Positions 1 to 64,000 of a stretch of DNA of 64,000 bases are shown here, piece by piece. Under the pieces are notes generated by a model, which saw nothing but the letters and a program-made list of their open reading frames with translations, searched no databases and was not told where the DNA came from. This stretch comes from an uncultured Alphaproteobacteria bacterium (GTDB taxonomy: Bacteria > Pseudomonadota > Alphaproteobacteria > Rs-D84), in the NCBI GenBank assembly GCA_944389385.1, contig CALXMC010000004.1:77014-141013 (forward strand). The letters run 5' to 3'. How positions within the stretch are numbered: position 1 is the stretch's first letter; every line of letters begins with the position of its first letter. The translations under genes and the position numbers were made by a program.

Positions 1-152
1 ACAGTCGTTTGCAACGCTGTGTCAATCGGTGCAACAATCCAAGTAAATAGGAAAATCAGCGCAATAAATATCAGTGGAAAACAAATCACCAAGAATACAG
101 TTTTTATGTTATTACTGCGAATATGATCGTATACGGTCTTGACTGGTTTCAT
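1..152 (-). CDS. partial CDS (first ~50 codons) of a membrane protein, possibly HtpX-like M48 peptidase; continues past window edge
   Basis: Reverse-strand ATG at 150-152 reads MKPVKTVYDHIRSNNIKTVFLVICFPLIFIALIFLFTW... and stays open to position 1. A short basic N-terminus is followed by a TM helix. Family is by resemblance only. Confidence 0.35.
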   Translation of the reverse strand, partial: MKPVKTVYDHIRSNNIKTVFLVICFPLIFIALIFLFTWIVAPIDTALQTT

Positions 153-249
153 ATCAAACATTTCCTTTGTCAGATTATTATAAACAAAAATACGAAAATA
201 CAAATATTATATTTTATTCAGATACGTATTTTTGTTATAATGCACTGAT

Positions 250-1230
250 ATGAGTAAATTTGCGTCATCTGCTTTTTGGGGATTGTTTATGATGTCTGGC
301 GCGTATGCGGCATCGTTGTTGCAGCCCACCTTGTTCCCGAAAACGGCCGACGATTTAACATTCACGCAAAATGTGGCTTTGCAATCTGCGGGGTACGAAC
401 CGTGGGAATCCATATACGATCCTGAAACGGGCAGGTGTATATCCGGGTGTTTGTATCCTGGAATTACACTGGCGGACGAATTAAGGATAAATCAACAAAA
501 TACCACTGTCGCCGCACAACAGTTGATACAGTATGTGCAAAATTACCCTGAACGTTTGAATTCGGACCAGTTTAATCACATACTTAACATATTGCGGAAT
601 CAGGCGCTTTTGGACGAATATGCGGACGTGTTGGCGCAATATGTCCCGCAGATTGTTTCCGAAGAAAATCAAAATAATAATAACCAAAATACAGCAAACG
701 AATATCTGGAAATTATATCAGATTACGCAGCGAATCTGGCGGAACAGCAAAACGGGAATGCGAATTATCCCCAACCGCCAAGGCGCGAATGTTGGCCAAA
801 CAGTCAAGAAATTCCCATCGGCCAAGATTTACCATTTGGTGAACCGTTAAAGAACAAACCGCGAATATCTTCGTCGTACGGTGGACGTATTCATCCAGTT
901 ACTGGACAGCCGTCTGGTCACAATGGAATCGATTTTTCGGTACCGGTCGGCACAGATGTTTTTTCGCCTGCATCGGGCAAAGTTGCCGCAGTTTGGCAAG
1001 ATGATACATGCGGTAAAGGGCTAAGGATTAAACATTCCAACAATTATGAAACTGTTTATTGTCATTTAAGCCGCGTATTGGTTGAACAAAATGAAAACGT
1101 TCAGGCGGGCTGCGGCGTTGCAAAATCTGGCAATACAGGGCGCAGTACGGGGGCGCATCTGCATTATGCCATAAAATTCAATGGAAATTATATCAACCCA
1201 ACCAGTTGGCTGGGACGTAATCAAGACTGA
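250..1230 (+). CDS. M23 family (LytM-type) metallopeptidase, secreted
   Basis: Signal-like N-terminus (FWGLFMMSGAYAAS). C-terminal motifs HNGIDFSVPVGT and GNTGRSTGAHLHYAI are typical of peptidase M23. Confidence 0.85.
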   Translation: MSKFASSAFWGLFMMSGAYAASLLQPTLFPKTADDLTFTQNVALQSAGYEPWESIYDPETGRCISGCLYPGITLADELRINQQNTTVAAQQLIQYVQNYPERLNSDQFNHILNILRNQALLDEYADVLAQYVPQIVSEENQNNNNQNTANEYLEIISDYAANLAEQQNGNANYPQPPRRECWPNSQEIPIGQDLPFGEPLKNKPRISSSYGGRIHPVTGQPSGHNGIDFSVPVGTDVFSPASGKVAAVWQDDTCGKGLRIKHSNNYETVYCHLSRVLVEQNENVQAGCGVAKSGNTGRSTGAHLHYAIKFNGNYINPTSWLGRNQD

Positions 1231-1592
1231 TTTTTGCGAAAAGTCACACTAAAACTGCCATTATTTATCGGGGAAATGGAAACGATAAATGGTGTTAAAA
1301 TACTTTCAGACGCCCATTGTGGAAATAATTGGTGCAAAACCCCACTGGCGCCTGTGATGATTGTCGCCCGTCGCACGCCAGATGTTGCCAAATTCATGAT
1401 GTCAACCCATGCCTGTTGGACGGTATGTTGATGCAAATCCAACACAGTATGCTTTGGAATTGGTGTGGGTGCGGGCGGTACACGTTGCGACAGTTTTAAC
1501 TCGGCGCGTACCATGCGACGTGCGGCGTCGTTATCAGGCGAAAATTCACCGTCCGCCATGGCCGCAATATCTGAATCAGTTAATTTTTTCAT
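1221..1592 (-). CDS. Smr domain protein
   Basis: LDLHQHTVQQAW...RRATIITGASG matches the Smr core pattern (lDLHG...iIhGkG). Its 3' end overlaps the convergent M23 gene by 10 nt. Confidence 0.6.
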   Translation of the reverse strand: MKKLTDSDIAAMADGEFSPDNDAARRMVRAELKLSQRVPPAPTPIPKHTVLDLHQHTVQQAWVDIMNLATSGVRRATIITGASGVLHQLFPQWASESILTPFIVSISPINNGSFSVTFRKNQS

Positions 1593-1594
1593 AC

Positions 1595-2362
1595 TTAATT
1601 CGTTTTTGCCCCAGATTCAAAATCCGCCGGTTTTTTATCCAACTTTTTTGTCCATTCGTTGTCTGGAAAATTCAGACGCAACATTTCGGCATATCCGTAC
1701 GCCTGTTCAGGCAACCCAATTGCGGTATAACATTCGGTTAATCTGTATAAAGCCTCGGGCGTCATGACGGTTTCTTGGGCGGTTTGCACAACCGATTGCA
1801 GACGTGAAATTGCGCTGGGCCAATTTTTGCGTGCCATGTCGCCACGTGCGGAATACATGGCTTTGCCCGCAATATAGTTCTTCAAGATGTTAATTTTATT
1901 TTCTGCATTTTTGGCGTATTCAGATTTTGGGAATCTGTCCACCAATTGTTGGAATTGTTGTAACGCGTATGCAGACATACCCGGTTCTCGGCGAACGTCG
2001 CTGACCTGGCGATAATAACACATTCCGCGCAGATACAGCATGTACGGAACATCGCGATGTCCGGGATGAAATCGCATAAATCGGTCAATTGCCATGATTG
2101 CGCCCGCAAAATCATCGTCCATATATTGTGAATACGCCGCCATTACCAACGCGTCCGCAGCCCATTGGGATGCAGGATATTGGTTTTCAGCCTGTAAAAA
2201 CTCTGTGGCGGCGGCCTCGTATTCTTCGTCGTTGAATTCTGCGTACGCAGATTCATATATTTCAGACAATGGTCGTTCGACGATAATATCGTTATCTGTG
2301 CCGGCGCACGCGGCCAACACAGCAGTCATTCCAATTAACATAAAAAATTTTTTTGTGTGCAT
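1595..2362 (-). CDS. bamD: outer membrane protein assembly factor BamD (TPR lipoprotein)
   Basis: Lipobox LAACAG after the signal peptide. TPR-like repeats and a YfiO/BamD-like sequence run throughout. Confidence 0.75.
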   Translation of the reverse strand: MHTKKFFMLIGMTAVLAACAGTDNDIIVERPLSEIYESAYAEFNDEEYEAAATEFLQAENQYPASQWAADALVMAAYSQYMDDDFAGAIMAIDRFMRFHPGHRDVPYMLYLRGMCYYRQVSDVRREPGMSAYALQQFQQLVDRFPKSEYAKNAENKINILKNYIAGKAMYSARGDMARKNWPSAISRLQSVVQTAQETVMTPEALYRLTECYTAIGLPEQAYGYAEMLRLNFPDNEWTKKLDKKPADFESGAKTN

Positions 2363-2408
2363 ATTCCTGCCTTGATTTTATATTCCATGTGGCAGTATAA
2401 TCCAAACT

Positions 2409-3869
2409 ATGAGTCTAGGCAAACATATTTTCGGCGTAAGTGTTATGACCGGCATCAGCCGTGTTTTTGGCTTTGTTCGCGATTTGTTGGTGGCGCACGT
2501 TTTTGGGGCAGGGCGTCTGTCAGACGTGTTTTTGGCGGCGTTCAAATTGCCCAACTTGTTCCGTGATTTATTGGGCGAGGGCGCATTATCATCCATATTC
2601 ATCCCGATGTACACCGATCGGAACAAAGACGAATATTTTGCCAAAAATGTGTTTTCTTGGCTGATGGTGATTTTATTATTCATCGCCATTTTGTTCGAAA
2701 TTTTTATGCCAATCGTCGTGTGGATATTGGCGCCTGGGTTCGCGGATGATCCCGGCAAAATGCAATTAACAGTTGTGATTTCGCGCATAATGTTTTGGTA
2801 TGTGGTGTTTATATGTGCGTCTGCGTTTTTGTCGGCCATTTTGAACGCGTTTTCAAGGTTTTTACTGGTGGCGTTTATGCCTGTGTTGTTAAACGTAATG
2901 TTAATTGGTGCATTGTTATTGGCGGCGTGGTTTGCCCCGATGACGATATTATACATCATGGCGGTCACCGTTGTGTTGGCGGGAATTTTACAGTTTGCGA
3001 TTTTATGGGGACGTATACGTCGCCATCATTTTGGCCTGCGGTTGATTCGCCCGCGTTGGACGCCTGAAATTAAAAGCATGTTCAAACGGTTGGGCATTGG
3101 TATTGTGGGCAATGGGTTTTACCAGATTACGACAATTGTTGGTACATTGGTCGCCAGTTTTCAAAGTGGTGCAGTGTCGTGGCTGTATTATTCCGACCGA
3201 ATGATTCAGTTACCAAATGCGCTGATTGCTTTGGCGGTTGGTACGGTTTTAATATCGTCCATGTCGAATGCCATGGCGCAAAAGAATATGGCCAGTGTTT
3301 ATCGCCAACAAAATATTTCTATGCGGCAATCTATGATGTTGATTATGCCATGTGTTGTCGGTTTGTTTGTTTTGGCGGAACCTATTATTCAGTATTTATT
3401 TGAATACGGTGCATGGACGCATGAATCCACCCATGCAGTTGCGATGGCAATGATGATTCAAGTTTTGGTTTTGCCCGCCATGATGATAAGCCAAATTTAC
3501 AGCAAAACTCTGTACGCGTCCCAGGATGTCCGTACACCCGTCACAACCAGTATTATATCGTTGATTGTTGCGATTTTAATATATGTTGGCGCATTCCATT
3601 TTGTGGGATATTTGGCGATTCCGATTGGCGTGGTGGCCAGTGGTTATCTGAAAAATTATTTGCTGCGTCGTGCGTGTCGCAAACGTGATTTGATACGAAC
3701 CGAGTCCCGTACGCGTCGCGCAATTGCTGCGTTTGGTGCATTGGCGGCGGCATTGGGGGTGGTGCTGTGGTTTGTGCCGATTACAAATATATGGGTGCTG
3801 TTTGCCGCAATTGGTGGGTTTGCGATTGTATATTTACCGACTGCATATTTGTTGGATAAAAAAATATAG
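2409..3869 (+). CDS. murJ: lipid II flippase MurJ (MviN)
   Basis: N-terminus SRVFGFVRDLLVAHVFGAG...DVFLAAFKLPNLFRDLLGEGALSSIFIP is the canonical MurJ signature. The protein is polytopic, 486 aa. Confidence 0.9.
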   Translation: MSLGKHIFGVSVMTGISRVFGFVRDLLVAHVFGAGRLSDVFLAAFKLPNLFRDLLGEGALSSIFIPMYTDRNKDEYFAKNVFSWLMVILLFIAILFEIFMPIVVWILAPGFADDPGKMQLTVVISRIMFWYVVFICASAFLSAILNAFSRFLLVAFMPVLLNVMLIGALLLAAWFAPMTILYIMAVTVVLAGILQFAILWGRIRRHHFGLRLIRPRWTPEIKSMFKRLGIGIVGNGFYQITTIVGTLVASFQSGAVSWLYYSDRMIQLPNALIALAVGTVLISSMSNAMAQKNMASVYRQQNISMRQSMMLIMPCVVGLFVLAEPIIQYLFEYGAWTHESTHAVAMAMMIQVLVLPAMMISQIYSKTLYASQDVRTPVTTSIISLIVAILIYVGAFHFVGYLAIPIGVVASGYLKNYLLRRACRKRDLIRTESRTRRAIAAFGALAAALGVVLWFVPITNIWVLFAAIGGFAIVYLPTAYLLDKKI

Positions 3870-3940
3870 TCAAAATAAAGTTGAAAGTGGGATTTTTATA
3901 TGATAAAATCCAATCATAAAAGAATGTAAGGAGTCCCACT

Positions 3941-4852
3941 ATGAAAAAAATAATCTCTTTGGCGGCATTAACGGCTGTGTTGGCCGGCTGTACTGATTTA
4001 AGTACCACGGATACCAGCACAATGAACGGCTATGCGGCCGATGGCTTTGGCGAAGAAACGTTAATTATGAATGACGAATCGCTGAATAATACATATTTGT
4101 TGGCACCGGCACCAAAATACTATGTCGGCAGTGCGTATAAAGTCGAAGATGTTCAATACATCCCGGTCGAAGATTTAACATATAATCAAACTGGTATTGC
4201 GGGCATCGTGCCGGCTGAATTAAATGGTACGAAAACCAGCAATGGCGAAGTGTTTGATATTAACCAAATGGTCGCCACCAGTAAAACGTTGCCATTACCA
4301 ACGATTGCACGTGTGACGAATTTGGATAACGGACAATCCGTTGTTGTTCGTGTAAATAATCGCGGGCCGTTCGTAAATACACGCATTATGGATTTGTCGC
4401 CGGCCGCCGCTGCCCAGATTGGCATGAATGGCCAATCCAAGGTCCAGGTCCAAGTTTTGCCCGATGAATCGATTGCGGTTAAAAATGCAACTTTGGGTGT
4501 TTCAAACCAATTGACACCGATTCAGCAGCCTGTACAAAATGTTGAAACAACTGTCGTGACAACAACAACCGCACCGGGCACAGTTATAACAACGACTGCG
4601 CCGGCAACAACGGGTGAATACAGTGTCCAGATTGCCGCATTCTATGCTCAAGACAGCGCGGATTCATTGGCCGCCCGTATGGCGAAATATGGCAACGCGG
4701 TTGTGGTTCAAGAAGGCGATATGTACAAAGTACGCATTGTGAATCTGGACGCACCCCAGGCACGCAGTGTTATCGACGCTTTGCGCAATAACGAAGGCAT
4801 GGCGCCTGGATTGTTACGCAATGGACGTTGGATAAATGCCGACAGTATTTAA
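3941..4852 (+). CDS. rlpA: septal ring lytic transglycosylase RlpA family lipoprotein (DPBB + SPOR)
   Basis: Lipobox LAGCTD. DPBB core TSNGEVFDINQMVATSKTLPLPTIARVTNLDNGQSVVVRVNNRGPF. C-terminal SPOR-like YSVQIAAF...YKVRI. Confidence 0.8.
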   Translation: MKKIISLAALTAVLAGCTDLSTTDTSTMNGYAADGFGEETLIMNDESLNNTYLLAPAPKYYVGSAYKVEDVQYIPVEDLTYNQTGIAGIVPAELNGTKTSNGEVFDINQMVATSKTLPLPTIARVTNLDNGQSVVVRVNNRGPFVNTRIMDLSPAAAAQIGMNGQSKVQVQVLPDESIAVKNATLGVSNQLTPIQQPVQNVETTVVTTTTAPGTVITTTAPATTGEYSVQIAAFYAQDSADSLAARMAKYGNAVVVQEGDMYKVRIVNLDAPQARSVIDALRNNEGMAPGLLRNGRWINADSI

Positions 4853-4860
4853 TAAAAAAA

Positions 4861-4884
4861 CGGGGCGTCGCCCCGTTTTTTTAT
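4861..4884 (+). terminator. rho-independent terminator after rlpA
   Basis: Hairpin cggggcg-tcg-ccccg followed by a T-run. Confidence 0.7.
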
Positions 4885-4947
4885 TTGTAATATTTGATTT
4901 TGAAAAAATCCTGATATAAAATGGCAATCAGTAAAAGGAGTTAAACT

Positions 4948-5487
4948 ATGTGGGTTACGATTGCTGTTGTTGCTGTTATTTTATTATATTTTGTTATGGT
5001 GTATAACGGACTGGTTGCGCGTCAGAACCAGGTACGCGAGGCCTGGGCCACAATCGACACGCAATTAAAGCGTCGTTATGATTTAATTCCGAATTTGATT
5101 GAAACGGTGCGTGGCGCGGCCAAACACGAACGCGAAACACTGGAATCTGTAACCCGTGCGCGCGATGCGGCCATGGCGGCGAATGGTGCAAATCGCGCAG
5201 ATGCAGAAAACAAATTGACTGAAACGTTAAAAAATCTGTTTGCGATTTCTGAAAATTATCCGAATTTGCGCGCGAACGAAAACTTTTTGGAATTACAGCG
5301 CGAATTGACTGATACCGAAACAAAAATCCAGGCAGCACGTCAATTTTATAATAATGTGGTTATGGGGCTGAATACTCAAATCGAGCAATTCCCATCGAAC
5401 ATCGTTGCACGTATGTTTAATATAACCACTGAAAAGATGTTCGAAATGGATGAATCCGAAAAGAAAGCACCACGGGTGAAATTTTAA
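4948..5487 (+). CDS. lemA: LemA family protein
   Basis: N-terminal TM helix, then YNGLVARQNQVREAWATIDTQLKRRYDLIPNL, typical of LemA. Confidence 0.85.
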   Translation: MWVTIAVVAVILLYFVMVYNGLVARQNQVREAWATIDTQLKRRYDLIPNLIETVRGAAKHERETLESVTRARDAAMAANGANRADAENKLTETLKNLFAISENYPNLRANENFLELQRELTDTETKIQAARQFYNNVVMGLNTQIEQFPSNIVARMFNITTEKMFEMDESEKKAPRVKF

Positions 5488-6341
5488 TGCAAAAATTCAC
5501 ACTGCACACGCATACAATTGGATTTGACGGGAAAAATACAGTCCTGGAAATGGTTTCGTCTGCGCGTGCAGCAGGCTTTGATACGTTGGGGGTGTCAAAT
5601 CATTTTATTGTTCATCCCAAGATAAAAGAATCCCGCATGTATCCGTATGCCGTACGTGGCGGATATTCCGCGATTTATTCAGATTCTTTTGACGAAGTAA
5701 TGGATAAATTTCGCGCGCATTATACAGAATTGCGACAATTACAGTCCGAATCAAACATTCGTATTTTATGCGGGGCCGAGGTTGATTTTTTCCCCACGCG
5801 CGCGTGGCGCGATGGATTTTTGCATGCAGTGGATGAATTAAGCCCCGATTATCTTATTGGTTCTGCGCATTTTGTTTATTACGATGGCAATTTATGCAAT
5901 GTGCATGATATTGCGAACGTTGACGCAGATGTGCGTGATGAAATTTTGGGCATTTATTGGGATAATGTTGCCGCTGCGGCAACAAGTGGGCTGTTTAATT
6001 TTATGGCGCATATCGATTTACCCAAAAAGGTCGGCATTGGCCGTACGGACAAATGGTGCGCCGCGGAAAATCGCGCTTTGGACGCCATCGCAGATTCCGG
6101 CACGGCAATGGAAATAAACACCGGATTGTACAGGCCGGAAATATACGAACCGTATCCATCCGCCCGAATTTTGCATGCCGCGGCGGCAAGAAATATCCCG
6201 GTATTGTTGTCGGATGATGCGCATGCGGCAAATCAAATTGGCCGGCATTTTGATGATGCGCGTCAATTTGCACACGATTGTGGCGTTAATAATTTTATAA
6301 CGTTACAGAATTTACTTGATTTTCCGCGAAAAAGCCGTTAA
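5487..6341 (+). CDS. PHP-domain phosphoesterase (histidinol-phosphatase HisJ-like family)
   Basis: HTHTIGFDG at the N-terminus plus later His/Asp motifs (GSAHF, MAHIDL, SDDAH) fit the PHP fold. The start overlaps the lemA stop (TAATG). Confidence 0.65.
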   Translation: MQKFTLHTHTIGFDGKNTVLEMVSSARAAGFDTLGVSNHFIVHPKIKESRMYPYAVRGGYSAIYSDSFDEVMDKFRAHYTELRQLQSESNIRILCGAEVDFFPTRAWRDGFLHAVDELSPDYLIGSAHFVYYDGNLCNVHDIANVDADVRDEILGIYWDNVAAAATSGLFNFMAHIDLPKKVGIGRTDKWCAAENRALDAIADSGTAMEINTGLYRPEIYEPYPSARILHAAAARNIPVLLSDDAHAANQIGRHFDDARQFAHDCGVNNFITLQNLLDFPRKSR

Positions 6342-6457
6342 AATGACCCCCGCTGGATAACCAGAACTGAATAAGCAATATGTATTTTGGTCATATTGAC
6401 GATAAGGATTCTGTGAAGTGTCCGGCACCGAAAAACCAAAAAATAAAAGGATAAATT

Positions 6458-7090
6458 ATGGCAAGAGCAGGCGCAAAGCGCAGCACCAGAAAATTAAAAA
6501 TCGGTCGCAGTTTGGGCGTGAATTTGTGGGGCCAGGCAAAATCCCCATTCAACAAACGCAAATATAAACCCGGTCAACATGGTCCAACATCCCGTGGTGG
6601 TAATTCGTCTGATTACGCAAAGCAGATGCGCGCGAAACAGACTTTGAAGGGATACTATGGCAACATTGGCGAAAAGAAATTCCGTTCATATTATTTGGAA
6701 GCAAACAATATGCGTGGTGACACCCCAGATAATTTGATTGGTTTGCTGGAACGTCGTTTGGACGCGGTTGTATATCGCGCTAAATTGGCACCAACCGTCT
6801 TTTCATCACGCCAGTTGATAAGCCACGGTCACATCTATGTCAATGGCAAACGCGTTAAAATCGCATCTTATCAGGTAAAACCAGGTGATGTTATCACAGT
6901 CAGTGAAAAAGCAAAACAAATGCCACTGGTTGTGTTGGCTTTGGAATCCGCAGAACGTCAATGGCCGGATTATATCAACGTGGACAGTGCAAACTTTACC
7001 GCGACATTTACACGTGTTCCGATGTTTGCAGACGTCCCGTACCCTGTCCAGATGTTCCCGGAATTGGTCGTCGAATTTTATTCTCGTTAA
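6458..7090 (+). CDS. rpsD: 30S ribosomal protein S4
   Basis: RSLGVNLWG...GQHG...[12 protein letters not shown]...S4 domain [11 protein letters not shown]. The RBS aaaagga lies upstream. Confidence 0.95.
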
Positions 7091-7110
7091 TAATAAACGC
7101 GAAAAATTCA

Positions 7111-7140
7111 ATCCCACCGATTCCGGTGGGATTTCTTTTT
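7111..7140 (+). terminator. rho-independent terminator after rpsD
   Basis: Hairpin atcccaccg-attc-cggtgggat followed by a T-run. Confidence 0.7.
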
Positions 7141-7191
7141 ACTGGCAAAGATTTTGCAAACGTTTTATTATACAGGCAAAGGATTTTTATA

Positions 7192-8247
7192 ATGGCACAA
7201 TCAAACGATATTATTCTGACTGGAATACGCCCGACGGGCTCGTTGCATATCGGGCATATGGTCGGTGCACTGATACCGAATATTGAAATTCAAAATGCGG
7301 GCGGATATAAAAAAATGTACGCTATGATTGCGGACGCCCAGGGGCTGACCGACAATTTTGACAATCCTGAACGCGTGCGTGAAAATGTTATGGAAGTCGC
7401 ACTGGATATGCTGGCAACGGGGTACAATCCGGAAAAAACAACGATATTTATTCAATCCGAAATATCAGAACTGACCGAATTGACGTTTTACTATATGAAT
7501 CTGGTGACTATTGCACGTCTGCAGCGTAACCCGACGGTAAAAACGGAAATCGCGCAAAAGGAAAAGTTTAATGGTGGTGTACCAGTTGGCTTTTTTACTT
7601 ATCCGATATCCCAGGCGGCGGACATAACCGCGTTTGGTGCGAATATTGTGCCCGTTGGTGATGACCAGTTGCCTATGTTGGAACAGGCGGCGGAAATTGT
7701 GCATAAGTTTAACAGTATATATGGCGACACGTTGATTATGCCGCGCGCAGTTGTGCCGAAAACAAAATCAGCGGCGCGTCTGCCTGGTATTGACGGTAAT
7801 GCGAAAATGGGCAAATCGTTAAACAACGGCATTTATCTGAAAGATTCCGCCGATGAAATCGCGGCCAAGGTAAAATCTATGTACACCGACCCAAATCACA
7901 TCCGTGTCGAAGACCCCGGCAACACGACGGAAAATCCGGTGTTTATATATTTGTCGGTTTTTGCACGTCCTGAACACTTTGCGGCGTTTTTGCCGGAATA
8001 TCGGGATTATAATGAATTGGCGGCGCACTATGAACGCGGCGGTTTGGGCGATGTAAAGGTTAAAAAGTTCCTGAACGCCGTGATGCAGGAAACATTGCGT
8101 CCGATACGGGAACGTCGCGAAGCGTTGGCGCGTGATCCGGCGTCGGTTATGGAAATATTGCGTCGTGGCACAATGGACGCACGCGCGGCGGCGGCTGATA
8201 CTTTGGCGCGGGTAAAGCGTGCAATGAAATTGAACTATTTTGATTAA
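7192..8247 (+). CDS. trpS: tryptophan--tRNA ligase
   Basis: ILTGIRPTGSLHIGH (HIGH motif) and KMGKS (KMSKS-type). Start is taken at the internal ATG 7192 (MAQSNDIILTG). The longer ORF from 6961 overlaps rpsD and its terminator. Confidence 0.9.
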   Translation: MAQSNDIILTGIRPTGSLHIGHMVGALIPNIEIQNAGGYKKMYAMIADAQGLTDNFDNPERVRENVMEVALDMLATGYNPEKTTIFIQSEISELTELTFYYMNLVTIARLQRNPTVKTEIAQKEKFNGGVPVGFFTYPISQAADITAFGANIVPVGDDQLPMLEQAAEIVHKFNSIYGDTLIMPRAVVPKTKSAARLPGIDGNAKMGKSLNNGIYLKDSADEIAAKVKSMYTDPNHIRVEDPGNTTENPVFIYLSVFARPEHFAAFLPEYRDYNELAAHYERGGLGDVKVKKFLNAVMQETLRPIRERREALARDPASVMEILRRGTMDARAAAADTLARVKRAMKLNYFD

Positions 8248-8276
8248 AACAAAAGCCAAGGAAAGGAGAAAGAGAA

Positions 8277-9020
8277 ATGAAAAATGCTTTGATTTGGACG
8301 GGCAGTGTAATTGGCGTTGGTGCCGTGTTGGCATTGTTGTTTGGATGGTTGGATAAACCGGAAACGCCACGCGTGATATCGGTTAATGGCGAATGTTTAA
8401 CGTCTGCGCCAAAGGACAGAACTGCAATCACATTGCGCGTGACGACGTTGGATAAATCGGCGGCGACATCTATGAAAATGGCAACGGCCAAGATTAACGA
8501 AATTACAGATTATCTGAAAACCCAAGATGTCCAAATGCAGACCACTGAATTTAATTCGTATGAACGGTCTGAATGGAATCGGGAATTGGAAAAATCTGTT
8601 GTGTTGGGCACAGAAACGACAATCGCAATCGAAGTTTCCGCCGATAATATCGACACGATTGAAAAAATCTTGACTCAATTCGCCGGCCAAGAAGACGTTT
8701 ATTCAGAAAATCTGCGCATGTACACCAGTGCCGAAACAATGAAACCGATATTGGAAGATTGTCTGGGGGCGGCGGTTGAAAACGCGCGCGAACGTGCGAA
8801 TGCACTGGCGGCGGGCGATGGGCGCAGTGCGGGCAAGATGTTAAGTGTATCGTACAGTTTGGGCGGTTCATCATCGGTGCAACCACGCGCGTCTAATTTC
8901 TTGACTGCGTCTGCAAAAATGGCCGTCGCCGATGCCGAGGCTTTTTCCGCCGCCGGCAGCATAGTTGCCAAAGATACCGAGGTTTCCGTCACTGTATCTG
9001 CAACATTTGAAATAAAATAA
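8277..9020 (+). CDS. SIMPL/DUF541 (BP26-like) periplasmic protein
   Basis: N-terminal TM/signal. The overall pattern resembles the SIMPL/26-kDa periplasmic immunogenic protein family. Confidence 0.6.
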   Translation: MKNALIWTGSVIGVGAVLALLFGWLDKPETPRVISVNGECLTSAPKDRTAITLRVTTLDKSAATSMKMATAKINEITDYLKTQDVQMQTTEFNSYERSEWNRELEKSVVLGTETTIAIEVSADNIDTIEKILTQFAGQEDVYSENLRMYTSAETMKPILEDCLGAAVENARERANALAAGDGRSAGKMLSVSYSLGGSSSVQPRASNFLTASAKMAVADAEAFSAAGSIVAKDTEVSVTVSATFEIK

Positions 9021-9024
9021 TAAA

Positions 9025-9942
9025 ATGAATGAGTATGTCGCCGGGTTTGTAGAGTATTTAACGCAGACAAAAAATTATTCTGCGAACACGGCGACTGCGT
9101 ATGAAACGGACGTACGCGATTTTATCAAATTTTATGATAACTATATTGGCGCAACCACAACAATTGCGGATTTTGCGCGTGCAGACGCAATTTGTTTTCG
9201 CGCATGGATGGCGGATCGTGGGCGGCGCGAATTGTCGCATAAATCGACTGCGCGTGCGTTATCGTCATTGCGCGGGTTTTATAAATTTTTGGCAAAAAAA
9301 CATAATATAGAAAATGGCGCGATTGGGCTGATTTCTTCACCCAAAGTGCCACGTAAACTGTCCAAGGCCATAAATGTCACCGATGTTGAACACATGCACG
9401 ACGCAATTCGTGAAATTGACGATGCAGAACCATGGATTGCGGCACGTGATTGGGCACTGGTAATGTTGATGTTTGGTTGTGGCCTGCGTATATCCGAGGC
9501 TTTAAGTTTAACCAATGCGGACGTTACGGGGCGTCCCGATGCGCTGCGCATATTGGGCAAGGGTGATAAAGAACGTATTGTGCCTGTGTTACCGGCGGTT
9601 TGGGATGCCGTTGAAAAATACATAAAATTGCGCCCGTTTGGCATGTCGCCGAATGAAAATTTATTCCGCAGTGTGCGCGGATTGCCCATGTCATCACGCA
9701 TGGCGGAAAAAGTTATCGAAAAATTGCGTCATTATTTACAGTTGCCTGATTATGTAACGCCGCACGCGCTGCGTCATACGTTTGCAACGGCAATGTTGGC
9801 GGGTGGGGCTGATTTACGCAGTTTACAGGAATTATTGGGACATTCTTCATTATCCACCACGCAATTGTATACCAAAGTAAATATGGCGGAAATTATGGAT
9901 GCGTACGAACACGCACACCCGTTGGCGGATACAGATGAATAA
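9025..9942 (+). CDS. tyrosine recombinase XerC/XerD family
   Basis: N-terminal SAM-like domain (NTATAYETDVRDF). C-terminal HALRHTFATAMLAGGADLRSLQELLGHSSLSTTQLYT carries the catalytic R..H..R..Y signature. Confidence 0.85.
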   Translation: MNEYVAGFVEYLTQTKNYSANTATAYETDVRDFIKFYDNYIGATTTIADFARADAICFRAWMADRGRRELSHKSTARALSSLRGFYKFLAKKHNIENGAIGLISSPKVPRKLSKAINVTDVEHMHDAIREIDDAEPWIAARDWALVMLMFGCGLRISEALSLTNADVTGRPDALRILGKGDKERIVPVLPAVWDAVEKYIKLRPFGMSPNENLFRSVRGLPMSSRMAEKVIEKLRHYLQLPDYVTPHALRHTFATAMLAGGADLRSLQELLGHSSLSTTQLYTKVNMAEIMDAYEHAHPLADTDE

Positions 9943-10020
9943 TTTGATAAAAATGTACTTTACATATTTTGTGATTTTGAATACAATTACGCAGTAAAAC
10001 AAACAAAGGAAGGATAAAAA

Positions 10021-10554
10021 ATGCCAAACAAAACGGTTAAAAAAACAACCGCAAAAACAACAGCGGCCAAGAAAACTGTGACTAAAAAAACGGCATCTGC
10101 CGCTAAACGTCCGGCGACCAAGCGCGTGACAAAACCTGTCGATGTAAAAGATGAAATTAAAATCGCTGCTGCGCCAAAATGCGCATGCGGTGCGGATTGC
10201 AAATGTGGTGAAAACTGCACATGTGGCGCAGATTGCAAATGCGCCCGCGAAGGTTCACGTTTTGGACGGTTTATGATTAAACTGATTATTGTTTTGATTG
10301 TGTTTGCGTTGGGGTTTGGTGCGGCAAAATTGTTGGACTGCAACGAATTCCGTGGGCCACGCGTTGATTTTGACAATGGTTGTTTGGATGTTTCATCTGT
10401 TAAATGTCCGCGTTTGCAATTGGCTTTGCCGGCGATGGATATAGACCAAGATGGATGTATCACACGTGAAGAATATCGTGCGGTTAAATCTGAAATGCAC
10501 CGTCAAATGCGCGCAGAACGCCGCGCCATGCGTGCACCCAATGGTGACAGATAA
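10021..10554 (+). CDS. hypothetical membrane protein: Lys/Ala/Thr-rich tail + CxC metallothionein-like repeat + TM + EF-hand-like loop
   Basis: RBS aaggaagg precedes the ATG. Motifs are KCACGADCKCGENCTCGADCKCA, the TM helix IKLIIVLIVFALGFGAA, and the Ca-binding-like loop DIDQDGCITREEY. Confidence 0.5.
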   Translation: MPNKTVKKTTAKTTAAKKTVTKKTASAAKRPATKRVTKPVDVKDEIKIAAAPKCACGADCKCGENCTCGADCKCAREGSRFGRFMIKLIIVLIVFALGFGAAKLLDCNEFRGPRVDFDNGCLDVSSVKCPRLQLALPAMDIDQDGCITREEYRAVKSEMHRQMRAERRAMRAPNGDR

Positions 10555-10570
10555 AAAAACATAATAAACA

Positions 10571-10598
10571 AAAAAATCCGCGAAATGCGGATTTTTTA
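10571..10598. terminator. bidirectional terminator between convergent genes
   Basis: aaaaaatccgc-gaaat-gcggatttttt has A- and T-runs on both sides. Confidence 0.6.
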
Positions 10599-10934
10599 TT
10601 TCTGGCGATTGGCCACACGATTACGTGCACGAAACATCGCATTAACCGCGCGTATCCATTGCGGAACGGCCCATTTTAACAAAGATACAGTTTCTTCATC
10701 AGACACGTATGTACGCATTTTATCGAATGTAAAAAACGGATTTTCATAATTCAATATGATATGATACGCTGAATTTTTAATCTCGTAAATTTTATAGAAC
10801 TGGAATAAATTTTTACGGACGCGAATATCGTCGTTTGCGTTTTGTAATACAAATTTTGCGCGATTGTAATCATTTTGTGTAATCATTTTATGAATCAGTT
10901 GGCGCTGCATATCAACATCTATTTTTTTATTCAT
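10596..10934 (-). CDS. hypothetical protein
   Basis: 112-aa ORF directly downstream of smpB in the same orientation. I recognise no family. Confidence 0.4.
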   Translation of the reverse strand: MNKKIDVDMQRQLIHKMITQNDYNRAKFVLQNANDDIRVRKNLFQFYKIYEIKNSAYHIILNYENPFFTFDKMRTYVSDEETVSLLKWAVPQWIRAVNAMFRARNRVANRQK

Positions 10935-10940
10935 ATTTAC

Positions 10941-11408
10941 TTACCCTTTTAATATACGTGCTTTGTTTTTATCCCATTCACGACGTTTAATCGTTTCGCG
11001 TTTATCAACCTTGTTTTTGCCATAACCGACGCCCAATAACACTTTCAATCGACCGCGATTATTAAAATACAGTTTCAATGGCACGATGGTTGCGCCACGT
11101 TCCTGTAATTTTCCAATCAGTCGATTTATCTGGGTGCGATGCAATAACAATTGGCGTGGGCGACGTTCGTCAAAATTGACTATGCGCGCGGCCGTGGGCA
11201 ATTTTTGAATTTCAATTCCCACCAAATACAGGTCGCGCCCGCGACGTTGCACGAATCCATCGACTATGGTCACCAAACCATATCGAATGGATTTGATTTC
11301 TGCGCCGGTTAATGAAATGCCCGCCTCGACAGTGTCTTCTATCGAGTAATTATATCGTGCTTTGCGATTTTCAGAAACCTGACCAAATTTTATTATTTGA
11401 CGTGACAT
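10941..11408 (-). CDS. smpB: SsrA-binding protein SmpB
   Basis: NRKARYNYSIEDTVEAGISLTGAEIKSIR...LLLHRTQI...KLYFNNRGRLKVLLGVGYGK is canonical SmpB. Confidence 0.9.
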   Translation of the reverse strand: MSRQIIKFGQVSENRKARYNYSIEDTVEAGISLTGAEIKSIRYGLVTIVDGFVQRRGRDLYLVGIEIQKLPTAARIVNFDERRPRQLLLHRTQINRLIGKLQERGATIVPLKLYFNNRGRLKVLLGVGYGKNKVDKRETIKRREWDKNKARILKG

Positions 11409-12151
11409 TTTGGATATAAATTCATTGTGTTTTGGTACAGTATAGATTCTAAATCCGCCAATTGCAAGCCGTGAATATCCGCCAACACGCGCGCAGTTTC
11501 AATCACAAACGCAGGTTCGCATGTTTTTCCGCGATATGGCACAGGCGCGCAATATGGACTGTCTGTTTCGATTACGATACGGTCGATTGGTATTTTGGAA
11601 AAAGTTTCGCGAATTTCAGCCGCGTTTTTGAATGTTAAAATGCCACTGGCTGAAAAATAAAATCCACGATCTAACATTTTTTTCGCCAAATCCCAAGAAC
11701 TGGTAAAACAGTGCATAACGCCACGTACATCGCCGGTTAAAATGGCGGCAGTATCTGATTCTGCATCACGGGTATGGATTGCCACAGGCAAATTGTGTTT
11801 TTTTGCCAACCCCAATTGTTGTTCGAATAATTTTATTTGCGCCGTGCGATTATCGTCACGTTCGTGATAATCCAATCCAATTTCACCAACACCAACAACG
11901 CGCGGATTTTCCAAGACTGTATCCGTCAAATATTGCGACGCATCCACCCCCGCATATTCAGGATGAATGCCAATTGTTGCGAAAATATTATCGTGTGTCT
12001 GGGCGATATTTATTGCGTCCTGTATATCATCTGGGTCGGCGGTGGGACAAATCATCATGCCGACACCGGCCGCCGCGGCGCGTGATATAACATCACTTAA
12101 ATCACCGGAAACATAGTTATCTGTTAAATGACAATGGGTATCTATAAACAT
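11393..12151 (-). CDS. tatD: TatD family metal-dependent hydrolase
   Basis: The MFIDTHCHL start, GEIGLDY, IHTRDA and IETDSPY motifs are present. Confidence 0.85.
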   Translation of the reverse strand: MFIDTHCHLTDNYVSGDLSDVISRAAAAGVGMMICPTADPDDIQDAINIAQTHDNIFATIGIHPEYAGVDASQYLTDTVLENPRVVGVGEIGLDYHERDDNRTAQIKLFEQQLGLAKKHNLPVAIHTRDAESDTAAILTGDVRGVMHCFTSSWDLAKKMLDRGFYFSASGILTFKNAAEIRETFSKIPIDRIVIETDSPYCAPVPYRGKTCEPAFVIETARVLADIHGLQLADLESILYQNTMNLYPKCHVK

Positions 12152-13062
12152 TTTTTTATTTGGGTAATTATTTTGAATATTGCAATTTCAGGTTCCAAAT
12201 TCACGCGCGCGATATTTGCAATTGCATGTGTCACAGATGGATACAAATCCGCCAATCCAAACGATGCGACCGCATCCAACAAAATCCCATGCAATGCGGA
12301 ATCAGACGCGATTTTTTTTGCGATTGCCATCACGTCACTACTGTTGCTGTGCGGATTTTTTATACAATCGATTAAATCTTCGTATATTGCGTCGCCACCA
12401 GTCGATTTCAAGTTTGCAATACGGCCAAAACTGCCGTTGGCCAGACGCAGCGTTTCGTCACTTATATCCGCGTCCATCATAAAAGTATCACACAACCGCC
12501 GCAATTCAGGCACAGACAACGGGCGCATTTTTTCAACACGTGCACGCGACCGCACGGTTGGTAAAACGGATGCCAACTGATGCACAACCAACAAAAACAA
12601 AGTCTTGGCGGGTGGTTCTTCCAATAATTTCAACATGGCGTTTTCAGCCGCCGTCGTTAATTCATCAACGGAATCTATTAACACAACGCGCCACTCGCCC
12701 GACATAGATGACATCTGCATTTTTTCAATCATTGCGCGCACTGTATACACCGATATATTTTTCGCGGTCGGTTTTGGCGCACCATCTTTGTCGATATTGT
12801 TGGATAAATCGACTATAAAAAAATCACCAACGTTGCCGTATACCATTTTGGCAATCTTGTACGCCATGGTGGCTTTACCAATTCCGCGCGGCCCCGCCAA
12901 CATCCAGACAGGATGTATCGGATGCTCATCGCGTCCATTCCACGCAGAAATAAAATCATTCATTACATCACCATGCCCAACCAAGACAACATCGTTGTCG
13001 ATTGGATTTGGAAACGAAAAAGATTTATTTGATTTACGCGGTGCCATGTTAATCCAAGCCAA
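12142..13062 (-). CDS. holB: DNA polymerase III subunit delta'
   Basis: LAGPRGIGKATMAYKIA (degenerate P-loop), AAENAMLKLLEEPP and SVLPTVRSRARV are typical of HolB. Confidence 0.75.
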   Translation of the reverse strand: MAWINMAPRKSNKSFSFPNPIDNDVVLVGHGDVMNDFISAWNGRDEHPIHPVWMLAGPRGIGKATMAYKIAKMVYGNVGDFFIVDLSNNIDKDGAPKPTAKNISVYTVRAMIEKMQMSSMSGEWRVVLIDSVDELTTAAENAMLKLLEEPPAKTLFLLVVHQLASVLPTVRSRARVEKMRPLSVPELRRLCDTFMMDADISDETLRLANGSFGRIANLKSTGGDAIYEDLIDCIKNPHSNSSDVMAIAKKIASDSALHGILLDAVASFGLADLYPSVTHAIANIARVNLEPEIAIFKIITQIKKCL

Positions 13063-14245
13063 ATATCACACGAATGTTTTTAATCAAACGACCAAACAAT
13101 ACAGACTTCTTAACAGTATTCTGTGCAACCAATGGTGCGCGCGCAATTTCGCGCCCGTTTTGGTATGCAATGATTTCGCCAACGTTGTCACCCGCCATAA
13201 CCGGCGCAGCCGCAGGATCGTTATATCGCGCAACAACGCGCACGCCATTTGTCCCGCTTGTTTTATCAACTGTTACAACAAATGGTTTTTCAACAGTTGC
13301 GACTACCTCGGCCTCGCGACCGTACCAAACTGGGATTTTTACGATATTATCGCCTGGGTTATAAAACGTATGATTCATGGTATTGGCATACCCGTATTCC
13401 AACAATTTTTTCATTTCAGCCGCCAAAGCATCGTGATTTTTACCGTTAAATCCATTTATAACACCAATCAAGCGACGCCCACCGATATTGGCACTGGCAA
13501 CCATGCCATAACCGCCATCGTCTGTGTGCCCAGTTTTTAATCCGTCCGCCCCCGGCATAATGAACAGTAATTTATTGTAACTGACCGTATGTGTCCGCCC
13601 CCATTCACGACACCAGTCACTTTGATATTCTTCAAATTGAAAACGCTTGGTTGCAAACAATGGATACAATTCAGGGTAATCAGAAATAATATGCGTTGCC
13701 AACGTTGCCAATTCACGACTGGTCATCAAATTGTTTGGGTTGGGCAAACCACTTGCATTACCAAAGGTTGATTTTGGCATACCGATTGAACGCGCTTTGT
13801 TTTGCATCATTTCAGTAAACGCCGACTCGGACCCCGCCAAGTTTTCGGCAACTACAACCGATGCGTCCCCCCCAGACAACACAATCAGTCCCAAAATTGC
13901 ATCGCGCACGGATAACGTCTGACCCGCGACCAAACAGATTTTACTGGCCGGATACCACATCGGATTTTCGTAATCGGCATTTTCAGATACAGTCAACCGA
14001 TCGTCCATTGTGAAATGCCCAGACTTAATTTCGTCAAACAATACCGCCAATGTCATCAGTTTAATCATAGACGACGGCGGCATCAGCGTATCGGCATTTT
14101 TTGCAACAATTTCCGCCCCAGAATTATAGTCTATTAAAAATGCAGATTTTGCGCGCGTAGAAAAATCCGCGTGCGCAGATGTTGTTATCAGTGTTAATAA
14201 CAGAATAAATATTTTCTTTTTCATGCCCCTGATAATAGCATCCAT
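13049..14245 (-). CDS. D-alanyl-D-alanine carboxypeptidase (PBP5/6 class, peptidase S11)
   Basis: Signal peptide. SxxK (SSMIKLMT) and KTG (LKTGHT) motifs, plus a C-terminal PBP5_C-like domain. Confidence 0.85.
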   Translation of the reverse strand: MDAIIRGMKKKIFILLLTLITTSAHADFSTRAKSAFLIDYNSGAEIVAKNADTLMPPSSMIKLMTLAVLFDEIKSGHFTMDDRLTVSENADYENPMWYPASKICLVAGQTLSVRDAILGLIVLSGGDASVVVAENLAGSESAFTEMMQNKARSIGMPKSTFGNASGLPNPNNLMTSRELATLATHIISDYPELYPLFATKRFQFEEYQSDWCREWGRTHTVSYNKLLFIMPGADGLKTGHTDDGGYGMVASANIGGRRLIGVINGFNGKNHDALAAEMKKLLEYGYANTMNHTFYNPGDNIVKIPVWYGREAEVVATVEKPFVVTVDKTSGTNGVRVVARYNDPAAAPVMAGDNVGEIIAYQNGREIARAPLVAQNTVKKSVLFGRLIKNIRVIFGLD

Positions 14246-14268
14246 AAATCATATTGCCAACAGATTTT

Positions 14269-15504
14269 TTACACCCGTTCACCAATATACATATCGTCCG
14301 CAATACCAACAATTTTTACATCGCAAATTGTGCGCGACGGAATTTTATCGCCCGATATTTTTACACTTATATCATGCGGAGTCCGTGCAAGGTTGTTTTC
14401 TTCCACCAATACAGGTACACATTGCCCCACTTGCAAGGCCATAAATTCACGTCTGATTGCATCTGCGACGGATGTAATCTCATGAACGCGCGCACGTGCA
14501 ATGGTGCGATTAACATTGTTTGGCATGTCGGCCGCAACAGTTCCTGGGCGCGCAGAAAATGGAAACGCATGAACTTTTATCGGACGGGTGTGGCGCACCA
14601 AGTCCATCGTTTCACGGAATAAATCATCTGTTTCACCGGGAAATCCGCAAATAATATCCCAACTGAATGTAATACGTGGGCCTGCATATTCCACAATTTT
14701 GCGTACCGAGTCCGATGTATGCCGCCGCCGCATCGCGCGCAGAATCGTATCAGACCCCGACTGCATTGACAAATGTATATGCGGCATCATACGCGAATCT
14801 TTGTGCATTAAATCGATTATTTTGAAAACTTGGGGTGACGCAGGATCAAATGAAGAAATGCGTAAACGCTGAATCCCAGGCACATCACGCAGCAGCCCCG
14901 CACATACATCTGATATCAGCATGCCGTTGCGGGCATAACTGGCGGTGTCAACACCAGTTAAAACAACCTCGGCAAAACCATTCGCAACGGCCGTGCGGGC
15001 ATCCGCCACAATATCGTCATAGGCAAACGACACCGCCGGTCCGCGTAACAGACGCGTCACGCAATATGTACATTCGTGATTACAACCGTTTTGAACCTGG
15101 ATATATTGTTTGGACAAATGCGTCGCATGATTTGTAAATTTTGTAATTTTGGGCGTATGAAAATCACATGGCGCAGTGGCAAGTGCGTCTGTGTATGCGG
15201 ACAAATTCATTTTATCATGATTGGGCACAACCAACGCGTTCGGAATCTGGAAAAACAAATCCGGATTACGTGTTGCCGCACACCCAGTCACAAAAATTGG
15301 GGCGTCTGGGTTTTCGCGTGCCAATTTACGGGCGGTCTGACCCGATTGGCGTTCGGCCTCGGCTGTGACGGCACAAGTATTTATAACAATCGCCGCATCC
15401 ATTATCGGCGCCAACATGGATTGAATCTTTTCAGACTCCAATGCGTTCAACCTGCAACCCAAAGATAATGTTTTTATGTTATTTTTTTTATTTTCTGCTT
15501 GCAT
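14269..15504 (-). CDS. mtaB: tRNA methylthiotransferase MtaB (radical SAM)
   Basis: N-terminal MTTase domain ([11 protein letters not shown]), radical SAM box GCNHECTYC and a TRAM-like C-terminus. ATG at 15504; an alternative GTG lies at 15513. Confidence 0.8.
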
Positions 15505-15564
15505 TTTTACCACTCTTGGGGCATTATATCGTGGCTAGAAAAGTTTTCAACAAAGGATTTTATA

Positions 15565-15978
15565 ATGGCCCGTATAACAAATTCAGATACTTTGCCATTT
15601 GTGGAAAGTCGCTATGAACTGGGGATGTTGGCATCCCAACGTGTTCGTGATTTGAACGGTGGTGCGGAACCAGTTGTGGACAAAGAAGACGATAAACCAA
15701 CCGTTGTCGCATTGCGTGAAATTGCAACCGGCAAATTGGATATTGAAAATCTGCGTCACGAATTTATCCAATCATACAAAGAAACACCGACCATTGCCGA
15801 AGATGAAGAGGCATTGGAAATCGTCAACGGCGAAGATCCTCAGTTGCGCGAAATCGATGCAGAATTGGAAAACGCTTTGTTGGACGAACCGGCGGGCGAA
15901 ACGCCTGGGGCCGCAGACGCTACTGATACAGAATCAGAAACGGACTCGGACGACGCAGCCGCAGAATCTGACGAATAA
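15565..15978 (+). CDS. rpoZ: DNA-directed RNA polymerase subunit omega (long acidic C-terminal tail)
   Basis: [36 protein letters not shown] is the RpoZ core. Start is the internal ATG at 15565. Confidence 0.85.
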
Positions 15979-15994
15979 TACATTTTCGGTTACA

Positions 15995-16085
15995 GGAGAC
16001 GTCGCATAGTTGGTCTAGTGCGCTACATTGGAAATGTAGTATACCCGCAAGGGTATCAAGGGTTCGAATCCCTTCGTCTCCGCCA
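15995..16085 (+). tRNA. tRNA-Ser (anticodon GGA), class II with long variable arm, CCA encoded
   Basis: Folded by hand. Acceptor ggagacg/cgtctcc; 3-bp D stem gca/tgc; anticodon stem ctaca/tgtag with loop ttGGAaa; variable arm tatacccgcaagggtatc; T arm aaggg-ttcgaat-ccctt; discriminator g + cca. Confidence 0.9.
16067..16083 (+). repeat. attL-side direct repeat (inside tRNA-Ser 3' end)
   Basis: 17/17 identity with 42785-42801. Identity extends to 25 nt with 2 mismatches (…cgcCAggaata vs …cgcTGggaata). Confidence 0.8.
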
Positions 16086-16115
16086 GGAATACAAAAAATT
16101 CCAAAAATTTATATG

Positions 16116-16151
16116 AAGTCCCACAAACCAGTCGGTTTCTGGGACTTTTTT
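16116..16151 (+). terminator. terminator-like hairpin downstream of tRNA-Ser (island-borne)
   Basis: aagtcccacaaacc-agtc-ggtttctgggactt (one mismatch) followed by a T-run. Confidence 0.5.
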
Positions 16152-16259
16152 AGTGCGTTATTGCTCTGGTATGTCTTTACTTTTCCAAAATCCACCATTT
16201 TACCCACTATGACATACTTCGCCAAAAAATAGGGGGTCAAAAACAGAAGAAAAACATTG

Positions 16260-17843
16260 TTATAAGGAATATTGTTTAGAGTCATTTAAAAGATTTTTGT
16301 ATGTGCAAGTAATAGTGCCGTCAAGTATTTGATTCACTCTTTTCGGATTCATATAAGCAATATCAAGGTATTTGTAAATTGTGCGTGGTGTGGAACCAAC
16401 TTTCCTTGCAACCGTATCCACATCTCCGCATTCTTCGTACATTTCACGATATCGCCACGCAGTTGCAAACGCCTTGACAATAAGGTTGTTGTTTTCTGAT
16501 ACAGTTAAAATCGTATCGTTACCTTTGTTAAACCTGGTGTTTGCAAATGGGCGTAATATAACCGGAACTGTAATAATTACCTGATTCCCGGAAACTATGT
16601 AATCAACAGTATTCGTCGTGTTTTGATTTATATATTCGGCAGACATAAAACCAGCCAAGTTATCTGGATTAGTGTTCAAATAAAACGTAAGTTGATTTTT
16701 AGTGTAAATGATTCTGGTTACAAATGCGCCGATAAATTCTTTTTTGTGCGTGTAGTCCATATCACAGAAGTTTATAGATTTCAAAGCATTGGCATTTTGT
16801 GTCGGCAGATTTTTCATATCGCTGTTCAAAAAGTTGCATATAGTATCAATGCCAATCTTGTCCAGTTTTACTGCTGGTAAATAGAATCCCTTAATTGCGT
16901 AATAGAACAGGTTTTGATTGCTTCTTTGGTTGTAAAATCTTTCGCCAGATGCCGAAAACACTTTGTTTGAAAATATGTTGGGTGATGGGCTTGTCTTTTC
17001 ACGGGTGTTTTTTCTGGATTTTATGATTTCTTGGACTTGGTTAAACAACTCTTCTGATATAATCGGACTATGTTCACCACGAACAGCGGTACCCAGTTTC
17101 TTATGCGTAATTAGTCCGATATAGATTTTGTTGGTTAGAATTAAGTGCAAATTATACGGTTTTAACGGTCGCCCGCCCATAGGTTTATTTTTTATTGTAT
17201 ACCAGTGTTTTGTTGTTATGCCAATTCGTCTGGCATAAGTCGCCGTATCAACAAATGACTGCAACTCCAAATACTTTTCAAACAGTTGTTTTACTTGCTG
17301 GGCTTCTGCTTCGTTTATAACCAACTTTTTGTCTTTTATATCGTATCCTAATGGCGGATTACCACCCATCCATAAGCCCTTGGCTTTACTGGCACGTATT
17401 TTATCACGCACACGTTCACTGGCAACTTCCCGCTCAAACTGTGCAAATGACAGCAACATATTCAGGGTTAGCTTACCCATAGAAGTGCTGGTATCAAATG
17501 CTTGGGTAATGGATACAAAGTTGCAGCCGTATTTATCAAAATACTTCATCATATTGTGAAAATCCAAGATAGAACGGGATAATCGGTCAACCTTGTACAC
17601 AACAACAGTGTTTATCAACCCTTTGGATATATCTTCCAACATTTGCTTTAATGCGGGTCGGTCCATGGTTCCACCAGAAATCGCCGCATCAGTATAAGTG
17701 CGAACATATTCCCAATTATTAAATGCCTGGGACGCAATGTATGCTTTACAAGATTCTTCCTGATTTAATAGGGAATTAAACTCTTGTTCCAACCCATGTT
17801 CTGTTGACTTACGGACATAAACAGCACATTTATTCACCGACAT
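16260..17843 (-). CDS. large serine recombinase (resolvase/invertase N-domain + recombinase + zinc-ribbon-like C-terminal region)
   Basis: CAVYVRKSTEHGLEQEFNSL...SGGTMDRPALKQML...VVVYKVDRLSRS catalytic domain. A long C-terminal extension (~527 aa total) is typical of large serine recombinases. Start at ATG 17843 with RBS aaaggtg. Confidence 0.85.
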   Translation of the reverse strand: MSVNKCAVYVRKSTEHGLEQEFNSLLNQEESCKAYIASQAFNNWEYVRTYTDAAISGGTMDRPALKQMLEDISKGLINTVVVYKVDRLSRSILDFHNMMKYFDKYGCNFVSITQAFDTSTSMGKLTLNMLLSFAQFEREVASERVRDKIRASKAKGLWMGGNPPLGYDIKDKKLVINEAEAQQVKQLFEKYLELQSFVDTATYARRIGITTKHWYTIKNKPMGGRPLKPYNLHLILTNKIYIGLITHKKLGTAVRGEHSPIISEELFNQVQEIIKSRKNTREKTSPSPNIFSNKVFSASGERFYNQRSNQNLFYYAIKGFYLPAVKLDKIGIDTICNFLNSDMKNLPTQNANALKSINFCDMDYTHKKEFIGAFVTRIIYTKNQLTFYLNTNPDNLAGFMSAEYINQNTTNTVDYIVSGNQVIITVPVILRPFANTRFNKGNDTILTVSENNNLIVKAFATAWRYREMYEECGDVDTVARKVGSTPRTIYKYLDIAYMNPKRVNQILDGTITCTYKNLLNDSKQYSL

Positions 17844-17866
17844 TTTTTGCACCTTTTTGTTGTAGC

Positions 17867-17897
17867 AATTACTGCTTACAAACCACAGAAAGTCAAG
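17867..17897 (-). promoter_or_regulatory. paralogous promoter copy A (drives recombinase gene)
   Basis: Reverse strand reads cTTGACTttctgtggtttgtaagcAGTAATt, a -35/17-nt/-10 arrangement. It aligns with the copies at 19222-19252 and 20313-20341. Confidence 0.45.
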
Positions 17898-17954
17898 ATA
17901 TAAACCTTGTTTTTTGTTTGCAGTTTTCATATAATTTCCAAAGAGGGGAAGCAT

Positions 17955-18377
17955 ATGAAAACAGAACTTATACAAAAAAATACAATTTATATTATCACTT
18001 GGTCGTGTTTGTGTTTACTAGTTGTTATATGTATTGTGCGTGATATTACGACTGGTTTTTCTAGCGAATATATTTCATTGTATTTGGTACTAGGTTGGAT
18101 CCCTTTTTATGCCTTGTTTGATGCAATAAAGCAGGAAAAGAAAGATTCCGCTTGGAAAATAAAAATAGCCAAGGACGTTGAACAAGAGTTGGCAAAAACA
18201 AAAAAATCTAGGTTAGAAACACTTATAGAAATGAAAAGAAGTGTTGAGAAAGGCGAGTATGGGTATGGCTATGGATGTGATTATGAAGTAAAAAAATACA
18301 GAAATGATTTATTATTGCAAGTTTTAGAAGAGATGATTGAACTTGAGAGAAAGCATGATCTTATTGAAGATTTATAA
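17955..18377 (+). CDS. hypothetical membrane protein (2 TM + coiled-coil tail)
   Basis: RBS agaggggaag precedes ATG 17955. Two hydrophobic helices are followed by a charged helical C-terminus. Confidence 0.4.
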   Translation: MKTELIQKNTIYIITWSCLCLLVVICIVRDITTGFSSEYISLYLVLGWIPFYALFDAIKQEKKDSAWKIKIAKDVEQELAKTKKSRLETLIEMKRSVEKGEYGYGYGCDYEVKKYRNDLLLQVLEEMIELERKHDLIEDL

Positions 18378-18380
18378 AAA

Positions 18381-18818
18381 CTATTTATATTTTTTATCCA
18401 GTTCAAAAAAGTGTGGTCCTGATGTCTTGGCACCACAAATATCAGACGCAATTGCAGATAATGAACGATACTGCTTTCCGTTATATAAAAACGTATTGTC
18501 ATAATTGACCAGGACCTTGTGTTCTATATTCCGAAAGTGTCTGATGATAGTTGTGCCAGGTGCAATGTTATACCTGTGCTTTAATACACGATTTACGCAT
18601 TCGGTGGGGTTGTCTTTATATTTTTTGATTTTCTTGATGAACTTTGGCTCAATACGCAGGTTTAAGCGTTCGCATTGAATATAGTACCACAGTGGACGCA
18701 TTTGTCGCTTAAAAGGGTGGGGCGAATACCGTGCCCATAAACGCGCACGCTCATCTTGTGATAACGCTTTTAATTCTTCAAATGTTTTGGGTAAAATCTC
18801 TTTAACTTTCCGTTGCAT
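18381..18818 (-). CDS. DUF2924 domain protein (serine-recombinase-associated)
   Basis: C-terminal NGKQYRSLSAIASDICGAKTSGPHFFEL and N-terminal ...RARLWARYSPHPFKRQMRPLWYYIQCERL resemble the DUF2924 pattern (..YrSLSAiAraITGt.WsGprFFgL). Confidence 0.6.
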   Translation of the reverse strand: MQRKVKEILPKTFEELKALSQDERARLWARYSPHPFKRQMRPLWYYIQCERLNLRIEPKFIKKIKKYKDNPTECVNRVLKHRYNIAPGTTIIRHFRNIEHKVLVNYDNTFLYNGKQYRSLSAIASDICGAKTSGPHFFELDKKYK

Positions 18819-18987
18819 TATTGTTTCCTTTTTGTCGTAGCTGTTGCATAGCAATATCAATCAATGCCCGTAGAATACGCAAGTTGTGATACAGGTCTTT
18901 ATTGGTAATTACGGGCATACGCCCGAACGGATTGCCGGACTTACCAATGTGGAATCTGGTTGTTTTTGGCGGATTTTTATATGGCAT
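18802..18987 (-). CDS. small DUF5681-like phage-type protein
   Basis: PPKTTRFHIGKSGNPFGR resembles the DUF5681 motif (F.pGqSGNP.GRP). It is translationally coupled to both neighbours. Confidence 0.4.
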   Translation of the reverse strand: MPYKNPPKTTRFHIGKSGNPFGRMPVITNKDLYHNLRILRALIDIAMQQLRQKGNNNATES

Positions 18988-19181
18988 TATTCAACCTCAA
19001 ACAATTTCATAACAGTGACAAGCAGGTGTGGGTAATCTGCACTGGTGGCTTCGGTCAAGAATTCTGACCATTTATCTTCTAAACCAGCCAAGGCCAGAGC
19101 GTTTTTACACCGCGAAAGGATAGCAAAAGCATTACCGTCGCGATTTGTTAAATAAACCTTTATATCAGGATATTTAGGCAT
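18987..19181 (-). CDS. small phage-like protein of unknown function
   Basis: Strong RBS aaggag precedes ATG 19181. MPKYPDIKVYLTNRDGNAFAILSRCKNAL...EATSADYPHLL resembles a recurrent small prophage ORF family with a GNAFAI motif. Confidence 0.4.
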   Translation of the reverse strand: MPKYPDIKVYLTNRDGNAFAILSRCKNALALAGLEDKWSEFLTEATSADYPHLLVTVMKLFEVE

Positions 19182-19221
19182 ATTGGACTCCTTTGTTTTT
19201 ACTATGTTTTTAAGTTTGTCC

Positions 19222-19252
19222 AATTACTGCTTACCTTTCCCCGAAAGTCAAG
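19222..19252 (-). promoter_or_regulatory. paralogous promoter copy B
   Basis: Reverse strand reads cTTGACTttcggggaaaggtaagcAGTAATt, immediately upstream of the 19181 gene. Confidence 0.45.
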
Positions 19253-19306
19253 TTAAATAGATTTGTTTATTTATCTGTGATATAATCGGAATCAAAGGGA
19301 AATATT

Positions 19307-20077
19307 ATGAATAAAATTATTCAGGAATTTATAAATAACTCTCATTCAGAAGATGTTCTGCAAGAACTTTACGGAATTTCTTCAAAAGAACACTTTGATT
19401 GTGTGTTTGTTGCACCTTCATGGCCAATAGCAAAAATTTTCGGTACAGGACAAGATAATATTTCTGAATTATATCAAGACAGATTCTCAAAATCTTTTAA
19501 AATAAAAAATGGTTCAAAAACATATTTGTATATTCAATTACAAGTTGGGGCCCCAAATATAGCCGACTTCTGTTTGTCTTGTTATCGTTTAAATTGTGAT
19601 AAGTACGTCTTTATAGGTTCAGCTGGTTCGTTGGTCCCAGAAATAAACATAGGGGATATCGTGATTCCAGAAACAGCAATATCAGGTACTGGTGCAACAC
19701 TATATTTACACGAACAATTAGATAAAGAAAACCTGTTTGAAAAAACACATTCTTCGCCAGAATTGAATACGGTTCTAAGAAATATATGTAATGATTTAGA
19801 ATTGACTGTAAAACAGGCCGTTCCTATTTCAGTAGACAGTATATTTTGTGAATATCAACATTTAGACGAGTTCAGAAGCATGGGCGCTAGGTTGATAGAA
19901 ATGGAATGTGCAACGTTTTTCAAAGCAATCAAAATGATAGAAAAACAGGCTTCTGCAATATTATTGGTGTCTGATAATTCTGCATCTGGACAACATTTGG
20001 TTGGTCAATCACAAGAATTGCGCACGAAATATCACTCAGTCAGATCGCAACTGCAGAATATTTTATTAAATATTTAG
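19307..20077 (+). CDS. nucleoside phosphorylase superfamily (PNP_UDP_1-like) protein
   Basis: YVFIGSAGSLVPEINIGDIVIPETAISGTG and ARLIEMECATFF...ILLVSDN match the phosphorylase family-1 core (GsaGsl...D.v....., vEME.a). Confidence 0.55.
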   Translation: MNKIIQEFINNSHSEDVLQELYGISSKEHFDCVFVAPSWPIAKIFGTGQDNISELYQDRFSKSFKIKNGSKTYLYIQLQVGAPNIADFCLSCYRLNCDKYVFIGSAGSLVPEINIGDIVIPETAISGTGATLYLHEQLDKENLFEKTHSSPELNTVLRNICNDLELTVKQAVPISVDSIFCEYQHLDEFRSMGARLIEMECATFFKAIKMIEKQASAILLVSDNSASGQHLVGQSQELRTKYHSVRSQLQNILLNI

Positions 20078-20286
20078 TTGCTTTTGTTTTTATAGATAGC
20101 GGCCAGTTGAGTAATTTTACGGTGCAGACGGCCTAATAATATTTTGTCTCGACAGGGCAGGTAACCACCATTACGGCGCCTAATACGATGCTCCATTTTG
20201 TTCAAAATGCGACAAGAACAATAATAAAGCATACTGCAGGTGGAAACGTTATTTGGTTTGATATCTTCGCAAGATTTATACTTCAT
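20074..20286 (-). CDS. small basic Cys-rich hypothetical protein
   Basis: RBS aaggatg precedes ATG 20286, and promoter copy C lies upstream. 70 aa, no family recognised. Confidence 0.3.
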   Translation of the reverse strand: MKYKSCEDIKPNNVSTCSMLYYCSCRILNKMEHRIRRRNGGYLPCRDKILLGRLHRKITQLAAIYKNKSN

Positions 20287-20312
20287 GCGACATCCTTTTA
20301 ATCAGTTGCCGC

Positions 20313-20341
20313 ATTTACGCTTACCTTTCTCTGAAAGCCAA
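20313..20341 (-). promoter_or_regulatory. paralogous promoter copy C
   Basis: Reverse strand reads TTGGCTttcagagaaaggtaagcGTAAAT, which aligns with copies A and B. Confidence 0.4.
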
Positions 20342-20348
20342 ATTTTTT

Positions 20349-20366
20349 ACAATATTTTAATATTGT
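20349..20366. promoter_or_regulatory. 18-bp perfect palindrome in divergent control region upstream of the R-M operon
   Basis: acaatatt-tt-aatattgt lies between leftward promoter C and the predicted rightward R-M promoter. Confidence 0.35.
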
Positions 20367-20379
20367 GTCTATATACCCT

Positions 20380-20408
20380 TTGACAACGGTGGCTTGATGT
20401 ATTATATT
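20380..20408 (+). promoter_or_regulatory. predicted sigma70-type promoter of type I R-M operon
   Basis: TTGACA, 17 nt, TATATT. The predicted TSS falls at about the ATG at 20415. Confidence 0.4.
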
Positions 20409-20978
20409 GTTGGCATGAAAATAAAAAAATTGAAAGATTTTGCTGATATAAAAACAGGTTTCACATTTCGTGATTCTGTGGAATTACATCCTGAATTGTC
20501 GGGTTTGGCGGTAATTCAAGTGCGAAATGTTGTCAATAATGATTTTAAGGATTTGGTTTATACGGACAAGACAGATTTTAAGTCAAATAACATTTTGACA
20601 AAGGGTGATGTTTTGGTGACGTCGCGTGGGCAAGTAAGGGCGGCTGTTTATAATGAACGCACCAAGGCGGTTGCTAGTAATTTGTTGTTTATAGTGCGAC
20701 CGAATACTGAGTTTGTATTGCCGGAATATGTTTCGTTGCTGATAAATTCTGATTTGGTTCAGAAGAAACTAAAAAGGTTGCAAGACTATAGTACGATGGC
20801 GGCGTTGTCTATAAAAGCGTTGGGCGAGTTAGAAATTCCTGTGCTTACAAAAGAAAAGCAAAAAGAATTGGTGCTTTTTGCAGGTTTGGCAACGAAGCAA
20901 GAAAAGATTTTCAGTGAATTGGCTGAATTAAATAAAAAACTAATGAACGGAGTTATAAAAGGGACACTAAATGGCTAA
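20394..20978 (+). CDS. hsdS: type I restriction-modification specificity subunit, half-size (single TRD + conserved helix)
   Basis: KLKDFADIKTGFTF...one target-recognition domain...LEIPVLTKEKQKELV...coiled C-terminus. The start is uncertain (TTG 20394, ATG 20397 or ATG 20415). The stop overlaps the hsdM start. Confidence 0.65.
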   Translation: MMYYIVGMKIKKLKDFADIKTGFTFRDSVELHPELSGLAVIQVRNVVNNDFKDLVYTDKTDFKSNNILTKGDVLVTSRGQVRAAVYNERTKAVASNLLFIVRPNTEFVLPEYVSLLINSDLVQKKLKRLQDYSTMAALSIKALGELEIPVLTKEKQKELVLFAGLATKQEKIFSELAELNKKLMNGVIKGTLNG

Positions 20979-22476
20979 GGTTACACAAGAAGAATTGAAT
21001 AAAAAATTATGGGGTGCGGCAGATTCTGCACGAGGTGTTGTTGATGCGGGTGTTTTTAAAGATTACGTATTAGCGTTACTTTTCTATAAGTATATGAGTG
21101 ATATGCACAAAGCAGAGCGTGAAAAGCTGAAGGATAAGTATGGCGAAAATGAAGAACGTATAAAAATGCGATTGCAAAATGCCCGCTTTGTTATGCCTGA
21201 CGGTGCCAGTTTTTATGACGTAATTGCACAGAAAAATGCTGATAATATCGGAGAAATTTTGAACAAAGCCTTGCGTTCAATAGAAGATGCGAATGAAGAA
21301 AAGTTGAAAGGTATTTTTACAATAGATTTCAATTCGCAATCTGTATTGGGGGCAACTGATCAGCGCAATAAAATGATACGTGATTTATTGGATGATTTCA
21401 AAGATATAGATTTGGCTGAAGCGGACGATGACATCTTGGGAAACGCTTATATGTTTATGATAGAACGCTTTGGCAGTGAGGCGGGTAAAAAGGCTGGTGA
21501 ATTTTTTTCACCGCGCGTTTTGTGTGAGTTGGTGGCAAAAATCGCATCGCCAAAGGTGGGTGACAGAATTTGTGACCCAGCTTGCGGATCTGGGAGCTTG
21601 CTGTTACTAGCGGGCGAAGAAATTGAAAAACAAGGGTCTAAGAACTATGCCTTATATGGTCAAGAAAAAACGGGCAGTACGTATAATTTGGCACGTATGA
21701 ACATGTTTTTGCATGGCAAGGATTCAGCCAGAATAGAATGGGGCGATACGTTAAATAATCCGTTATTGCTTGAAGATGACAGATTAATGACTTTTGATAT
21801 TGTTGTTGCAAATCCTCCGTTTTCATTAGATAAATGGGGCGATAAGTCATTGGAAAACGATAAATATAACCGCTTTTGGCGGGGAATGCCACCGGCAAGC
21901 AAGGGAGATTATGCCTTTATATCGCACATGATTGAAACGGCCAAAGCAAAAGAAGGTCGGGTTGTCGTAATTGTGCCGCATGGTGTTCTTTTCCGTGGTT
22001 CCAGCGAGGGAAAAATTCGTGAAGCACTTATTAAAGAAAATATTTTGGATGCTGTAATTGGATTGCCGGCGGGATTATTCCAAACAACAGGAATACCTGT
22101 CGCAATATTGGTGTTTGACCGCAGTCGTGAACCAGGTGGCACCAATGAAAACAGAAAAGATGTTTTATTCATTGATGCCAGTCGTGAGTTTGTATCGGGT
22201 AAGAACCAAAACACACTTTCGTCCGAACATATATCTAAGATAGTGGAAACGTATAAGAAGCGTTCAGAAATAGAAAAATATTCGCATCTGGCAACATTTA
22301 ATGAAATCAAAGAAAATGATTTTAATCTGAATATTCCGCGTTATGTAGATACATTTGAAGAAGAACCGGAAATAGATATTGCAGCAACGCAAAAGCGCAT
22401 ATCAGAACTAGAACAAGAACTGGCAAAAACACAGGCCCAGATGCAAGAATACTTAAAAGAATTAGGGTTAAAGTAA
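20971..22476 (+). CDS. hsdM: type I R-M N6-adenine DNA methyltransferase subunit M
   Basis: HsdM N-terminal domain (LWGAADSARG...), motif I DPACGSGS and motif IV VANPPFS. Confidence 0.92.
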   Translation: MAKVTQEELNKKLWGAADSARGVVDAGVFKDYVLALLFYKYMSDMHKAEREKLKDKYGENEERIKMRLQNARFVMPDGASFYDVIAQKNADNIGEILNKALRSIEDANEEKLKGIFTIDFNSQSVLGATDQRNKMIRDLLDDFKDIDLAEADDDILGNAYMFMIERFGSEAGKKAGEFFSPRVLCELVAKIASPKVGDRICDPACGSGSLLLLAGEEIEKQGSKNYALYGQEKTGSTYNLARMNMFLHGKDSARIEWGDTLNNPLLLEDDRLMTFDIVVANPPFSLDKWGDKSLENDKYNRFWRGMPPASKGDYAFISHMIETAKAKEGRVVVIVPHGVLFRGSSEGKIREALIKENILDAVIGLPAGLFQTTGIPVAILVFDRSREPGGTNENRKDVLFIDASREFVSGKNQNTLSSEHISKIVETYKKRSEIEKYSHLATFNEIKENDFNLNIPRYVDTFEEEPEIDIAATQKRISELEQELAKTQAQMQEYLKELGLK

Positions 22477-22487
22477 AAGGTGATAAT

Positions 22488-23072
22488 ATGGCAGATTTTT
22501 ATAATGGTAACTGGTTGAATACAGTAAATATCGGATCTAAAAAATTTAGATGTTGGAATTGCGGAAATTTAGTTGCAAGTCAACATGGATATAGGACAAG
22601 TGCATATATGAGTCATATTTATCTTTGTCCGCATTGCAATGCTCCGTATATTGAAGACGAAGGACAACGTAAGTATCCATGTGCTCTGCCTGGAAGACCA
22701 ATAGATAAATTGCCAGACGAAGTGCAAAAGGTATATGAAGAAGCACGGAATTGTATCGCAGCAGGCGCATATACAGCTGCAGTAATGATTTTACGTAAAA
22801 TTTTAATGAATTTATCTGTGGAAGAAGGCGCAGAAGAAGGGGAGACTTTTGCATATTATGTCGACTACCTATGTGACAACGGTTTTGTGCACAGACGTCA
22901 ACGTGAACAAGCGAAAAAGATCCGACGGCTTGGTAATGACGCAAATCACAAAATAGAATCAAGAACAAAAGAAGATGCAATAGAATTGCTAAATTTGGTT
23001 CAGTTGATTTTAATAAATAATTATGAACAAGCTGATGAAGCAACAAACCAAGAACCAGAAGTAGTAGTATAA
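22488..23072 (+). CDS. zinc-ribbon + DUF4145 domain protein embedded in R-M operon
   Basis: CWNCGN...CPHCN zinc-ribbon. A DUF4145-like helical part (AAVMILRKILMNL...KIRRLGNDANH) follows. Confidence 0.55.
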   Translation: MADFYNGNWLNTVNIGSKKFRCWNCGNLVASQHGYRTSAYMSHIYLCPHCNAPYIEDEGQRKYPCALPGRPIDKLPDEVQKVYEEARNCIAAGAYTAAVMILRKILMNLSVEEGAEEGETFAYYVDYLCDNGFVHRRQREQAKKIRRLGNDANHKIESRTKEDAIELLNLVQLILINNYEQADEATNQEPEVVV

Positions 23073-23089
23073 ACAAAAGGATATAAAAT

Positions 23090-23650
23090 ATGGAAATTAA
23101 ACTGGAATTATTATTATCAGGAGTAGTTGGGGCTTTACTGGTTTGGGGGCTTCAAACATTGACAGAACGGCGTCGCAGACGTTATGAACGTAGGTTGTAT
23201 ATATTTAGGACACTTTTAGCAAATTCGTTTAATATCGTATCATTGGATTTCGTTTCCGCTTTTAATATGATTTTAATCGAATATGGTTCCAATACACAAG
23301 TTCGTTATTGGCATAATGAGTTTATAAATCAAGTAAATTTACCGGCCGCAAAAACAAAAGCAGAGGTGGATGCGAGAAACAAACAGTTTAATAATATTCT
23401 TGTGAAGTTGATAGAAGAACTGGCAAAATCCATCCATATAAAGATAGAACAATTGGATATTTCTAACAAGATTTACTGGCCAAAAGGCTTTAATGAAGTT
23501 GCGGAGAAACAAAGAAAATTAACGGACCTATTAATTACCAATCAGGGGACTTTGGGAAAGTTGCTGACCGCTGATGGTGATAAAAAACTAATTTTTGAAG
23601 TAAAAAGTAATACAAAAAAACAAAAGCAGGTTAAAAATGCCAACAGATAG
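23090..23650 (+). CDS. hypothetical protein with N-terminal TM helix, embedded in R-M operon
   Basis: LLLSGVVGALLVWGL TM helix followed by RRRRR. The stop overlaps the hsdS start by 14 nt. Confidence 0.4.
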   Translation: MEIKLELLLSGVVGALLVWGLQTLTERRRRRYERRLYIFRTLLANSFNIVSLDFVSAFNMILIEYGSNTQVRYWHNEFINQVNLPAAKTKAEVDARNKQFNNILVKLIEELAKSIHIKIEQLDISNKIYWPKGFNEVAEKQRKLTDLLITNQGTLGKLLTADGDKKLIFEVKSNTKKQKQVKNANR

Positions 23651-24809
23651 TGCACCAAAAGGCTGGAAAATACAAAAACTTGATGATATTTTTACATTGT
23701 CGGCGGGTGGAGATGTTAATAAATCCTTGTTCTCAGAAAGTCAAGATCTTATACATAGGTATCCAATTTTTGCAAATGCGTTAACCAATAAAGGACTTTA
23801 TGGCTATAGTTCTGATTATAAGGTAGAGCAAGAATCGATAACTATCACAGGACGCGGTGATATAGGCAAAGTGTTTTATCGTACGGGGAAATATACACCA
23901 ATAGTACGTTTGGTAGTAGGAATTCCAAAGGATAATATTTCAGCAAAGTATATGTCTTATGCGTGTTCAAGAATAAGATTTTTTAATGAAACAACTGGGG
24001 TGCCACAATTAACAGTTCCTCAAGTGGCTTCTTATAAAGTTTTAACTCCGCCGTTGGAAGAACAGGAAAAAATAGCACAGATTTTGGCGACCTGGGATTC
24101 TGCAATAGAACAACTGACAGATTTAATCGCAGAAAAACAACACCAGAAAAAAGCCCTTATGCAAAGATTGTTGACAGGAAAGCAACGCTTGCCAGGATTT
24201 AACAAACCTTGGGAAAAACGGCTGCTTAATGAGTTGTTCAAAATTTATAAAGGTAGAGATTTGTCAAAAAATCTTGTTTCAATAAGCGGAAAGCATCAAT
24301 GTATTTTGTACGGTGAAATTTATACAAAATATTCAGAAGTTATCAGGGAAGTGGTTAGCAAAACAGATGCTAATCTTGGTGTTCCGTCTATTAGTGGTGA
24401 TATATTAGTGCCCGCATCAACAACCACGCAAGGAATAGATTTGGCGAAGGCTTCTGTTGTTTTGGAAGATAATGTTTTGTTGGGGGGTGATATAAATATA
24501 TTGCGTAAAAAAAATGAACTGTCTTCAGAATTTTTTGCCTATGCGTTAACAAATGTTTATAATTTCAATATTGCGAAATTGACCCAAGGAATAACAATCG
24601 TACATTTATATCCAGAACATTTAAAAGGGCTTGTTTTGTATGTTCCAGAACTATCAGAACAAAAAGCCATTGCAGATGTCTTAATGGCGGCGGATGCAGA
24701 AATTGATTTGTTGCAACAGCAATTGCAAGCAATTGCCGAACAAAAACAAGGCTTAATGCAACAATTGTTAACTGGAAAAATTAGGGTAAAAGAGGATTGC
24801 AATGTCTGA
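23637..24809 (+). CDS. hsdS: type I R-M specificity subunit S (two TRDs)
   Basis: Two TRDs are separated by the conserved helices PPLEEQEKIAQILATWD...KKALMQRLLTGK and LSEQKAIADVL...KQGLMQQLLTGKIRV. Confidence 0.88.
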   Translation: MPTDSAPKGWKIQKLDDIFTLSAGGDVNKSLFSESQDLIHRYPIFANALTNKGLYGYSSDYKVEQESITITGRGDIGKVFYRTGKYTPIVRLVVGIPKDNISAKYMSYACSRIRFFNETTGVPQLTVPQVASYKVLTPPLEEQEKIAQILATWDSAIEQLTDLIAEKQHQKKALMQRLLTGKQRLPGFNKPWEKRLLNELFKIYKGRDLSKNLVSISGKHQCILYGEIYTKYSEVIREVVSKTDANLGVPSISGDILVPASTTTQGIDLAKASVVLEDNVLLGGDINILRKKNELSSEFFAYALTNVYNFNIAKLTQGITIVHLYPEHLKGLVLYVPELSEQKAIADVLMAADAEIDLLQQQLQAIAEQKQGLMQQLLTGKIRVKEDCNV

Positions 24810-25419
24810 AATATTTAACTCTTTTAAAACCATAAAACAGGTGCTAGAAAAAAATAGCAAAAACATTACTAAAAAAAATACTGCATTAAAAATGTTATAT
24901 GATGGCTTTGTTGAACATTTTCTTGCGTATATAGATGCTTATCAGATATTGTTTGAGAACAATAATTTTTATGTTTGCAAGAATATTGATCGGGGATTGT
25001 TGGATTTGTATATAAAGGCTAGGTCTTTATTAATTGCCGATAATCCAGAGAATTTAGCTAAAGATATAATTGATGAAAAGAAAATAAAAAGATCATATTT
25101 TTCAGATATATATGAAAACAATAAGGGATATATAACGGACACAGAGTTGTGTGTAATCTTTGACAGAATAGATAATAATTATTCCATTAATCAATGTCCT
25201 GATGCAGTGAAAAATAGAAAAATAGGATGGTGGGAAAAGAGGTACGTAGAAGACAGTAGATATGTACATCCTAGGTTACCATGTATATGGTCTTATACGA
25301 GGGACAAAGAGAACGATTGGCGAGTGCTTATAGAAGAAGATGCTAACTCTTTTGTTAGGTTAGCAAGTTCAGTTCTCTATGTGATAACAGAAATTTTAAT
25401 ATTAGTAAATAAACAATAG
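24802..25419 (+). CDS. hypothetical protein embedded between hsdS and hsdR
   Basis: 205-aa ORF whose start overlaps the hsdS stop by 8 nt. No family recognised. Confidence 0.4.
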   Translation: MSEIFNSFKTIKQVLEKNSKNITKKNTALKMLYDGFVEHFLAYIDAYQILFENNNFYVCKNIDRGLLDLYIKARSLLIADNPENLAKDIIDEKKIKRSYFSDIYENNKGYITDTELCVIFDRIDNNYSINQCPDAVKNRKIGWWEKRYVEDSRYVHPRLPCIWSYTRDKENDWRVLIEEDANSFVRLASSVLYVITEILILVNKQ

Positions 25420-25429
25420 GTGATATAAG

Positions 25430-28400
25430 ATGGCGCAAGTTGTTGATAATCAATACCAGTTACCAGATTTTGATGAAGTTGCCAGTTCGCAAATTCCTGC
25501 GATTATGCAATTGATTAATATGGGGTATAATTATATCAGTCGAAAAGATATTGATACACACCGTGAATCGCATGGACAGTATATTTTGCGTGATATTGCA
25601 TTTCAGGCTTTGCGTAACATAAACGGAGCCGATATTTCAGATGGCAGCATAAAAGAAGCAATTACAGATTTAGAAAAAATAAAAATGGATGATGGAGTTA
25701 TTGCTGCTTCGCAATCTGTGTTTTCTAATTTGTTATCTGGTGTTGCGGTTTCTGAATTCATAGATGGTAAAAAAGAATCCCCACAACTTCGTTTTATAGA
25801 TTGGCAAAACCCATCAAATAATCAGTACCATGTTGTGCCTGAATTTGAAATATCCGAAGAACAAAATAGACGTCCTGATATTGTTTTGTTTGTTAATGGT
25901 ATTCCATTTGCTGTCATAGAAAATAAAAAGGCATCAGTTCCAGTGGAAGAAGCTGTAAAGCAAATGATACGTAATCAGCAAGGCAACCAAACGCCAAAGT
26001 TCTTTTTGTTTCCTCAGATTTTAGTTGCAACAAATGTAAACGACTTAAAATATGGTACTATGCTAACACCGGCTGAGTTTTATTCAATATGGAAGGAAAA
26101 AGATGCTGGGGAAGATTATGATCAAGCGGTATTGGAAAGTGTTAATACCAAGATATCAGATGATAAGTTGGCACAAATAGGTATTGATTTAAATCGCCCA
26201 CACTATGTTCAGCCAGAAAAAGAGCAGGCGACAAATCAGGACAAAGGTATTTACAGTTTATTGCGTCCTGAACGCTTATTAGATTTGGTCAGAAATTTTG
26301 CTTTGTATGACAATGGAATAAAAAAATTGCCCAGATATCAACAATTTTTTGCGATTAAGAAAATATTAAACACAATTCAAATCCAAGACGCAAAAGGAAA
26401 GCGTAATGGTGGTTTGGTTTGGCATACCCAGGGTTCTGGTAAGTCTTTGACAATGGTTATGCTGGTAAAGAATTTAATTGAAACAATCCAAAATCCAAGG
26501 GTAATTGTTGTTACAGACCGTATAGATTTAGATCGGCAAATTCGTGATACTTTTAAGGCATGTAATATCAAGGCTGGTGTTCAACAGGCAACTTCTTCAA
26601 AAGATTTGATAGAAAAAATAAAGAAAAAAACGACAGATGTTATTACTACTTTGGTTCAGAAGTTTGATAATACTACGTTCAAAGACAAAGATAATAATAT
26701 ATTTATATTGATTGATGAAGCACACAGAACGCAAAGTGGTGAAGATAATGGAAATATGAATAAAATTTTACCAAATGCATGTCAAATTGCGTTTACTGGA
26801 ACCCCGTTGATGACAAAAAAACGTCGCGAAACGGAAGAAAAGTTCGGCAGATTAATAGATGCTTATACAATTTCAGAAGCCGAAGCAGACGGCGCAATAT
26901 TGCCTTTGATTTACCAAGGCAGATTTGTGTCACAAAATGTAAATCCTGTCTTGGATAAGTTTTACGACAGGGTTTCAGCAACCTTTACAGAAAAGCAAAA
27001 GAAAGATTTTGAAAAACAATGCGTTTCCCCAAAGGTTTTAGAAGAGACTTCGCAACGTATAGAAATGATAGCCGTAGATGTTCATGATCATTTTATGACA
27101 AATTTTCATGGGACAGGATTAAAAGGGCAATTAGTTGCACCTTCTAAATATGCTGCAGTATTATTTAAAAAAGCTTTGGATATGTTAGGGGGCATAAATT
27201 CTGCTGTTGTTATATCACAAACAAATGAAACGGAAAATGAAGACAAATTACCAGAACACAAAGCAATCGTTGAAAGCTTTATGGGGGAAATAAAAAGACA
27301 ATACGGATCCATAGAAAGTCACGAAAAATACGTAATAAATGACTTTAAAAAGAATCCTGATGGTGTAGAGCTGTTGATAGTGGTTGATAAATTATTAACC
27401 GGCTTTGATGCGCCTAGGGATACAGTTTTGTACTTAGCCAAGCAATTGAAAGATCATAATTTGTTACAAGCAATTGCCAGAGTAAATCGTGTCTTTGATG
27501 GAGATAAAGGCAAGCAAGTAAAAACTAATGGGTTGATAGTTGATTATTCAAAAAATGCTAAAAACCTGAAAGATGCTTTGGAGCTTTTTTCTAATTATGA
27601 TCCGAATGATGTGCGGCGGGCTTTGTTAAATACAGAAGAACAAATTGCTGTATTAGATGCTTTGTATCAAAAACTGCACTCATTTTTCTCTGACATAAAA
27701 GATGCAAAAAATACAGACGCTTATGTTCAGAAATTAAAAGATGACGAATTGCTAAGGAACGAATTTTATTCGACTGTAAACAGTTTTATAAGAACACTTT
27801 CAACATGCTATTCGTTGTATGACTTTTATGAAAAAATAGATGAAGAGCACTTAAATAGATATAGGCAAGATTTAAAGCGTTTTGTAGAAATTAAGAAGAC
27901 GACTCAGCTGGTGTGCGGTGATAAAGTGGATTTCTCAAAATATAAAGACCAATTGCACAAACTTTTAGATAAGTATGTTACAGCAGAAGACGTAGAGGTT
28001 TTGTCAAAAGAAATAAATCTTAGTGATGTTCGTGAGTTTAATGAATATATATATAATGAAAAAAATGGTTTGTCTGACAAATCCAAGGCTGCTGCAATTG
28101 CTGCACAAACCAGCAAGGTTATTCAGGAAAGATATAAACAAGACGAAGTCTTTTATAAAAAGTTTTCTGATAGAATAAACGCCTTGTTGGAAGAACTGAA
28201 AAAGGCAAAAGCAGAAGATATTGCAAGTTTATTTACACAAATCAAAGATGTGCAATCACAGGTTGAAAACTATGAAGATTCAGATATTCCAGAAAATATA
28301 AAAACTCAAAAAGTTATGCATCCTTTTTATAGAGGCATAAAATCTGATCTAAATAATCCAGATGTAGATATGGAAGCATTAACTTCTATTGTTGAAAGCA

Positions 28401-28588
28401 TTGTCAAAATAATACGTGGAAACAAAATAGTAGATTTTGAATATAACATAGTTGTCAGAAGGAATGTTCTGATAGAAATAGAAGACTTTTTGTTAGATGA
28501 TACGGATTTAAATATATCCCCAAGTTTAGCAGAACAAATTGCGTTAAATGCTTGGAAAATAGCAGTAGAAAATAAAGACTCTCTATGA
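25430..28588 (+). CDS. hsdR: type I restriction endonuclease subunit R
   Basis: N-terminal PD-(D/E)xK region (RPDIVLFVNGIPFAVIENKK), SF2 helicase motifs HTQGSGKSLTMV and LIDEAHRTQSG, and a long C-terminal domain. Confidence 0.92.
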   Translation: MAQVVDNQYQLPDFDEVASSQIPAIMQLINMGYNYISRKDIDTHRESHGQYILRDIAFQALRNINGADISDGSIKEAITDLEKIKMDDGVIAASQSVFSNLLSGVAVSEFIDGKKESPQLRFIDWQNPSNNQYHVVPEFEISEEQNRRPDIVLFVNGIPFAVIENKKASVPVEEAVKQMIRNQQGNQTPKFFLFPQILVATNVNDLKYGTMLTPAEFYSIWKEKDAGEDYDQAVLESVNTKISDDKLAQIGIDLNRPHYVQPEKEQATNQDKGIYSLLRPERLLDLVRNFALYDNGIKKLPRYQQFFAIKKILNTIQIQDAKGKRNGGLVWHTQGSGKSLTMVMLVKNLIETIQNPRVIVVTDRIDLDRQIRDTFKACNIKAGVQQATSSKDLIEKIKKKTTDVITTLVQKFDNTTFKDKDNNIFILIDEAHRTQSGEDNGNMNKILPNACQIAFTGTPLMTKKRRETEEKFGRLIDAYTISEAEADGAILPLIYQGRFVSQNVNPVLDKFYDRVSATFTEKQKKDFEKQCVSPKVLEETSQRIEMIAVDVHDHFMTNFHGTGLKGQLVAPSKYAAVLFKKALDMLGGINSAVVISQTNETENEDKLPEHKAIVESFMGEIKRQYGSIESHEKYVINDFKKNPDGVELLIVVDKLLTGFDAPRDTVLYLAKQLKDHNLLQAIARVNRVFDGDKGKQVKTNGLIVDYSKNAKNLKDALELFSNYDPNDVRRALLNTEEQIAVLDALYQKLHSFFSDIKDAKNTDAYVQKLKDDELLRNEFYSTVNSFIRTLSTCYSLYDFYEKIDEEHLNRYRQDLKRFVEIKKTTQLVCGDKVDFSKYKDQLHKLLDKYVTAEDVEVLSKEINLSDVREFNEYIYNEKNGLSDKSKAAAIAAQTSKVIQERYKQDEVFYKKFSDRINALLEELKKAKAEDIASLFTQIKDVQSQVENYEDSDIPENIKTQKVMHPFYRGIKSDLNNPDVDMEALTSIVESIVKIIRGNKIVDFEYNIVVRRNVLIEIEDFLLDDTDLNISPSLAEQIALNAWKIAVENKDSL

Positions 28589-29277
28589 ATTTTGTAAATT
28601 ATCTTGATAATGCGATACTTAAAAAAGAAAGCAGAAAAACGCTTTCTATAAGGGTTTATCCTGATGGGGCTATTGTTATAAAAGCCCCAAAAGAAGCAAC
28701 AGATGAAGAGATAAACAGTTTTATATCAAGGAAGAAACTGTGGGTATCAAAGCAGTTGGATTTTTTTAATAAATTCAAAGTTTGTGATACAATTTGTGAC
28801 GCTTCAGGGGCAAGTATTTTATATCTTGGACGCCAATACCAGTTCATAATAGAAAAATCTGTTAAAAATAATGTGATTCAGGTATCTCATAACAAAATTA
28901 TTTTGTATACAAATTTTCCGCAAAAGAGAGATGAAATACAGAAATTTTTAACAAATTGGCTAAGTTTGCGGGCAGAATATGTTTTTTTACAACAGCTAAA
29001 ACAAATGGTTCATTTATTTCCTGATATGAATATGCCAAAATTAAAGGTGAGAAAATTAAATAAAAGATGGGGTAGTTATCTAAAAAATCATACAATCATA
29101 TTAAATCCATGTTTGGTTAGGGCGTCAAAACGTGCTATAAACTATGTGATATTACATGAATTGTGTCATCATTATTATGATAAGCACACAAAAGCATTTT
29201 ATAATATGCTAACATCAAAAATGCCAGATTGGGAAAGAATTTCAGAGATGCTAGAAAAACAAGTTCTTGGTAAATAA
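28585..29277 (+). CDS. YgjP-like (DUF45/M48-related) metal-dependent hydrolase
   Basis: C-terminal YVILHELCHHYYDKHTKAFY (HExxH). The start overlaps the hsdR stop (ATGA). This family is commonly linked to hsdR. Confidence 0.7.
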   Translation: MNFVNYLDNAILKKESRKTLSIRVYPDGAIVIKAPKEATDEEINSFISRKKLWVSKQLDFFNKFKVCDTICDASGASILYLGRQYQFIIEKSVKNNVIQVSHNKIILYTNFPQKRDEIQKFLTNWLSLRAEYVFLQQLKQMVHLFPDMNMPKLKVRKLNKRWGSYLKNHTIILNPCLVRASKRAINYVILHELCHHYYDKHTKAFYNMLTSKMPDWERISEMLEKQVLGK

Positions 29278-29352
29278 AATTTTACAATGGAAGCCTTTTT
29301 CAAAAAATAGTGATTCTACTTTCTGGTTGCTGAGCAACGATTGCTGGACTAA

Positions 29353-29775
29353 GATATAAAGCAATACACAAGTGATGTGGGTTCTGTTATTGTGTATAAC
29401 CAGAGTTTTGAACAAGGGCGCAATACAGAAATGGCGCGTGATTTTCCAGAATATGCAGCGCAATTAAATGCGATAAATGAACGTATGTTGGATTTGCTGA
29501 TACCTTTCCGATATCGTGGGCTGTACCGTCCATGTCAAAACGGCAGTGCGTCAATTAAACAGACTTTACCAGCCTTTGTTCCAGAAATGTCATACGAAAA
29601 TATGGGGATACATAACGGGACCGAGGCCAGCGAACAATTTATGGCCTTTATGCAAGGTAAACAAACGCCAGAACAGACAGCAACAATGATGCAAAACTTG
29701 CACGATTATTGCGGTCAGGATACTTTGGCAATGGTTAAATTGCTGGAAGTAGTGCAAGGCGCGATAAGTAAATAA
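29353..29775 (+). pseudogene. C-terminal fragment of a DUF2779-family protein
   Basis: VYNQSFEQGRNTEMARDFPEYAAQLNAINERMLDLLIPFR...GSASIKQTLPAFVPEMSYENMGI matches only the C-terminal part of DUF2779 proteins. A stop at 29350 in the same frame closes the frame upstream, and there is no proper start. Confidence 0.5.
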
Positions 29776-29778
29776 TCT

Positions 29779-29807
29779 TTGACTTTATAATAAGCATATA
29801 CTACAAT
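29779..29807 (+). promoter_or_regulatory. predicted hipBA promoter
   Basis: TTGACT, 17 nt, TACAAT. Confidence 0.5.
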
Positions 29808-29811
29808 AAAA

Positions 29812-29829
29812 TAGATAAAATAATATCTA
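29812..29829. promoter_or_regulatory. operator-like palindrome downstream of hipBA -10
   Basis: tagata-aaataa-tatcta is a perfect 6-bp inverted repeat. Confidence 0.35.
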
Positions 29830-29842
29830 AAAGTGGCATAAT

Positions 29843-30127
29843 ATGACAAATATAGACAATATATTATCTATTAAAGATGGGATTGCAGAGCGCTTCCGTA
29901 ATGCCAGACGTACGGCTAAAATATCTCAGATGACAATGGCGGAACGCTCTGGGGTGTCTTTGGGCAGTATAAAGCGTTTTGAGCGGACAGGTGAAATATC
30001 ATTATCGTCCTTGATAAAACTTGCGATGGTGTTGGGTTATGAAGAAGATTTTAACGATTTATTCCGTCGCAAGAATTACCAGTCTATATTTGAAGTTGTG
30101 AACGAAGGTAAGTCAAATGCAGAATAA
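29843..30127 (+). CDS. hipB: XRE-family HTH antitoxin (HipB-like)
   Basis: ISQMTMAERSGVSLGSIKRFERTG HTH. It overlaps the hipA start. Confidence 0.75.
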   Translation: MTNIDNILSIKDGIAERFRNARRTAKISQMTMAERSGVSLGSIKRFERTGEISLSSLIKLAMVLGYEEDFNDLFRRKNYQSIFEVVNEGKSNAE

Positions 30128-31205
30128 GATGCTTGTTGTAAAATATCATGGTATGGTTGTTGGTCGTTTGGCCTTGACGCCAGATAATCTTATGGCGTTT
30201 GAATATGATGCTGACTGGTTGCAAAATGGCTTTAGTATATCTCCGTTCAAATTGCCTTTGGAAAAGCGAGTATTCATTGCAAAGCGTAATCCATTTGACG
30301 GTGTGTTTGGCGTGTTTAATGACAGCTTGCCTGATGCGTGGGGGCAATTACTGGTTAATCGTGAATTGCAAAGACGTGGAATCGCACCAAACAGCATATC
30401 TGTTTTAGACAGATTGGCAATAGTTGGTAAGAACGGGCCTGGCGCGTTGGAATATGAGCCTGCCGAAGAAATAAGTGCAGAAGTTGCCGACATAGACTTT
30501 GATGTGATTGCTGGGCAGATAAATAATATTATTAATTCTGGCAATACTGACGATAAGATTACCGAAGAATTGTTTCGTATGGGTGGTTCTTCTGGTGGAA
30601 CAAGACCAAAGATATTCAAAAAGATTGACGGTGAAGATTGGATTATAAAATTCAAAGCCAAGCTTGACCCTGATGATATCGGAAGGCAAGAATTTAATAT
30701 AATGAACTTGGCGCAAAACGCGGGCTTGGACGTACCGGCACATAAACTGTTTAATGATAAATATTTTGGTGTTAAACGGTTTGACCGTAAAGGCGACGGG
30801 GAAAAAGTGTTTATGATTTCTGCATCTGGGTTGTTGGACGCGGATTATAATCAACCTGTACTTGATTATTCAGATTTGTTAGCGCTAACCGCAAAATTGA
30901 CACGAAATATGGTCGAGGTTGAAAAGATGTTTCGTCTGATGGTATTTAATGTCTTTATAAATAACACAGATGACCATGCAAAGAATTTTGCGTTTTTATA
31001 CGACGGGGATTGGCATGTGACACCGGCATTTGATTTAACACAAGCGGTTGGTATGTGGGAACATGCAACGTCTGTAAATGGCAAGGGGCAAAATATTACT
31101 GATGATGATATGCTGGCACTTGCCACCAAGGTCGGTATCCCAGAACGCCACGCAAATGAAATTATTGCAGAAGTAAGAAGCAGTCTGGATAAGATAAAGT
31201 CATAA
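30117..31205 (+). CDS. hipA: HipA-family serine/threonine kinase toxin
   Basis: N-terminal coupling domain (VGRLALTPDNLMAFEYD), GGSSGGTRPK P-loop-like motif, and catalytic NNTDDHAKNFAF. Confidence 0.85.
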   Translation: MQNKMLVVKYHGMVVGRLALTPDNLMAFEYDADWLQNGFSISPFKLPLEKRVFIAKRNPFDGVFGVFNDSLPDAWGQLLVNRELQRRGIAPNSISVLDRLAIVGKNGPGALEYEPAEEISAEVADIDFDVIAGQINNIINSGNTDDKITEELFRMGGSSGGTRPKIFKKIDGEDWIIKFKAKLDPDDIGRQEFNIMNLAQNAGLDVPAHKLFNDKYFGVKRFDRKGDGEKVFMISASGLLDADYNQPVLDYSDLLALTAKLTRNMVEVEKMFRLMVFNVFINNTDDHAKNFAFLYDGDWHVTPAFDLTQAVGMWEHATSVNGKGQNITDDDMLALATKVGIPERHANEIIAEVRSSLDKIKS

Positions 31206-31229
31206 TAATTACATGCAAGGTATGTGTAA

Positions 31230-31949
31230 TTATACCGCTATTACAGTTCTGATAAACTCATCTGTTTTGTATTTAACATTTGGTTCAAATTGCATGCGAT
31301 TGCCTTGGTTAAATACATAATATGGTCGGCTACCAATTACTTCAACCGTGTTGCCATTTATATATAAACTGTCTTCTTCGGGCAGGGCAATTACAGGTTC
31401 TTTGTGTGAATATTCAGTCAAAAAATCTGTTGCCAGCTGTGTCCGTTCGGCATTTTTATTTGTATAGTGTGCCGCCAAAGAAAAGCCAAATGCAGAATTA
31501 AAGCCACTGGTATCTTTTAATTCTACTAAATTTGGGTCTGCATATAGACAGATGTCTATATCTTTTCCAAATATACATGCACCGGCACTGCAGCCATAAA
31601 CCAAACCGTCATTGTTTATGTATTCTTGAATTTTGTTGAACGCGCCGGATTCTTTTAGTTCTTTTAATAACTTAAATGTATTCCCGCCGCCAATAAAAAT
31701 AGCCGCATAATCAGATAAGTTTTTATGAATAACTTCAGATAAAGATTCAAGCGTATCAATTTCACCATGCTTTATGTCTTTGAATTCGCCAAGCAACCAA
31801 GTTTTACAAGTGATATAACCTGCAGGGTCACGGTCGCGCGCCTGTGGAATATACAGAATAGGTTTGTGAGGTTCAATTAGGCTTTCAAAGATTTTGTTTG
31901 GTACGACAGTTTTTTCTGCCCAACCACCACCACATAATATCAGCTTCAT
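31230..31949 (-). CDS. peptidase S51 (dipeptidase E-like) family protein
   Basis: IFIGGGNTFKLLKEL and YGCSAGACIFG (nucleophile Ser). The alternative start is 31964. Confidence 0.6.
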   Translation of the reverse strand: MKLILCGGGWAEKTVVPNKIFESLIEPHKPILYIPQARDRDPAGYITCKTWLLGEFKDIKHGEIDTLESLSEVIHKNLSDYAAIFIGGGNTFKLLKELKESGAFNKIQEYINNDGLVYGCSAGACIFGKDIDICLYADPNLVELKDTSGFNSAFGFSLAAHYTNKNAERTQLATDFLTEYSHKEPVIALPEEDSLYINGNTVEVIGSRPYYVFNQGNRMQFEPNVKYKTDEFIRTVIAV

Positions 31950-31953
31950 TTTT

Positions 31954-32847
31954 TTACCTTTCACTTTCTATGTTTGAACAAATATAAAGTTTCGCAATAT
32001 TTTTTTCAGGTGATTTATTATATTTTAAATCGTCACTGATATTGCATAACATATTTTTTGTGGAATGAAATTTCTGCCTGATGTCAATATGTGGGTCGGA
32101 ATTATCGCGGTATCCAATCAGCAAGTCTTTAGCGCCTGTTCCGTAATAATAGTGCATGTCACGGGCAGGTTCGGCATATTGTGCAGAACCAAAATCTATT
32201 AGTCCTGTAATTGTTCTAGTTTTCTTATCAAACATCATATTGCCAAAATGTAAATCGCAGTGACACAAAACTGGTTTTACTGGGGCGGATATAGATACTT
32301 GTTTATATGTATCAATAAGTGTGTTTATTTGTGATATTAAATCACTAGGTAATATCTTACGAATACTTTCACAAAACAAACCGTCAAAAGTTTTAAGAGA
32401 GTCTATATATGTTTCTGGTGCTTTCCCCAGCCAAGAAAAGTCTGAGTCAGAATTATGGAGTTCTCTTATTACTGCGCCAATTTGTTGCAATATATTTGAT
32501 TTAGTGTTTTCATCAAAAGAATCATGAAGTTCTTGAGAGTATATGGTGTCTGACATAAATGTTTCACCGATAATATATTTACCATTCTCAGCAACTTTGT
32601 GATATAAAATTTTTGGTATCTTAAAATTAATTTTATTTTGTAGATGATTTAATACCTTAACTTCTTTTATTTGGTCGTTGGTGTGTTTTTTATCGTTTGA
32701 TTTAGGAACTTTAAAAACGATTTCTTTGTTTACAAGACAGGTATAAGCATATTTGCCACTTCCCAGCAGAGAAAAATCATTAATTTTTAATTCGTGAAAA
32801 GTATCGGTTATAATGTCTTTTAATTCATCATAGTGGTCACTTAACAT
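31954..32847 (-). CDS. aminoglycoside/small-molecule phosphotransferase (APH family kinase)
   Basis: Brenner motif HCDLHFGNMMFD and GLIDFGSA (DFG). Confidence 0.75.
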   Translation of the reverse strand: MLSDHYDELKDIITDTFHELKINDFSLLGSGKYAYTCLVNKEIVFKVPKSNDKKHTNDQIKEVKVLNHLQNKINFKIPKILYHKVAENGKYIIGETFMSDTIYSQELHDSFDENTKSNILQQIGAVIRELHNSDSDFSWLGKAPETYIDSLKTFDGLFCESIRKILPSDLISQINTLIDTYKQVSISAPVKPVLCHCDLHFGNMMFDKKTRTITGLIDFGSAQYAEPARDMHYYYGTGAKDLLIGYRDNSDPHIDIRQKFHSTKNMLCNISDDLKYNKSPEKNIAKLYICSNIESER

Positions 32848-33176
32848 AATACAAACTCCTCGCATACCAGTTTTATTTCTGGGGTAAAGTTTTCATAATA
32901 TTTCGTAAAGAACTCTTTGTGCTCTTTTTGCCAATAAGTAAGCGATAAATCTCCTTCGCCTTCTTTCTTTGCCCATTCTTCGTCTACATCGCAAAAGCGT
33001 TTAATTTCAACTTTTGTGATTTGTATTTTAATTATCTCACCTTTTGAATTTACAATCTGTTCAATGTCGCCAGGTTTAGACAAAGGCTCAGCATCTAATA
33101 TAGAGCAGGTTGCAGTTTTACGTCCACAACGTACCAGTTCAAACAGTTCGTCATTGTCAAAAGACCATGTTTCCAT
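32841..33176 (-). CDS. ASCH domain protein
   Basis: WSFDNDELFELVRCGRKTATCS and the ~110-aa size fit the ASCH fold family. Confidence 0.6.
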   Translation of the reverse strand: METWSFDNDELFELVRCGRKTATCSILDAEPLSKPGDIEQIVNSKGEIIKIQITKVEIKRFCDVDEEWAKKEGEGDLSLTYWQKEHKEFFTKYYENFTPEIKLVCEEFVLC

Positions 33177-33178
33177 TT

Positions 33179-33640
33179 TTATGCTTTGGTTCTATATTCT
33201 TTTAACTCCGAATATGTTTGTCCGTTTGCAATTGCGTTTAATACTTGTCTGGTTGTTGAAACAACGTTTTTTGTGTTGTTTACTTCATCCAGCGTCATAT
33301 AACGCATCTCAACACACTTATCACCTTCGCAGTTTCTAAGTGTGCCAGAGAATTTCTTTACAGTGAAAAAGAAATCAAAGCTTTCAGTTTTACTTGCCAA
33401 ATTGCTGATGATATGTGAAAACTCGATGTCTTCGGGCAATATATCAATATCCAGTTCTTCTTTTGCTTCACGAATTGCAGCGGCCAGGGCTGTTTCGCCT
33501 TGCTCAATATGACCGGCAGGCATTACCCACCAACCGCCACCATAACTGAAAAAGCCATCGTTACGAAAGAACAATAACGTCTTGTCGCCGTCCTTGATAA
33601 TCAGGTTTATCACACCTTTGAATTTTGCACGTTCTGTCAT
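33179..33640 (-). CDS. NUDIX hydrolase
   Basis: Nudix box GHIEQGETALAAAIREAKEELDI. Confidence 0.8.
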   Translation of the reverse strand: MTERAKFKGVINLIIKDGDKTLLFFRNDGFFSYGGGWWVMPAGHIEQGETALAAAIREAKEELDIDILPEDIEFSHIISNLASKTESFDFFFTVKKFSGTLRNCEGDKCVEMRYMTLDEVNNTKNVVSTTRQVLNAIANGQTYSELKEYRTKA

Positions 33641-33643
33641 TTT

Positions 33644-34633
33644 TTATTCCTTGCGGCTGATTGTTATTTCAAATTCGTTGCCGCGGGCATTCATTTTGCA
33701 ATACGCACCCGTTGGAATTGTTAACAGGGGCGTTGTATGACCGAAATCTAAATCCATTATCACAGGTACATTTGGCAGGCGGTTCTTTATCGTTTGATAT
33801 ATTGTCAATGTGTTCGGGTTCGTTTCTTTTTGAAAACGACCGACCAATATGCCACGAATTTTATTTGCAAAGTCTTGCATCAAAACGCCATTTAATTGAC
33901 GTATAAACGTGTCTTCGCTGGATTCAGAATCATCCTCCACGAATAAAACTATATCATCAAAATCGGACGGCATATATTTTGTCCCTTGCAGTAGCGCAAA
34001 TGTTGATAAGTTACCACCAATCAAATGCCCATGTGCGGTGCCGTCGTGCATAACAACCGCACCCGCGTTTTTAATAAAGGTTCTGTTTTCTTGGTCTCTG
34101 TACCACGGGTCATCGGACCATTCGGGGCTGATGCTGATATCAAAATCGTCCTCGCGCATGATTGCCTTTTTGAAAGCGTCCATAGTAAAATCGAAACCAT
34201 GCAACATACCAAAACTGGAATAATGCGGGCCACAGAATGTTATCAATCCCGTTTGTGCCAAAATTGCATTGTTTAACGCGGTTATGTCGCTGAAACCACA
34301 AAATACCTTTGGGTTATTTTTTATTAAATCAAAATCCAGCAAGTCCAATAATTGATTACAGTGATGACCGCCCAGTATGGTAAAAATACCATTTATACTT
34401 TTGTCGGCAAATGCGGTATGTATATCGTCAACACGTTGTTTAATACTTTCTGGTGTACTGATAAATAAATCAGAATGAAAGTTTGGTGCAAAAATAACCT
34501 TCAGACCAAGTTCTTCAAAACGTTGTTTGGCAACTTGCATAACATTTTCATGAATATAAGTACTTGGACTACTCGGGGCAATAACCATTACGGTATCACC
34601 AGATTGGAGTGGGGACGGATATAAAAGTTTCAT
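33644..34633 (-). CDS. LD-carboxypeptidase / MccF-like peptidase S66
   Basis: LQSGDTVMVIAPSS, GGHHCNQLL and CGFSDITAL (nucleophile Ser). RBS aaggag precedes ATG 34633. Confidence 0.8.
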   Translation of the reverse strand: MKLLYPSPLQSGDTVMVIAPSSPSTYIHENVMQVAKQRFEELGLKVIFAPNFHSDLFISTPESIKQRVDDIHTAFADKSINGIFTILGGHHCNQLLDLLDFDLIKNNPKVFCGFSDITALNNAILAQTGLITFCGPHYSSFGMLHGFDFTMDAFKKAIMREDDFDISISPEWSDDPWYRDQENRTFIKNAGAVVMHDGTAHGHLIGGNLSTFALLQGTKYMPSDFDDIVLFVEDDSESSEDTFIRQLNGVLMQDFANKIRGILVGRFQKETNPNTLTIYQTIKNRLPNVPVIMDLDFGHTTPLLTIPTGAYCKMNARGNEFEITISRKE

Positions 34634-34753
34634 AGTAAAACTCCTTTGTATTAGTTTATCAGAGTTTTTATTCCGTGCAAGCAATTACAATAAAAAAACT
34701 TGCATTTATAAGCAGATATTATAATCTTTATATAATTTTTTAAGGGGGTAGTT

Positions 34754-36019
34754 ATGGCAAGTTATGTTGCGGGTATTGATTTCGGTACAAGTAATTCTTC
34801 AACTGCAATAACTAATGGGGGGGTGCCGCGATTGGTTGATGTTGAAAACGGTCGTAATACAATTCCAACCGCTTTATATTTTCCTGAAAAATCAAGCGAA
34901 GTTTTTTATGGCAGAACTGCCCAACAAAAATATGTGGATTCTGAAACAGGTGGTCGCTTTATGCGCAGTATGAAGCGAATTTTAGGAACACCTCTGATGG
35001 ACAGCAGTACACAAATAAACGGTCTTATGGTTAAATTTGACGATATAATCGGGGCTTTCGTTTCTTATATGAAGCAAAAAATAGATGCATCAGCAAATGA
35101 AAATGTAGAATCAGTTGTTATGGGACGCCCCGTACATTTTCGTGATAATGACCCAACTGCAGACGATAAAGCGCAACAAGAACTTGAACGTATTACTAAA
35201 AAAGCAGGTTTTAAAAATGTTTGTTTTCAATATGAACCAATAGCTGCTGCTTTTGCACACGAACAAAAAATTAACTCTGAAAAATTAGCGTGCGTTATAG
35301 ATATTGGTGGTGGTACTTCGGACTTTACAGTTATACGTCTTTCACCAGAAAACAGAAATAAAGCAGACAGAACCAAAGACGTTTTGGCAAATACAGGCGT
35401 TAGAATTGGCGGAAATGATTTTGATAAAAATTTATCTTTGAATGCATTTATGCCAGTACTAGGCATGGGAACAGATTATAAAGTTTACGGTAAGGTTTTA
35501 AGCATACCAAACAGTATTTATATAAACTTATCTACCTGGAATCAGGTAAATGATGTTTATAATTATAAAACATTGAATTTAGTAAAAGGCTATCAGACGT
35601 GGGCTTTAGAGCCAGAAAAACTTGCGCGCTTATATCAGGTGGTACAAAACAGGCTGGGACATATAAATTTAAATTATGTTGAAAAAGCAAAAATAGCATT
35701 ATCAAAAGATTTAAGTATTGAAAGTATTTTAGATTTTCTATCAGACAAACCATCTATTTATATAACACGGGAAGAGTTTAATAATTCAATTTCAAACGAT
35801 GTAGAAAAGATAGAGAAATTTTTGTCAGAATGTATTTTGCAAGCGGGTGTAAAAAACGAAGATATAGATTTAGTAATCTTGACGGGTGGTTCAACGGAAG
35901 TTCCACGTGTTTCTGAGATTGTAACGAAATTCTTTCCAAATGCAGAGGTTTCTGCCGGTGATAAATTATCCAGTGTTGGCATGGGGCTTGCCTATGACGC
36001 CAGACGCATATTTTTATAA
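34754..36019 (+). CDS. Hsp70-family ATPase, nucleotide-binding domain only (YegD-like)
   Basis: GIDFGTSNS, DIGGGTSDF and LTGGSTEVP actin-fold/Hsp70 phosphate and adenosine motifs. At 421 aa it has no substrate-binding domain. Confidence 0.8.
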   Translation: MASYVAGIDFGTSNSSTAITNGGVPRLVDVENGRNTIPTALYFPEKSSEVFYGRTAQQKYVDSETGGRFMRSMKRILGTPLMDSSTQINGLMVKFDDIIGAFVSYMKQKIDASANENVESVVMGRPVHFRDNDPTADDKAQQELERITKKAGFKNVCFQYEPIAAAFAHEQKINSEKLACVIDIGGGTSDFTVIRLSPENRNKADRTKDVLANTGVRIGGNDFDKNLSLNAFMPVLGMGTDYKVYGKVLSIPNSIYINLSTWNQVNDVYNYKTLNLVKGYQTWALEPEKLARLYQVVQNRLGHINLNYVEKAKIALSKDLSIESILDFLSDKPSIYITREEFNNSISNDVEKIEKFLSECILQAGVKNEDIDLVILTGGSTEVPRVSEIVTKFFPNAEVSAGDKLSSVGMGLAYDARRIFL

Positions 36020-36026
36020 TTTGACA
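35993..36026 (+). repeat. 34-bp direct repeat, left copy (3' end of Hsp70-like CDS)
   Basis: tatgacgccagacgcatatttttataatttgaca is identical to 40802-40835. Confidence 0.9.
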
Positions 36027-36060
36027 ATTATAGTATAACCATATTCATATAGAATATACG

Positions 36061-39000
36061 TCAGACTATTAAATCTTCTAGCAAAGCTTCTGCTTCATCA
36101 AGTTTAATCGCACATTTTTTGTCTTTTATATACCCATTTGCTAGGCATTTTTTCAGCTTTTCGCCAGTTAAGACGATATATCTAGTTTCTGCTACTAGAT
36201 ATACGAAATAATTATCTTTATATTTAGGGTCATTTGCTTTGGCTTCTTCGTTTGCAGTGATGATAAAGTTCCATTCTCCATCAGATGTTGTTGTAACACT
36301 TTTTACTTCAACATATTTAGTAATATTGTTGTCGTTATAGAATATGTCGTAACCAGCAGCATCACCGCCTTTAGAGGAAGCTAAATTACTTTGTGCGTCA
36401 AATTTTTTTGCATTTGATGAAATCCATTCTACATTGTTTTTGCTGTATTGTTTACATAATATTTCATAAATGCGTTTTTCTGCGTTTGCGCCATTTTCTA
36501 TTTTGATATCTTCGATACGTGGATTATAGCTGCCTCCATTATTTCGTGTGTGTCTATGTGTATGCGTAGTGCCGTTTTTTAGACTTGCTACTGTTACTTG
36601 TGTGTCAGAAACCAAGACCAACGGAGTAGTTAGAACAGTGTTGTTCTTTTGCTGTTGTTGCTGTATATGTATAGCTTTTTGGACGCACTGTTGTTTTAGT
36701 GTATCAAACTGTCCAAACAACAATAGGCTTTGGTTTTTCATGTTTGTTAATGTTTCATCAATAATACTGCGGTCCAAATCGTCTGCGATACGATAAAACT
36801 CTTCTTTCTTAGAATTGGTTAAGTCGCTAATATTTATGCTAGTTTTTATCGTTGAATTTAATTCGTTCATAAAATCGTCTGATAAATTAAAGTATTTTTT
36901 TATCCAGTCTGTCACATCAAAATAAATTGAATTTGCAATTTCATCATCTGCAATATCTTCAATGTTTATGAAAGGCGAAATAACGTCTTTATAAAATCCA
37001 GATTGAGTATTTATATCAGCTGTAATATACTCATTATATTTCAAAGCGGAAAATTGATTTTTAATACTGTTAGCGTATTGGGTTAACAAACGTCGATTAT
37101 ATGGACGTAAATTGACTTGTATATTTGTGTCATTAAATTCATCGATATCTACCCCAATCTTTATTAAAACATCTTTAATGTGTGGGGCATTGTCGATGCT
37201 GTCAAAAGTATCAAAATTAATACGGTTGATAAATTCAGTACAATCAAAATCGTTCTTATTTACTTCGCCTAAGCGTTTAATAAACAGCTGTCTGTTATCA
37301 ATCAAGTCATTCAATTTTTCAATGCTATATCCTTCTCGTAGCAACAAGCTGGCTCGTTCCGTATCGTCTGTGCTCCACAAATTAAAAATCAGACTAGGGC
37401 TGATATTTGACGCTGCTTCTCGTGAAATTATATCAGTAAGCGCTTCTGCAATATGTTTTTTGTCGGGGGTTGTTTGACGGTTTAAATAAATCAAATATTT
37501 ATGAGCATCTTTACAAGCGGCAACTGTATAATTCTTAACAGACAAAAGTTCATTTGTTTGTATTTCATGTGCTTTCTGTGCAATTTGAATGGAAATATTA
37601 TTTGCCACCTTATGCAAATTGCTTGTCCCAAAACATAATAAGTATTTTTTAAAGATATTAAAATTTTTTTCGAATTCGGCATTATCATAATGTAATTCAT
37701 CTGCTTGATATGTCAGTTTTTCGTTTAATTGTTCAATGCCAAAAATTTTTTTGAAGATTTCATGCTGACCTTGTCTTAGTGGTGTAACTAAAATAGGGTG
37801 GTTGTTAACATTAATTGGCTTTCCGCTATGAAAATAAACCTGGGTGCGATCAAAAAACTGTTCGTGGTTTGGTGTTTTTCGAGATGCCCATAGTTTTCCA
37901 GATGTTAAAAATTCTTGTTTGTTCGTATTATAGTCTGAGACTGATAAATGTGATATTTTATCTGGTTTTTGCGCAATAAAATTATATATTTCAGTTGATA
38001 TTTTGCCGCCATTATTTAAATCAGGCAAAGCTAACAAAATGCCATAGAAGTCATCTATTGGCAACTCCGCCGGATTGGTTTTTGTCTCTACGTCTTTCCA
38101 TAAGGCCGGGATGTGGGGCAGTTGGGGTATGAGCTCAGGCCATCGTTGACTGTTTAATATACAATCGCTTGCTTTTCTTTGTGTGCCAGCAAACCATACC
38201 CATTTAGTGTTTAGAATTTGATAAATTATATAACTATCTACAGGTAAGGTTACAAGACCAGGTTTTGAGGAACCCCATAGATATGTTATCGTTGCTCCTT
38301 GTGGAGCCTTGATGATTTGTGGCGCGATTGAATCTAGCCATGATATCAATGTTTCCTTTGGTGCTGTTTTTAATATTTGGTCTAAATTATCTATTGTTTG
38401 TAGAGTTACGTTTTCTATGTTACATGTACGATTATATCCATAGTATTCTTTTATTTTTTGAATAAGATGATCCTTGTAGCCGGCGTCAAGATTTGTTACT
38501 TGTTTGGTTTCTGGAATAGCTTTTCCGTGCACTCTAAAAATAGATTGAATGACACGCACGAAGTCTTCTATTTGATTAGGTGATAAATTAAGTTGTGTTG
38601 GTGTGGCTAATAATTTATATCCTGCTGCTGTCCATATAGTATCGCCAAATTTGTCGTCTGGAAAATACTTGTCTCCAAAATATAGTTGATTTGCCTTGTA
38701 TAGTTGTCCGTCCAGCCCAGGCAGATACAAATCAGAAAAGTCGGCGCGCAGGTCATTGTTTCCTTTATCTTTGTATTCATTATACGCATACATCAAAAAC
38801 TCGGTTGCGTATTTATGATTTCCTCGAACTAATTTATTAATTTTTGTGACAAGACTATTTTTCTCTGTGTGTGAAAAAATTTCTGTCGCAGTGAGATGGT
38901 TATAATATTCGGCAACATCGCGTTCTTTGTTTTTTTCGTTCGCGTTGTGAACCGGGGTAATTTTAAATAGATAATCTCTGTCCTTTGAGTTTATCAAATC

Positions 39001-40635
39001 CATTTGTGCTTCCGCCCAATCTGGAATCTTTCCTATGGTATCGCCGGAATAAAGCACAAGGCTATTGCCCTTCGATAACTCAAAAAAAGTTCCTTGTTGA
39101 GTTTTTAATAACTTTGGCATAGTAGTAAAGCCATGATAATTGTTTGTCCAAAAAATAAAAACATCTATACGTTGTTGTGTATCCCATTCGGACGAATGAC
39201 TGTTTATAAAATTACACAAATCTTTTTCTGATATTTTAGATAAATCTTTGCCTAATATCGACTCTTTTAGTGCGTTTGCGGTTTGTTCTTCTATGTATTC
39301 GGATTTTACTAATTCTTTCAAGTGCGCCAAGTTAGGTTCTGTGTCAGTAAAAAATTCTGGCTTATCCTTGTATGAAAATAATTTTTTTCCGTCCATTGAT
39401 GGAATAATTTTCGCCTCGGATAATTTTTGTTGCAGATTTGCTCGGGCTACTGCATCTTCCCAAAAGCGCAAGTTTTCGGCTAGTTCCGAATTGAAAGTAA
39501 ATAATTCTATTCCCCAGTTCTTATTGTTGTCATGATTTGTAAAATGTGTTACTGCTATGTTTAACAAGTGGATTAATAAGTCTGCCAACAGTTCTTGATT
39601 TGTCGTTGTGTCTGCGGTAAAAGAATCTCGGTTTTGTGTCAGTTGAAATTGGGTGCTGTTCATTAATACTGGCAGCGGCAACTTTTTATCTGTTATTGGG
39701 AATGTATTATAAAGCGTATATGTTTTGTTTTTGTCCCAGTTGCAAGGGACGGCAATTGAGTTGTATTTGTTGTACTTAAAAAAGTAGAATTTATCGTGAG
39801 TAGTGTCACCGTTAGTTTTTTCAATAGTAATAGTTTTTATGTTGTTATTTTCTGTCGTGCTAATGACTATTGTGTGTGACATATCACCAGTATTATCTGT
39901 CAAAATAACTTTATTAATGCGGCGCATAAACAGCATAGAATAAATTTCGTCTGTCTCGAAGGTTTTAAACGCGTTTTTGACTTTTTGAATTTTGTCTGGT
40001 GTCAATCTTAGTTCGATACATGTATCATACGTTTTATTGTATTTTTTATTTGACCATTGTGGTGGAATTTTATCGGTGTCAACATCAAACGGTACAGACA
40101 AAGGTGAAATTAATTCCAGTATATGCGGGTTTGTATCCGTTAAAGTCTTAAAAATAACATTATTGTTCTTGTTCAAAGTATCTAAGACCTTATGTACTCC
40201 AAATTTAGAGAAAGAAACGGCGAAGTCACCAGAATAAATACGTATGTCGTCAGACCAGTTTAGTACGCCTCGAAATCCGATGCCTTTGGCTCCTGTAGTT
40301 TCCTCGTCTTCTGCTTTATCTGAATCAGCACCATTGCATAGACGCATTAGTGTATCGCCAGTAAAAGTTGTGCCGTGATTCATAACTTTTAAACTGTCTT
40401 TGTCTAGTACAAATTCTGTAACCCATTCTGTGCGTATGACTTTATTTAGAGCCGCCTTATTAGCTGCGTCATCTACATTTTGCAATAATTCAAGTAGTAC
40501 GCGTCCAGCATATTCTTTTTTTAACTGATCTTGCGTATTGATATAGCTTCTAGTGTCTGATAAATCACGAGAGTCGCCTGTGTAGGGAAAATATTTTTTT
40601 ATCCAGTGTTCGCGCTGTTCTGTTGCCCAGGTCAT
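36061..40635 (-). CDS. 1524-aa protein: N-terminal sacsin-like GHKL ATPase, large unknown middle, C-terminal DUF3883 (PD-(D/E)xK-like)
   Basis: N-box LELLQNVDDA and glycine box GAKGIGFRGV near the N-terminus. The C-terminus GANAEKRIYEIL...AAGYDIFYNDNNITKYVEVKS...YFVYLV matches the DUF3883 pattern. ATG 40635 has RBS gaagga; a TTG lies at 40659. Confidence 0.8.
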   Translation of the reverse strand: MTWATEQREHWIKKYFPYTGDSRDLSDTRSYINTQDQLKKEYAGRVLLELLQNVDDAANKAALNKVIRTEWVTEFVLDKDSLKVMNHGTTFTGDTLMRLCNGADSDKAEDEETTGAKGIGFRGVLNWSDDIRIYSGDFAVSFSKFGVHKVLDTLNKNNNVIFKTLTDTNPHILELISPLSVPFDVDTDKIPPQWSNKKYNKTYDTCIELRLTPDKIQKVKNAFKTFETDEIYSMLFMRRINKVILTDNTGDMSHTIVISTTENNNIKTITIEKTNGDTTHDKFYFFKYNKYNSIAVPCNWDKNKTYTLYNTFPITDKKLPLPVLMNSTQFQLTQNRDSFTADTTTNQELLADLLIHLLNIAVTHFTNHDNNKNWGIELFTFNSELAENLRFWEDAVARANLQQKLSEAKIIPSMDGKKLFSYKDKPEFFTDTEPNLAHLKELVKSEYIEEQTANALKESILGKDLSKISEKDLCNFINSHSSEWDTQQRIDVFIFWTNNYHGFTTMPKLLKTQQGTFFELSKGNSLVLYSGDTIGKIPDWAEAQMDLINSKDRDYLFKITPVHNANEKNKERDVAEYYNHLTATEIFSHTEKNSLVTKINKLVRGNHKYATEFLMYAYNEYKDKGNNDLRADFSDLYLPGLDGQLYKANQLYFGDKYFPDDKFGDTIWTAAGYKLLATPTQLNLSPNQIEDFVRVIQSIFRVHGKAIPETKQVTNLDAGYKDHLIQKIKEYYGYNRTCNIENVTLQTIDNLDQILKTAPKETLISWLDSIAPQIIKAPQGATITYLWGSSKPGLVTLPVDSYIIYQILNTKWVWFAGTQRKASDCILNSQRWPELIPQLPHIPALWKDVETKTNPAELPIDDFYGILLALPDLNNGGKISTEIYNFIAQKPDKISHLSVSDYNTNKQEFLTSGKLWASRKTPNHEQFFDRTQVYFHSGKPINVNNHPILVTPLRQGQHEIFKKIFGIEQLNEKLTYQADELHYDNAEFEKNFNIFKKYLLCFGTSNLHKVANNISIQIAQKAHEIQTNELLSVKNYTVAACKDAHKYLIYLNRQTTPDKKHIAEALTDIISREAASNISPSLIFNLWSTDDTERASLLLREGYSIEKLNDLIDNRQLFIKRLGEVNKNDFDCTEFINRINFDTFDSIDNAPHIKDVLIKIGVDIDEFNDTNIQVNLRPYNRRLLTQYANSIKNQFSALKYNEYITADINTQSGFYKDVISPFINIEDIADDEIANSIYFDVTDWIKKYFNLSDDFMNELNSTIKTSINISDLTNSKKEEFYRIADDLDRSIIDETLTNMKNQSLLLFGQFDTLKQQCVQKAIHIQQQQQKNNTVLTTPLVLVSDTQVTVASLKNGTTHTHRHTRNNGGSYNPRIEDIKIENGANAEKRIYEILCKQYSKNNVEWISSNAKKFDAQSNLASSKGGDAAGYDIFYNDNNITKYVEVKSVTTTSDGEWNFIITANEEAKANDPKYKDNYFVYLVAETRYIVLTGEKLKKCLANGYIKDKKCAIKLDEAEALLEDLIV

Positions 40636-40801
40636 AGTTCGTCCTTCGTTGTTGAACAAAGTGTAATGTAGTGTGTGGTTCTGAAAAAATCAAGTCTATT
40701 TAGATTGTTAGAAATATGCTTTTTTAATATATGGACCAGTTGGTTTCGATATAATTTGTTGTTTTGCAAATGGAATTAGGCGAAAAAATAGGGAACTTAC
40801 A

Positions 40802-40835
40802 TATGACGCCAGACGCATATTTTTATAATTTGACA
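40802..40835 (+). repeat. 34-bp direct repeat, right copy
   Basis: Identical to 35993-36026. It lies in the intergenic region upstream of the ABC-F gene. Confidence 0.9.
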
Positions 40836-40967
40836 CTTGGGTATTTCTTGATAAAATAAAGGCGTGTATATAACAAAGGTTTGCCAATGAGTCGTATGTA
40901 AACTTATTTTTTCTATCAAGTGCCCGAAATATTCGGGGCAGTTAAAGTTTACATAAAAGGCAATCTT

Positions 40968-42356
40968 ATGAAATCTATCTCTTTATTAAATATCAGTTTT
41001 GCATATTCTGGTACAGACGATTTATTTACAGATTTATCGTACTCATTTAGCGCAGATAAAAAAGTCGCCATTATCGGTGATAATGGGGCAGGGAAAACAA
41101 CACTGTTAAAAATAATTTCTGGCGATTTAGTTGCTGATTCTGGGCGAGTTATTCGTAATGCAAGTTGCCAATTATTGAAACAAATTAATTCTGATGCAAC
41201 AAAAAGTGGCGGTCAAAGTCAGCAACAGGCATTGAGCAGAGTCTTTGATTCCATGGCTGATATTTTATTGCTGGACGAGCCGACCAATAACCTGGACGCA
41301 ACTGCCCGCCAAGATTTTTTCAAAAGGTTGTTTTCTTATCGTGGTGGTGTGGTTATCGTTTCGCATGACGGGGAACTGCTGAATCAAATGGATATGCTGT
41401 TAGAGTTGCATAATGGTAAACTATCTGTGTTTGGAGGAAATTATGATTTTTATGTCGCGCAAAAAAGACAAATGCAAGAAAGTATAGAATCAAAATATAC
41501 AGATGCCCAGAAAGAAATCGCCCGATTAAACGCAACAATTACGAAGGCTCAAAACACCCGCCAACATCACGAAGCAAAACAGCAAAAAGATAAAAATAAT
41601 AAATCTGCAGGCTCAAAAATTGCAGTAAATGCACTTAAAGGCAAAAGTCAAGAAACCGAGGCAAAACGTAGAAAGTTAATACAAGCAAAACTAAATAGGC
41701 AATTAGAGAGTTGTGCTGAATTGTCCGCACAATTACGAAACGATACAATAAAAGTCCCACTGCCGAACGCCAAAGTTTATGATAAAGAAATCGTTAGACT
41801 TGAAAAAGTTTGCTTTTCTTATGGCGAAAAAAGCGTTTTGTCAGATTTTAATTTTACAATGCGTACAGGCGAACGCGTTAGAATAGTCGGTAATAACGGG
41901 GCAGGTAAAACAACGTTGCTGAAACTGATAAGTGGTTTTTTGTACCCATCAGCTGGTTATATAAAAGTATCAGGAAAGGTTGCATATCTGAATCAGGACT
42001 TATCATTACTTAACCACGATAAAAGCGTTGTTGAAAATATCGCAGAGTATGCTGGAATTTTGCAACATAACGCACATGCAATTGCGGCAAATTTTGGTTT
42101 CCGTGGCGATACGTCCAAGAAAAAAGTTGGTGTTTTATCAGGTGGCGAATTATTAAAAGCAACTTTGGCTGCAGTAATAGGGACTGAACAGCAACCCGAC
42201 TTATTGATATTAGACGAACCAACTAATAACTTGGATATAAAAAGCACACTGATTTTAGAAGATGCTTTGAATCAGTATCGTGGCGCAATTTTAATCGTTT
42301 CACACGATGAGGCATTTGTAAACAGATTGCGTATAGATAGCAAACTGATTCTCTAA
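40968..42356 (+). CDS. ABC-F family ATPase (two ABC domains, no TMD; compact, ARE-like size)
   Basis: Two sets of GxNGAGKTTLLK Walker A, SGGQ/SGGE signature and LLLDEPTNNLD Walker B, joined by a charged linker. ATG 40968 has RBS aaaagg. Confidence 0.85.
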   Translation: MKSISLLNISFAYSGTDDLFTDLSYSFSADKKVAIIGDNGAGKTTLLKIISGDLVADSGRVIRNASCQLLKQINSDATKSGGQSQQQALSRVFDSMADILLLDEPTNNLDATARQDFFKRLFSYRGGVVIVSHDGELLNQMDMLLELHNGKLSVFGGNYDFYVAQKRQMQESIESKYTDAQKEIARLNATITKAQNTRQHHEAKQQKDKNNKSAGSKIAVNALKGKSQETEAKRRKLIQAKLNRQLESCAELSAQLRNDTIKVPLPNAKVYDKEIVRLEKVCFSYGEKSVLSDFNFTMRTGERVRIVGNNGAGKTTLLKLISGFLYPSAGYIKVSGKVAYLNQDLSLLNHDKSVVENIAEYAGILQHNAHAIAANFGFRGDTSKKKVGVLSGGELLKATLAAVIGTEQQPDLLILDEPTNNLDIKSTLILEDALNQYRGAILIVSHDEAFVNRLRIDSKLIL

Positions 42357-42372
42357 GATGGCTGAAATAAAG

Positions 42373-42553
42373 TTCCCTGTTATTCGCAGATAATTCCCTG
42401 TTGTGTTCCAAAAAATTCCCTGTTATTTTTGTAGGGAATTTTTTGTGGAATAGGGTAAAAATACCGAAAATCTGCGGGTGTGTTCTAATCTAGGTTGTGT
42501 AAAAATTGCCCCAAAATGCCATTTTTTGCAAAAAATCCCTGTTTTTCCCTGTT
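42373..42553. repeat. cluster of short TTCCCTGTT-type direct repeats (iteron-like) at the island right end
   Basis: Copies at 42373-81, 42394-402, 42416-24, 42535-43 (atccctgtt) and 42545-53. Inverted copies lie at 42433-38 (agggaa) and 42449-55 (aataggg). Confidence 0.55.
42410..42444. promoter_or_regulatory. 12-bp perfect inverted repeat with 11-nt spacer
   Basis: aaaaaattccct-gttatttttgt-agggaatttttt. Confidence 0.45.
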
Positions 42554-42634
42554 TTTAACCCTTTCGTTCGTGTGTTGGGCGCAGGTCTTTCATAACCCAA
42601 AGGTAAAAGGTTTCTTGCACCGCCACAATAAAAA

Positions 42635-42660
42635 ACACGCCCAACGGGCGTGATTTTTTA
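42635..42660. terminator. bidirectional terminator-like hairpin
   Basis: aaaaaacacgccc-aac-gggcgtgatttttt. Confidence 0.55.
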
Positions 42661-42676
42661 TTGTGTTTGATAATAT

Positions 42677-42705
42677 GGATTCGAACCCGGGGACAAGGGT
42701 TCGAA
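42677..42705. other. tRNA-derived T-arm fragments (head-to-head), not a functional tRNA
   Basis: ggattcgaacccgggg is the reverse complement of a ccccgggttcgaatcc T-arm. caagggttcgaa (42694-42705) is identical to tRNA-Ser positions 16057-16068. There is no acceptor stem or CCA. Confidence 0.35.
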
Positions 42706-42784
42706 CCGCCGCAAAAAGGCGGACGGGCGTACGCCGGTTTGCGCGCGTGCGCAAATTTTGCCAGGTGATGAAGCACAGCGAAAT

Positions 42785-42801
42785 AATCCCTTCGTCTCCG
42801 C
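42785..42801 (+). repeat. attR-side direct repeat
   Basis: aatcccttcgtctccgc is identical to 16067-16083. Confidence 0.8.
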
Positions 42802-42886
42802 TGGGAATAATAAAATTGACATTATGACCAGGTTTGTCGCATTCTTGTGTTATATTGTAAAAATAGCACATGTAAAAGGACCAATC

Positions 42887-43921
42887 ATGCAAACCCAATT
42901 AAAAGAACTAAAAAATCTGACAGATGAATTAACGGGCATCAAATTGATCTGGGTCAATTCATGTGAAGAAATATATAAAAAATGGGAAACGCCCACAGAT
43001 TTAATGCAAAAAATCATTAATAAATTTGATGGTATCATAGCAGATTTGACCGCGACGTCGGGCGATAAAACGATTGCCAACGGACTGCAACAGATGGCAT
43101 TAGAACATTATATTAACACGTTTAATCCGTGGACGGTCTATGCCAGAAATTATAAAGCGAATACCCAAGTGCCGCAATTTATATTGAACAATCATGATGC
43201 GGGCATTATTGGCAAACATAACATTAACTACGGTGGCAAAAAACGGGAAATAAAAACGACAAACTTACTGCCAACACCGTTTGTTGGTAATTTGAAGACT
43301 GCCAGATTCGTAATGTTATTAAAAAATCCAGGTCTGGATTATCCCCAAGACTCAAAACGTATTAATCAGCACCCGTGGACACAAACAATTTTGGATAATT
43401 TACAGATGCCAACAACTTATAACAATGGCTTTGTATTTTTAAGAACAGATTACCCACAGATTGTTTGTAATCCACAAGACAAGGGACAAATATGGTGGAA
43501 CAGAAATATAACAAATGTAAAGAATGGTTTGAACCAAGTTTCTGTGGCTTGTGGTCCGGTGCATACTTGGGTCGCGGATATAGAATTGGTCCCATACGCC
43601 TCAGAAATATTTGGCGGTCCCAATGACAACGATAATATTGCGCTAATCACGGGGCTATCTTCCTGGTTTTTTACAAGATGTTTAATTCGCTATGTAATGG
43701 GGCGGGGCATACCTATCTATACTCGTTCCGGAATGGTCGATTTTATCCCAGAATTGCATCAATATAAAACTGGTGGGGCGCACCCATATTCTGGCAGATT
43801 GTTTACAAACAAGAATCCCCAGTGCGCGTCTGTATCTGCCGGGAATGTAAAACAAGTCAACGGCAATGAAAACCCGTCGGATTCGTTTGAAAAACTGAAA
43901 TCCTATATAAAACCTGTATAA
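42887..43921 (+). CDS. hypothetical protein
   Basis: RBS aaaagga precedes ATG 42887. The longer ORF from 42758 would run across attR. No family recognised. Confidence 0.45.
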   Translation: MQTQLKELKNLTDELTGIKLIWVNSCEEIYKKWETPTDLMQKIINKFDGIIADLTATSGDKTIANGLQQMALEHYINTFNPWTVYARNYKANTQVPQFILNNHDAGIIGKHNINYGGKKREIKTTNLLPTPFVGNLKTARFVMLLKNPGLDYPQDSKRINQHPWTQTILDNLQMPTTYNNGFVFLRTDYPQIVCNPQDKGQIWWNRNITNVKNGLNQVSVACGPVHTWVADIELVPYASEIFGGPNDNDNIALITGLSSWFFTRCLIRYVMGRGIPIYTRSGMVDFIPELHQYKTGGAHPYSGRLFTNKNPQCASVSAGNVKQVNGNENPSDSFEKLKSYIKPV

Positions 43922-44206
43922 TGAATATGCACAACACAGATGTCGGGATTTCGCGATGCAATATATCCCGCATCGAGCCTGCGGTGGCATTGCAGCGCGG
44001 ATTTTTCAGTGTCATGAACTTTTGCCTCACGCCTGCGATAATGCACAAATTACCAGAAGTCGCGCAAAGCACAGACAGCATAACAAACACCGCTCCATCT
44101 GGGGTGTTGTTTATTGTGGCGGCGCATAGTGTGCAATTCACAAGCTGATTTTCTTCATAAAATTTTATTTTTTTGGAAAAGATGCGAAAGTGTTTTTGAG
44201 AAAACA

Positions 44207-45019
44207 CTATTTTTGTTGGGCAATAATTTCTGCTTTATGTTTTTGTAATGCAATTTCAGATATTTTGAAATCATAAAAATCATGCAGTTTTTTTACCCAT
44301 ACTTGTATTTCTGATGCATTTAATTGTCTTGGTTTGTATCTTGCTGCAAAGGCCTTTTCAATCTTTCGTAATTGTGAAATATTGTTTTTTTCTGGCAACG
44401 GCGACATGTTTTTATCCAAGCGAACAGCATTATTTTGTCTGAGTATTATATAAGAATTCCGACCGCCACCCTCTGTAAAATTTGGGTACGAAAAACCGTT
44501 TATACCAACTGACTCTAAAAACAAAATCATGCGTTGATAAAATAAATTTTCATTGGTTGGTTGGCTGTACAGACTTTCCAACGATAATTCTTGTTGAATA
44601 GAATCTGGCGCGATCTGTTCGCGTATAAAATCATATTGGTATGGCAGTTCCTTTTTTGCCGCAACTTTACATTTTTGCTCTATATCTTTCCACGGAATCA
44701 ACGAATTTATGTCGTCAATAATAGATTTGTCTAATAGCAGCGCCAATATAATTGCTTGCCAGTCGTCGGTATAGTGATTATTCAAATCAGGAATTTCAAC
44801 ATAGTTGCCATGTTTGAAATTAACGGGGATTATCTTTGGGTTGTTTATATCGATGTTCTTGTCGCGTTTCCATTTACCTTCATTCAGCACTCTTTTTGCC
44901 GCATACTCTGTTCCAAAGTGCGTAAGAGGAAAGAAATAATCAAAATCATAATAAGTTCCATGGAATGCAGTTACCACATTTCCATTGTTATCTGTTAAAA
45001 GTTGGGTTTCTTGTGTCAT
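44207..45019 (-). CDS. hypothetical protein
   Basis: 270-aa ORF starting at ATG 45019. It contains AFHGTYYDFDYFFPLTHFGT near the N-terminus. No confident family. Confidence 0.45.
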   Translation of the reverse strand: MTQETQLLTDNNGNVVTAFHGTYYDFDYFFPLTHFGTEYAAKRVLNEGKWKRDKNIDINNPKIIPVNFKHGNYVEIPDLNNHYTDDWQAIILALLLDKSIIDDINSLIPWKDIEQKCKVAAKKELPYQYDFIREQIAPDSIQQELSLESLYSQPTNENLFYQRMILFLESVGINGFSYPNFTEGGGRNSYIILRQNNAVRLDKNMSPLPEKNNISQLRKIEKAFAARYKPRQLNASEIQVWVKKLHDFYDFKISEIALQKHKAEIIAQQK

Positions 45020-45204
45020 ACGCAAATTATATAAAGATTTTCACATTTTTCCACATAAAACCATAAAAGTATTGAAAAATTAACAAAAAACGGACAGTGA
45101 AATCAGATTTGGTGGATGTGTTTAGGAACGTGTTTATAATGTAAATTCAATGGAATTTACGGTGTTTTTATGTTATAATACACCGCGTATTAACAAAGGC
45201 TTCA

Positions 45205-46320
45205 TTGGTGTTCAAAGCGTCAAACATTTACGAAATGGAAAATTTTTTATTATCTAAATCATCAACCGATGATTTTGTTTTCAGCGCGAACAAGCGCGGC
45301 GTTCCAAACGGAGTTTTATCGGCCGATGATATTCGGCGTGATGTTGCGATATTTGCACGATTGCTGATTCGCGTGTATGTTGGTTGGCCGGTGCATGATG
45401 AAATTACAAAAATGCGAATATTGAAACACTTGATTAACGTTTATAACGACGCACACGAAATATCAGCCGGCGAATTTTTCAAATTATTAAAACCCGTTGT
45501 GGCCGACATTCCGGATAACCATATATCTATCAGGTTTGGCACAATTCGTTTTGGAACGAAATATAAAAAGCCGTATAAAAATGTAGGTAAAAATATCGCG
45601 GGTAATAAAATTGTGCGCGGTGAAATGCGCGATGGTGTTGTTGCGGCGATTGGATTTTCGGCAATGATAAAATCAGACGAGTTCAAAAATGCAATTGTTG
45701 ATTTTGCAAAAAATATATTGCCGAAATCAAACGCGCTGATTATGGATTTACGTGGCAACACCGGTGGTAACAGTTGGTATTCAGATTTATTTGCGGAACA
45801 TCTGTGTGGCGCATGGATTGACAGTATGCAGGCAGTCTATGTCCGTACAAATCGTGATGCCAAAGAATTTTTATCGGTTGTATATCCAACGGCACCGTGG
45901 GCAAAACTGCCTGAATCCGAAGAATTGGTTGTGTGGAAAACGGGCAAAAACTATACGCCCGATATAAATAAAGCATACATGAAACCGATTTATATTTTAA
46001 CTGACCGTCAAACTGCATCATCGGCAGAAATGTTTTTGTTGCGAATGCTTCATCATCCATGTACGGTGGTGGTTGGTGATAATTCGTCTGGAACTGAAGT
46101 GTTTGGTAATGTCGGCAGTGCCCTGTTACCGAGCAGCCAAATCAAATTCAATATCGGTATGAATTATCGTGTTTTGTCCCAAGAAAATTTTGAACTAAAT
46201 GGCGTTACGCCGAATATAAAATGCCCTGAAAATACAGATGCCCTGACCGTGGCACTGCGGGAAATTGCAAATCAGCAAATTTTATCGCAAGCAATAAAAC
46301 AGAACAGTAACGCATTGTAA
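45205..46320 (+). CDS. peptidase S41 family protein
   Basis: LIMDLRGNTGGNSW and ILTDRQTASSAEMF are typical S41 motifs. The start is uncertain (TTG 45205, GTG 45208 or ATG 45235). Confidence 0.65.
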   Translation: MVFKASNIYEMENFLLSKSSTDDFVFSANKRGVPNGVLSADDIRRDVAIFARLLIRVYVGWPVHDEITKMRILKHLINVYNDAHEISAGEFFKLLKPVVADIPDNHISIRFGTIRFGTKYKKPYKNVGKNIAGNKIVRGEMRDGVVAAIGFSAMIKSDEFKNAIVDFAKNILPKSNALIMDLRGNTGGNSWYSDLFAEHLCGAWIDSMQAVYVRTNRDAKEFLSVVYPTAPWAKLPESEELVVWKTGKNYTPDINKAYMKPIYILTDRQTASSAEMFLLRMLHHPCTVVVGDNSSGTEVFGNVGSALLPSSQIKFNIGMNYRVLSQENFELNGVTPNIKCPENTDALTVALREIANQQILSQAIKQNSNAL

Positions 46321-46322
46321 TA

Positions 46323-46916
46323 TCAACATTGGCACGAAAATTTTTTGCCGTCCCAGTTCAATTTAACATAATCACAATTGCCGATTTTTGTATCTCCCAT
46401 ACCGACCAAATCCAAAATGCCACGCATAATGCCGCTGTGTGTGGAAATGGCGATTGTGTCATACGGTGCGTTTTTGGCAATGTCTGTAATTGCCGCCCGA
46501 CCCCGGGCCCAACATTCGGTACGCGATTCCCCACCGTCGGGTTGCCAGTTATCGTCGTTTAATTGTGCCGCCGGCCAAAACAGTTCCATTTGGTTGTAAT
46601 CCATCTGGTATTCGGCCGGATTATTAGTGCCGTGCACTATATGTCCCTGTAATTTCCCGTTATGGCGTTCCATCAGACGTTTGTCAGTAATAATTGGTGC
46701 GCCAATTTTGTCGGCCACAGCCTGCGCAGTTTCCATTGCACGCGCCAAGGGCGAAGAATATATCGCACCAATTGCGAATGTTGCCAATTTATTTGCTAAT
46801 TCAGTGGCTTGGACGCGCCCCACATCATTCAATGGAATGTCCATTTGGCCCATAATACGCCGTGCCACATTATAATCAGTCTGCCCATGCCGAAAAACAT
46901 AGATTGTTTTTGTCAT
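46323..46916 (-). CDS. histidine phosphatase (phosphoglycerate mutase) family protein
   Basis: IYVFRHGQTDYN RHG motif and a later ISTHSG His. RBS aggaaagg precedes ATG 46916. Confidence 0.8.
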   Translation of the reverse strand: MTKTIYVFRHGQTDYNVARRIMGQMDIPLNDVGRVQATELANKLATFAIGAIYSSPLARAMETAQAVADKIGAPIITDKRLMERHNGKLQGHIVHGTNNPAEYQMDYNQMELFWPAAQLNDDNWQPDGGESRTECWARGRAAITDIAKNAPYDTIAISTHSGIMRGILDLVGMGDTKIGNCDYVKLNWDGKKFSCQC

Positions 46917-46923
46917 TATGATT

Positions 46924-47664
46924 TCACCTTTCCTGAATTCGTTTTTGTTGTATTGTGGCATAGTCAGCCATCATTTTGGCAACGGCACCGGGTAAATCAG
47001 TTTTTATCACATCGGGGGTTATGTACGCATTTACAAATGAATTTTCAAACATACGTTGAACAGGTTTATTGAACAAATCCAACCCGATAATATCCACAAT
47101 GCGTTCCTTTAAATCTTGGGGGACATTGTATTTTGCGATTATTGGTTCTTCAATTAAAATATGAACAAATTCATGCAGCATACATGATAGTATGCCAATA
47201 TCGATTCCTCGCCTGGCATTGCTTATTCGCAGGAATATTTTGGCGTTTTTGCCCGTACCATAGCTGGCACCAAAACCATACGTGCATAGTATGGTCAGCG
47301 TTTCGGGCATTGTCGCATTCCACGCACCCAACAATGGTTTTATACACGTTTCAATTGTTTGTTCAAATATCGGAATTGCTTTCTGGATGTTCTCATCCTG
47401 TTTTGTTAAGTATTTTGGGTTATGTATTTCATTAACAAAAATCTCATGATAATCTTGAATTTGTGCGTCAGACAGTTTTGGTTGCTGAAACATTTCACAC
47501 ATTTTTGGGTGCATCGGCATAAAACCGTTTGGACTGTAATTAAACTTTTTCAATCTTGATTGGTACATATTGTACTGTCGCAAAATGTATTGCCATGCTT
47601 CTTCTGCATTCAAATGTTTCAGTATTATTTGCATTTTATCCACTTTATTTGGATTATATATCAT
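46924..47664 (-). CDS. hypothetical protein with HExxH motif (putative metallopeptidase-like)
   Basis: CMLHEFVHILIEE. No other family evidence. Confidence 0.4.
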   Translation of the reverse strand: MIYNPNKVDKMQIILKHLNAEEAWQYILRQYNMYQSRLKKFNYSPNGFMPMHPKMCEMFQQPKLSDAQIQDYHEIFVNEIHNPKYLTKQDENIQKAIPIFEQTIETCIKPLLGAWNATMPETLTILCTYGFGASYGTGKNAKIFLRISNARRGIDIGILSCMLHEFVHILIEEPIIAKYNVPQDLKERIVDIIGLDLFNKPVQRMFENSFVNAYITPDVIKTDLPGAVAKMMADYATIQQKRIQER

Positions 47665-47752
47665 GGATAATTATATCATAAAACAGATTTTATTTGCGTG
47701 GTTTTGTTACGATAATCAACGGCATTTGCAAGAATTACAAACATCCCAATTT

Positions 47753-48535
47753 TTAATATTGGGATGTTTTGTTGATGTTTTGTGCAACTTTTACAAACTT
47801 CATATCAGCGCGCGCCGTTATGTTCGGCACTTTGACTTGTTTGTTGTGAAACTTTGGAGCCGCCTTTGACTGCGCAGAAAACAAATTTTCATAATACTTT
47901 TGCGCATCGTAAAACAGTTTTCGTATCTGTTTGGCTTGTTCGGTGTTTTTATCCATATCCAACAGGCAAACGTTGCCAAATGTCAAAAACTGTCTGCACA
48001 AAATTTTAAAGTTATCGTCATACACCGGTTTGCCGTCGCCTGACTGGATTCCAAGTTGCACCCCGGCCAAATCCAAAGCAATATGCTGTTTCGCATAATA
48101 ATCTTTGTTTTTTTCCAGAACCTTGACAGATTTGAAAACTGCGTCCAAAACATCGGCCTGGGTTGGGGGATTTTTGTCTATCAAAAATCCTTCTGCCATT
48201 GCAGCAACTTCGGCAATGTACTTTAACAAGATGTTCGAATAAGAATTTATATTGCACAACTTAACAGGCAACTTGCCATAATTTTTGCACAAACTTTTAT
48301 AATAAGCGACATATTGGTTGCGATGTGCGTTATAATAATCGATTACTTTGGCGGCTTTATTGTTCTTGTTGACATTTCCCGATATCAAATAGCGATAAAT
48401 AACGACATTATTGCCAACCAAATCAAACGATCCGGCACACAATTTTGACATATCGCCTTCGTAAAATTTCAGCAAAGCATCATTAACAACAACGTCTTGG
48501 AAAGAAACCGTTATGGGTTTATTATTTGGTCGCAT
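47753..48535 (-). CDS. hypothetical protein
   Basis: 260-aa ORF with no recognised family. Confidence 0.4.
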   Translation of the reverse strand: MRPNNKPITVSFQDVVVNDALLKFYEGDMSKLCAGSFDLVGNNVVIYRYLISGNVNKNNKAAKVIDYYNAHRNQYVAYYKSLCKNYGKLPVKLCNINSYSNILLKYIAEVAAMAEGFLIDKNPPTQADVLDAVFKSVKVLEKNKDYYAKQHIALDLAGVQLGIQSGDGKPVYDDNFKILCRQFLTFGNVCLLDMDKNTEQAKQIRKLFYDAQKYYENLFSAQSKAAPKFHNKQVKVPNITARADMKFVKVAQNINKTSQY

Positions 48536-48663
48536 ATTTTTTACCTCTTTTTGGAGTGTATTATAGTACTTTATAACATTTTGTCAATATAAATATAACA
48601 AAAAGCGGTTGCCTTTGTTGTTTTTGCTGTTATGATTCTTTTTAATAAAGCAAGGGGGTATTC

Positions 48664-49989
48664 ATGCAAGAAATAAAGTGTCCAAAATGTGGTACTGTTT
48701 TTACAGTTGATGAATCGGGATATTCTGCGATTGTCGCCCAGGTTCGTGATGAACAGTTTCACAAAGATTTGCATGAACGTTTGGCGCAATTCGAAAAAGA
48801 AAAGCAGGCAGAAATAAAACTTGCAGAATCAAAAGTCGAACAAGAAAAAGAAAAAACTGTCGCGCAGTTAAATCAGGAAATTGCCGAATTAAAGTCAAAA
48901 ATAGATGCTGCAAATAAAAGCAAGGATACAGAAATACAGTTACAGGTCGCAACGGTTCAAAACAACAAAGACAAAGAAATTGCCGAACTGACAAAGCAAA
49001 TAGAAGCATTCAAGGCTCGTGTCGAGGCGAACGAAAAAGACAAAGAAATTGCGGTTAAAGATGCGCTTAATAAGTCCAAGGAAGAATTGTTCGAAAAAGA
49101 AAAAATTATCGCCCAGTTGCAAAACGATGTAAAAGATAAAGAAAAAGATAACGAATTGGCGCAACAAAAATTAAAAAGCGACTATGACGCACAGTTAAAA
49201 ACCAAAGATGCAGAAATAGCCCTGTATAAAGATTTGAAGGCCAGACAGTCAACCAAAATGGTCGGCGAAACATTGGAACAACACTGCGATACAGAATTCA
49301 ACAGAATGCGTTCCGCTGCATTCCCGGGGGCATACTTTGAAAAAGATAATGACATCAAAACCGGCAGCAAAGGTGATTTTATATTCCGTGATTTTGCCGA
49401 AGACGGAACTGAATTTATATCCATCATGTTTGAAATGAAAAACGAAATGGATACAACGGCAACCAAACATAAAAACGAAGACTTTTTCAAAGAGTTGGAC
49501 AAAGACCGTAATGAAAAGAATTGTGAATATGCGGTATTGGTTTCTTTACTGGAATCAGACAGCGAACTTTACAATTCCGGCATCGTGGATGTGTCGCACA
49601 GATACCCAAAAATGTATGTGGTTCGTCCCCAGTTCTTTATCCCTATAATAACCCTGTTGCGTAATGCCGCATTAAATTCTGTAAAATACAAGCAACAAAT
49701 TGCGGAATACAAACAGACGAATATAGACGTATCAAACTTTGAAGCGGAAATGAACGATTTCAAAGAAAAGTTTGGCAAAAATTACATGATCGCCAGCAAG
49801 AAATTCAAAGAAGCGGTTGAAGAAATAGACAAGACGATATCTCACTTGAACAAGATAAAAGAAGCATTACTGGGGTCGGAAAATAATTTACGTTTGGCGA
49901 ATGATAAAGCCCAATATTTATCTATCAAGCGTCTGACAAAAAACAGCCCAACAGTTGCCAAAGCATTTGAAGATTTGACAAAAGAATAA
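48664..49989 (+). CDS. DUF2130 domain protein (zinc-ribbon + long coiled coil + C-terminal nuclease-fold-like domain)
   Basis: [32 protein letters not shown] is a typical DUF2130 N-terminus. RBS aggggg lies upstream. Confidence 0.7.
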
Positions 49990-50243
49990 CCCCCAACGGT
50001 GTTTGTTCTGTATCGGATTGTGCGATAAAGGGTATGGAACGGGAATCTGGCGAATATATGGTTACCTGTTATCGCTTTTGGCTTAAAAAGATAATCCAGG
50101 CAATATACAAAAGATAACTTATTGCTTTACTTTTTGATTTTTGTTGGTAATAATATATGCCAACTGGTCACAACAGACGGGAAACAGTATTATGTTTAAT
50201 ATGAAAAAAACTTTTAATTGACGCGGTGCGACCATCAAAGATT

Positions 50244-50276
50244 GACGGACGCACTTTTCATGCGTCCGTTTTTTTA
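50244..50276 (+). terminator. terminator-like hairpin 25 nt upstream of lysS start
   Basis: gacggacgca-cttttca-tgcgtccgt followed by a T-run. Confidence 0.5.
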
Positions 50277-50301
50277 ACCAAAAACCACAAAAGGAAAAAC
50301 G

Positions 50302-51777
50302 ATGTCGGAAAATACAAACAACACGAAAATATCAACCAATGAATTACAGGCGCGCCTGCAAAAGGCTGAAAACATTCGCGCACGTGACGGTGTTGTTTGG
50401 AAAGACAAATATGAACGCACACATACCATCGCCGATGCGCGTGAATTGGCGGATGGAACACATGTCCGTTTGGCGGGGCGTGTGACTGCGTTGCGCTGGT
50501 TGGGCAAATTGATGTTCGGCCGCATTTATGATATTAACGGCGAAATCCAGTTTTCTATGTCGCGTGAAGAATTGGGTGAAGAACAATATAAATTCATGAA
50601 GGCCAATGTCGATTTGGGCGATTTTATCGGGATTGACGGCGAATTGTATCACACCACCGCAGGCGAATTGACTGTGCGTGTGGCAAAATATGATATTTTG
50701 GCCAAAGCACTGCGTCCGTTGCCGGAAAAGTTCCATGGACTGACTGATATGGAAACGCGGTATCGCCAACGTTATTTGGATATTATTTCCAATCCAGACA
50801 CGCGTAATGCGTTGTTGGGGCGGTTCAAGATGACTCAATATTGGCGTGATTTTATGAACGAAAATGGATTTTTGGAAATCGAAACACCAATCATGCAGAA
50901 TATCGCAAGTGGCGCGGCGGCCCGCCCATTTACAACGCATCATAATGCGTTAAATGCTGATTTCCAATTGCGTATATCGCCCGAGTTGTTTTTGAAGGAG
51001 GCCATCGGCGCAGGTTTCGACCGTGTTTACGAGGTTGCCAAAGATTTCCGCAACGAAGGTATGGATGCCATGCATCTGCAAGAATTTACCATGGTTGAAT
51101 GGTATGCTGCGTACTGGGATTTCAAGAAAAACATTCAGTTTACGTGGGATTTGATCCAGTACCTGCTGAAAAAATGCCGCGGTACGTTACAGATTGAATA
51201 TCAGGGCACGAAACTGGACTTTTCAAAGTACGAAATGATTGACTATACCGCCAAGATGAATGAATTTTTCGGATGCAACATTTTGGATTTTGAAAATGTG
51301 GATGAATTGCGCGATAAATTGGTGTCGGCGGGCATGTTCCCTGCGGACGAATTGGAAGATTTGAAATCTTTGCCTGCTTTGGTTGATTATGTTTACAAGC
51401 GCAAGATTCGTGACAGTATCGTTAATCCGACGTTCTTGTATAACTATCCTGCATACATGGTGCCGTTGGCGCGTCGTAACGACGAAGATGAACGCCGCAT
51501 AGATATGTATCAGTTGTTGGTGTGCGGGGCTGAATTGTGCAAGGGATATTCCGAATTGGTTAATCCAATTCAACAATTGGCTGCGTTTGAAGAGCAGGCC
51601 AAAAACATCGCCGATGGTGATGAAGAAGCATTTAACCCCGACAATGATTTTGTCCGCGCGATGGAACACGGTTTTCCGCCAATTTCAGGCGTCGGTATGG
51701 GTGTAGACAGATTGGCCAGTATCATATTCGATCAACCAACGTTACGCGATGTTGTGTTATTCCCGATAATGAAATAA
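50302..51777 (+). CDS. lysS: lysine--tRNA ligase (class II)
   Basis: OB-fold N-domain (VRLAGRVTALRWLGKLMFGRI). Class II motifs include ETPIMQ, FRNEG and GVGMGVDRL. Confidence 0.92.
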   Translation: MSENTNNTKISTNELQARLQKAENIRARDGVVWKDKYERTHTIADARELADGTHVRLAGRVTALRWLGKLMFGRIYDINGEIQFSMSREELGEEQYKFMKANVDLGDFIGIDGELYHTTAGELTVRVAKYDILAKALRPLPEKFHGLTDMETRYRQRYLDIISNPDTRNALLGRFKMTQYWRDFMNENGFLEIETPIMQNIASGAAARPFTTHHNALNADFQLRISPELFLKEAIGAGFDRVYEVAKDFRNEGMDAMHLQEFTMVEWYAAYWDFKKNIQFTWDLIQYLLKKCRGTLQIEYQGTKLDFSKYEMIDYTAKMNEFFGCNILDFENVDELRDKLVSAGMFPADELEDLKSLPALVDYVYKRKIRDSIVNPTFLYNYPAYMVPLARRNDEDERRIDMYQLLVCGAELCKGYSELVNPIQQLAAFEEQAKNIADGDEEAFNPDNDFVRAMEHGFPPISGVGMGVDRLASIIFDQPTLRDVVLFPIMK

Positions 51778-51796
51778 ATGGGGGGTGAATGCAGTT

Positions 51797-53230
51797 ATGT
51801 CACCAAATGGTTATTCTGATTCGTTTTATGCCGAAGATTTAACCGCCGATAACGACCGGAAAAATCAGGCCGTCATAGAACAAGCGCGTGCTCAGGGGCG
51901 AATAAATGACGAAGCCGCCGCGTATTTGTCTGAATTATATTCGGACAGTATAAAATGGTTTCGCGAAGTGTTTTATTTCTTGGGCAAATGCTTTGGTGCG
52001 CCCAAGGCACCCGTGATGCGGTATGATTATGCCACCGACAGTGCAATTGACGAACCTATTAAAGTTTCTGATATAAATCCATTGTCGCCATACATCGTAC
52101 ATCATCGTTTGGACGCCGATCCCATGCGTAACCAGTTTTTTACCAGTGGTGCAGGGCACAAAATCGATTTGGCTGTGTCATCCATAGTGACGGTTATCGT
52201 TGGCGCCCAGAAAAATGTTAATCGTGCGTTGGACAAAGTAACCGGTAAATATTATGCAGCGTATGTTGATGACGTTTGCGATGCAGTGTATCGTGTTATT
52301 TCAAACCGTAAAAACGACGCGTCTGCACGCGCTGTTTCTGATAAAGTTCGTGAAAAATTAACTGAAAAATATATATCCACACCGGCTGAAACGGTTTTGT
52401 CCATTATTGGTGGGGGGCATGAAGATATTGCCGTTGAATTGGTGCGTGCGTTGGACAAAGTGCGTCGGCCACGTATGCGTTTGCAAGATGTGTGGCGCGC
52501 CAAATGCTTGTTTGATTTAATTCCTCAGGCACGAACATTTATTGAACGCGTTTGCGCGATGATGCCTGACCGAATTTTGTCTGTGCGCGATAACTTTTAC
52601 GATATGAAAAATCCGCGTAATTATCGCGATGCCAAACTGATAATCGATATTGGTACAGACGGCCATATTGTGCCAATGGAAATTATATGCCAGGTTCGTA
52701 CATTCTTTGAATTTGAACGCAAAACGCATGGGCATTATGAAATCGCACGACATAACGAGACCAAAAAAACTGCGTCGGTTATAAAAACCAGTAATACAAT
52801 TGAACGCAAATTGGCTGATTTTATGGAAAAGGGCGTGCGTGAATATAATCTGATGATTTGCCAGTGTTTGGAAGATTTATTTGATCGCGTTGGTTGGAAT
52901 ATTTTATACAGCCAGGGCACAAATGTATCTATGTTTGACGGATTCCCAAAGCCATGCAAATTGTATTATCCGCCGAAAATACTGGATATAATCGTGGATA
53001 AACTGGACGGCGCAATTGAAAACGAGGTTTTTCGTGTTAAAAATGCGCCTGCTAAATTAACCCAGGCCCAAGAAAGTGAAATTTTCCATTTCATGGCGCG
53101 GTTTATTCTGGTCGCGGCCATGCCGTATTTTGGCCAGGATTGGACTGTATCACCGGATACAATGGCGGGCAAATTATTTAATTTTGTTATGACCGAAGTC
53201 CAACGGTATTACAAAAAATCCAGTAAATAA
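51797..53230 (+). CDS. hypothetical protein with divergent RelA/SpoT-like nucleotidyltransferase core
   Basis: Central stretch LQDVWRAKCLFD...NYRDAKLIIDIG..VPMEIICQVRTFFEFERKTHGHYEIAR resembles the RSH synthetase pattern (D..G.Ri...GYrslH...vEiQIRT...H..YK). ATG 51797 follows ggggggtg. Confidence 0.4.
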   Translation: MSPNGYSDSFYAEDLTADNDRKNQAVIEQARAQGRINDEAAAYLSELYSDSIKWFREVFYFLGKCFGAPKAPVMRYDYATDSAIDEPIKVSDINPLSPYIVHHRLDADPMRNQFFTSGAGHKIDLAVSSIVTVIVGAQKNVNRALDKVTGKYYAAYVDDVCDAVYRVISNRKNDASARAVSDKVREKLTEKYISTPAETVLSIIGGGHEDIAVELVRALDKVRRPRMRLQDVWRAKCLFDLIPQARTFIERVCAMMPDRILSVRDNFYDMKNPRNYRDAKLIIDIGTDGHIVPMEIICQVRTFFEFERKTHGHYEIARHNETKKTASVIKTSNTIERKLADFMEKGVREYNLMICQCLEDLFDRVGWNILYSQGTNVSMFDGFPKPCKLYYPPKILDIIVDKLDGAIENEVFRVKNAPAKLTQAQESEIFHFMARFILVAAMPYFGQDWTVSPDTMAGKLFNFVMTEVQRYYKKSSK

Positions 53231-53368
53231 AATATCTTAATCGCCCAGGAAATCAAACCAGATATTTCGGGGCGTTTTTTCTTGCTTTATGTGTTTTTAT
53301 TGGCAACAATTATCACAGGTTCGCAGTACTTTGGGAACCATAACAAGCATAAGAAAGGAAGGTACATT

Positions 53369-53713
53369 ATGCGTCAAGGTAAAGTAAAATGGTACAATGG
53401 TAAGAAGTGCTTTGGCTTTATTACGCCGGATACACCGAACGAAAATGGTAATACGGACGATGTGTTCGTTCATTCCAGTGCATTAAAGGCCGCAGGGATA
53501 CGATTCTTGAATGAAAATGATATAGTCGAATTTGAAGAAGAGGTTCGCAACGATAAATTATCCGTGACCACATTGAAATTGATTCATCGCGATGAAGAAT
53601 CCGCCCGTCGTTTCCAGGAACGTCGCGCAGAACGTCGTCGCGCAATCGAAGACCGCAAACAACGTGAAGAAAAATCAGAACGTCGCAGCGGATTTGCTTT
53701 TTGGAAAAAATAA
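53369..53713 (+). CDS. cold-shock domain protein with Arg/Glu-rich C-terminal extension
   Basis: GKVKWYNGKKCFGFITPD...VFVHSSAL CSD core. RBS aaggaagg. Confidence 0.85.
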   Translation: MRQGKVKWYNGKKCFGFITPDTPNENGNTDDVFVHSSALKAAGIRFLNENDIVEFEEEVRNDKLSVTTLKLIHRDEESARRFQERRAERRRAIEDRKQREEKSERRSGFAFWKK

Positions 53714-53727
53714 TTTTTGAAAACGAC

Positions 53728-53757
53728 AACGGCCGCCAAACCATGCGGCCGTTTTTT
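53728..53757 (+). terminator. rho-independent terminator after csp
   Basis: aacggccgc-caaaccat-gcggccgtt followed by a T-run. Confidence 0.7.
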
Positions 53758-53775
53758 ATCGCGTTGAACAATTTC

Positions 53776-53804
53776 TTGATTTTATTGAAAAAACATAGTA
53801 TCAT
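53776..53804 (+). promoter_or_regulatory. predicted rnj promoter
   Basis: TTGATT, 17 nt, TATCAT. This would give a leader of about 180 nt. Confidence 0.35.
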
Positions 53805-53896
53805 GCACGGGGTAAAGAGAGAGTTGGGGTTATGCCCCAGAAAAAATTCCCTGTTGTTTTAATTTGTTTTTGATTATATCACGGGGAAAGCAAGCC

Positions 53897-53961
53897 GCGT
53901 CGCCACAGATTCACTACAAATAAAGAATATTCTTTATTGGCAATGAATTGTGTGGCGGCGC
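53897..53961 (+). promoter_or_regulatory. structured element in rnj leader (long imperfect stem enclosing a 20-bp perfect palindrome)
   Basis: gcgtcgccacagattc pairs with gaattgtgtggcggcgc. The inner palindrome aataaagaat/attctttatt lies at 53919-53938. Confidence 0.35.
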
Positions 53962-53991
53962 AAAAGTATAATTTTAACAAAAGGATTTATT

Positions 53992-55794
53992 ATGGTAAAA
54001 GTACGTGAAAAACAAACTGTGCCGGACACAATTGTCGGCGACGCACCGAATCTGCCCGAAAAAATTCGTGGCATGAACAAGCATGAAAACGACAAAAATG
54101 ACGAAAATTTGTATTTTATGGCGTTGGGTGGGCTGGAACATGTCGGCCAAAATATGTACGTTTATAAATACAAAGGCAAATATCTGGTTGTCGATTGCGG
54201 CATGGGATTTCTGGAAGAAGAAATCGGCGCAGGCGACGTTCAGTACTGTGACACAACTTGGTTGGAAAAGCGCAAGAAAGATGTTGTCGGCTTTGTTTTA
54301 ACCCACGGTCACGAAGATCACATCGGCGCGTTAAAATTTATATGGCCGAAATTCAAAAAGCCTATTTATTGTACCCGATTCCCAGCAGAGATTCTGCGTC
54401 AGACTTTCCGCGGTGTTGAAATCGATTTTAACCCAGAACAGGATATTATCGAATTCGACCACCATGGCGCCACATTGAATCTGGATCCGTTCCAAGTTGA
54501 AACTTTCCACGTGTCGCACTCGGTTCCCGAAGCCCAGATGTTAATCATCAAAACGCCTGCGGGTAAAGTGTTGCACACGGGCGACTGGACGTTTAATGAC
54601 GATAATCCAATCGAAGATCCAACCGATTATGCGCGTTTGCGTGAAATTGGATCTGACCCGAAATTGTTGGCATGTATGTGTGATTCAACATCCGCATCCA
54701 GACAAGAGTCCCAAACAACCGAAATCCAGGTTCGTGATACATTCACAGAACTGATGAAAAATGCACCTGGGCGTGTTTTGGTGACGGGATATTCGCGTTC
54801 AATCGCGCGTATGAAGATGTTTGCCGCCGCCGCGCGTGCCGCGGGTCGTGTTGCCGCGATAAAGGAACGCAGTAATCCGAATCCGGTGCCGTTTGTTGGA
54901 TTGCCTGAATTCCGTGAAATGGGGGTTGAATTCGGATATTTGGACAAAGACGAAGTGTATCTGCACAGCGAAATCAAAGATTTGCCCGCCGAAAAGCAGG
55001 CTATATTCCTGACCGGGTCCCAGGGTGAACAGTTTGCTATGCTGACGCGTTTGTGTCGCGGGCATGTAAAAGAAATGAAATTACAGCCAACCGATACTGT
55101 ATTATTCAGTTCAATTATTATCCCGGGGCGCGAACAAGACGTTTCATATCTGTATAACAAATTGGCGCGCATGGGAATTAAAACGCACACCATTTATGAT
55201 ACAGACCATCTGCACGCCAGTGGCCACGCGGGCCGTCCTGAGTATGAACGCTTTTACGACATGGTTCATCCCCAGGTTTCTGTTCCGATGCACGGCGATT
55301 ACATCAACGAAATGCTGAACGGTAAAATGGCGATGGAACGCGGTGGCGCGAAATATATGATGGTCGTGCATAACGGCGAAATGATTGCGCTGTCCGATGG
55401 CCAGGCACCATATATCGCAGAAACAATTGAAACTGGTTTTGTCGTGATGGAGGGCGAAACCGAACGCAGTACGGATGACCCTGTATATAAAACGCGTAAA
55501 AAAATCGCATCCAACGGCGCGATATTTGTGACTTTGCCGGTGGATAAACGTGGTTTCTTGAAGGGTACGCCCGAAGTTTCCAGTGTTGGTATTTTTGAAA
55601 CCGACGATACTGGATTTATGAAACGTCAAATCCAAATCGAAATCACGCGTGCGATTGACGATTTGACCAAAACCGAACGCAAAGACAAACAAAACTTGAT
55701 TCGTGCGGTTCAAATCGCATCGAACAAGGTTGTTCGCGCGTCACTGGGGGCGGACAAAAAACCGCAATACAGTGTGCATTTTGTTCAAAAATAA
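53992..55794 (+). CDS. rnj: ribonuclease J
   Basis: Metallo-beta-lactamase motif LTHGHEDHIGAL, beta-CASP region and a C-terminal domain. About 600 aa; RBS aaagga. Confidence 0.88.
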   Translation: MVKVREKQTVPDTIVGDAPNLPEKIRGMNKHENDKNDENLYFMALGGLEHVGQNMYVYKYKGKYLVVDCGMGFLEEEIGAGDVQYCDTTWLEKRKKDVVGFVLTHGHEDHIGALKFIWPKFKKPIYCTRFPAEILRQTFRGVEIDFNPEQDIIEFDHHGATLNLDPFQVETFHVSHSVPEAQMLIIKTPAGKVLHTGDWTFNDDNPIEDPTDYARLREIGSDPKLLACMCDSTSASRQESQTTEIQVRDTFTELMKNAPGRVLVTGYSRSIARMKMFAAAARAAGRVAAIKERSNPNPVPFVGLPEFREMGVEFGYLDKDEVYLHSEIKDLPAEKQAIFLTGSQGEQFAMLTRLCRGHVKEMKLQPTDTVLFSSIIIPGREQDVSYLYNKLARMGIKTHTIYDTDHLHASGHAGRPEYERFYDMVHPQVSVPMHGDYINEMLNGKMAMERGGAKYMMVVHNGEMIALSDGQAPYIAETIETGFVVMEGETERSTDDPVYKTRKKIASNGAIFVTLPVDKRGFLKGTPEVSSVGIFETDDTGFMKRQIQIEITRAIDDLTKTERKDKQNLIRAVQIASNKVVRASLGADKKPQYSVHFVQK

Positions 55795-55796
55795 AA

Positions 55797-55820
55797 ACGG
55801 GGCAAATGCCCCGTTTTTTT
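55797..55820. terminator. bidirectional terminator between rnj and alaS
   Basis: aaaaacggggc-aaat-gccccgttttttt. Confidence 0.7.
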
Positions 55821-57876
55821 ATTCTGCCAAAGTACCGACAGACATAGTTATTCTGCGAATACCGCTGCTGATGGATTTTTCTTTGTTAACACGTGCATGC
55901 AGTATTTCACCTGTGTGATATACATGTGTTCCGCCACATAATTCACAAGATATGTCGCCGGCGGTAATAACTTTGACTACATCGCCATATTTTTCGCCGA
56001 ATAATGCCATTGCACCGCGCTTTTTTGCGTCGTCGATGGACATTTCTTCGTGTGCGACAGGCATATCGTCTGCAATCCATTTATTAACCAAATCTTCGAC
56101 GGCTTGTTTTTCTTCGGCGGTCATCGCGCGACCAAACGAAAAGTCAAACCGCACAGAATCTGGCGACACTTTGGAACCGCGTTGTTCAACATCGGTATTC
56201 AATACTTGACGCAGTGCGGCCTGTAATAAATGCGTGGCGGTGTGTGCACGTGCAGTTTGCATACGTGTGTTCGTGTTGATTTTTGTTGTTACTGTATCGC
56301 CAACGGACAAACCGTTTGTCAATACGCCTTTGTGAATAACGACGTTATCGACACGTGCGGCCTCGGTCACGGTCATAACTGTTTCGCCATTACGCACGAT
56401 TTCACCGGCATCACCAACCTGGCCACCCTGGGTGCCGTAAAAGTTTGTTTTGTCCAACGCAACCTCGACTTCATCACCAGATTTTGCAGATTGCACAAAT
56501 TCGCCATTATGTAAAATCGCCAATACATTCGATTGTAAATTTTCATCTGGCGCGTATTTATATGAATCATCGGTCGCCGGCAAATCGGTTTGCGATTCCC
56601 ACAGTGTCCGTGTACCTTTGGTGTTGGCGCGACTACGTTCTTTTTGCTCGGCCATGGCGCGTTCGAAACCTGCGACATCAACGTCCATATTTTTATCGCG
56701 CAAAATCATCTGGGTTAAATCCAATGGGAAACCGTATGTGTCAAATAATTTGAACGCGATTTCACCGGGTAAAACCCCATTTTGCACACGTGGAATTTCG
56801 ACATCCAATAACTTCATTCCGTTTTGCAACAAATCCGCAAAGGCATTTTCTTCATTTTGAATAATTTCGACAACGTGTGCTTGCTCGCGCGCAAGTTCTG
56901 GATATGCGTCGCCCATTTCAGTCACCAGTGCAGGGTACAACTTTGACAGCAACGCCCCACGATGCCCCAGTATTTGCCCGTGACGCATCGCGCGCCGCAG
57001 TATGCGACGGATAACATACCCGCGGTCTGTGTTGCTGGGAATAACGCCATCTGCAATTGCGAAACCAACCGCACGCAGGTGGTCGGCGATAACTTTGAAT
57101 GACGGTGTGTTTTCATCTGTACGTTTTACACCGACAATATCCTGGGTTGCGTTCATTAAATTTGTAAACAAATCAGTGTCATAATTATCAACTTTGCCCT
57201 GTAATATTGCGGCCCAGCGTTCTAATCCTGCGCCTGTATCAACATTTTGCTTTGGCAAAGGTGTTAAATTACCGTTTGCATCACGATCGTATTGCATGAA
57301 TACATCGTTCCAGATTTCCACCCAACGATCGTCTTCGTTTTCAATATCGTCCCCAAAATCATAGAATATTTCTGTGCATGGGCCGCATGGACCTGTATCG
57401 CCCGCCGACCACCAGTTGTCTTTGTCGCCCATACGAATGGCTTCTTTACCTGCAACGCGACGCCATATTTCAGTGGATTCTTCGTCGCTTTCGTGTGTGG
57501 TTACGCGCATGCGGGCGGGATCTAATTTCAGTACATTGGTTAATAAATCCCACGACATCTCGATTGCGCCAGATTTGAAATAATCGCCAAAAGACCAATT
57601 GCCCAACATTTCAAAGAAAGTATGATGACGTCCATCAAATCCAACTTCGTCCAAATCGTTGTGTTTGCCACCTGCGCGGATACATTTTTGCACATCGGCA
57701 ACACGCGGTGCGAACGCAGGTTCAGTTCCCTGTAAAATACCCTTCCACGGAACCATGCCGGCGACTGTAAACAACAATGTCGGGTCATTTGGTATCAGCG
57801 ATGCAGACGGTACTATTTTATGTCCGTGTGATTCAAAATAATCCAAAAACACTTTGCGTATATCATTGTATTTCAT
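55819..57876 (-). CDS. alaS: alanine--tRNA ligase, short form ending after the editing domain
   Basis: MKYNDIRKVFLDYFESHGHKIVPSASLIPNDPTLLFTVAGM N-terminus. Editing-domain motifs HTATHLL and CGGTHV are present. The CDS stops about 45 aa after CGGTH (685 aa total). Confidence 0.9.
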   Translation of the reverse strand: MKYNDIRKVFLDYFESHGHKIVPSASLIPNDPTLLFTVAGMVPWKGILQGTEPAFAPRVADVQKCIRAGGKHNDLDEVGFDGRHHTFFEMLGNWSFGDYFKSGAIEMSWDLLTNVLKLDPARMRVTTHESDEESTEIWRRVAGKEAIRMGDKDNWWSAGDTGPCGPCTEIFYDFGDDIENEDDRWVEIWNDVFMQYDRDANGNLTPLPKQNVDTGAGLERWAAILQGKVDNYDTDLFTNLMNATQDIVGVKRTDENTPSFKVIADHLRAVGFAIADGVIPSNTDRGYVIRRILRRAMRHGQILGHRGALLSKLYPALVTEMGDAYPELAREQAHVVEIIQNEENAFADLLQNGMKLLDVEIPRVQNGVLPGEIAFKLFDTYGFPLDLTQMILRDKNMDVDVAGFERAMAEQKERSRANTKGTRTLWESQTDLPATDDSYKYAPDENLQSNVLAILHNGEFVQSAKSGDEVEVALDKTNFYGTQGGQVGDAGEIVRNGETVMTVTEAARVDNVVIHKGVLTNGLSVGDTVTTKINTNTRMQTARAHTATHLLQAALRQVLNTDVEQRGSKVSPDSVRFDFSFGRAMTAEEKQAVEDLVNKWIADDMPVAHEEMSIDDAKKRGAMALFGEKYGDVVKVITAGDISCELCGGTHVYHTGEILHARVNKEKSISSGIRRITMSVGTLAE

Positions 57877-57930
57877 TGTAATATCCCTTTGCATAAAATG
57901 TTAAAAATGTTTGTTTATAAAAGTATAAAT

Positions 57931-58746
57931 TTAATCATCTTGCCCCGACGGGGCCGCCGCCAAAATCTCATGAAAAGCCTGATTACACTTATCGATTATG
58001 TCACGCATATATTTATCCTGATTCCGCGCGGGCTTGCGAATACGGTTATATTTTATATGCGGGGTATCCAAATCGCATTTGATATAGTTTACTTTATTCA
58101 TGTAAATCGGTACAGCGTTTGGATTTTTTTCACGCGCCAACATATTAACCATATTCCACATTATTGCGTCAATTGGCGGCACAAAATTCAGCCCCGAAAC
58201 GATGCGTGATACCGCATTTGTTGCAGGTTCCTGAATTTTCAGTAATTCAAACAAAATGCTTGCCCGTACGGGCGTCCCCGCCAACCCCAGATGCGGTCGC
58301 AACAAAATAACATTTTCGTCATCTGGACACACGTCAGTCGGGTTTTCCATCGCGCGCAGCAAATCAGACACCCTGTGACGCAACACGATTGCGTTTTGGA
58401 TTACCGCAAAATTATCGTCGGACACATTTGGTATGTCTGCGTCAATTAAAATATCGTCATCATCACAAAATATAAACCAATTAGGTTGCAAATTGCGGGC
58501 CGCATTAACGATTTCCATACGTGCGCGAAATTCGCCAATATTTTCATCTGAATTTATTACCTGTAAATCCCCACAGTACCCCAATTTGCGAATTTGTCGG
58601 CGTGTGATGGTGGTTGTCGGATTGTCGTTAAAAATAATCAAATGAAATTTCTGACGAATTCGCCCGATTGCAGGCACAGAAATCCGCAACATTGTATTAT
58701 CAAATGTTGTTAATCCAATGACAATATCGCTTTTTTTGTGCATCAT
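57931..58746 (-). CDS. putative GT-A fold glycosyltransferase
   Basis: IVIGLTTFDN...FHLIIFNDNP...FCDDDD (DxD-like). The assignment is weak. Confidence 0.35.
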   Translation of the reverse strand: MMHKKSDIVIGLTTFDNTMLRISVPAIGRIRQKFHLIIFNDNPTTTITRRQIRKLGYCGDLQVINSDENIGEFRARMEIVNAARNLQPNWFIFCDDDDILIDADIPNVSDDNFAVIQNAIVLRHRVSDLLRAMENPTDVCPDDENVILLRPHLGLAGTPVRASILFELLKIQEPATNAVSRIVSGLNFVPPIDAIMWNMVNMLAREKNPNAVPIYMNKVNYIKCDLDTPHIKYNRIRKPARNQDKYMRDIIDKCNQAFHEILAAAPSGQDD

Positions 58747-58833
58747 GTGACAGATTGTAAATAAAACTTTATAAAATTGCAATCAGTTACTTAAATATGA
58801 TATAATAAACACAAAGATTTTGCAGGGAATAAA

Positions 58834-59310
58834 ATGAAACCGTTAATGTTGTTTGCAATTGTGGTGTTGGTGGCGATAGTAATTGTTGTATCGTTTGGGT
58901 TGCAATTGGAACCGTCTGCACCGATTGAATTTGCATCCGACGCGGCGGCAAATGTATTATATGTCTGTCCGGGCACCAGTGCATTTTTCGACAATTTCGC
59001 CAATAACCTGCAACCTGTGCACCATATTTTAATAATTGTGTTGTTTGCCGTCATTATGTTGTTGGCATTCAGTTGGGGGTGGGCACTGTATCAAAATTTG
59101 TTAAACGATTCATTCAAACGTGACACATTCAAAAAACCGTGGCGGTTAACGAAATGGACATTTTGGTGTGCGGTTATTGCGTTACTGTTCGTTATGACGC
59201 CAAATTATTTTCGCAGTGTACAGGTTGACGGTTTGAACGGCGAATATGTTTTATGTGAATATAACAGCCCAAATGTCAGGGCTGTTCCCGCGGAATCTGT
59301 TCATAATTAA
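58834..59310 (+). CDS. hypothetical membrane protein
   Basis: Several hydrophobic helices. No family recognised. Confidence 0.4.
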   Translation: MKPLMLFAIVVLVAIVIVVSFGLQLEPSAPIEFASDAAANVLYVCPGTSAFFDNFANNLQPVHHILIIVLFAVIMLLAFSWGWALYQNLLNDSFKRDTFKKPWRLTKWTFWCAVIALLFVMTPNYFRSVQVDGLNGEYVLCEYNSPNVRAVPAESVHN

Positions 59311-59549
59311 CGGCGCAAGTTTATTTTTTGTCAAATTTATAAAATTTCAGCAAAAATAAATATACTCTTGACTTAAATGCCCGAATTCTCTACGATTCGG
59401 ATAAGCAGTACAGGCAATGTCCGTGGAATACAAAGGATTGCGAAAATCGTGTAACCAAAAACGGCGTATATCTGCGGTCTTTGATTTCACAGACATTGCC
59501 TTGGGACTGCCGGACACCTTATATAAATTTATATGAAAGGAGAAACACA

Positions 59550-59822
59550 ATGAACAAACAGCAATTGATCGAAGCAATCGCAAACGAAGTCGAAGTTACC
59601 AAAGCAACAGCGGCGGCATGCTTGGACGCATTCATCAACACAGTTACAAAAGTTTTGAAAAAGAAAGGCGAAGTTCGCTTGGTTGGCTTTGGCACATTCA
59701 CAACTGCTAAACGCAAAGCTACAACTGGCCGCAATCCTCAGACTGGCGCTGCGATTAAGATTCCATCTTCTACCCAGCCTAAATTTAAGCCAGGTAAAGC
59801 ATTGAAAGATGCGTTGAATTAA
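59550..59822 (+). CDS. hupB: HU family DNA-binding protein
   Basis: MNKQQLIEAIA...VRLVGFGTFTTAKRKATTGRNPQTGAAIKIPSSTQPKFKPGKALKDALN is canonical HU. RBS aaaggag. Confidence 0.92.
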   Translation: MNKQQLIEAIANEVEVTKATAAACLDAFINTVTKVLKKKGEVRLVGFGTFTTAKRKATTGRNPQTGAAIKIPSSTQPKFKPGKALKDALN

Positions 59823-59826
59823 AGAA

Positions 59827-59850
59827 ACGGGGCAACGCCCCGTTTTTTTT
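59827..59850 (+). terminator. rho-independent terminator after HU gene
   Basis: acggggc-aac-gccccgt followed by a T-run. Confidence 0.75.
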
Positions 59851-59862
59851 GTTACTCGTAAC

Positions 59863-60359
59863 TCCCTTGTCATTGCGAAGGATCGCGAAACGTTGAAAAC
59901 GTTGTCGTACGACTGTGGCAATCCAGTTATAATATGTCTGCGGGCGAATGCCCGCAGTACTTTTTTTATTTACTGGATCGCCACGCTCCGCTCCCGATGA
60001 CAAAGGGGACTAAGTGCCCAATCCCACACTTCCTTTGTCATTCCCGCGCAGGCGGGAATAAGGTCTATTAAATTCATATCGCGGATTGCGGGTGAATAAA
60101 AAATATAACGCTGAATTATTCCCAAAATTAAATAATTATTAACAACCCAAGCCCTATTCCCGCCTTCGCGGGAATGACAAGGGATTAAGTACCTAATCCT
60201 GCACTCTCTAACCACCCCGGCGGCAAGCCGCCACCCCTCCAACGGAGGGGAACTTAGTCCGTAACGGCAACATAACAAGTTCCTCATCTAGCGGAGGGAT
60301 GGCACGATACCGGGCCCCGCGAAAATGCAATTTTCGTGGGTGGTTGTGGCGGGGTGGTT
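59863..60359. repeat. mosaic of three MITE-like GC-rich palindromic repeat elements
   Basis: Element 1 (59863-60009) has ends tcccttgtcattgcga.../...gatgacaaagggga and an internal hairpin ctgcgggc-gaa-tgcccgcag. Element 2 (60031-60184) has ~33-bp inverted ends containing ATTCCC-N8-GGGAAT. Element 3 (60204-60359) has ends aaccaccccg/cggggtggtt. Confidence 0.75.
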
Positions 60360-60406
60360 TGTTATACGAAGCCTCGGCGAAGGGTGGTCTATCACGAATA
60401 ACCGAC

Positions 60407-61126
60407 CTAGCGTTGTCTGTCACAGATGTTTTCAATTGGAATTATTGCGGCGGGCGTCGGACCCATTTGCCCATTATAATGACTGGTCGTATTTTGATTA
60501 TACGGTTTGCGCGCGCCTGTAAATTCTTCGTAATAAATTTGTCCGATGCGCATATCTGGATACACCACGGTTGGATACAGTGTTTTTATTTCCAAAGTCC
60601 ATTGCCCACAAAAACCATCATCGCCACGACCCGCCGTATGATGATTTAATATAAAATTGCGTCCGACCGAAGATTTTCCGTCAATATACGGGAACAGATT
60701 GTACGTTTCAGTATATTCCACCGTATGTCCCAAATATCCAATCGCAGGTGACAAAATCACCCCATGATTTGGGATTTCCAGTTCAGTCGTTTTGTGTGAT
60801 TCTGCATCGCACGGATCCAGTAAAAATCGTGGATTACGTGGATCGTATTTTTCAGGATATTTGCGATATTCCAAATAAGCACTGTAATCCCAGAACCAAT
60901 CGCGCATAGAATACACGCGTCCCTTGTGATATTCCAGTGCGGGATACATGCCATACGGCAAAGTATTTTTATAAATCTTTAATTGTTTGCCCAGATGCAG
61001 GTCGTAACTGTTGCTGCCCAAACATTTTTCATCAAATGGCGTAATTGTTATATCGGGCTTTCCATCGGGATTATGTGGATTTTGTAATTGCATGCGTCGC
61101 AAAATTTCGGGGCCGGTCAGTTGCAT
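60407..61126 (-). CDS. dcd: dCTP deaminase family protein
   Basis: ITPFDEKCLGSNSYDLHLG and HHTAGRGDDGFCGQWTLEIKTL...RIGQIYY fit the dUTPase-fold Dcd motifs. Confidence 0.75.
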   Translation of the reverse strand: MQLTGPEILRRMQLQNPHNPDGKPDITITPFDEKCLGSNSYDLHLGKQLKIYKNTLPYGMYPALEYHKGRVYSMRDWFWDYSAYLEYRKYPEKYDPRNPRFLLDPCDAESHKTTELEIPNHGVILSPAIGYLGHTVEYTETYNLFPYIDGKSSVGRNFILNHHTAGRGDDGFCGQWTLEIKTLYPTVVYPDMRIGQIYYEEFTGARKPYNQNTTSHYNGQMGPTPAAIIPIENICDRQR

Positions 61127-61239
61127 AGTTATAAATCCTTTTATATGACTGATTCCTCTCCGACGTGGATTCTACAATACATCCATTCATTTGCAAGATT
61201 TTTATTCACTTTTGTTTTTGGTGTGCTATTGTACGGGAT

Positions 61240-62133
61240 ATGGAAAACACATACTCTGGATTTGTGGCCATTGTTGGCCCGACTAATGCGGGTAAAAGTA
61301 CCCTGATTAACCAAATTATGGGGCGCAAAGTATCCATCGTTTCGCATAAAGTGCAAACGACGCGGACTAATTTGCGTGCGGTAAAAATGGTGGATAATCG
61401 GCAGTTGATTTTTGTCGATACGCCTGGAATTTTTCGCCCGTCGCGCCGATTGGATCGGGCTATGGTGGGTGCCGCCATGGATGCGACATCTGATGCAGAT
61501 GCCATATTGTTGGTGATTGACGCACAAAAGGGCATAACCGATACAGTGCGCGGATTGGTTGAAAAAATCCGCGATCATAAAAATCTGTTTGTCGCATTGA
61601 ACAAGGTTGATGCCGTACCCAAAACCGAATTATTGCCAATAACGGCAGAAATAAATGAATTGGCGCACCCGCGTGAAATATTTATGATTTCCGCGCTGAA
61701 AAACGACGGTGTGGATGAAATGTTACGCGCGTTGGCGGCCGTTATGCCGGCCGGGCCTTATTTGTTTGAAGCGCACGATGCAACGGACGTGCCGGATAAT
61801 TTGTATTTGGCGGAATTAACGCGGGAAAAGATTTATAAATATATTCATCAGGAATTACCATATCACATAAACGTGGTGACTGAACGCGTTGATGTTGCTG
61901 ATGATGGCGTGTTGGATATATATCAAAAAATCGCTGTGCGCAGCGACGCGCATAAAAAAATTGTAATTGGACGCGCGGGTGCGCAATTAAAGAAAATTGG
62001 AACTGCCGCCCGTCATGATATTCAAGACCAATGGGGCGTGAATGCGCGCCTGCATTTATTTGTGCGCGTTGAACCAAATTGGGAAGATGTATCTGAAAAT
62101 TACGAAGACCAAGGATTGGAATTTAAGAAATAA
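61240..62133 (+). CDS. era: GTPase Era
   Basis: GFVAIVGPTNAGKSTLIN (G1), DTPG (G3), NKVD (G4) and a C-terminal KH domain. Start is the internal ATG at 61240. Confidence 0.92.
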   Translation: MENTYSGFVAIVGPTNAGKSTLINQIMGRKVSIVSHKVQTTRTNLRAVKMVDNRQLIFVDTPGIFRPSRRLDRAMVGAAMDATSDADAILLVIDAQKGITDTVRGLVEKIRDHKNLFVALNKVDAVPKTELLPITAEINELAHPREIFMISALKNDGVDEMLRALAAVMPAGPYLFEAHDATDVPDNLYLAELTREKIYKYIHQELPYHINVVTERVDVADDGVLDIYQKIAVRSDAHKKIVIGRAGAQLKKIGTAARHDIQDQWGVNARLHLFVRVEPNWEDVSENYEDQGLEFKK

Positions 62134-63722
62134 TGTTGCACACATCAGATTTTGATTTTGAATTGCCGCCTGAATTGATCGCGTCGCACCCGTTGGCCGC
62201 GCGCGATGCGTCACGTATGCTGGTGGTAATGCCGTCGCATTCTGGCACAGGGGACAATGTGGTCAGAGATACCGCAAATTATAAAACATTGCCATTTAAT
62301 CCAAAATTGTTGGAACGCGCACGTGAGTTACGTAAATCAAGCAGTTTGCCAGAAGCCTTGTTGTGGCGTGAAATCAGTGGAAAAAAATTAAATGGATTGG
62401 ATTTTGACCGTCAAAAAATAATTGGAAATTATATAGTGGATTTTTTTTGCGCGTCGCAATTTGTGGTAATAGAGATTGACGACAAATCGACACACGATAA
62501 CAAAGTTAAATATGATATAAAGCGTGATAAATATTTACATGATTTGGGATTAACGGTAATTCATATTCCTGCATCGGATGTATTGAAAAATCCACACGAC
62601 GTCTTTATCGGGCTCTCTAACCACCCCGGGCTTGACCACCCACGCGACACATCGCGCGGGGCCCGGTGTCGCCCACCCCTCCAACGGAGGGGAACTTATC
62701 CCGCGACGGAAACGCACCAAGTTCCCCTCTGCGGAGGGGTGCCGCGAAGCGGCGGGGTGGTCATGGGCGATTACGTCACGTTGTCCGATAAACATATTCG
62801 GGATTTTGTGGATTATCTGCAACCAGGCGACGTTGTGGTGTTCAATAATTCACGTGTAATTCCAGCGCGTTTTAATGCGACTGATTCACACGGTGCGTCG
62901 CACGAAATCACATTGCACACGGCGGTAAATGATAAAGTTTGGTGGGGGCTGTGCAAAAAGTTTAATAAAATCCCGTTGGGCGAAATTCTGACAATGGATG
63001 ATGGCACAACCGCGCATGTATTGGACAAAAACGACGACAGCGGATTAAAAATTGAATTTAATTGCGATAATGTTTTTGCTGTGTTGGACGCAGTGGGTAA
63101 AATGCCATTGCCGCCATATATGAAGCGCGATGCGGAAACATCTGACCGCGAACGTTATCAAACGGTATATGCGGACCCCATTGGTTCAATGGCTGCGCCC
63201 ACGGCCGGTTTGCATTTTACGCCAGAACTGATGAATGAAATCGAACGCCGTGGTGCGAAAACGGTAAAAATAACCCTGCATGTTGGTGCGGGTACTTGGA
63301 TGCCGGTAAAAACCGAAAATCTGAACGAACATAAAATGCACAGCGAATGGTGCTGTATCACCCCGGCTCAGGCCGACATAATAAACAACGCAAAACGCGT
63401 AATTGCGGTTGGAACAACGTCTATGCGCACACTGGAAAGTGCGGCAATTGACAACTGTAAATTAGCGGAATTTGCGCGATGCAAGCGCATAGTCCCAATT
63501 TGTCGCAGTACGGATATTTTTATTACACCGGGCTATAATTTTCGTGCGGTTGATGTGTTGCTGACTAATTTTCATTTGCCAAAATCAACACTGTTTATGT
63601 TGGTTTCGGCGTTCAGTGGTCTGGACGAAATGAAGACCGCATACGCGCACGCCGTGGCGGAAAAATATCGATTCTTCTCGTACGGGGATTGCTGTTTATT
63701 ATTCAAAAAAGGGGACGCATAA
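62133..63722 (+). CDS. queA: S-adenosylmethionine:tRNA ribosyltransferase-isomerase QueA carrying a ~178-aa in-frame insertion
   Basis: QueA N-terminus [26 protein letters not shown], then after the insert [17 protein letters not shown]...PLPPYM...YQTVYA...TAGLHFT...[11 protein letters not shown]...[10 protein letters not shown]...YRFFSYGD. The ORF is 529 aa, or about 351 aa without the insert. Confidence 0.85.
62229..62762 (+). mobile_element. in-frame insert in queA: DUF559 (Vsr-like endonuclease) domain + palindromic repeat element
   Basis: [60 protein letters not shown]...[16 protein letters not shown] matches the DUF559 pattern. 62613-62761 is a copy of repeat element 3 (a 17-mer and a 26-mer identical to 60204-20 and 60231-56). 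Confidence 0.75.
62613..62761. repeat. second copy of GC-rich palindromic element 3 (inside queA ORF)
   Basis: ctctctaaccaccccgg (62613-29) and ccacccctccaacggaggggaactta (62673-98) are identical to the intergenic copy. Terminal inverted ends are aaccaccccg/cggggtggt. Confidence 0.8.
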
Positions 63723-64000
63723 TGTCGTTAAAGTTTACATTATTGGCAACGGATGGTGGTGCGCGTCGTGGCGCGGTGGAAACCGCGCATGGGACTTTTC
63801 AAACGCCCGCTTTTATGGCGGTGGGCACGGCTGCCACGGTCAAGGCATTAACTATGGATATGGTTGCCGCCACGGGTACCCAGGTTATTTTGGGCAATAC
63901 ATATCATTTAATGATGCGCCCCGGTGGTGATTTGGTTGAAAAAATGGGCGGACTGCATAAATTCAGCGGTTGGCATGGACCGATATTAACCGACAGTGGC
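63722..64000 (+). CDS. tgt: queuine tRNA-ribosyltransferase (partial, continues past window)
   Basis: [43 protein letters not shown]...[11 protein letters not shown]. The start overlaps the queA stop (TAATG). Confidence 0.9.

What the first reader, a model, noticed from the sequence alone, without database searches (positions are those of the whole stretch)
35993..40835. Giant GHKL...DUF3883 gene is a single-gene cassette bracketed by a perfect 34-bp direct repeat duplicating the 3' end of the Hsp70-like gene
Seen: tatgacgccagacgcatatttttataatttgaca occurs at 35993-36026 (the last codons, the stop and 7 nt beyond of the Hsp70-like CDS) and again at 40802-40835. The 4.8 kb between holds exactly one gene on the opposite strand. 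That 1524-aa protein starts with a Bergerat-fold N-box (ELLQNVDDA) and glycine box (GAKGIGFRG), as in sacsin/HATPase_c_3 proteins. It ends with a DUF3883 PD-(D/E)xK-like module (GYDI...YVEVKS), and I cannot assign the ~1100 residues between them. Inference: an ATPase sensor/switch fused to a nuclease-fold effector, sitting in an island with R-M and TA genes, is a plausible single-protein anti-phage/anti-MGE system. The long target duplication without any recombinase inside suggests an unusual cassette-type mobility.
Basis: partly seen in the sequence, partly recalled or inferred. Interest (0 to 1): 0.75.

Follow-up and report, generated by a model that had tools for sequence, protein, structure and literature searches.

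The report
Recombinase-less mobile Tiamat defence cassette
The giant gene is a member of the known single-gene anti-phage system Tiamat (TmtA), and it sits on a 4.8-kb cassette with no recombinase of its own that has nevertheless moved, base-precisely, into the same spot in two different bacterial species.

Summary
The 34-mer occurs exactly twice (35993-36026 and 40802-40835), and one 1524-aa gene lies between the copies.

The protein is not a new system. It matches PADLOC's TmtA (Tiamat) profile end to end (E 1e-155). It has a sacsin/Hsp90-like GHKL ATPase at the N-terminus, a DUF3883/NOV_C PD-(D/E)xK nuclease at the C-terminus, and invariant catalytic motifs.

The cassette idea holds and can be sharpened.
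- Three related MAGs carry the empty site: one 34-mer, with the Hsp70-like gene next to ABC-F.
- A second species (core genes 72-78% identical) carries the same cassette at 99.0-99.5% identity.
- That identity block runs exactly from 36011 to 40836, and the flanks drop to 77-93%.
- There the left repeat copy is host-type (29-30/34) and the right copy is invariant.

This is an attL/attR pattern. A circular cassette carrying its own copy of the site recombined within a 16-bp core (TTTTTATAATTTGACA). It is not a transposase-style target duplication.

No recombinase lies inside the cassette, and the enzyme is unknown. It could be a site-specific recombinase acting in trans or short-homology recombination.

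Six of 34 distant TmtA loci are also bracketed by direct repeats of 26-272 nt, against 2 of 80 neighbouring genes.

Verdict: a known defence family with an unusual, unresolved way of moving.

The parts
34754..36019 (+). Hsp70-like (YegD-type) gene. Its last 27 nt form the left part of the repeat. The gene is itself accessory in this lineage.
   Evidence: Pfam HSP70 E 1e-31; NCBIfam PRK11678 285 bits, below its cut-off. The gene is absent in L141 and L149 and reduced to its last 54 codons in L038/L041-type genomes.
35993..36026 (+). Left repeat copy (attL). It consists of a host B arm (35993-36010) and the 16-bp common core TTTTTATAATTTGACA (36011-36026).
   Evidence: Exact repeat. In L038/L041/L045 the 18 nt left of 36011 are host-type, with 4-5 third-codon differences, while the core and everything to its right match the window.
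36027..40801 (.). Cassette-specific DNA (4775 bp): 34 nt, then tmtA, then 166 nt of upstream region ending in GGGAACTTACA. It is absent from the empty sites.
   Evidence: Empty sites in L028, L029 and L030 join 36026 directly to 40836. The cassette is 98.96-99.52% identical in a species whose flanks are 77-93% identical. No terminal inverted repeats. No match in plasmid or phage records.
36061..40635 (-). tmtA, the single gene of a Tiamat defence system (1524 aa).
   Evidence: PADLOC TmtA PDLC03964 E 1e-155 over the full length. 911 representative relatives, mostly about 1500 aa and colinear.
39853..40512 (-). N-terminal sacsin/Hsp90-like GHKL (Bergerat-fold) ATPase domain, aa 42-261.
   Evidence: NCBIfam P_loop_sacsin 59 bits (cut-off 50). 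Pfam SACS 30.3 bits, just under its cut-off. PDB sacsin SR1 E 0.001 by sequence. Foldseek finds sacsin SR1 and Hsp90 at E 6e-7. E49, N53, D55, D56, G115, K117, G118, G120, F121 and R122 are invariant.
36187..36390 (-). C-terminal DUF3883/NOV_C PD-(D/E)xK nuclease-fold domain, aa 1416-1483.
   Evidence: Pfam NOV_C E 1e-8, 35.5 bits (cut-off 22.1). Best Foldseek hits are I-Ssp6803I, Hjc, RecU and HincII, all weak (E 0.02-1). D1430, E1443, V1444 and K1445 are invariant.
40791..40835 (+). Right repeat copy (attR). It consists of the cassette-borne P arm (GGGAACTTACA plus TATGACGCCAGACGCATA) and the 16-bp core (40820-40835).
   Evidence: The P arm is invariant in about 30 contigs of both species, while the sequence to the right of 40836 is host-specific (cttggg... 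or ccgggg...).
40830..40857 (+). Promoter-like site for ABC-F (TTGACA-16-TAAAAT). Its -35 hexamer is the last 6 nt of the repeat.
   Evidence: Best promoter-like match in the region, 11/12. The duplication therefore keeps both the Hsp70-like stop codon and the ABC-F promoter intact.
40968..42356 (+). ABC-F ATPase gene, the right-hand neighbour of the insertion site.
   Evidence: NCBIfam ribo_prot_ABC_F 379.4 bits (cut-off 380); Pfam ABC_tran x2 and ABC_tran_Xtn.
15995..17975 (.). Island context: tRNA-Ser(GGA) 15995-16085 and a large serine recombinase 16260-17975(-), the only recombinase found in the window and a candidate trans-acting enzyme.
   Evidence: ARAGORN and Rfam. Pfam Resolvase plus Recombinase. 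Only a 284-nt remnant remains in L041/L043 and none in L045, which argues against it being required.

Best explanation
The 4.8-kb segment is a discrete, mobile, single-gene defence cassette. Its cargo is tmtA, the one-gene Tiamat anti-phage system.

The protein. TmtA is a roughly 1500-aa protein with three parts: a sacsin/Hsp90-type GHKL ATPase at the N-terminus, a family-specific central region of about 1100 aa, and a PD-(D/E)xK nuclease-fold domain at the C-terminus. I infer that the ATPase acts as an ATP-driven switch or clamp that licenses the nuclease against invading (or host) DNA.

The cassette. It carries no recombinase. It carries its own copy of the chromosomal junction between the 3' end of the Hsp70-like gene and the ABC-F promoter. 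It inserts as a circle by one reciprocal crossover between that copy (attP-like) and the chromosomal copy (attB-like), in the manner of Campbell integration. This leaves one copy on each side.

- In the window's lineage attP and attB are identical over 34 bp, which gives the perfect 34-bp direct repeat.
- In a second species they share only the 16-bp core TTTTTATAATTTGACA, and the crossover fell there.
- Because the site spans both the stop codon and the -35 box, insertion breaks neither neighbouring gene.

What is shown: the family membership, the empty site, the precise boundaries, the inter-species transfer, and the hybrid attL with invariant attR.

What is inferred: the circular intermediate, the enzyme that acts in trans, and the molecular mechanism of TmtA.
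For: Family:
- PADLOC TmtA E 1e-155 over the full length.
- NOV_C and sacsin-type domain hits.
- Foldseek finds GHKL (E 6e-7) and PD-(D/E)xK folds.
- Catalytic residues are invariant.
- 911 colinear relatives.
- Reviews list Tiamat as a single-gene system containing a PD-(D/E)xK domain, with unknown mechanism.

Cassette:
- Single-copy empty sites in L028, L029 and L030, where 36026 joins 40836.
- L041, L045, L047 and L050 come from a species whose core genes are 72-78% identical to the window.
- They carry the cassette at 98.96-99.52% identity over 4825 nt, against 77-80% in the left flank and 85-93% in the right flank.
- Mismatches start at 36010 on the left and 40837 on the right.
- Four different host-type left arms sit next to one invariant cassette arm on the right.
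- There is no recombinase, no terminal inverted repeat and no other gene inside.
- Other indels in the same island have only 6-7 bp of microhomology, so the 34-mer is special.
Against: - No circular junction (P arm, core, P' arm) was seen in any assembled contig, and raw reads could not be examined.
- No recombinase could be tied to the site. The only one in the window, a large serine recombinase, is a remnant or absent in the second species.
- The core shows only a weak dyad: TATAAT-TTGACA-ATTATA in attL/attP, but 3/10 on the attB side. An AT-rich sequence can give this by chance.
- A 16-bp crossover is very short for RecA.
- No empty site of the second species was recovered.
- Anti-phage activity of this particular protein is untested, and the Tiamat mechanism is unpublished in the library searched.
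Confidence: 0.72

Rival explanations
1. Enzyme variant A. A site-specific recombinase encoded elsewhere acts in trans on the 16-bp core. Candidates are the island's large serine recombinase, a Xer-type enzyme or another tyrosine recombinase, or one on a helper element. The cassette would then be a cis-mobilizable element, analogous to CIMEs or ccr-less pseudo-SCC elements.
For: - The boundaries are base-precise in two species, and the crossover is confined to a 16-bp identity too short for efficient RecA recombination.
- The site lies at the 3' end of a gene and restores it, as in classical integrative elements.
- A 6-6-6 dyad is present in attL/attP.
- A large serine recombinase plus DUF2924 sits in the same island.
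- Another large serine recombinase abuts a repeat-bracketed TmtA in L126.
Against: - No recombinase co-varies with the cassette. The large serine recombinase is a 284-nt remnant in L041/L043 and absent in L045.
- The attB right arm lacks the dyad.
- No other cargo was seen flanked by the same core.
- At other TmtA loci the bracketing repeats are unrelated host sequences of very different lengths, 26-272 nt. That does not fit one dedicated recombinase.
Confidence: 0.35
2. Enzyme variant B. No dedicated recombinase exists. The cassette excises by host recombination between its flanking repeats and re-enters by homology-driven single crossover, through RecA, a phage single-strand-annealing protein, or rare short-homology recombination. 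It uses whatever piece of the previous host's locus it carries. Selection by phages then fixes the rare events.
For: - Bracketing repeats at other TmtA loci are simply local host sequence of variable length and 80-97% identity. Examples are 170-180 nt of the dapF 3' end in L061 and about 275 nt of intergenic DNA in L054.
- The P arm carries 18 nt identical to the window-type host arm, plus decayed similarity further left (CTTaCa against CTTgCc). This is expected if the arm descends from a former host.
- 34 bp is about the minimal efficient length for RecA and is in the recombineering range (my own knowledge).
Against: - The inter-species event used only 16 bp of identity bounded by mismatches on both sides, which is far below efficient RecA substrates.
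- The model does not explain how the first duplication arose.
Confidence: 0.35
3. True target-site duplication. A transposase-like or nuclease-mediated staggered cut 34 bp apart, followed by fill-in, inserted a linear fragment. This could be a one-off NHEJ capture.
For: In the window's own lineage the two copies are identical and equal the single copy at the empty sites.
Against: - In the second species the two copies differ (29-30/34). The right copy is window-type rather than host-type, which a local duplication cannot produce.
- There are no terminal inverted repeats and no transposase.
- No known transposon family makes a 34-bp duplication (my own knowledge).
Confidence: 0.05
4. Ordinary allelic exchange, or a remnant. 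Either the cassette spreads only by double crossover in the flanking genes, or it is what remains of a larger integrase-bearing island after internal deletion. On this view the repeat is a historical scar with no present role.
For: - The surrounding island is highly mosaic with clear recombination tracts, for example 100% identity at 41066-41265 in L041 against 74% in L045.
- Many alternative gene contents occur at this locus.
- The whole region lies in a tRNA-Ser-associated island that has a recombinase.
Against: - The 99% tract ends within 1-2 nt of the repeat boundaries on both sides in the second species. Flank-mediated exchange would leave donor sequence in the flanks.
- A deletion remnant would not repeatedly leave exactly one gene tightly bracketed at independent loci.
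Confidence: 0.1

Closest known systems
Tiamat (TmtA) single-gene anti-phage system (Millman et al. 2022, from memory; PADLOC model PDLC03964)
   Same: End-to-end profile match. About 1500 aa. N-terminal sacsin-type GHKL ATPase, C-terminal DUF3883/NOV_C PD-(D/E)xK domain. No partner gene. Located in a defence island with a type I R-M system and HipBA.
   Different: Only 45% identical to the nearest 50%-cluster representative (P0031) and 37% to the nearest relative in the 90%-cluster search. The host is an uncultured gut alphaproteobacterium. An ABC-F relative in the search is labelled Candidatus Enterousia. Activity is untested here.
Cis-mobilizable elements (CIMEs) and ccr-less pseudo-SCC elements
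   Same: A segment flanked by attL/attR-like direct repeats at the 3' end of a conserved gene. No recombination genes of its own. Empty and occupied sites coexist.
   Different: Those elements are tied to a known helper (an ICESt-type integrase, or the Ccr serine recombinases). No helper was found here. The cargo is a single defence gene and the element is only 4.8 kb.
Integron gene cassettes
   Same: A single-gene, recombinase-less unit presumed to move as a circle, with the enzyme supplied in trans. Defence genes are known cargo of chromosomal integrons.
   Different: No attC-type imperfect palindrome and no GTTRRRY core. No IntI and no attI platform. The cassette brings its own upstream region and is not in an array.
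Integrative elements that target and restore the 3' end of a gene (tRNA- or protein-gene-targeting islands, prophages)
   Same: An identity block that covers the end of the target gene, so the gene stays intact. attL is a hybrid and attR carries the element's arm.
   Different: Those elements encode their own integrase next to an att site. This one does not.
Sacsin and plant NO VEIN (NOV) proteins
   Same: The same GHKL subtype (ELLQNxDDA and GxGFxS/R motifs). NOV shares the C-terminal DUF3883 domain.
   Different: Those are eukaryotic proteins with chaperone or developmental roles. The similarity is at domain level only.

Membership tests
Tiamat (TmtA) | Full-length match to a TmtA profile | tested here: met
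   PDLC03964 E 1e-155, 519 bits, residues 34-1484 against profile 37-1503/1538. Six other TmtA sub-models hit the N-terminus.
Tiamat (TmtA) | N-terminal sacsin-type GHKL ATPase with N-box and glycine box | tested here: met
   NCBIfam P_loop_sacsin is above its cut-off. Foldseek finds sacsin SR1/Hsp90 at E 6e-7. E49, N53, D55, D56 and G115-R122 are invariant.
Tiamat (TmtA) | C-terminal DUF3883/NOV_C PD-(D/E)xK domain | tested here: met
   Pfam NOV_C 35.5 bits (cut-off 22.1). D1430...E1443-V-K1445 is invariant. Foldseek best hits are PD-(D/E)xK nucleases, but weak.
Tiamat (TmtA) | Single-gene system with no conserved partner | tested here: met
   The cassette holds one gene. Neighbours differ between contexts.
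Tiamat (TmtA) | Protects against phage when expressed | not testable with these tools
   Needs an experiment.
Self-encoded integrative element (genomic island / IME) | Integrase or recombinase gene inside the repeats | tested here: not met
   The only gene inside is tmtA, with no recombinase domain.
CIME / pseudo-SCC-type cis-mobilizable element | att-like direct repeats, empty sites, and an arm that travels with the element | tested here: met
CIME / pseudo-SCC-type cis-mobilizable element | A helper element or recombinase with the same att specificity | tested here: inconclusive
   A large serine recombinase is in the island, but it is not conserved with the cassette. The rest of the genome was not available.
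Integron cassette | attC site, and an IntI/attI platform nearby | tested here: not met
   No attC-like palindrome at the cassette ends. No integron integrase among the annotated window genes.
Transposon / IS | Terminal inverted repeats, a transposase, and a short fixed target duplication made of host sequence | tested here: not met
   No terminal inverted repeats and no transposase. In the second species the right copy is not host-type.
IMEX (Xer/dif-exploiting element) | Integration at a 28-bp dif site (11-6-11) at the replication terminus | tested here: inconclusive
   By eye the core matches the E. coli dif arms in only 5-7 of 11 positions and needs an 8-bp spacer. The organism's own dif site and terminus are unknown.

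The most novel reading that the evidence does not exclude
Tiamat genes may belong to a so far undescribed class of recombinase-less, single-gene 'carry-your-own-target' cassettes. Each would take along a piece of its former insertion site, re-insert next to the homologous sequence in a new genome, and so spread between species without a plasmid, phage or integrase. In the boldest form, TmtA's own Hjc/RecU-like PD-(D/E)xK nuclease and GHKL ATPase would take part in cutting or resolving the DNA, making the defence protein also the mobility enzyme.
Probability: 0.12. Interest if true: 0.85.

Novelty: new variant of a known kind. Interest (0 to 1): 0.6.

Why it matters
Many defence systems sit in chromosomal hotspots with no visible mobility gene, and how they arrive there is an open question. 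One survey reports Tiamat as almost always chromosomal (PMC10482375).

This locus supplies all the states needed for a direct test:
- an empty site;
- an occupied site with a perfect repeat;
- the same cassette in a second species, with a hybrid left junction that maps the crossover to 16 bp.

The hypothesis can therefore be tested directly. Does a circle form? Which host or helper enzyme recombines the core? Is repeat-bracketing a general route by which single-gene defence systems spread?

The protein itself adds only one more divergent Tiamat member.

Tried and rejected
- **Dispersed repeat:** rejected. The window has only two copies, with none in JGI metagenome contigs or IMG/VR.
- **Assembly artefact:** rejected. 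Many independent assemblies agree. Logan unitigs break exactly where a 34-bp repeat must break a k=31 graph.
- **Transposon:** no terminal inverted repeats, and the copies are unequal in the second species.
- **Integron:** no attC and no IntI.
- **ncRNA in or near the cassette:** Rfam finds only the tRNA-Ser.
- **Plasmid or phage origin:** no megablast match.
- **Same style of repeat at other indels of the island:** only 6-7 bp of microhomology, or recombination between hipA-like segments.
- **Identical TmtA at an unrelated locus:** not found. All 43 cluster members examined sit at this junction, in two flank types.
- **Other cargo at the same core:** searched through ABC-F relatives. I found only variants that lack the Hsp70-like gene.
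- **Central ~1100 aa:** no Pfam family even at E=1 and no convincing PDB fold match. It is conserved and colinear across the family.
- **Original Tiamat description:** the preprint held in the library does not use the name, so that attribution rests on memory plus secondary papers.

Full report
**1. The observation**

The 34-mer TATGACGCCAGACGCATATTTTTATAATTTGACA is present exactly twice, at 35993-36026 and 40802-40835. No third copy appears even with three mismatches, and none appears in 100 shuffles.

The Hsp70-like CDS ends at 36019. The left copy therefore covers its last eight codons, the stop codon and 7 nt beyond. With imperfect edges the repeat extends to 43 nt at 93% identity.

Between the copies lies one long ORF on the minus strand, 36061-40635, encoding 1524 aa. 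Gene callers on more than 15 independent metagenome contigs agree on it.

**2. The protein**

PADLOC's TmtA model PDLC03964 matches residues 34-1484 against profile positions 37-1503 of 1538, with E 1e-155. TmtA is the single gene of the Tiamat defence system. Reviews list Tiamat as a one-gene system carrying a PD-(D/E)xK domain, with unknown mechanism. I found no mechanistic paper.

Domain evidence:
- N-terminus:
  - NCBIfam's sacsin-type ATP-binding domain is above its cut-off.
  - Pfam SACS is just under its cut-off.
  - Sacsin SR1 is the only PDB sequence hit.
  - An AlphaFold model of residues 1-800 (pLDDT 75) finds sacsin SR1 and Hsp90 family members by Foldseek, E 6e-7.
- C-terminus:
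  - Pfam NOV_C (DUF3883) is above its cut-off.
  - The model of residues 751-1524 (pLDDT 78) has PD-(D/E)xK nucleases as its best, though weak, matches: I-Ssp6803I, Hjc, RecU and HincII.
- Conserved residues:
  - Across 15 homologues of 21-38% identity, E49, N53, D55, D56, G115, K117, G118, G120, F121, R122, D1430, E1443, V1444 and K1445 are invariant.
- Central region:
  - The ~1100 central residues match no Pfam family even at E=1.
  - They are colinear in most of 911 representative relatives, which are about 1500 aa long.

**3. It is an insertion: empty sites**

The Hsp70-like protein led to related genomes labelled uncultured Alphaproteobacteria. An ABC-F relative is labelled Candidatus Enterousia.

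L028, L029 and L030 have a single 34-mer. It is followed directly by the sequence that lies to the right of the second copy in the window, and then by ABC-F. Relative to these genomes, the window has gained 4809 bp: 4775 bp of new DNA plus one repeat copy.

The last six bases of the repeat, TTGACA, are the -35 hexamer of the best promoter-like site in the region, and that site faces ABC-F. The duplication therefore leaves both the Hsp70-like reading frame and the ABC-F promoter intact.

**4. The cassette has moved between species, and the junctions show how**

A 99%-identical TmtA (P0001 and other members of the same 90% cluster) lies in a second kind of genome: L038-L053.

These genomes hold the same chromosomal neighbourhood (rpoZ, tRNA-Ser region, island, ABC-F), but their core genes are only 72-78% identical to the window. 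There the Hsp70-like gene is reduced to its last 54 codons. It abuts a different gene block: FtsK-like NTPases, a WCX protein and ankyrin proteins.

Identity to the window:

| Region | Identity |
|---|---|
| Cassette, 4825 nt | 98.96-99.52% |
| 150 nt to the left | 77-80% |
| 300 nt to the right | 85-93% |

- On the left, mismatches occur at 35992, 35998, 36001, 36007 and 36010, and then none.
- On the right, the first mismatch is at 40837.

Side by side:
- The left junction has a host-specific arm in four variants, then TTTTTATAATTTGACA, then the cassette end ATTATAGTATAACC.
- The right junction has an invariant cassette arm (...AATAGGGAACTTACATATGACGCCAGACGCATA), the same 16-mer, and then host-specific sequence (cttggg... 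or ccgggg...).

This is the B-O-P' / P-O-B' pattern of a single reciprocal crossover between a site on the cassette and a site on the chromosome.

It excludes two alternatives:
- A duplication generated locally from host sequence, because in the second species the right copy is not host-type.
- Ordinary exchange through the flanking genes, because no donor sequence extends beyond the repeats on either side.

The perfect 34-bp repeat in the window arises because this lineage's chromosomal site happens to equal the cassette-borne copy over 34 bp. The minimal shared core is 16 bp.

**5. What does the recombining?**

Nothing inside the cassette can do it. It has one gene, no recombinase domain and no terminal inverted repeats.

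The window's only recombinase is a large serine recombinase with a DUF2924 neighbour, next to tRNA-Ser at 16.3-18.9 kb. In the second species it is a 284-nt remnant or absent, so it cannot be required there now.

The core contains TATAAT-TTGACA-ATTATA on the cassette side, but the chromosomal right arm lacks that symmetry. I give this little weight.

Two sub-hypotheses remain about equally likely:
- an unidentified site-specific enzyme acting in trans;
- homology-driven single crossover by host or phage recombination functions, with rare events fixed by selection.

The first is favoured by the 16-bp crossover and the base precision. The second is favoured by the survey in section 6.

**6. Other Tiamat loci**

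A homologue about 30% identical, in another organism (L054), is bracketed by a ~275-nt direct repeat.

I fetched 80 further TmtA loci from metagenome contigs and compared the 1.5 kb upstream with the 1.5 kb downstream of each full-length gene. Repeats far above the inverted-orientation control (control maximum 26 bits) were found as follows:

| Locus | Repeat length | Identity |
|---|---|---|
| L054 | 272 nt | 95% |
| L126 | 217 nt | 90% |
| L061 | 141 nt | 95% |
| L082 | 37 nt | 97% |
| L138 | 43 nt | 91% |
| L085 | 26 nt | 96% |

- The L085 repeat is a hairpin-like sequence and may be REP-like, so it is doubtful.
- In a self-comparison of 39 loci (465 kb), 8 of the 12 direct-repeat pairs found bracket TmtA.
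- After removing duplicate loci, 6 of 34 TmtA genes are bracketed, against 2 of 80 other genes of at least 250 aa in the same loci (Fisher p=0.0085).
- The repeats are unrelated host sequences. In L061 the repeat is the last ~170 nt of dapF with its stop codon, and the bracket holds DUF6680 plus TmtA.

The sample is small and the repeats may have mixed origins. Still, repeat-bracketed, near single-gene Tiamat insertions recur.

**7. Context**

The cassette lies inside a low-GC region of about 16-50 kb. That region starts at tRNA-Ser and contains:
- the serine recombinase;
- a type I R-M system with inserted DUF4145/DUF6680 genes;
- HipBA;
- a peptidase/NUDIX/APH/ASCH operon.

Related genomes show many alternative contents at the same locus. 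They include versions without the Hsp70-like gene, so that gene is itself accessory.

**8. Verdict**

The protein is a divergent member of a known defence family. The cassette interpretation is supported and refined into a Campbell-type, carry-your-own-site model whose enzyme is unknown.

That last point is the interesting part. As far as I could find, it has not been described for single-gene defence systems.

Noticed in passing
window 15995-16097 and 42785-42815: The 3' end of tRNA-Ser(GGA) plus its downstream bases (AATCCCTTCGTCTCCGCCAGGAATACAAAAA) is repeated 27/31 between ABC-F and the next gene. This suggests a ~26.7-kb tRNA-Ser-integrated island that encloses the R-M system, HipBA, the Hsp70-like gene, TmtA and ABC-F. 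A large serine recombinase (16260-17975, -) and a DUF2924 gene (18381-18860, -) sit at its left end.
   Followed up: partly
window 18663-30708: A ~12-kb block is absent from L028. It holds a PNP_UDP_1 gene, an hsdS fragment, hsdM, DUF4145, DUF6680, hsdS, hsdR, a YgjP-like gene, a DUF2779 fragment and hipB. Its junctions lie in two hipA-like segments (about 18640 and 30700), so the difference looks like recombination between hipA copies.
   Followed up: partly
window 31966-33192: Two genes (an APH-family kinase and an ASCH-domain protein) are inserted inside the S66/NUDIX/S51 operon relative to L028 and L030. Only a few bases of microhomology are present at the junctions.
   Followed up: partly
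window 29372-29774: The 132-aa DUF2779 ORF is a 97-98% identical fragment of a 488-aa DUF2779/Cas4-like gene that is intact in L038 and L149.
   Followed up: no
window 34713-34725; L141 7794-8000; L149 8826-9000: The Hsp70-like gene is itself present or absent between genomes (absent in L141 and L149). Its promoter (-10 region AGATATTATAAT) resembles the sequence at its 3' end (AGACGCATATTTTTATAAT). L149, which lacks the gene, has a single AGACATATTTTTATAATTTGACA. This may mean nested cassettes at one site. However, the motif is short and AT-rich, and about 2 copies per window are expected by chance.
   Followed up: partly
L041 14779-22484, L045, L050: In the second species the HipBA-to-Hsp70 stretch is replaced by another block: two FtsK/HerA-like NTPases (one with NACHT/ankyrin hints), a WCX-domain protein, ankyrin proteins and a metallo-beta-lactamase-fold protein. 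This may be another defence module.
   Followed up: no
L054 7530-7888, 12518-12791, 14623-14767: Three copies of one ~275-nt intergenic repeat separate TmtA from a Fic-NUDIX pair (R-TmtA-R-Fic-NUDIX-R). This is an array-like arrangement with no integrase within 8 kb.
   Followed up: partly
L061 3952-4131 and 9605-9784: The last ~170 nt of dapF, with its stop codon, is duplicated at about 89% identity around a DUF6680 + TmtA pair. DUF6680 also occurs inside the window's R-M operon (23090-23650).
   Followed up: partly
L126 5804-6030 / 6000-7400: The downstream copy of a 217-227-nt repeat that brackets TmtA overlaps the 5' end of a large serine recombinase gene.
   Followed up: no
L005-L010, L015-L017, L038-L040: Logan unitigs end at window positions 36022, 40806 and 40831. 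These are exactly where a 34-bp repeat must break a k=31 assembly graph, which explains many short contigs at this locus.
   Followed up: yes
L139-L149: Other versions of this island carry a reverse-transcriptase gene, Hachiman (HamA plus a helicase) and Gabija-like genes (an OLD-type TOPRIM ATPase plus a UvrD helicase). The locus is therefore a general defence hotspot.
   Followed up: no

Follow-up and report, generated by a model that had tools for sequence, protein, structure and literature searches.

What is the 534 bp segment that sits within queA, the gene for the tRNA-modifying enzyme tRNA preQ1(34) S-adenosylmethionine ribosyltransferase-isomerase (QueA), in the 64,000-nucleotide stretch of gut alphaproteobacterial DNA analysed here (the window), and how can a conserved gene carry it in frame? 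The window gene has 529 codons, and QueA proteins without an insert have 343-356 residues, in good agreement with the length of about 351 residues that a first-pass annotation of this DNA had predicted for the insert-free protein. The features of the gene are as follows.

62133-63722, plus strand: queA open reading frame, 529 codons plus stop, a single open frame running through the insert
62133-62228, plus strand: QueA N-terminal segment, residues 1-32, ending ...SRMLVV, with a beta-strand at 28-34 in the model
62223-62228, plus strand: GTGGTA, host DNA bordering the insert on its left, matched in direct orientation by GTGGTC at 62757-62762
62229-62762, plus strand: insert in queA, 534 bp, 178 codons (33-210), missing from the near-identical empty alleles L001, L002 and L006
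62763-63719, plus strand: QueA C-terminal segment, residues 211-529, opening with a residual loop of 10 residues

The interrupted queA frame

The coordinates first given for the in-frame insertion prove to be exact. Across 62229-62762 only the QueA frame is open, with 9 and 15 stops in the other two frames, and the Pfam Queuosine_synth profile matches (E 2.4e-115) in two stretches split by DUF559 (PF04480). The NCBIfam QueA equivalog NF001140 (418 bits, cut-off 324) and TIGR00113 (359 bits, cut-off 267) likewise match in two stretches around the insert, and a model of the window QueA matches the solved structures 1VKY, 1YY3 and 1WDI (Foldseek). The first-pass annotation had suggested a search of related genomes for an uninterrupted allele, and near-identical empty alleles are indeed present, with the empty-site queA DNA (L008, L001) lying around CGTATGTTGGTGGTAAATGGG. 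In an anchored alignment of filled and empty queA alleles, the insert begins exactly after GTG GTA (62228) and finishes with GTG GTC (62762). The latter hexamer doubles as the canonical inner end of an arm, so that one copy of the GTGGTA/GTGGTC pair flanking the window insert belongs to the repeat; the pair may represent either a target-site duplication or target mimicry.

Alignment to 1YY3 and 1VKY shows that this site, and a second one used in other QueA proteins, are both indel-prone loops, in keeping with the variable-loop position first proposed. A QueA-specific domain was considered and rejected, because close relatives lack DUF559 and other host proteins carry it. On the three points on which the annotation had staked its reading, the segment is not a conserved QueA domain, contains no frameshifts or stops, and has strong DUF559 profile support. 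The QueA core has a dN/dS of 0.057, the 32 N-terminal codons give a pN of 0.04-0.06 against relatives, indicative of purifying selection, and tgt adjoins queA directly downstream. The best explanation of these patterns is that the window QueA would stay functional despite the insert.

The nuclease domain and its repeat arms

Within the insert, and at one intergenic position to its left, we distinguish the following parts.

62229-62264, plus strand: decayed left terminal repeat arm, 12 residues, of which just the inner ...GTGGTCAGAGA end can still be identified by comparison with the canonical ...CGGGGTGGTTAGAGA
62265-62615, plus strand: DUF559/Vsr-like PD-(D/E)XK nuclease domain, residues 45-161 (Pfam match at residues 59-157, 62307-62603)
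62616-62697, plus strand: repeat arm at the right terminus of the cassette (TCTAACCACCCC ... CCACCCCTCCAACGGAGGGGAACTT), doubling as the left half of the palindromic element
62698-62718, plus strand: central loop of the palindromic element
62719-62762, plus strand: additional arm of the left type (AAGTTCCCCTCTGCGGAGGGGTGCCGCGAAGCGGCGGGGTGGTC), forming the right half of the palindromic element
60204-60359, no strand assigned: intergenic second copy of the palindromic element (repeat family D4), with the same arms, lacking the nuclease gene, and MITE-like

The proposal that the insert encodes a complete DUF559/Vsr-like domain holds up on profile match, fold, and conserved acidic and histidine residues. 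PF04480 matches with an E-value of 4.9e-25 and 88-90 bits (cut-off 20.6) over profile positions 3-101 of 109, the only other Pfam match in the insert being a sub-threshold one to MTES_1575. The predicted domain has a restriction-endonuclease-like fold (pLDDT 75-87) flanked by linkers below 35. Its closest solved structure is 3HRL (E 4e-15; TMt 0.76, rmsd 2.8 Å; Foldseek), and the homing endonuclease I-Bth0305I (3R3P) matches with a TMt of 0.63 and a Foldseek probability of 1.00. In 106 QueA-embedded DUF559 copies, D103, E114, D116, H121, K124 and D128 are conserved to 98% or more, all 80 of the copies sampled at the DNA level are intact, and the dN/dS of 0.058 compares with 0.057 for the QueA core. 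Judged from the sequences, selection is keeping the predicted nuclease, with its putative active-site residues conserved. We infer from the same data that the domain would have nuclease activity, a DNA target, and a part in driving mobility. Such strong purifying selection on a long-resident nuclease is contrary to the classical decay cycle of homing endonucleases, and the insert could be of benefit to its host.

Comparison across loci gives the anatomy of the complete unit, a cassette of about 430-460 bp (mostly 431-456 nt) bounded by conserved double-hairpin inverted repeats of 45-50 bp with the form ATTCCCCTCCnnnGGAGGGGTG-hairpin-CGGGGTGGT. Its ends are sharp, at AA(T/G)T|TCCCCTCC...GGAGGGGA|A(T/C)TT. 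The inverted-repeat score has a median of 51, compared with 15 in shuffles, and 72 of the 77 DNA-sampled loci beat every shuffle. Among 127 distinct spacers, 65% retain a second-hairpin stem of 4 bp or more, as against 7% after shuffling, and 38 different stems are used. A target-site duplication was sought in 71 loci and no clear one was found, just palindromic AT/AATT at the ends, which belongs to the inverted repeat because an Enterousia variant reads AAGTT...AACTT. Several loci have GGTGGT, a candidate target motif, directly before the left arm. No cassette copy was seen to adjoin a transposase gene, and the unit of only about 430-460 nt encodes DUF559 as its sole domain, with DDE, HUH, serine and tyrosine transposases absent.

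In the window copy the left arm is decayed when compared with intact arms (SPPLEGCPQGGVV), and the loss of its outer hairpin means that this copy is perhaps immobile, if movement needs the arms. To the right of the nuclease is the translated palindromic element (62616-62762; 147 bp, 70% GC), which consists of the two arms of the cassette in reversed order. The annotation had described a nuclease followed by a palindromic repeat; both are present, but they are not separate, as the arms are the terminal inverted repeats of one cassette. Its claim of a repeat copy shared with 60204-60359 is confirmed by both words, the 26-mer CCACCCCTCCAACGGAGGGGAACTTA and the 17-mer CTCTCTAACCACCCCGG. The element has several attributes of a MITE, being short (147-156 bp), non-coding and multicopy (two copies in the window), with complementary arms as terminal inverted repeats. 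It folds at -94.5 kcal/mol (z = -4.95), with none of 200 shuffles as stable. Its dN/dS is about 1.05, by which measure the translated segment is evolving neutrally, and its residues 169-212, like residues 36-49 at the left arm (pLDDT below 50), are predicted to be disordered.

Distribution and proposed spread of the cassette

In QueA proteins from "Candidatus Enterousia" gut MAGs, DUF559 has a patchy distribution and is confined to exactly two loops. More than 100 QueA clusters carry the insert at one or other site, so it is not a one-off; some QueA proteins have both sites filled, and some have solo arms. The cassette also lies in frame within HsdR, HsdS, Type ISP enzymes, DNA methylases, FumC (fumarase), MurC/D (Mur ligases) and iPGM (phosphoglycerate mutase). 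Of the sampled relatives of the window's DUF559 domain, about half are genes in their own right, still between the same repeat arms. Arm sequence and DUF559 gene co-occur, with the arms conserved, in genomes of 31-64% GC from many habitats. The 64-kb window contains no further DUF559 copy, and none lies at up to 6 kb from queA in 82 loci. The DUF559 family itself is very large, with 14,612 matches at E<0.001 among 50%-identity representatives.

Filled and empty sister genomes have flanks that are 99.3% and 98.6% identical. Such genomes, about 99% identical in the flanks, differ only in having the filled or the empty allele, and allele replacement is tightly bounded. The host tree, a simple NJ tree of about 350 residues from a protein sample biased towards insert-bearing hits, needs at least 32 and 24 parsimony changes, and on the sequences compared the insert and host phylogenies are in disagreement. 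Between the window and L168, identity is 82% for the host, 90% for DUF559 and 92.5% for the palindromic element, and between the window and L167 it is 87% for the host and 82% for DUF559. Within the window's clade, insert and host divergence are of the same order, so that much of the insert's history there is vertical. Site-1 and site-2 copies in one QueA protein are 88% identical.

What we observe, then, is a defined anatomy, a constraint on in-frame translation, selection on the nuclease, a distribution that is patchy and polymorphic, disagreement between host and insert, and repeated occurrence in many hosts. The reading that we favour, with a probability of roughly 0.65, is that the 534 bp form a selfish nuclease cassette that does not splice, is tolerated in a permissive loop and spreads through homing-like recombination. 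A very small DUF559 nuclease gene with GC-rich double-hairpin inverted repeats would have landed in frame in a beta-hairpin loop of QueA and, since it lacks its own start, stop and splicing machinery here, would be translated as part of QueA. The nuclease presumably folds as an independent domain on two disordered linkers, which would be the translated repeat arms. It would persist and spread because the filled allele replaces the empty one by recombination at exactly the same site, a replacement probably triggered by the encoded nuclease. Occasionally the cassette may move to new sites, repeat arms included, and the stand-alone palindromic elements would be nuclease-less derivatives of its arms.

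A broader proposal, which we offer tentatively, is that DUF559 and the double-hairpin repeats together form an autonomous and hitherto unrecognised class of bacterial mobile element of about 440 bp, which would occupy conserved proteins across phyla as domain insertions that are always translated and never spliced out. The nuclease would recognise its own arms or the empty target and so drive the spread, and the nuclease-less elements would be its MITEs.

Several known systems share some of these properties. The annotation had invoked the Rickettsia palindromic elements, or RPEs (Ogata et al. 2000), which, as far as the summary in PMC10969869 describes them, are palindromic repeats of about 150 bp inserted in frame in unrelated housekeeping genes and translated at function-compatible positions. 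The 147-bp palindromic element of the window and the solo arms are RPE-like in this respect, and as in-frame translated palindromic repeats RPEs are a good analogy. Membership does not follow: the host here is gut "Ca. Enterousia" and not Rickettsia, the resemblance is functional only, and RPEs, in the same summary, come without an enzyme or known autonomous partner. Here the same arms bracket a conserved nuclease gene and thus add a whole folded domain, unlike RPEs.

The I-Bth0305I-type EDxHD homing endonucleases (Dassa 2009, PMC2677866; Taylor 2011, PMC3239194) fall in the same PD-(D/E)XK clade as DUF559 (PMC3424549). They share with the cassette a Vsr-like fold, conserved acidic and histidine residues, invasion of conserved genes near conserved motifs, and coexisting filled and empty alleles. 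They differ in having N-terminal NUMOD DNA-binding modules and in residing in group I introns, inteins and the 'fractured genes' of split inteins. The cassette protein has about 115 residues, with NUMOD modules absent by Pfam and only about 12-25 residues preceding the DUF559 domain; it has terminal inverted repeats, no intron or intein, and stays in the mature host protein. By analogy with endonuclease-bearing inteins, it may be viewed as an in-frame selfish insertion in a conserved protein that uses host translation signals and has a nuclease domain promoting its spread. Unlike inteins, it has neither a Hint splicing domain nor conserved junction residues; it is inserted in permissive, indel-prone loops rather than active sites, so that tolerance replaces splicing.

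Bacterial MITEs and REP/RAYT-type repeats are similarly short, GC-rich, dispersed hairpins with non-autonomous copies beside a protein-coding partner, although that partner is a DDE or HUH transposase, whereas here it is a PD-(D/E)XK nuclease, with no clear target-site duplication. Free-standing DUF559 proteins (E. coli YcjD-type, PRK09767; N. gonorrhoeae NGO0050, PDB 3HRL) belong to the same Pfam family, PF04480, and in the literature searched we found no report tying them to inverted repeats or to in-frame residence. Nor did that literature contain an earlier description of an in-frame DUF559 cassette with inverted repeats, one seeming mention of DUF559 turning out to concern DUF5591, and this kind of cassette is apparently undescribed.

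An intron or intein has been regarded as a requirement for selfish nucleases that reside in essential genes, and the cassette points to a third way of living there, by keeping the reading frame, occupying a permissive loop and being translated as an additional domain of the host protein. Confirmation of this would mean that the very large DUF559 family supplies the nuclease of a compact mobile element, so that a 'domain of unknown function' now 20 years old would acquire a biological role. It would also link in-frame palindromic repeats of the RPE type to an enzyme-coding, autonomous partner, explain odd fused annotations such as 'MurC/very-short-patch-repair endonuclease', and might account for the over-representation of DUF559 proteins reported among inversion-prone genes (PMC9881135). 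With a 115-aa nuclease, 45-bp arms and known pairs of filled and empty targets, the system is small and open to testing, and the insertions constitute a natural catalogue of insertion-tolerant loops in conserved enzymes.

Competing readings

An unlikely alternative is that the hairpin repeat or palindromic element (MITE) is the mobile entity, moved in trans by another enzyme, with DUF559 as cargo between its arms. Solo arms and nuclease-less palindromic elements do insert alone, also in frame (compare 60204-60359 in the window), and no PD-(D/E)XK nuclease is known to serve as the only transposase of an element. However, the arms keep company with an always-intact DUF559 gene over the whole range of 31-64% GC and many habitats, cargo without a role would be expected to decay rather than show a dN/dS of 0.058 and conserved catalytic residues, and the adjoining transposase gene that might be looked for was not seen at any copy.

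We regard it as distinctly improbable that the nuclease-fold domain has been co-opted as an accessory to QueA, for instance in nucleic-acid binding, defence or repair. Purifying selection on it equals QueA's own, and does so in a lineage with a decayed left arm; Vsr-like folds are also reported to serve RNA binding in other proteins (PMC11879112). But the closest relatives manage without the insert, its linkers are disordered and evolve neutrally, and the same cassette is found in the unrelated FumC, MurC/D, iPGM and restriction-modification proteins, in two QueA loops, and free-standing.

Removal of the insert before the mature protein is formed, by RNA splicing, protein splicing or ribosomal bypass, seems very unlikely, even though introns or inteins are the usual home of Vsr-like EDxHD nucleases (PMC3239194) and the palindromic element forms a very stable hairpin. 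An intron was rejected because an Rfam cmscan of 59800-64000 (E up to 1) returned no intron model, and no RNA family within the insert, the only match being a weak one to FtrB outside it. An intein was rejected as well, and the lack of intein signatures first remarked upon is borne out: Pfam finds no Hint domain, the flanks, at 12-49 residues, lack the necessary length and vary too much, and neither the first insert residue (Q, S, M, E, V, K, R ...) nor the C-terminal junction is constant. The frame is also open through the neutral, indel-rich 3' segment in every filled allele examined as DNA, which splicing would not need.

There is only a slim chance that queA is a pseudogene or is expressed as separate products from the internal ATG codons at 62229 and 62763, as the annotation had allowed. 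Both ATGs are present in the window, and queA is dispensable in model bacteria. A pseudogene is nevertheless rejected on the dN/dS of the QueA core, and the equivalog score exceeds its cut-off. The separate products find no support: the internal codons are not conserved (Met33 in 8/60, confined to the window's clade; Met211 in 7/60), the N-terminal 32 codons are constrained, promoter and terminator scans gave no signal above chance, and tgt is retained directly downstream.

Finally, an assembly or binning artefact joining unrelated DNA is hardly credible, since, although all the data are metagenome assemblies and one locus (L004) has an implausible organism label, the same junctions recur in over 100 independent clusters, obtained in different studies and with different assemblers, with synteny conserved and the frame preserved.

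The queA reading frame and its insert

The queA gene of the window (62133-63722, + strand) is a single open frame of 529 codons, and its product scores above the cut-offs of the NCBIfam QueA equivalogs. The Pfam Queuosine_synth match (E 2.4e-115) is split into two stretches with DUF559 (PF04480, E 4.9e-25) between them at residues 59-157, and across 62229-62762 the QueA frame is the only open one. Empty alleles, those without the insert, read ...CTG GTG GTA | AAT GGA... at the junction; aligned to them, the window departs after GTA (62228), where ATG CCG ... begins, and ...GGG GTG GTC (62762) closes the insert. The first-pass annotation had proposed an in-frame insertion of a DUF559 domain plus a palindrome into queA; the open frame, both profile searches and the empty-allele alignment confirm this, and its boundaries match the alignment exactly.

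On its 3' side the insert ends in a palindrome of 147 bp with 70% GC and a predicted fold of -94.5 kcal/mol (z = -4.95). A second, intergenic copy lies at about 60204-60359, and the 17-mer and 26-mer earlier reported as common to the two copies were found. The stand-alone palindromic element consists of the two arms (terminal inverted repeats) that bound the DUF559 cassette, in reversed order (right arm, loop, left arm), and the insert can therefore be laid out as follows.

Layout of the window insert
62229-62264, left arm, decayed
62265-62615, DUF559 segment
62616-62762, right arm, loop and an extra left-type arm

When 62616-62762 is compared with the related loci L167 and L003, the translated palindrome is seen to change its local reading frame, one version being FPSAEGWPQAGVV, and the overall frame is regained, consistent with selection acting solely to keep the frame open and correct in length.

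An unrelated second palindromic repeat family (...GTCATTCCCGCGCAGGCGGGAAT...) is located at 59960-60200, directly upstream of the intergenic element, with arms at 60031-60063 and 60152-60184 that are 91% complementary. It is overlapped at 60099-60200 by a weak, sub-threshold Rfam match to FtrB, a Francisella sRNA (30.8 bits; gathering score 66). Three near-identical terminator-like hairpins (AAACGGGGCnnnGCCCCGTTTTTTT) lie at 4845-4885, 55783-55823 and 59813-59853, one of them 3' of the HU gene.

The window has 40% GC, and the locus (HU, dcd, era, queA, tgt) shows synteny with alphaproteobacterial metagenome-assembled genomes from gut and rumen, labelled "Candidatus Enterousia" or just Alphaproteobacteria. 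In the window (63722-63724) and in L167 tgt is directly 3' of queA; among the other relatives compared (L001, L002, L165, L166, L168), several have a peptidase M16 gene in between, and L165 additionally a 133-aa ORF. One contig labelled Bacteroides fragilis (L004, CAVGNU010000004.1) carries a queA 70% identical to the Enterousia-type gene of the window, with the cassette at the same site, and is probably mis-binned.

Insertion sites in QueA and other hosts

The window QueA cassette is not a one-off. Among 5.8 billion proteins searched, QueA with PF04480 forms more than 100 clusters of 480-728 aa; insert-free QueAs are 343-356 aa long, their identity reaches 96% across the matched QueA stretch, and alignment A2 puts it at 94% against the window. 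We located DUF559 in every QueA match and found only two insertion points, after reference residue 32 (site 1, ...RMLVV|) and at about reference residues 261-270 (site 2, ...TLESAA|). Aligned to 1YY3 and 1VKY, two solved QueA structures, both fall on gaps and are therefore length-variable loops. Seven proteins have both sites occupied, and in some a solo repeat unit of 14 residues stands alone at site 1. In L028 (6001-8052), three separate insertions leave queA open over all 686 codons. Site 1 holds a DUF559, site 2 a DUF559 of another subtype, and a third position a solo arm (FDACLD-SPLARGVPGGTRRGVA-YEITLH).

Intact copies consist of a DUF559 ORF between inverted repeats of 45-50 bp, as at site 2 of L028 (left, GTTCCCCTCCGTTGGAGGGGTGCC...CGGGGTGGTTAGA; right, TCTAACCACCCCGG...CCACCCCTCCAACGGAGGGGAAC), and in-frame translation of the arms gives the recurrent peptides SPPLEGCPQGGVV (upstream) and SNHPGTSCHPSNGGE (downstream). 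In a sample of 80 metagenome loci chosen solely because their DNA resembles that of the DUF559 domain (31-64% GC; rumen, gut, sediment, sludge and other habitats), the domain is stop-free and intact in all 80. The median inverted-repeat score is 51 compared with 15 after shuffling, with 72 of 77 loci exceeding every shuffle. Cassettes are mostly 431-456 nt long, and their ends are sharp: AA(T/G)T|TCCCCTCC...GGAGGGGA|A(T/C)TT. A second hairpin stem of at least 4 bp is present in 65% of spacers versus 7% when shuffled, with 38 different stem sequences, which indicates that the structure is kept through compensatory change. GGTGGT is frequent just before the left arm, at bases -12 to -4 (L087-L095, L098, L129, L143); it represents either the Val-Val codons of the host at QueA site 1 or another arm's inner end, and may point to a preferred target or to arms inserted in tandem.

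When DUF559 by itself served as query for an exhaustive HMMER search, 14,612 representatives matched at E<0.001, and in many of the closest matches the domain is mid-protein. Applying Pfam to the closest matches and to long ORFs of the DNA sample identified the following hosts.

Host proteins identified by Pfam
QueA
Type I HsdR, DUF559 always between the HSDR_N and SWI2/SNF2 domains
HsdS
Type ISP and Eco57I/MmeI-type enzymes
N6_N4 methylases
Fumarase C, DUF559 between two conserved motifs
MurC and MurD
Cofactor-independent phosphoglycerate mutase

Several of these hosts have their own domain divided into two stretches, and at the DNA level the same arms are present in the fumarase and MurC loci. 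In two type I restriction R subunits the in-frame cassette is accompanied by an in-frame GIY-YIG domain, another classic selfish-nuclease fold (L098, ORF 1523-5371, aa 481-550; L150, ORF 1064-5278, aa 240-307), which suggests that unspliced in-frame residence extends beyond DUF559.

Free-standing copies, still between arms, account for 36 of the 80 DNA-sampled loci. Such copies (L085-L164, e.g. L126 and L131; P0132, P0134, P0137, P0143, P0144) have an ATG a few bases past the inner end of the left arm (...CGGGGTGGTCATG), whereas embedded copies lack it; because the ATG follows so closely, the G-rich end of the arm may also serve as a ribosome-binding site.

Selection on the nuclease and exchange of alleles

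In the comparison of the window with L003, DUF559 has a dN/dS of 0.058 and the QueA core one of 0.057. For the translated palindrome it is about 1.05 with a lower dS, pointing to a constraint at the nucleotide level. Across 106 copies embedded in QueA, conservation of residues D103, E114, D116, H121, K124 and D128 is at least 98%. In the AlphaFold2 model (mean pLDDT 67) residues 50-165 form a folded alpha/beta domain (pLDDT 75-87), with disordered linkers (36-49 and 169-212) tethering it between adjacent QueA beta-strands (28-34 and 215-221). Foldseek matched the QueA part to 1VKY, 1YY3 and 1WDI, and the insert to the DUF559 structure 3HRL (TMt 0.76; E 4e-15 by sequence), the homing endonuclease I-Bth0305I (3R3P, TMt 0.63) and Vsr.

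Insert states are scattered over the host-core tree, needing at least 32 changes at site 1 and 24 at site 2, although these counts are rough, the tree being neighbour-joining on a biased sample. Copies from the two sites interleave, with the nearest neighbour at the other site for 18 of 106; the two copies within protein P0009 are 88% identical, whereas the window copy is 75% identical to the P0009 site-1 copy. Near-identical filled (asterisk) and empty sisters occur in the dcd, era and queA-core trees (L165*/L008, L166*/L009, and WIN*, the window locus, with L001, L002 and L006), with 99.3% (L165/L008) and 98.6% (L166/L009) identity over the upstream 1.8 kb. At the junction, L008 and L165 are identical at 95 of 96 positions before the site and 146 of 150 after it, and the 12-nt loop of L008 (AAT GGG GGG GCT) is swapped in L165 for the insert and a different 18-nt loop (ACA TGT AAC AAT GTT ACT). 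This difference is an allele replacement within tight bounds rather than an insertion in situ. Insert and host histories disagree in two comparisons with the window.

Identity of the window locus to two related loci
L168: era 82%, queA core 82%, DUF559 90%, palindromic element 92.5%
L167: era 86%, queA core 87%, DUF559 82%, palindromic element 89%

Taken together, the scattered states, interleaved copies, sister pairs, bounded junctions and insert-host discordance indicate that filled and empty alleles have been repeatedly exchanged by recombination at the exact queA site, with occasional moves to new sites.

Proposed mechanism and relation to known elements

The most likely account is that of a selfish nuclease gene that can do without splicing, being open in the host frame and lying in loops that tolerate a tethered domain, and that is expressed through the host's own transcription and translation; the nuclease would then cut empty alleles or its own arms, and the cassette would be copied in by repair from a filled allele. 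The first two steps, residence without splicing and host-driven expression, are supported; we infer cutting and repair copying by analogy with the Vsr-like EDxHD homing endonucleases (PMC3239194). Strong selection on the nuclease despite a decayed left arm would also fit a benefit to the host. It fits homing better than arm-dependent transposition, because homing needs flanking homology only. The first-pass annotation had alternatively suggested separate products from internal ATGs; these ATGs are not conserved, promoter and terminator scans gave signals at chance level, and QueA codons 1-32 remain conserved, all of which argue against it. No intron model matched the insert, which contains no intein domain and no conserved splice-junction residues.

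The DUF559 cassette works like a Rickettsia palindromic element, which is an in-frame palindromic repeat (PMC10969869), joined to a homing endonuclease gene. It is without the NUMOD modules, intron or intein of the EDxHD family and falls outside it, and it is likewise not an intein, an intron or a transposase-encoding insertion sequence. No such cassette is described in the open-access and bioRxiv literature searched, papers mentioning DUF559 included, although earlier work elsewhere is possible; there is a substantial chance that this selfish in-frame DNA is a distinct class of mobile element. 'DUF559 domain-containing protein' is reported to be 14-fold enriched among predicted programmed-inversion targets (PMC9881135), a signal that the inverted arms flanking DUF559 could produce.
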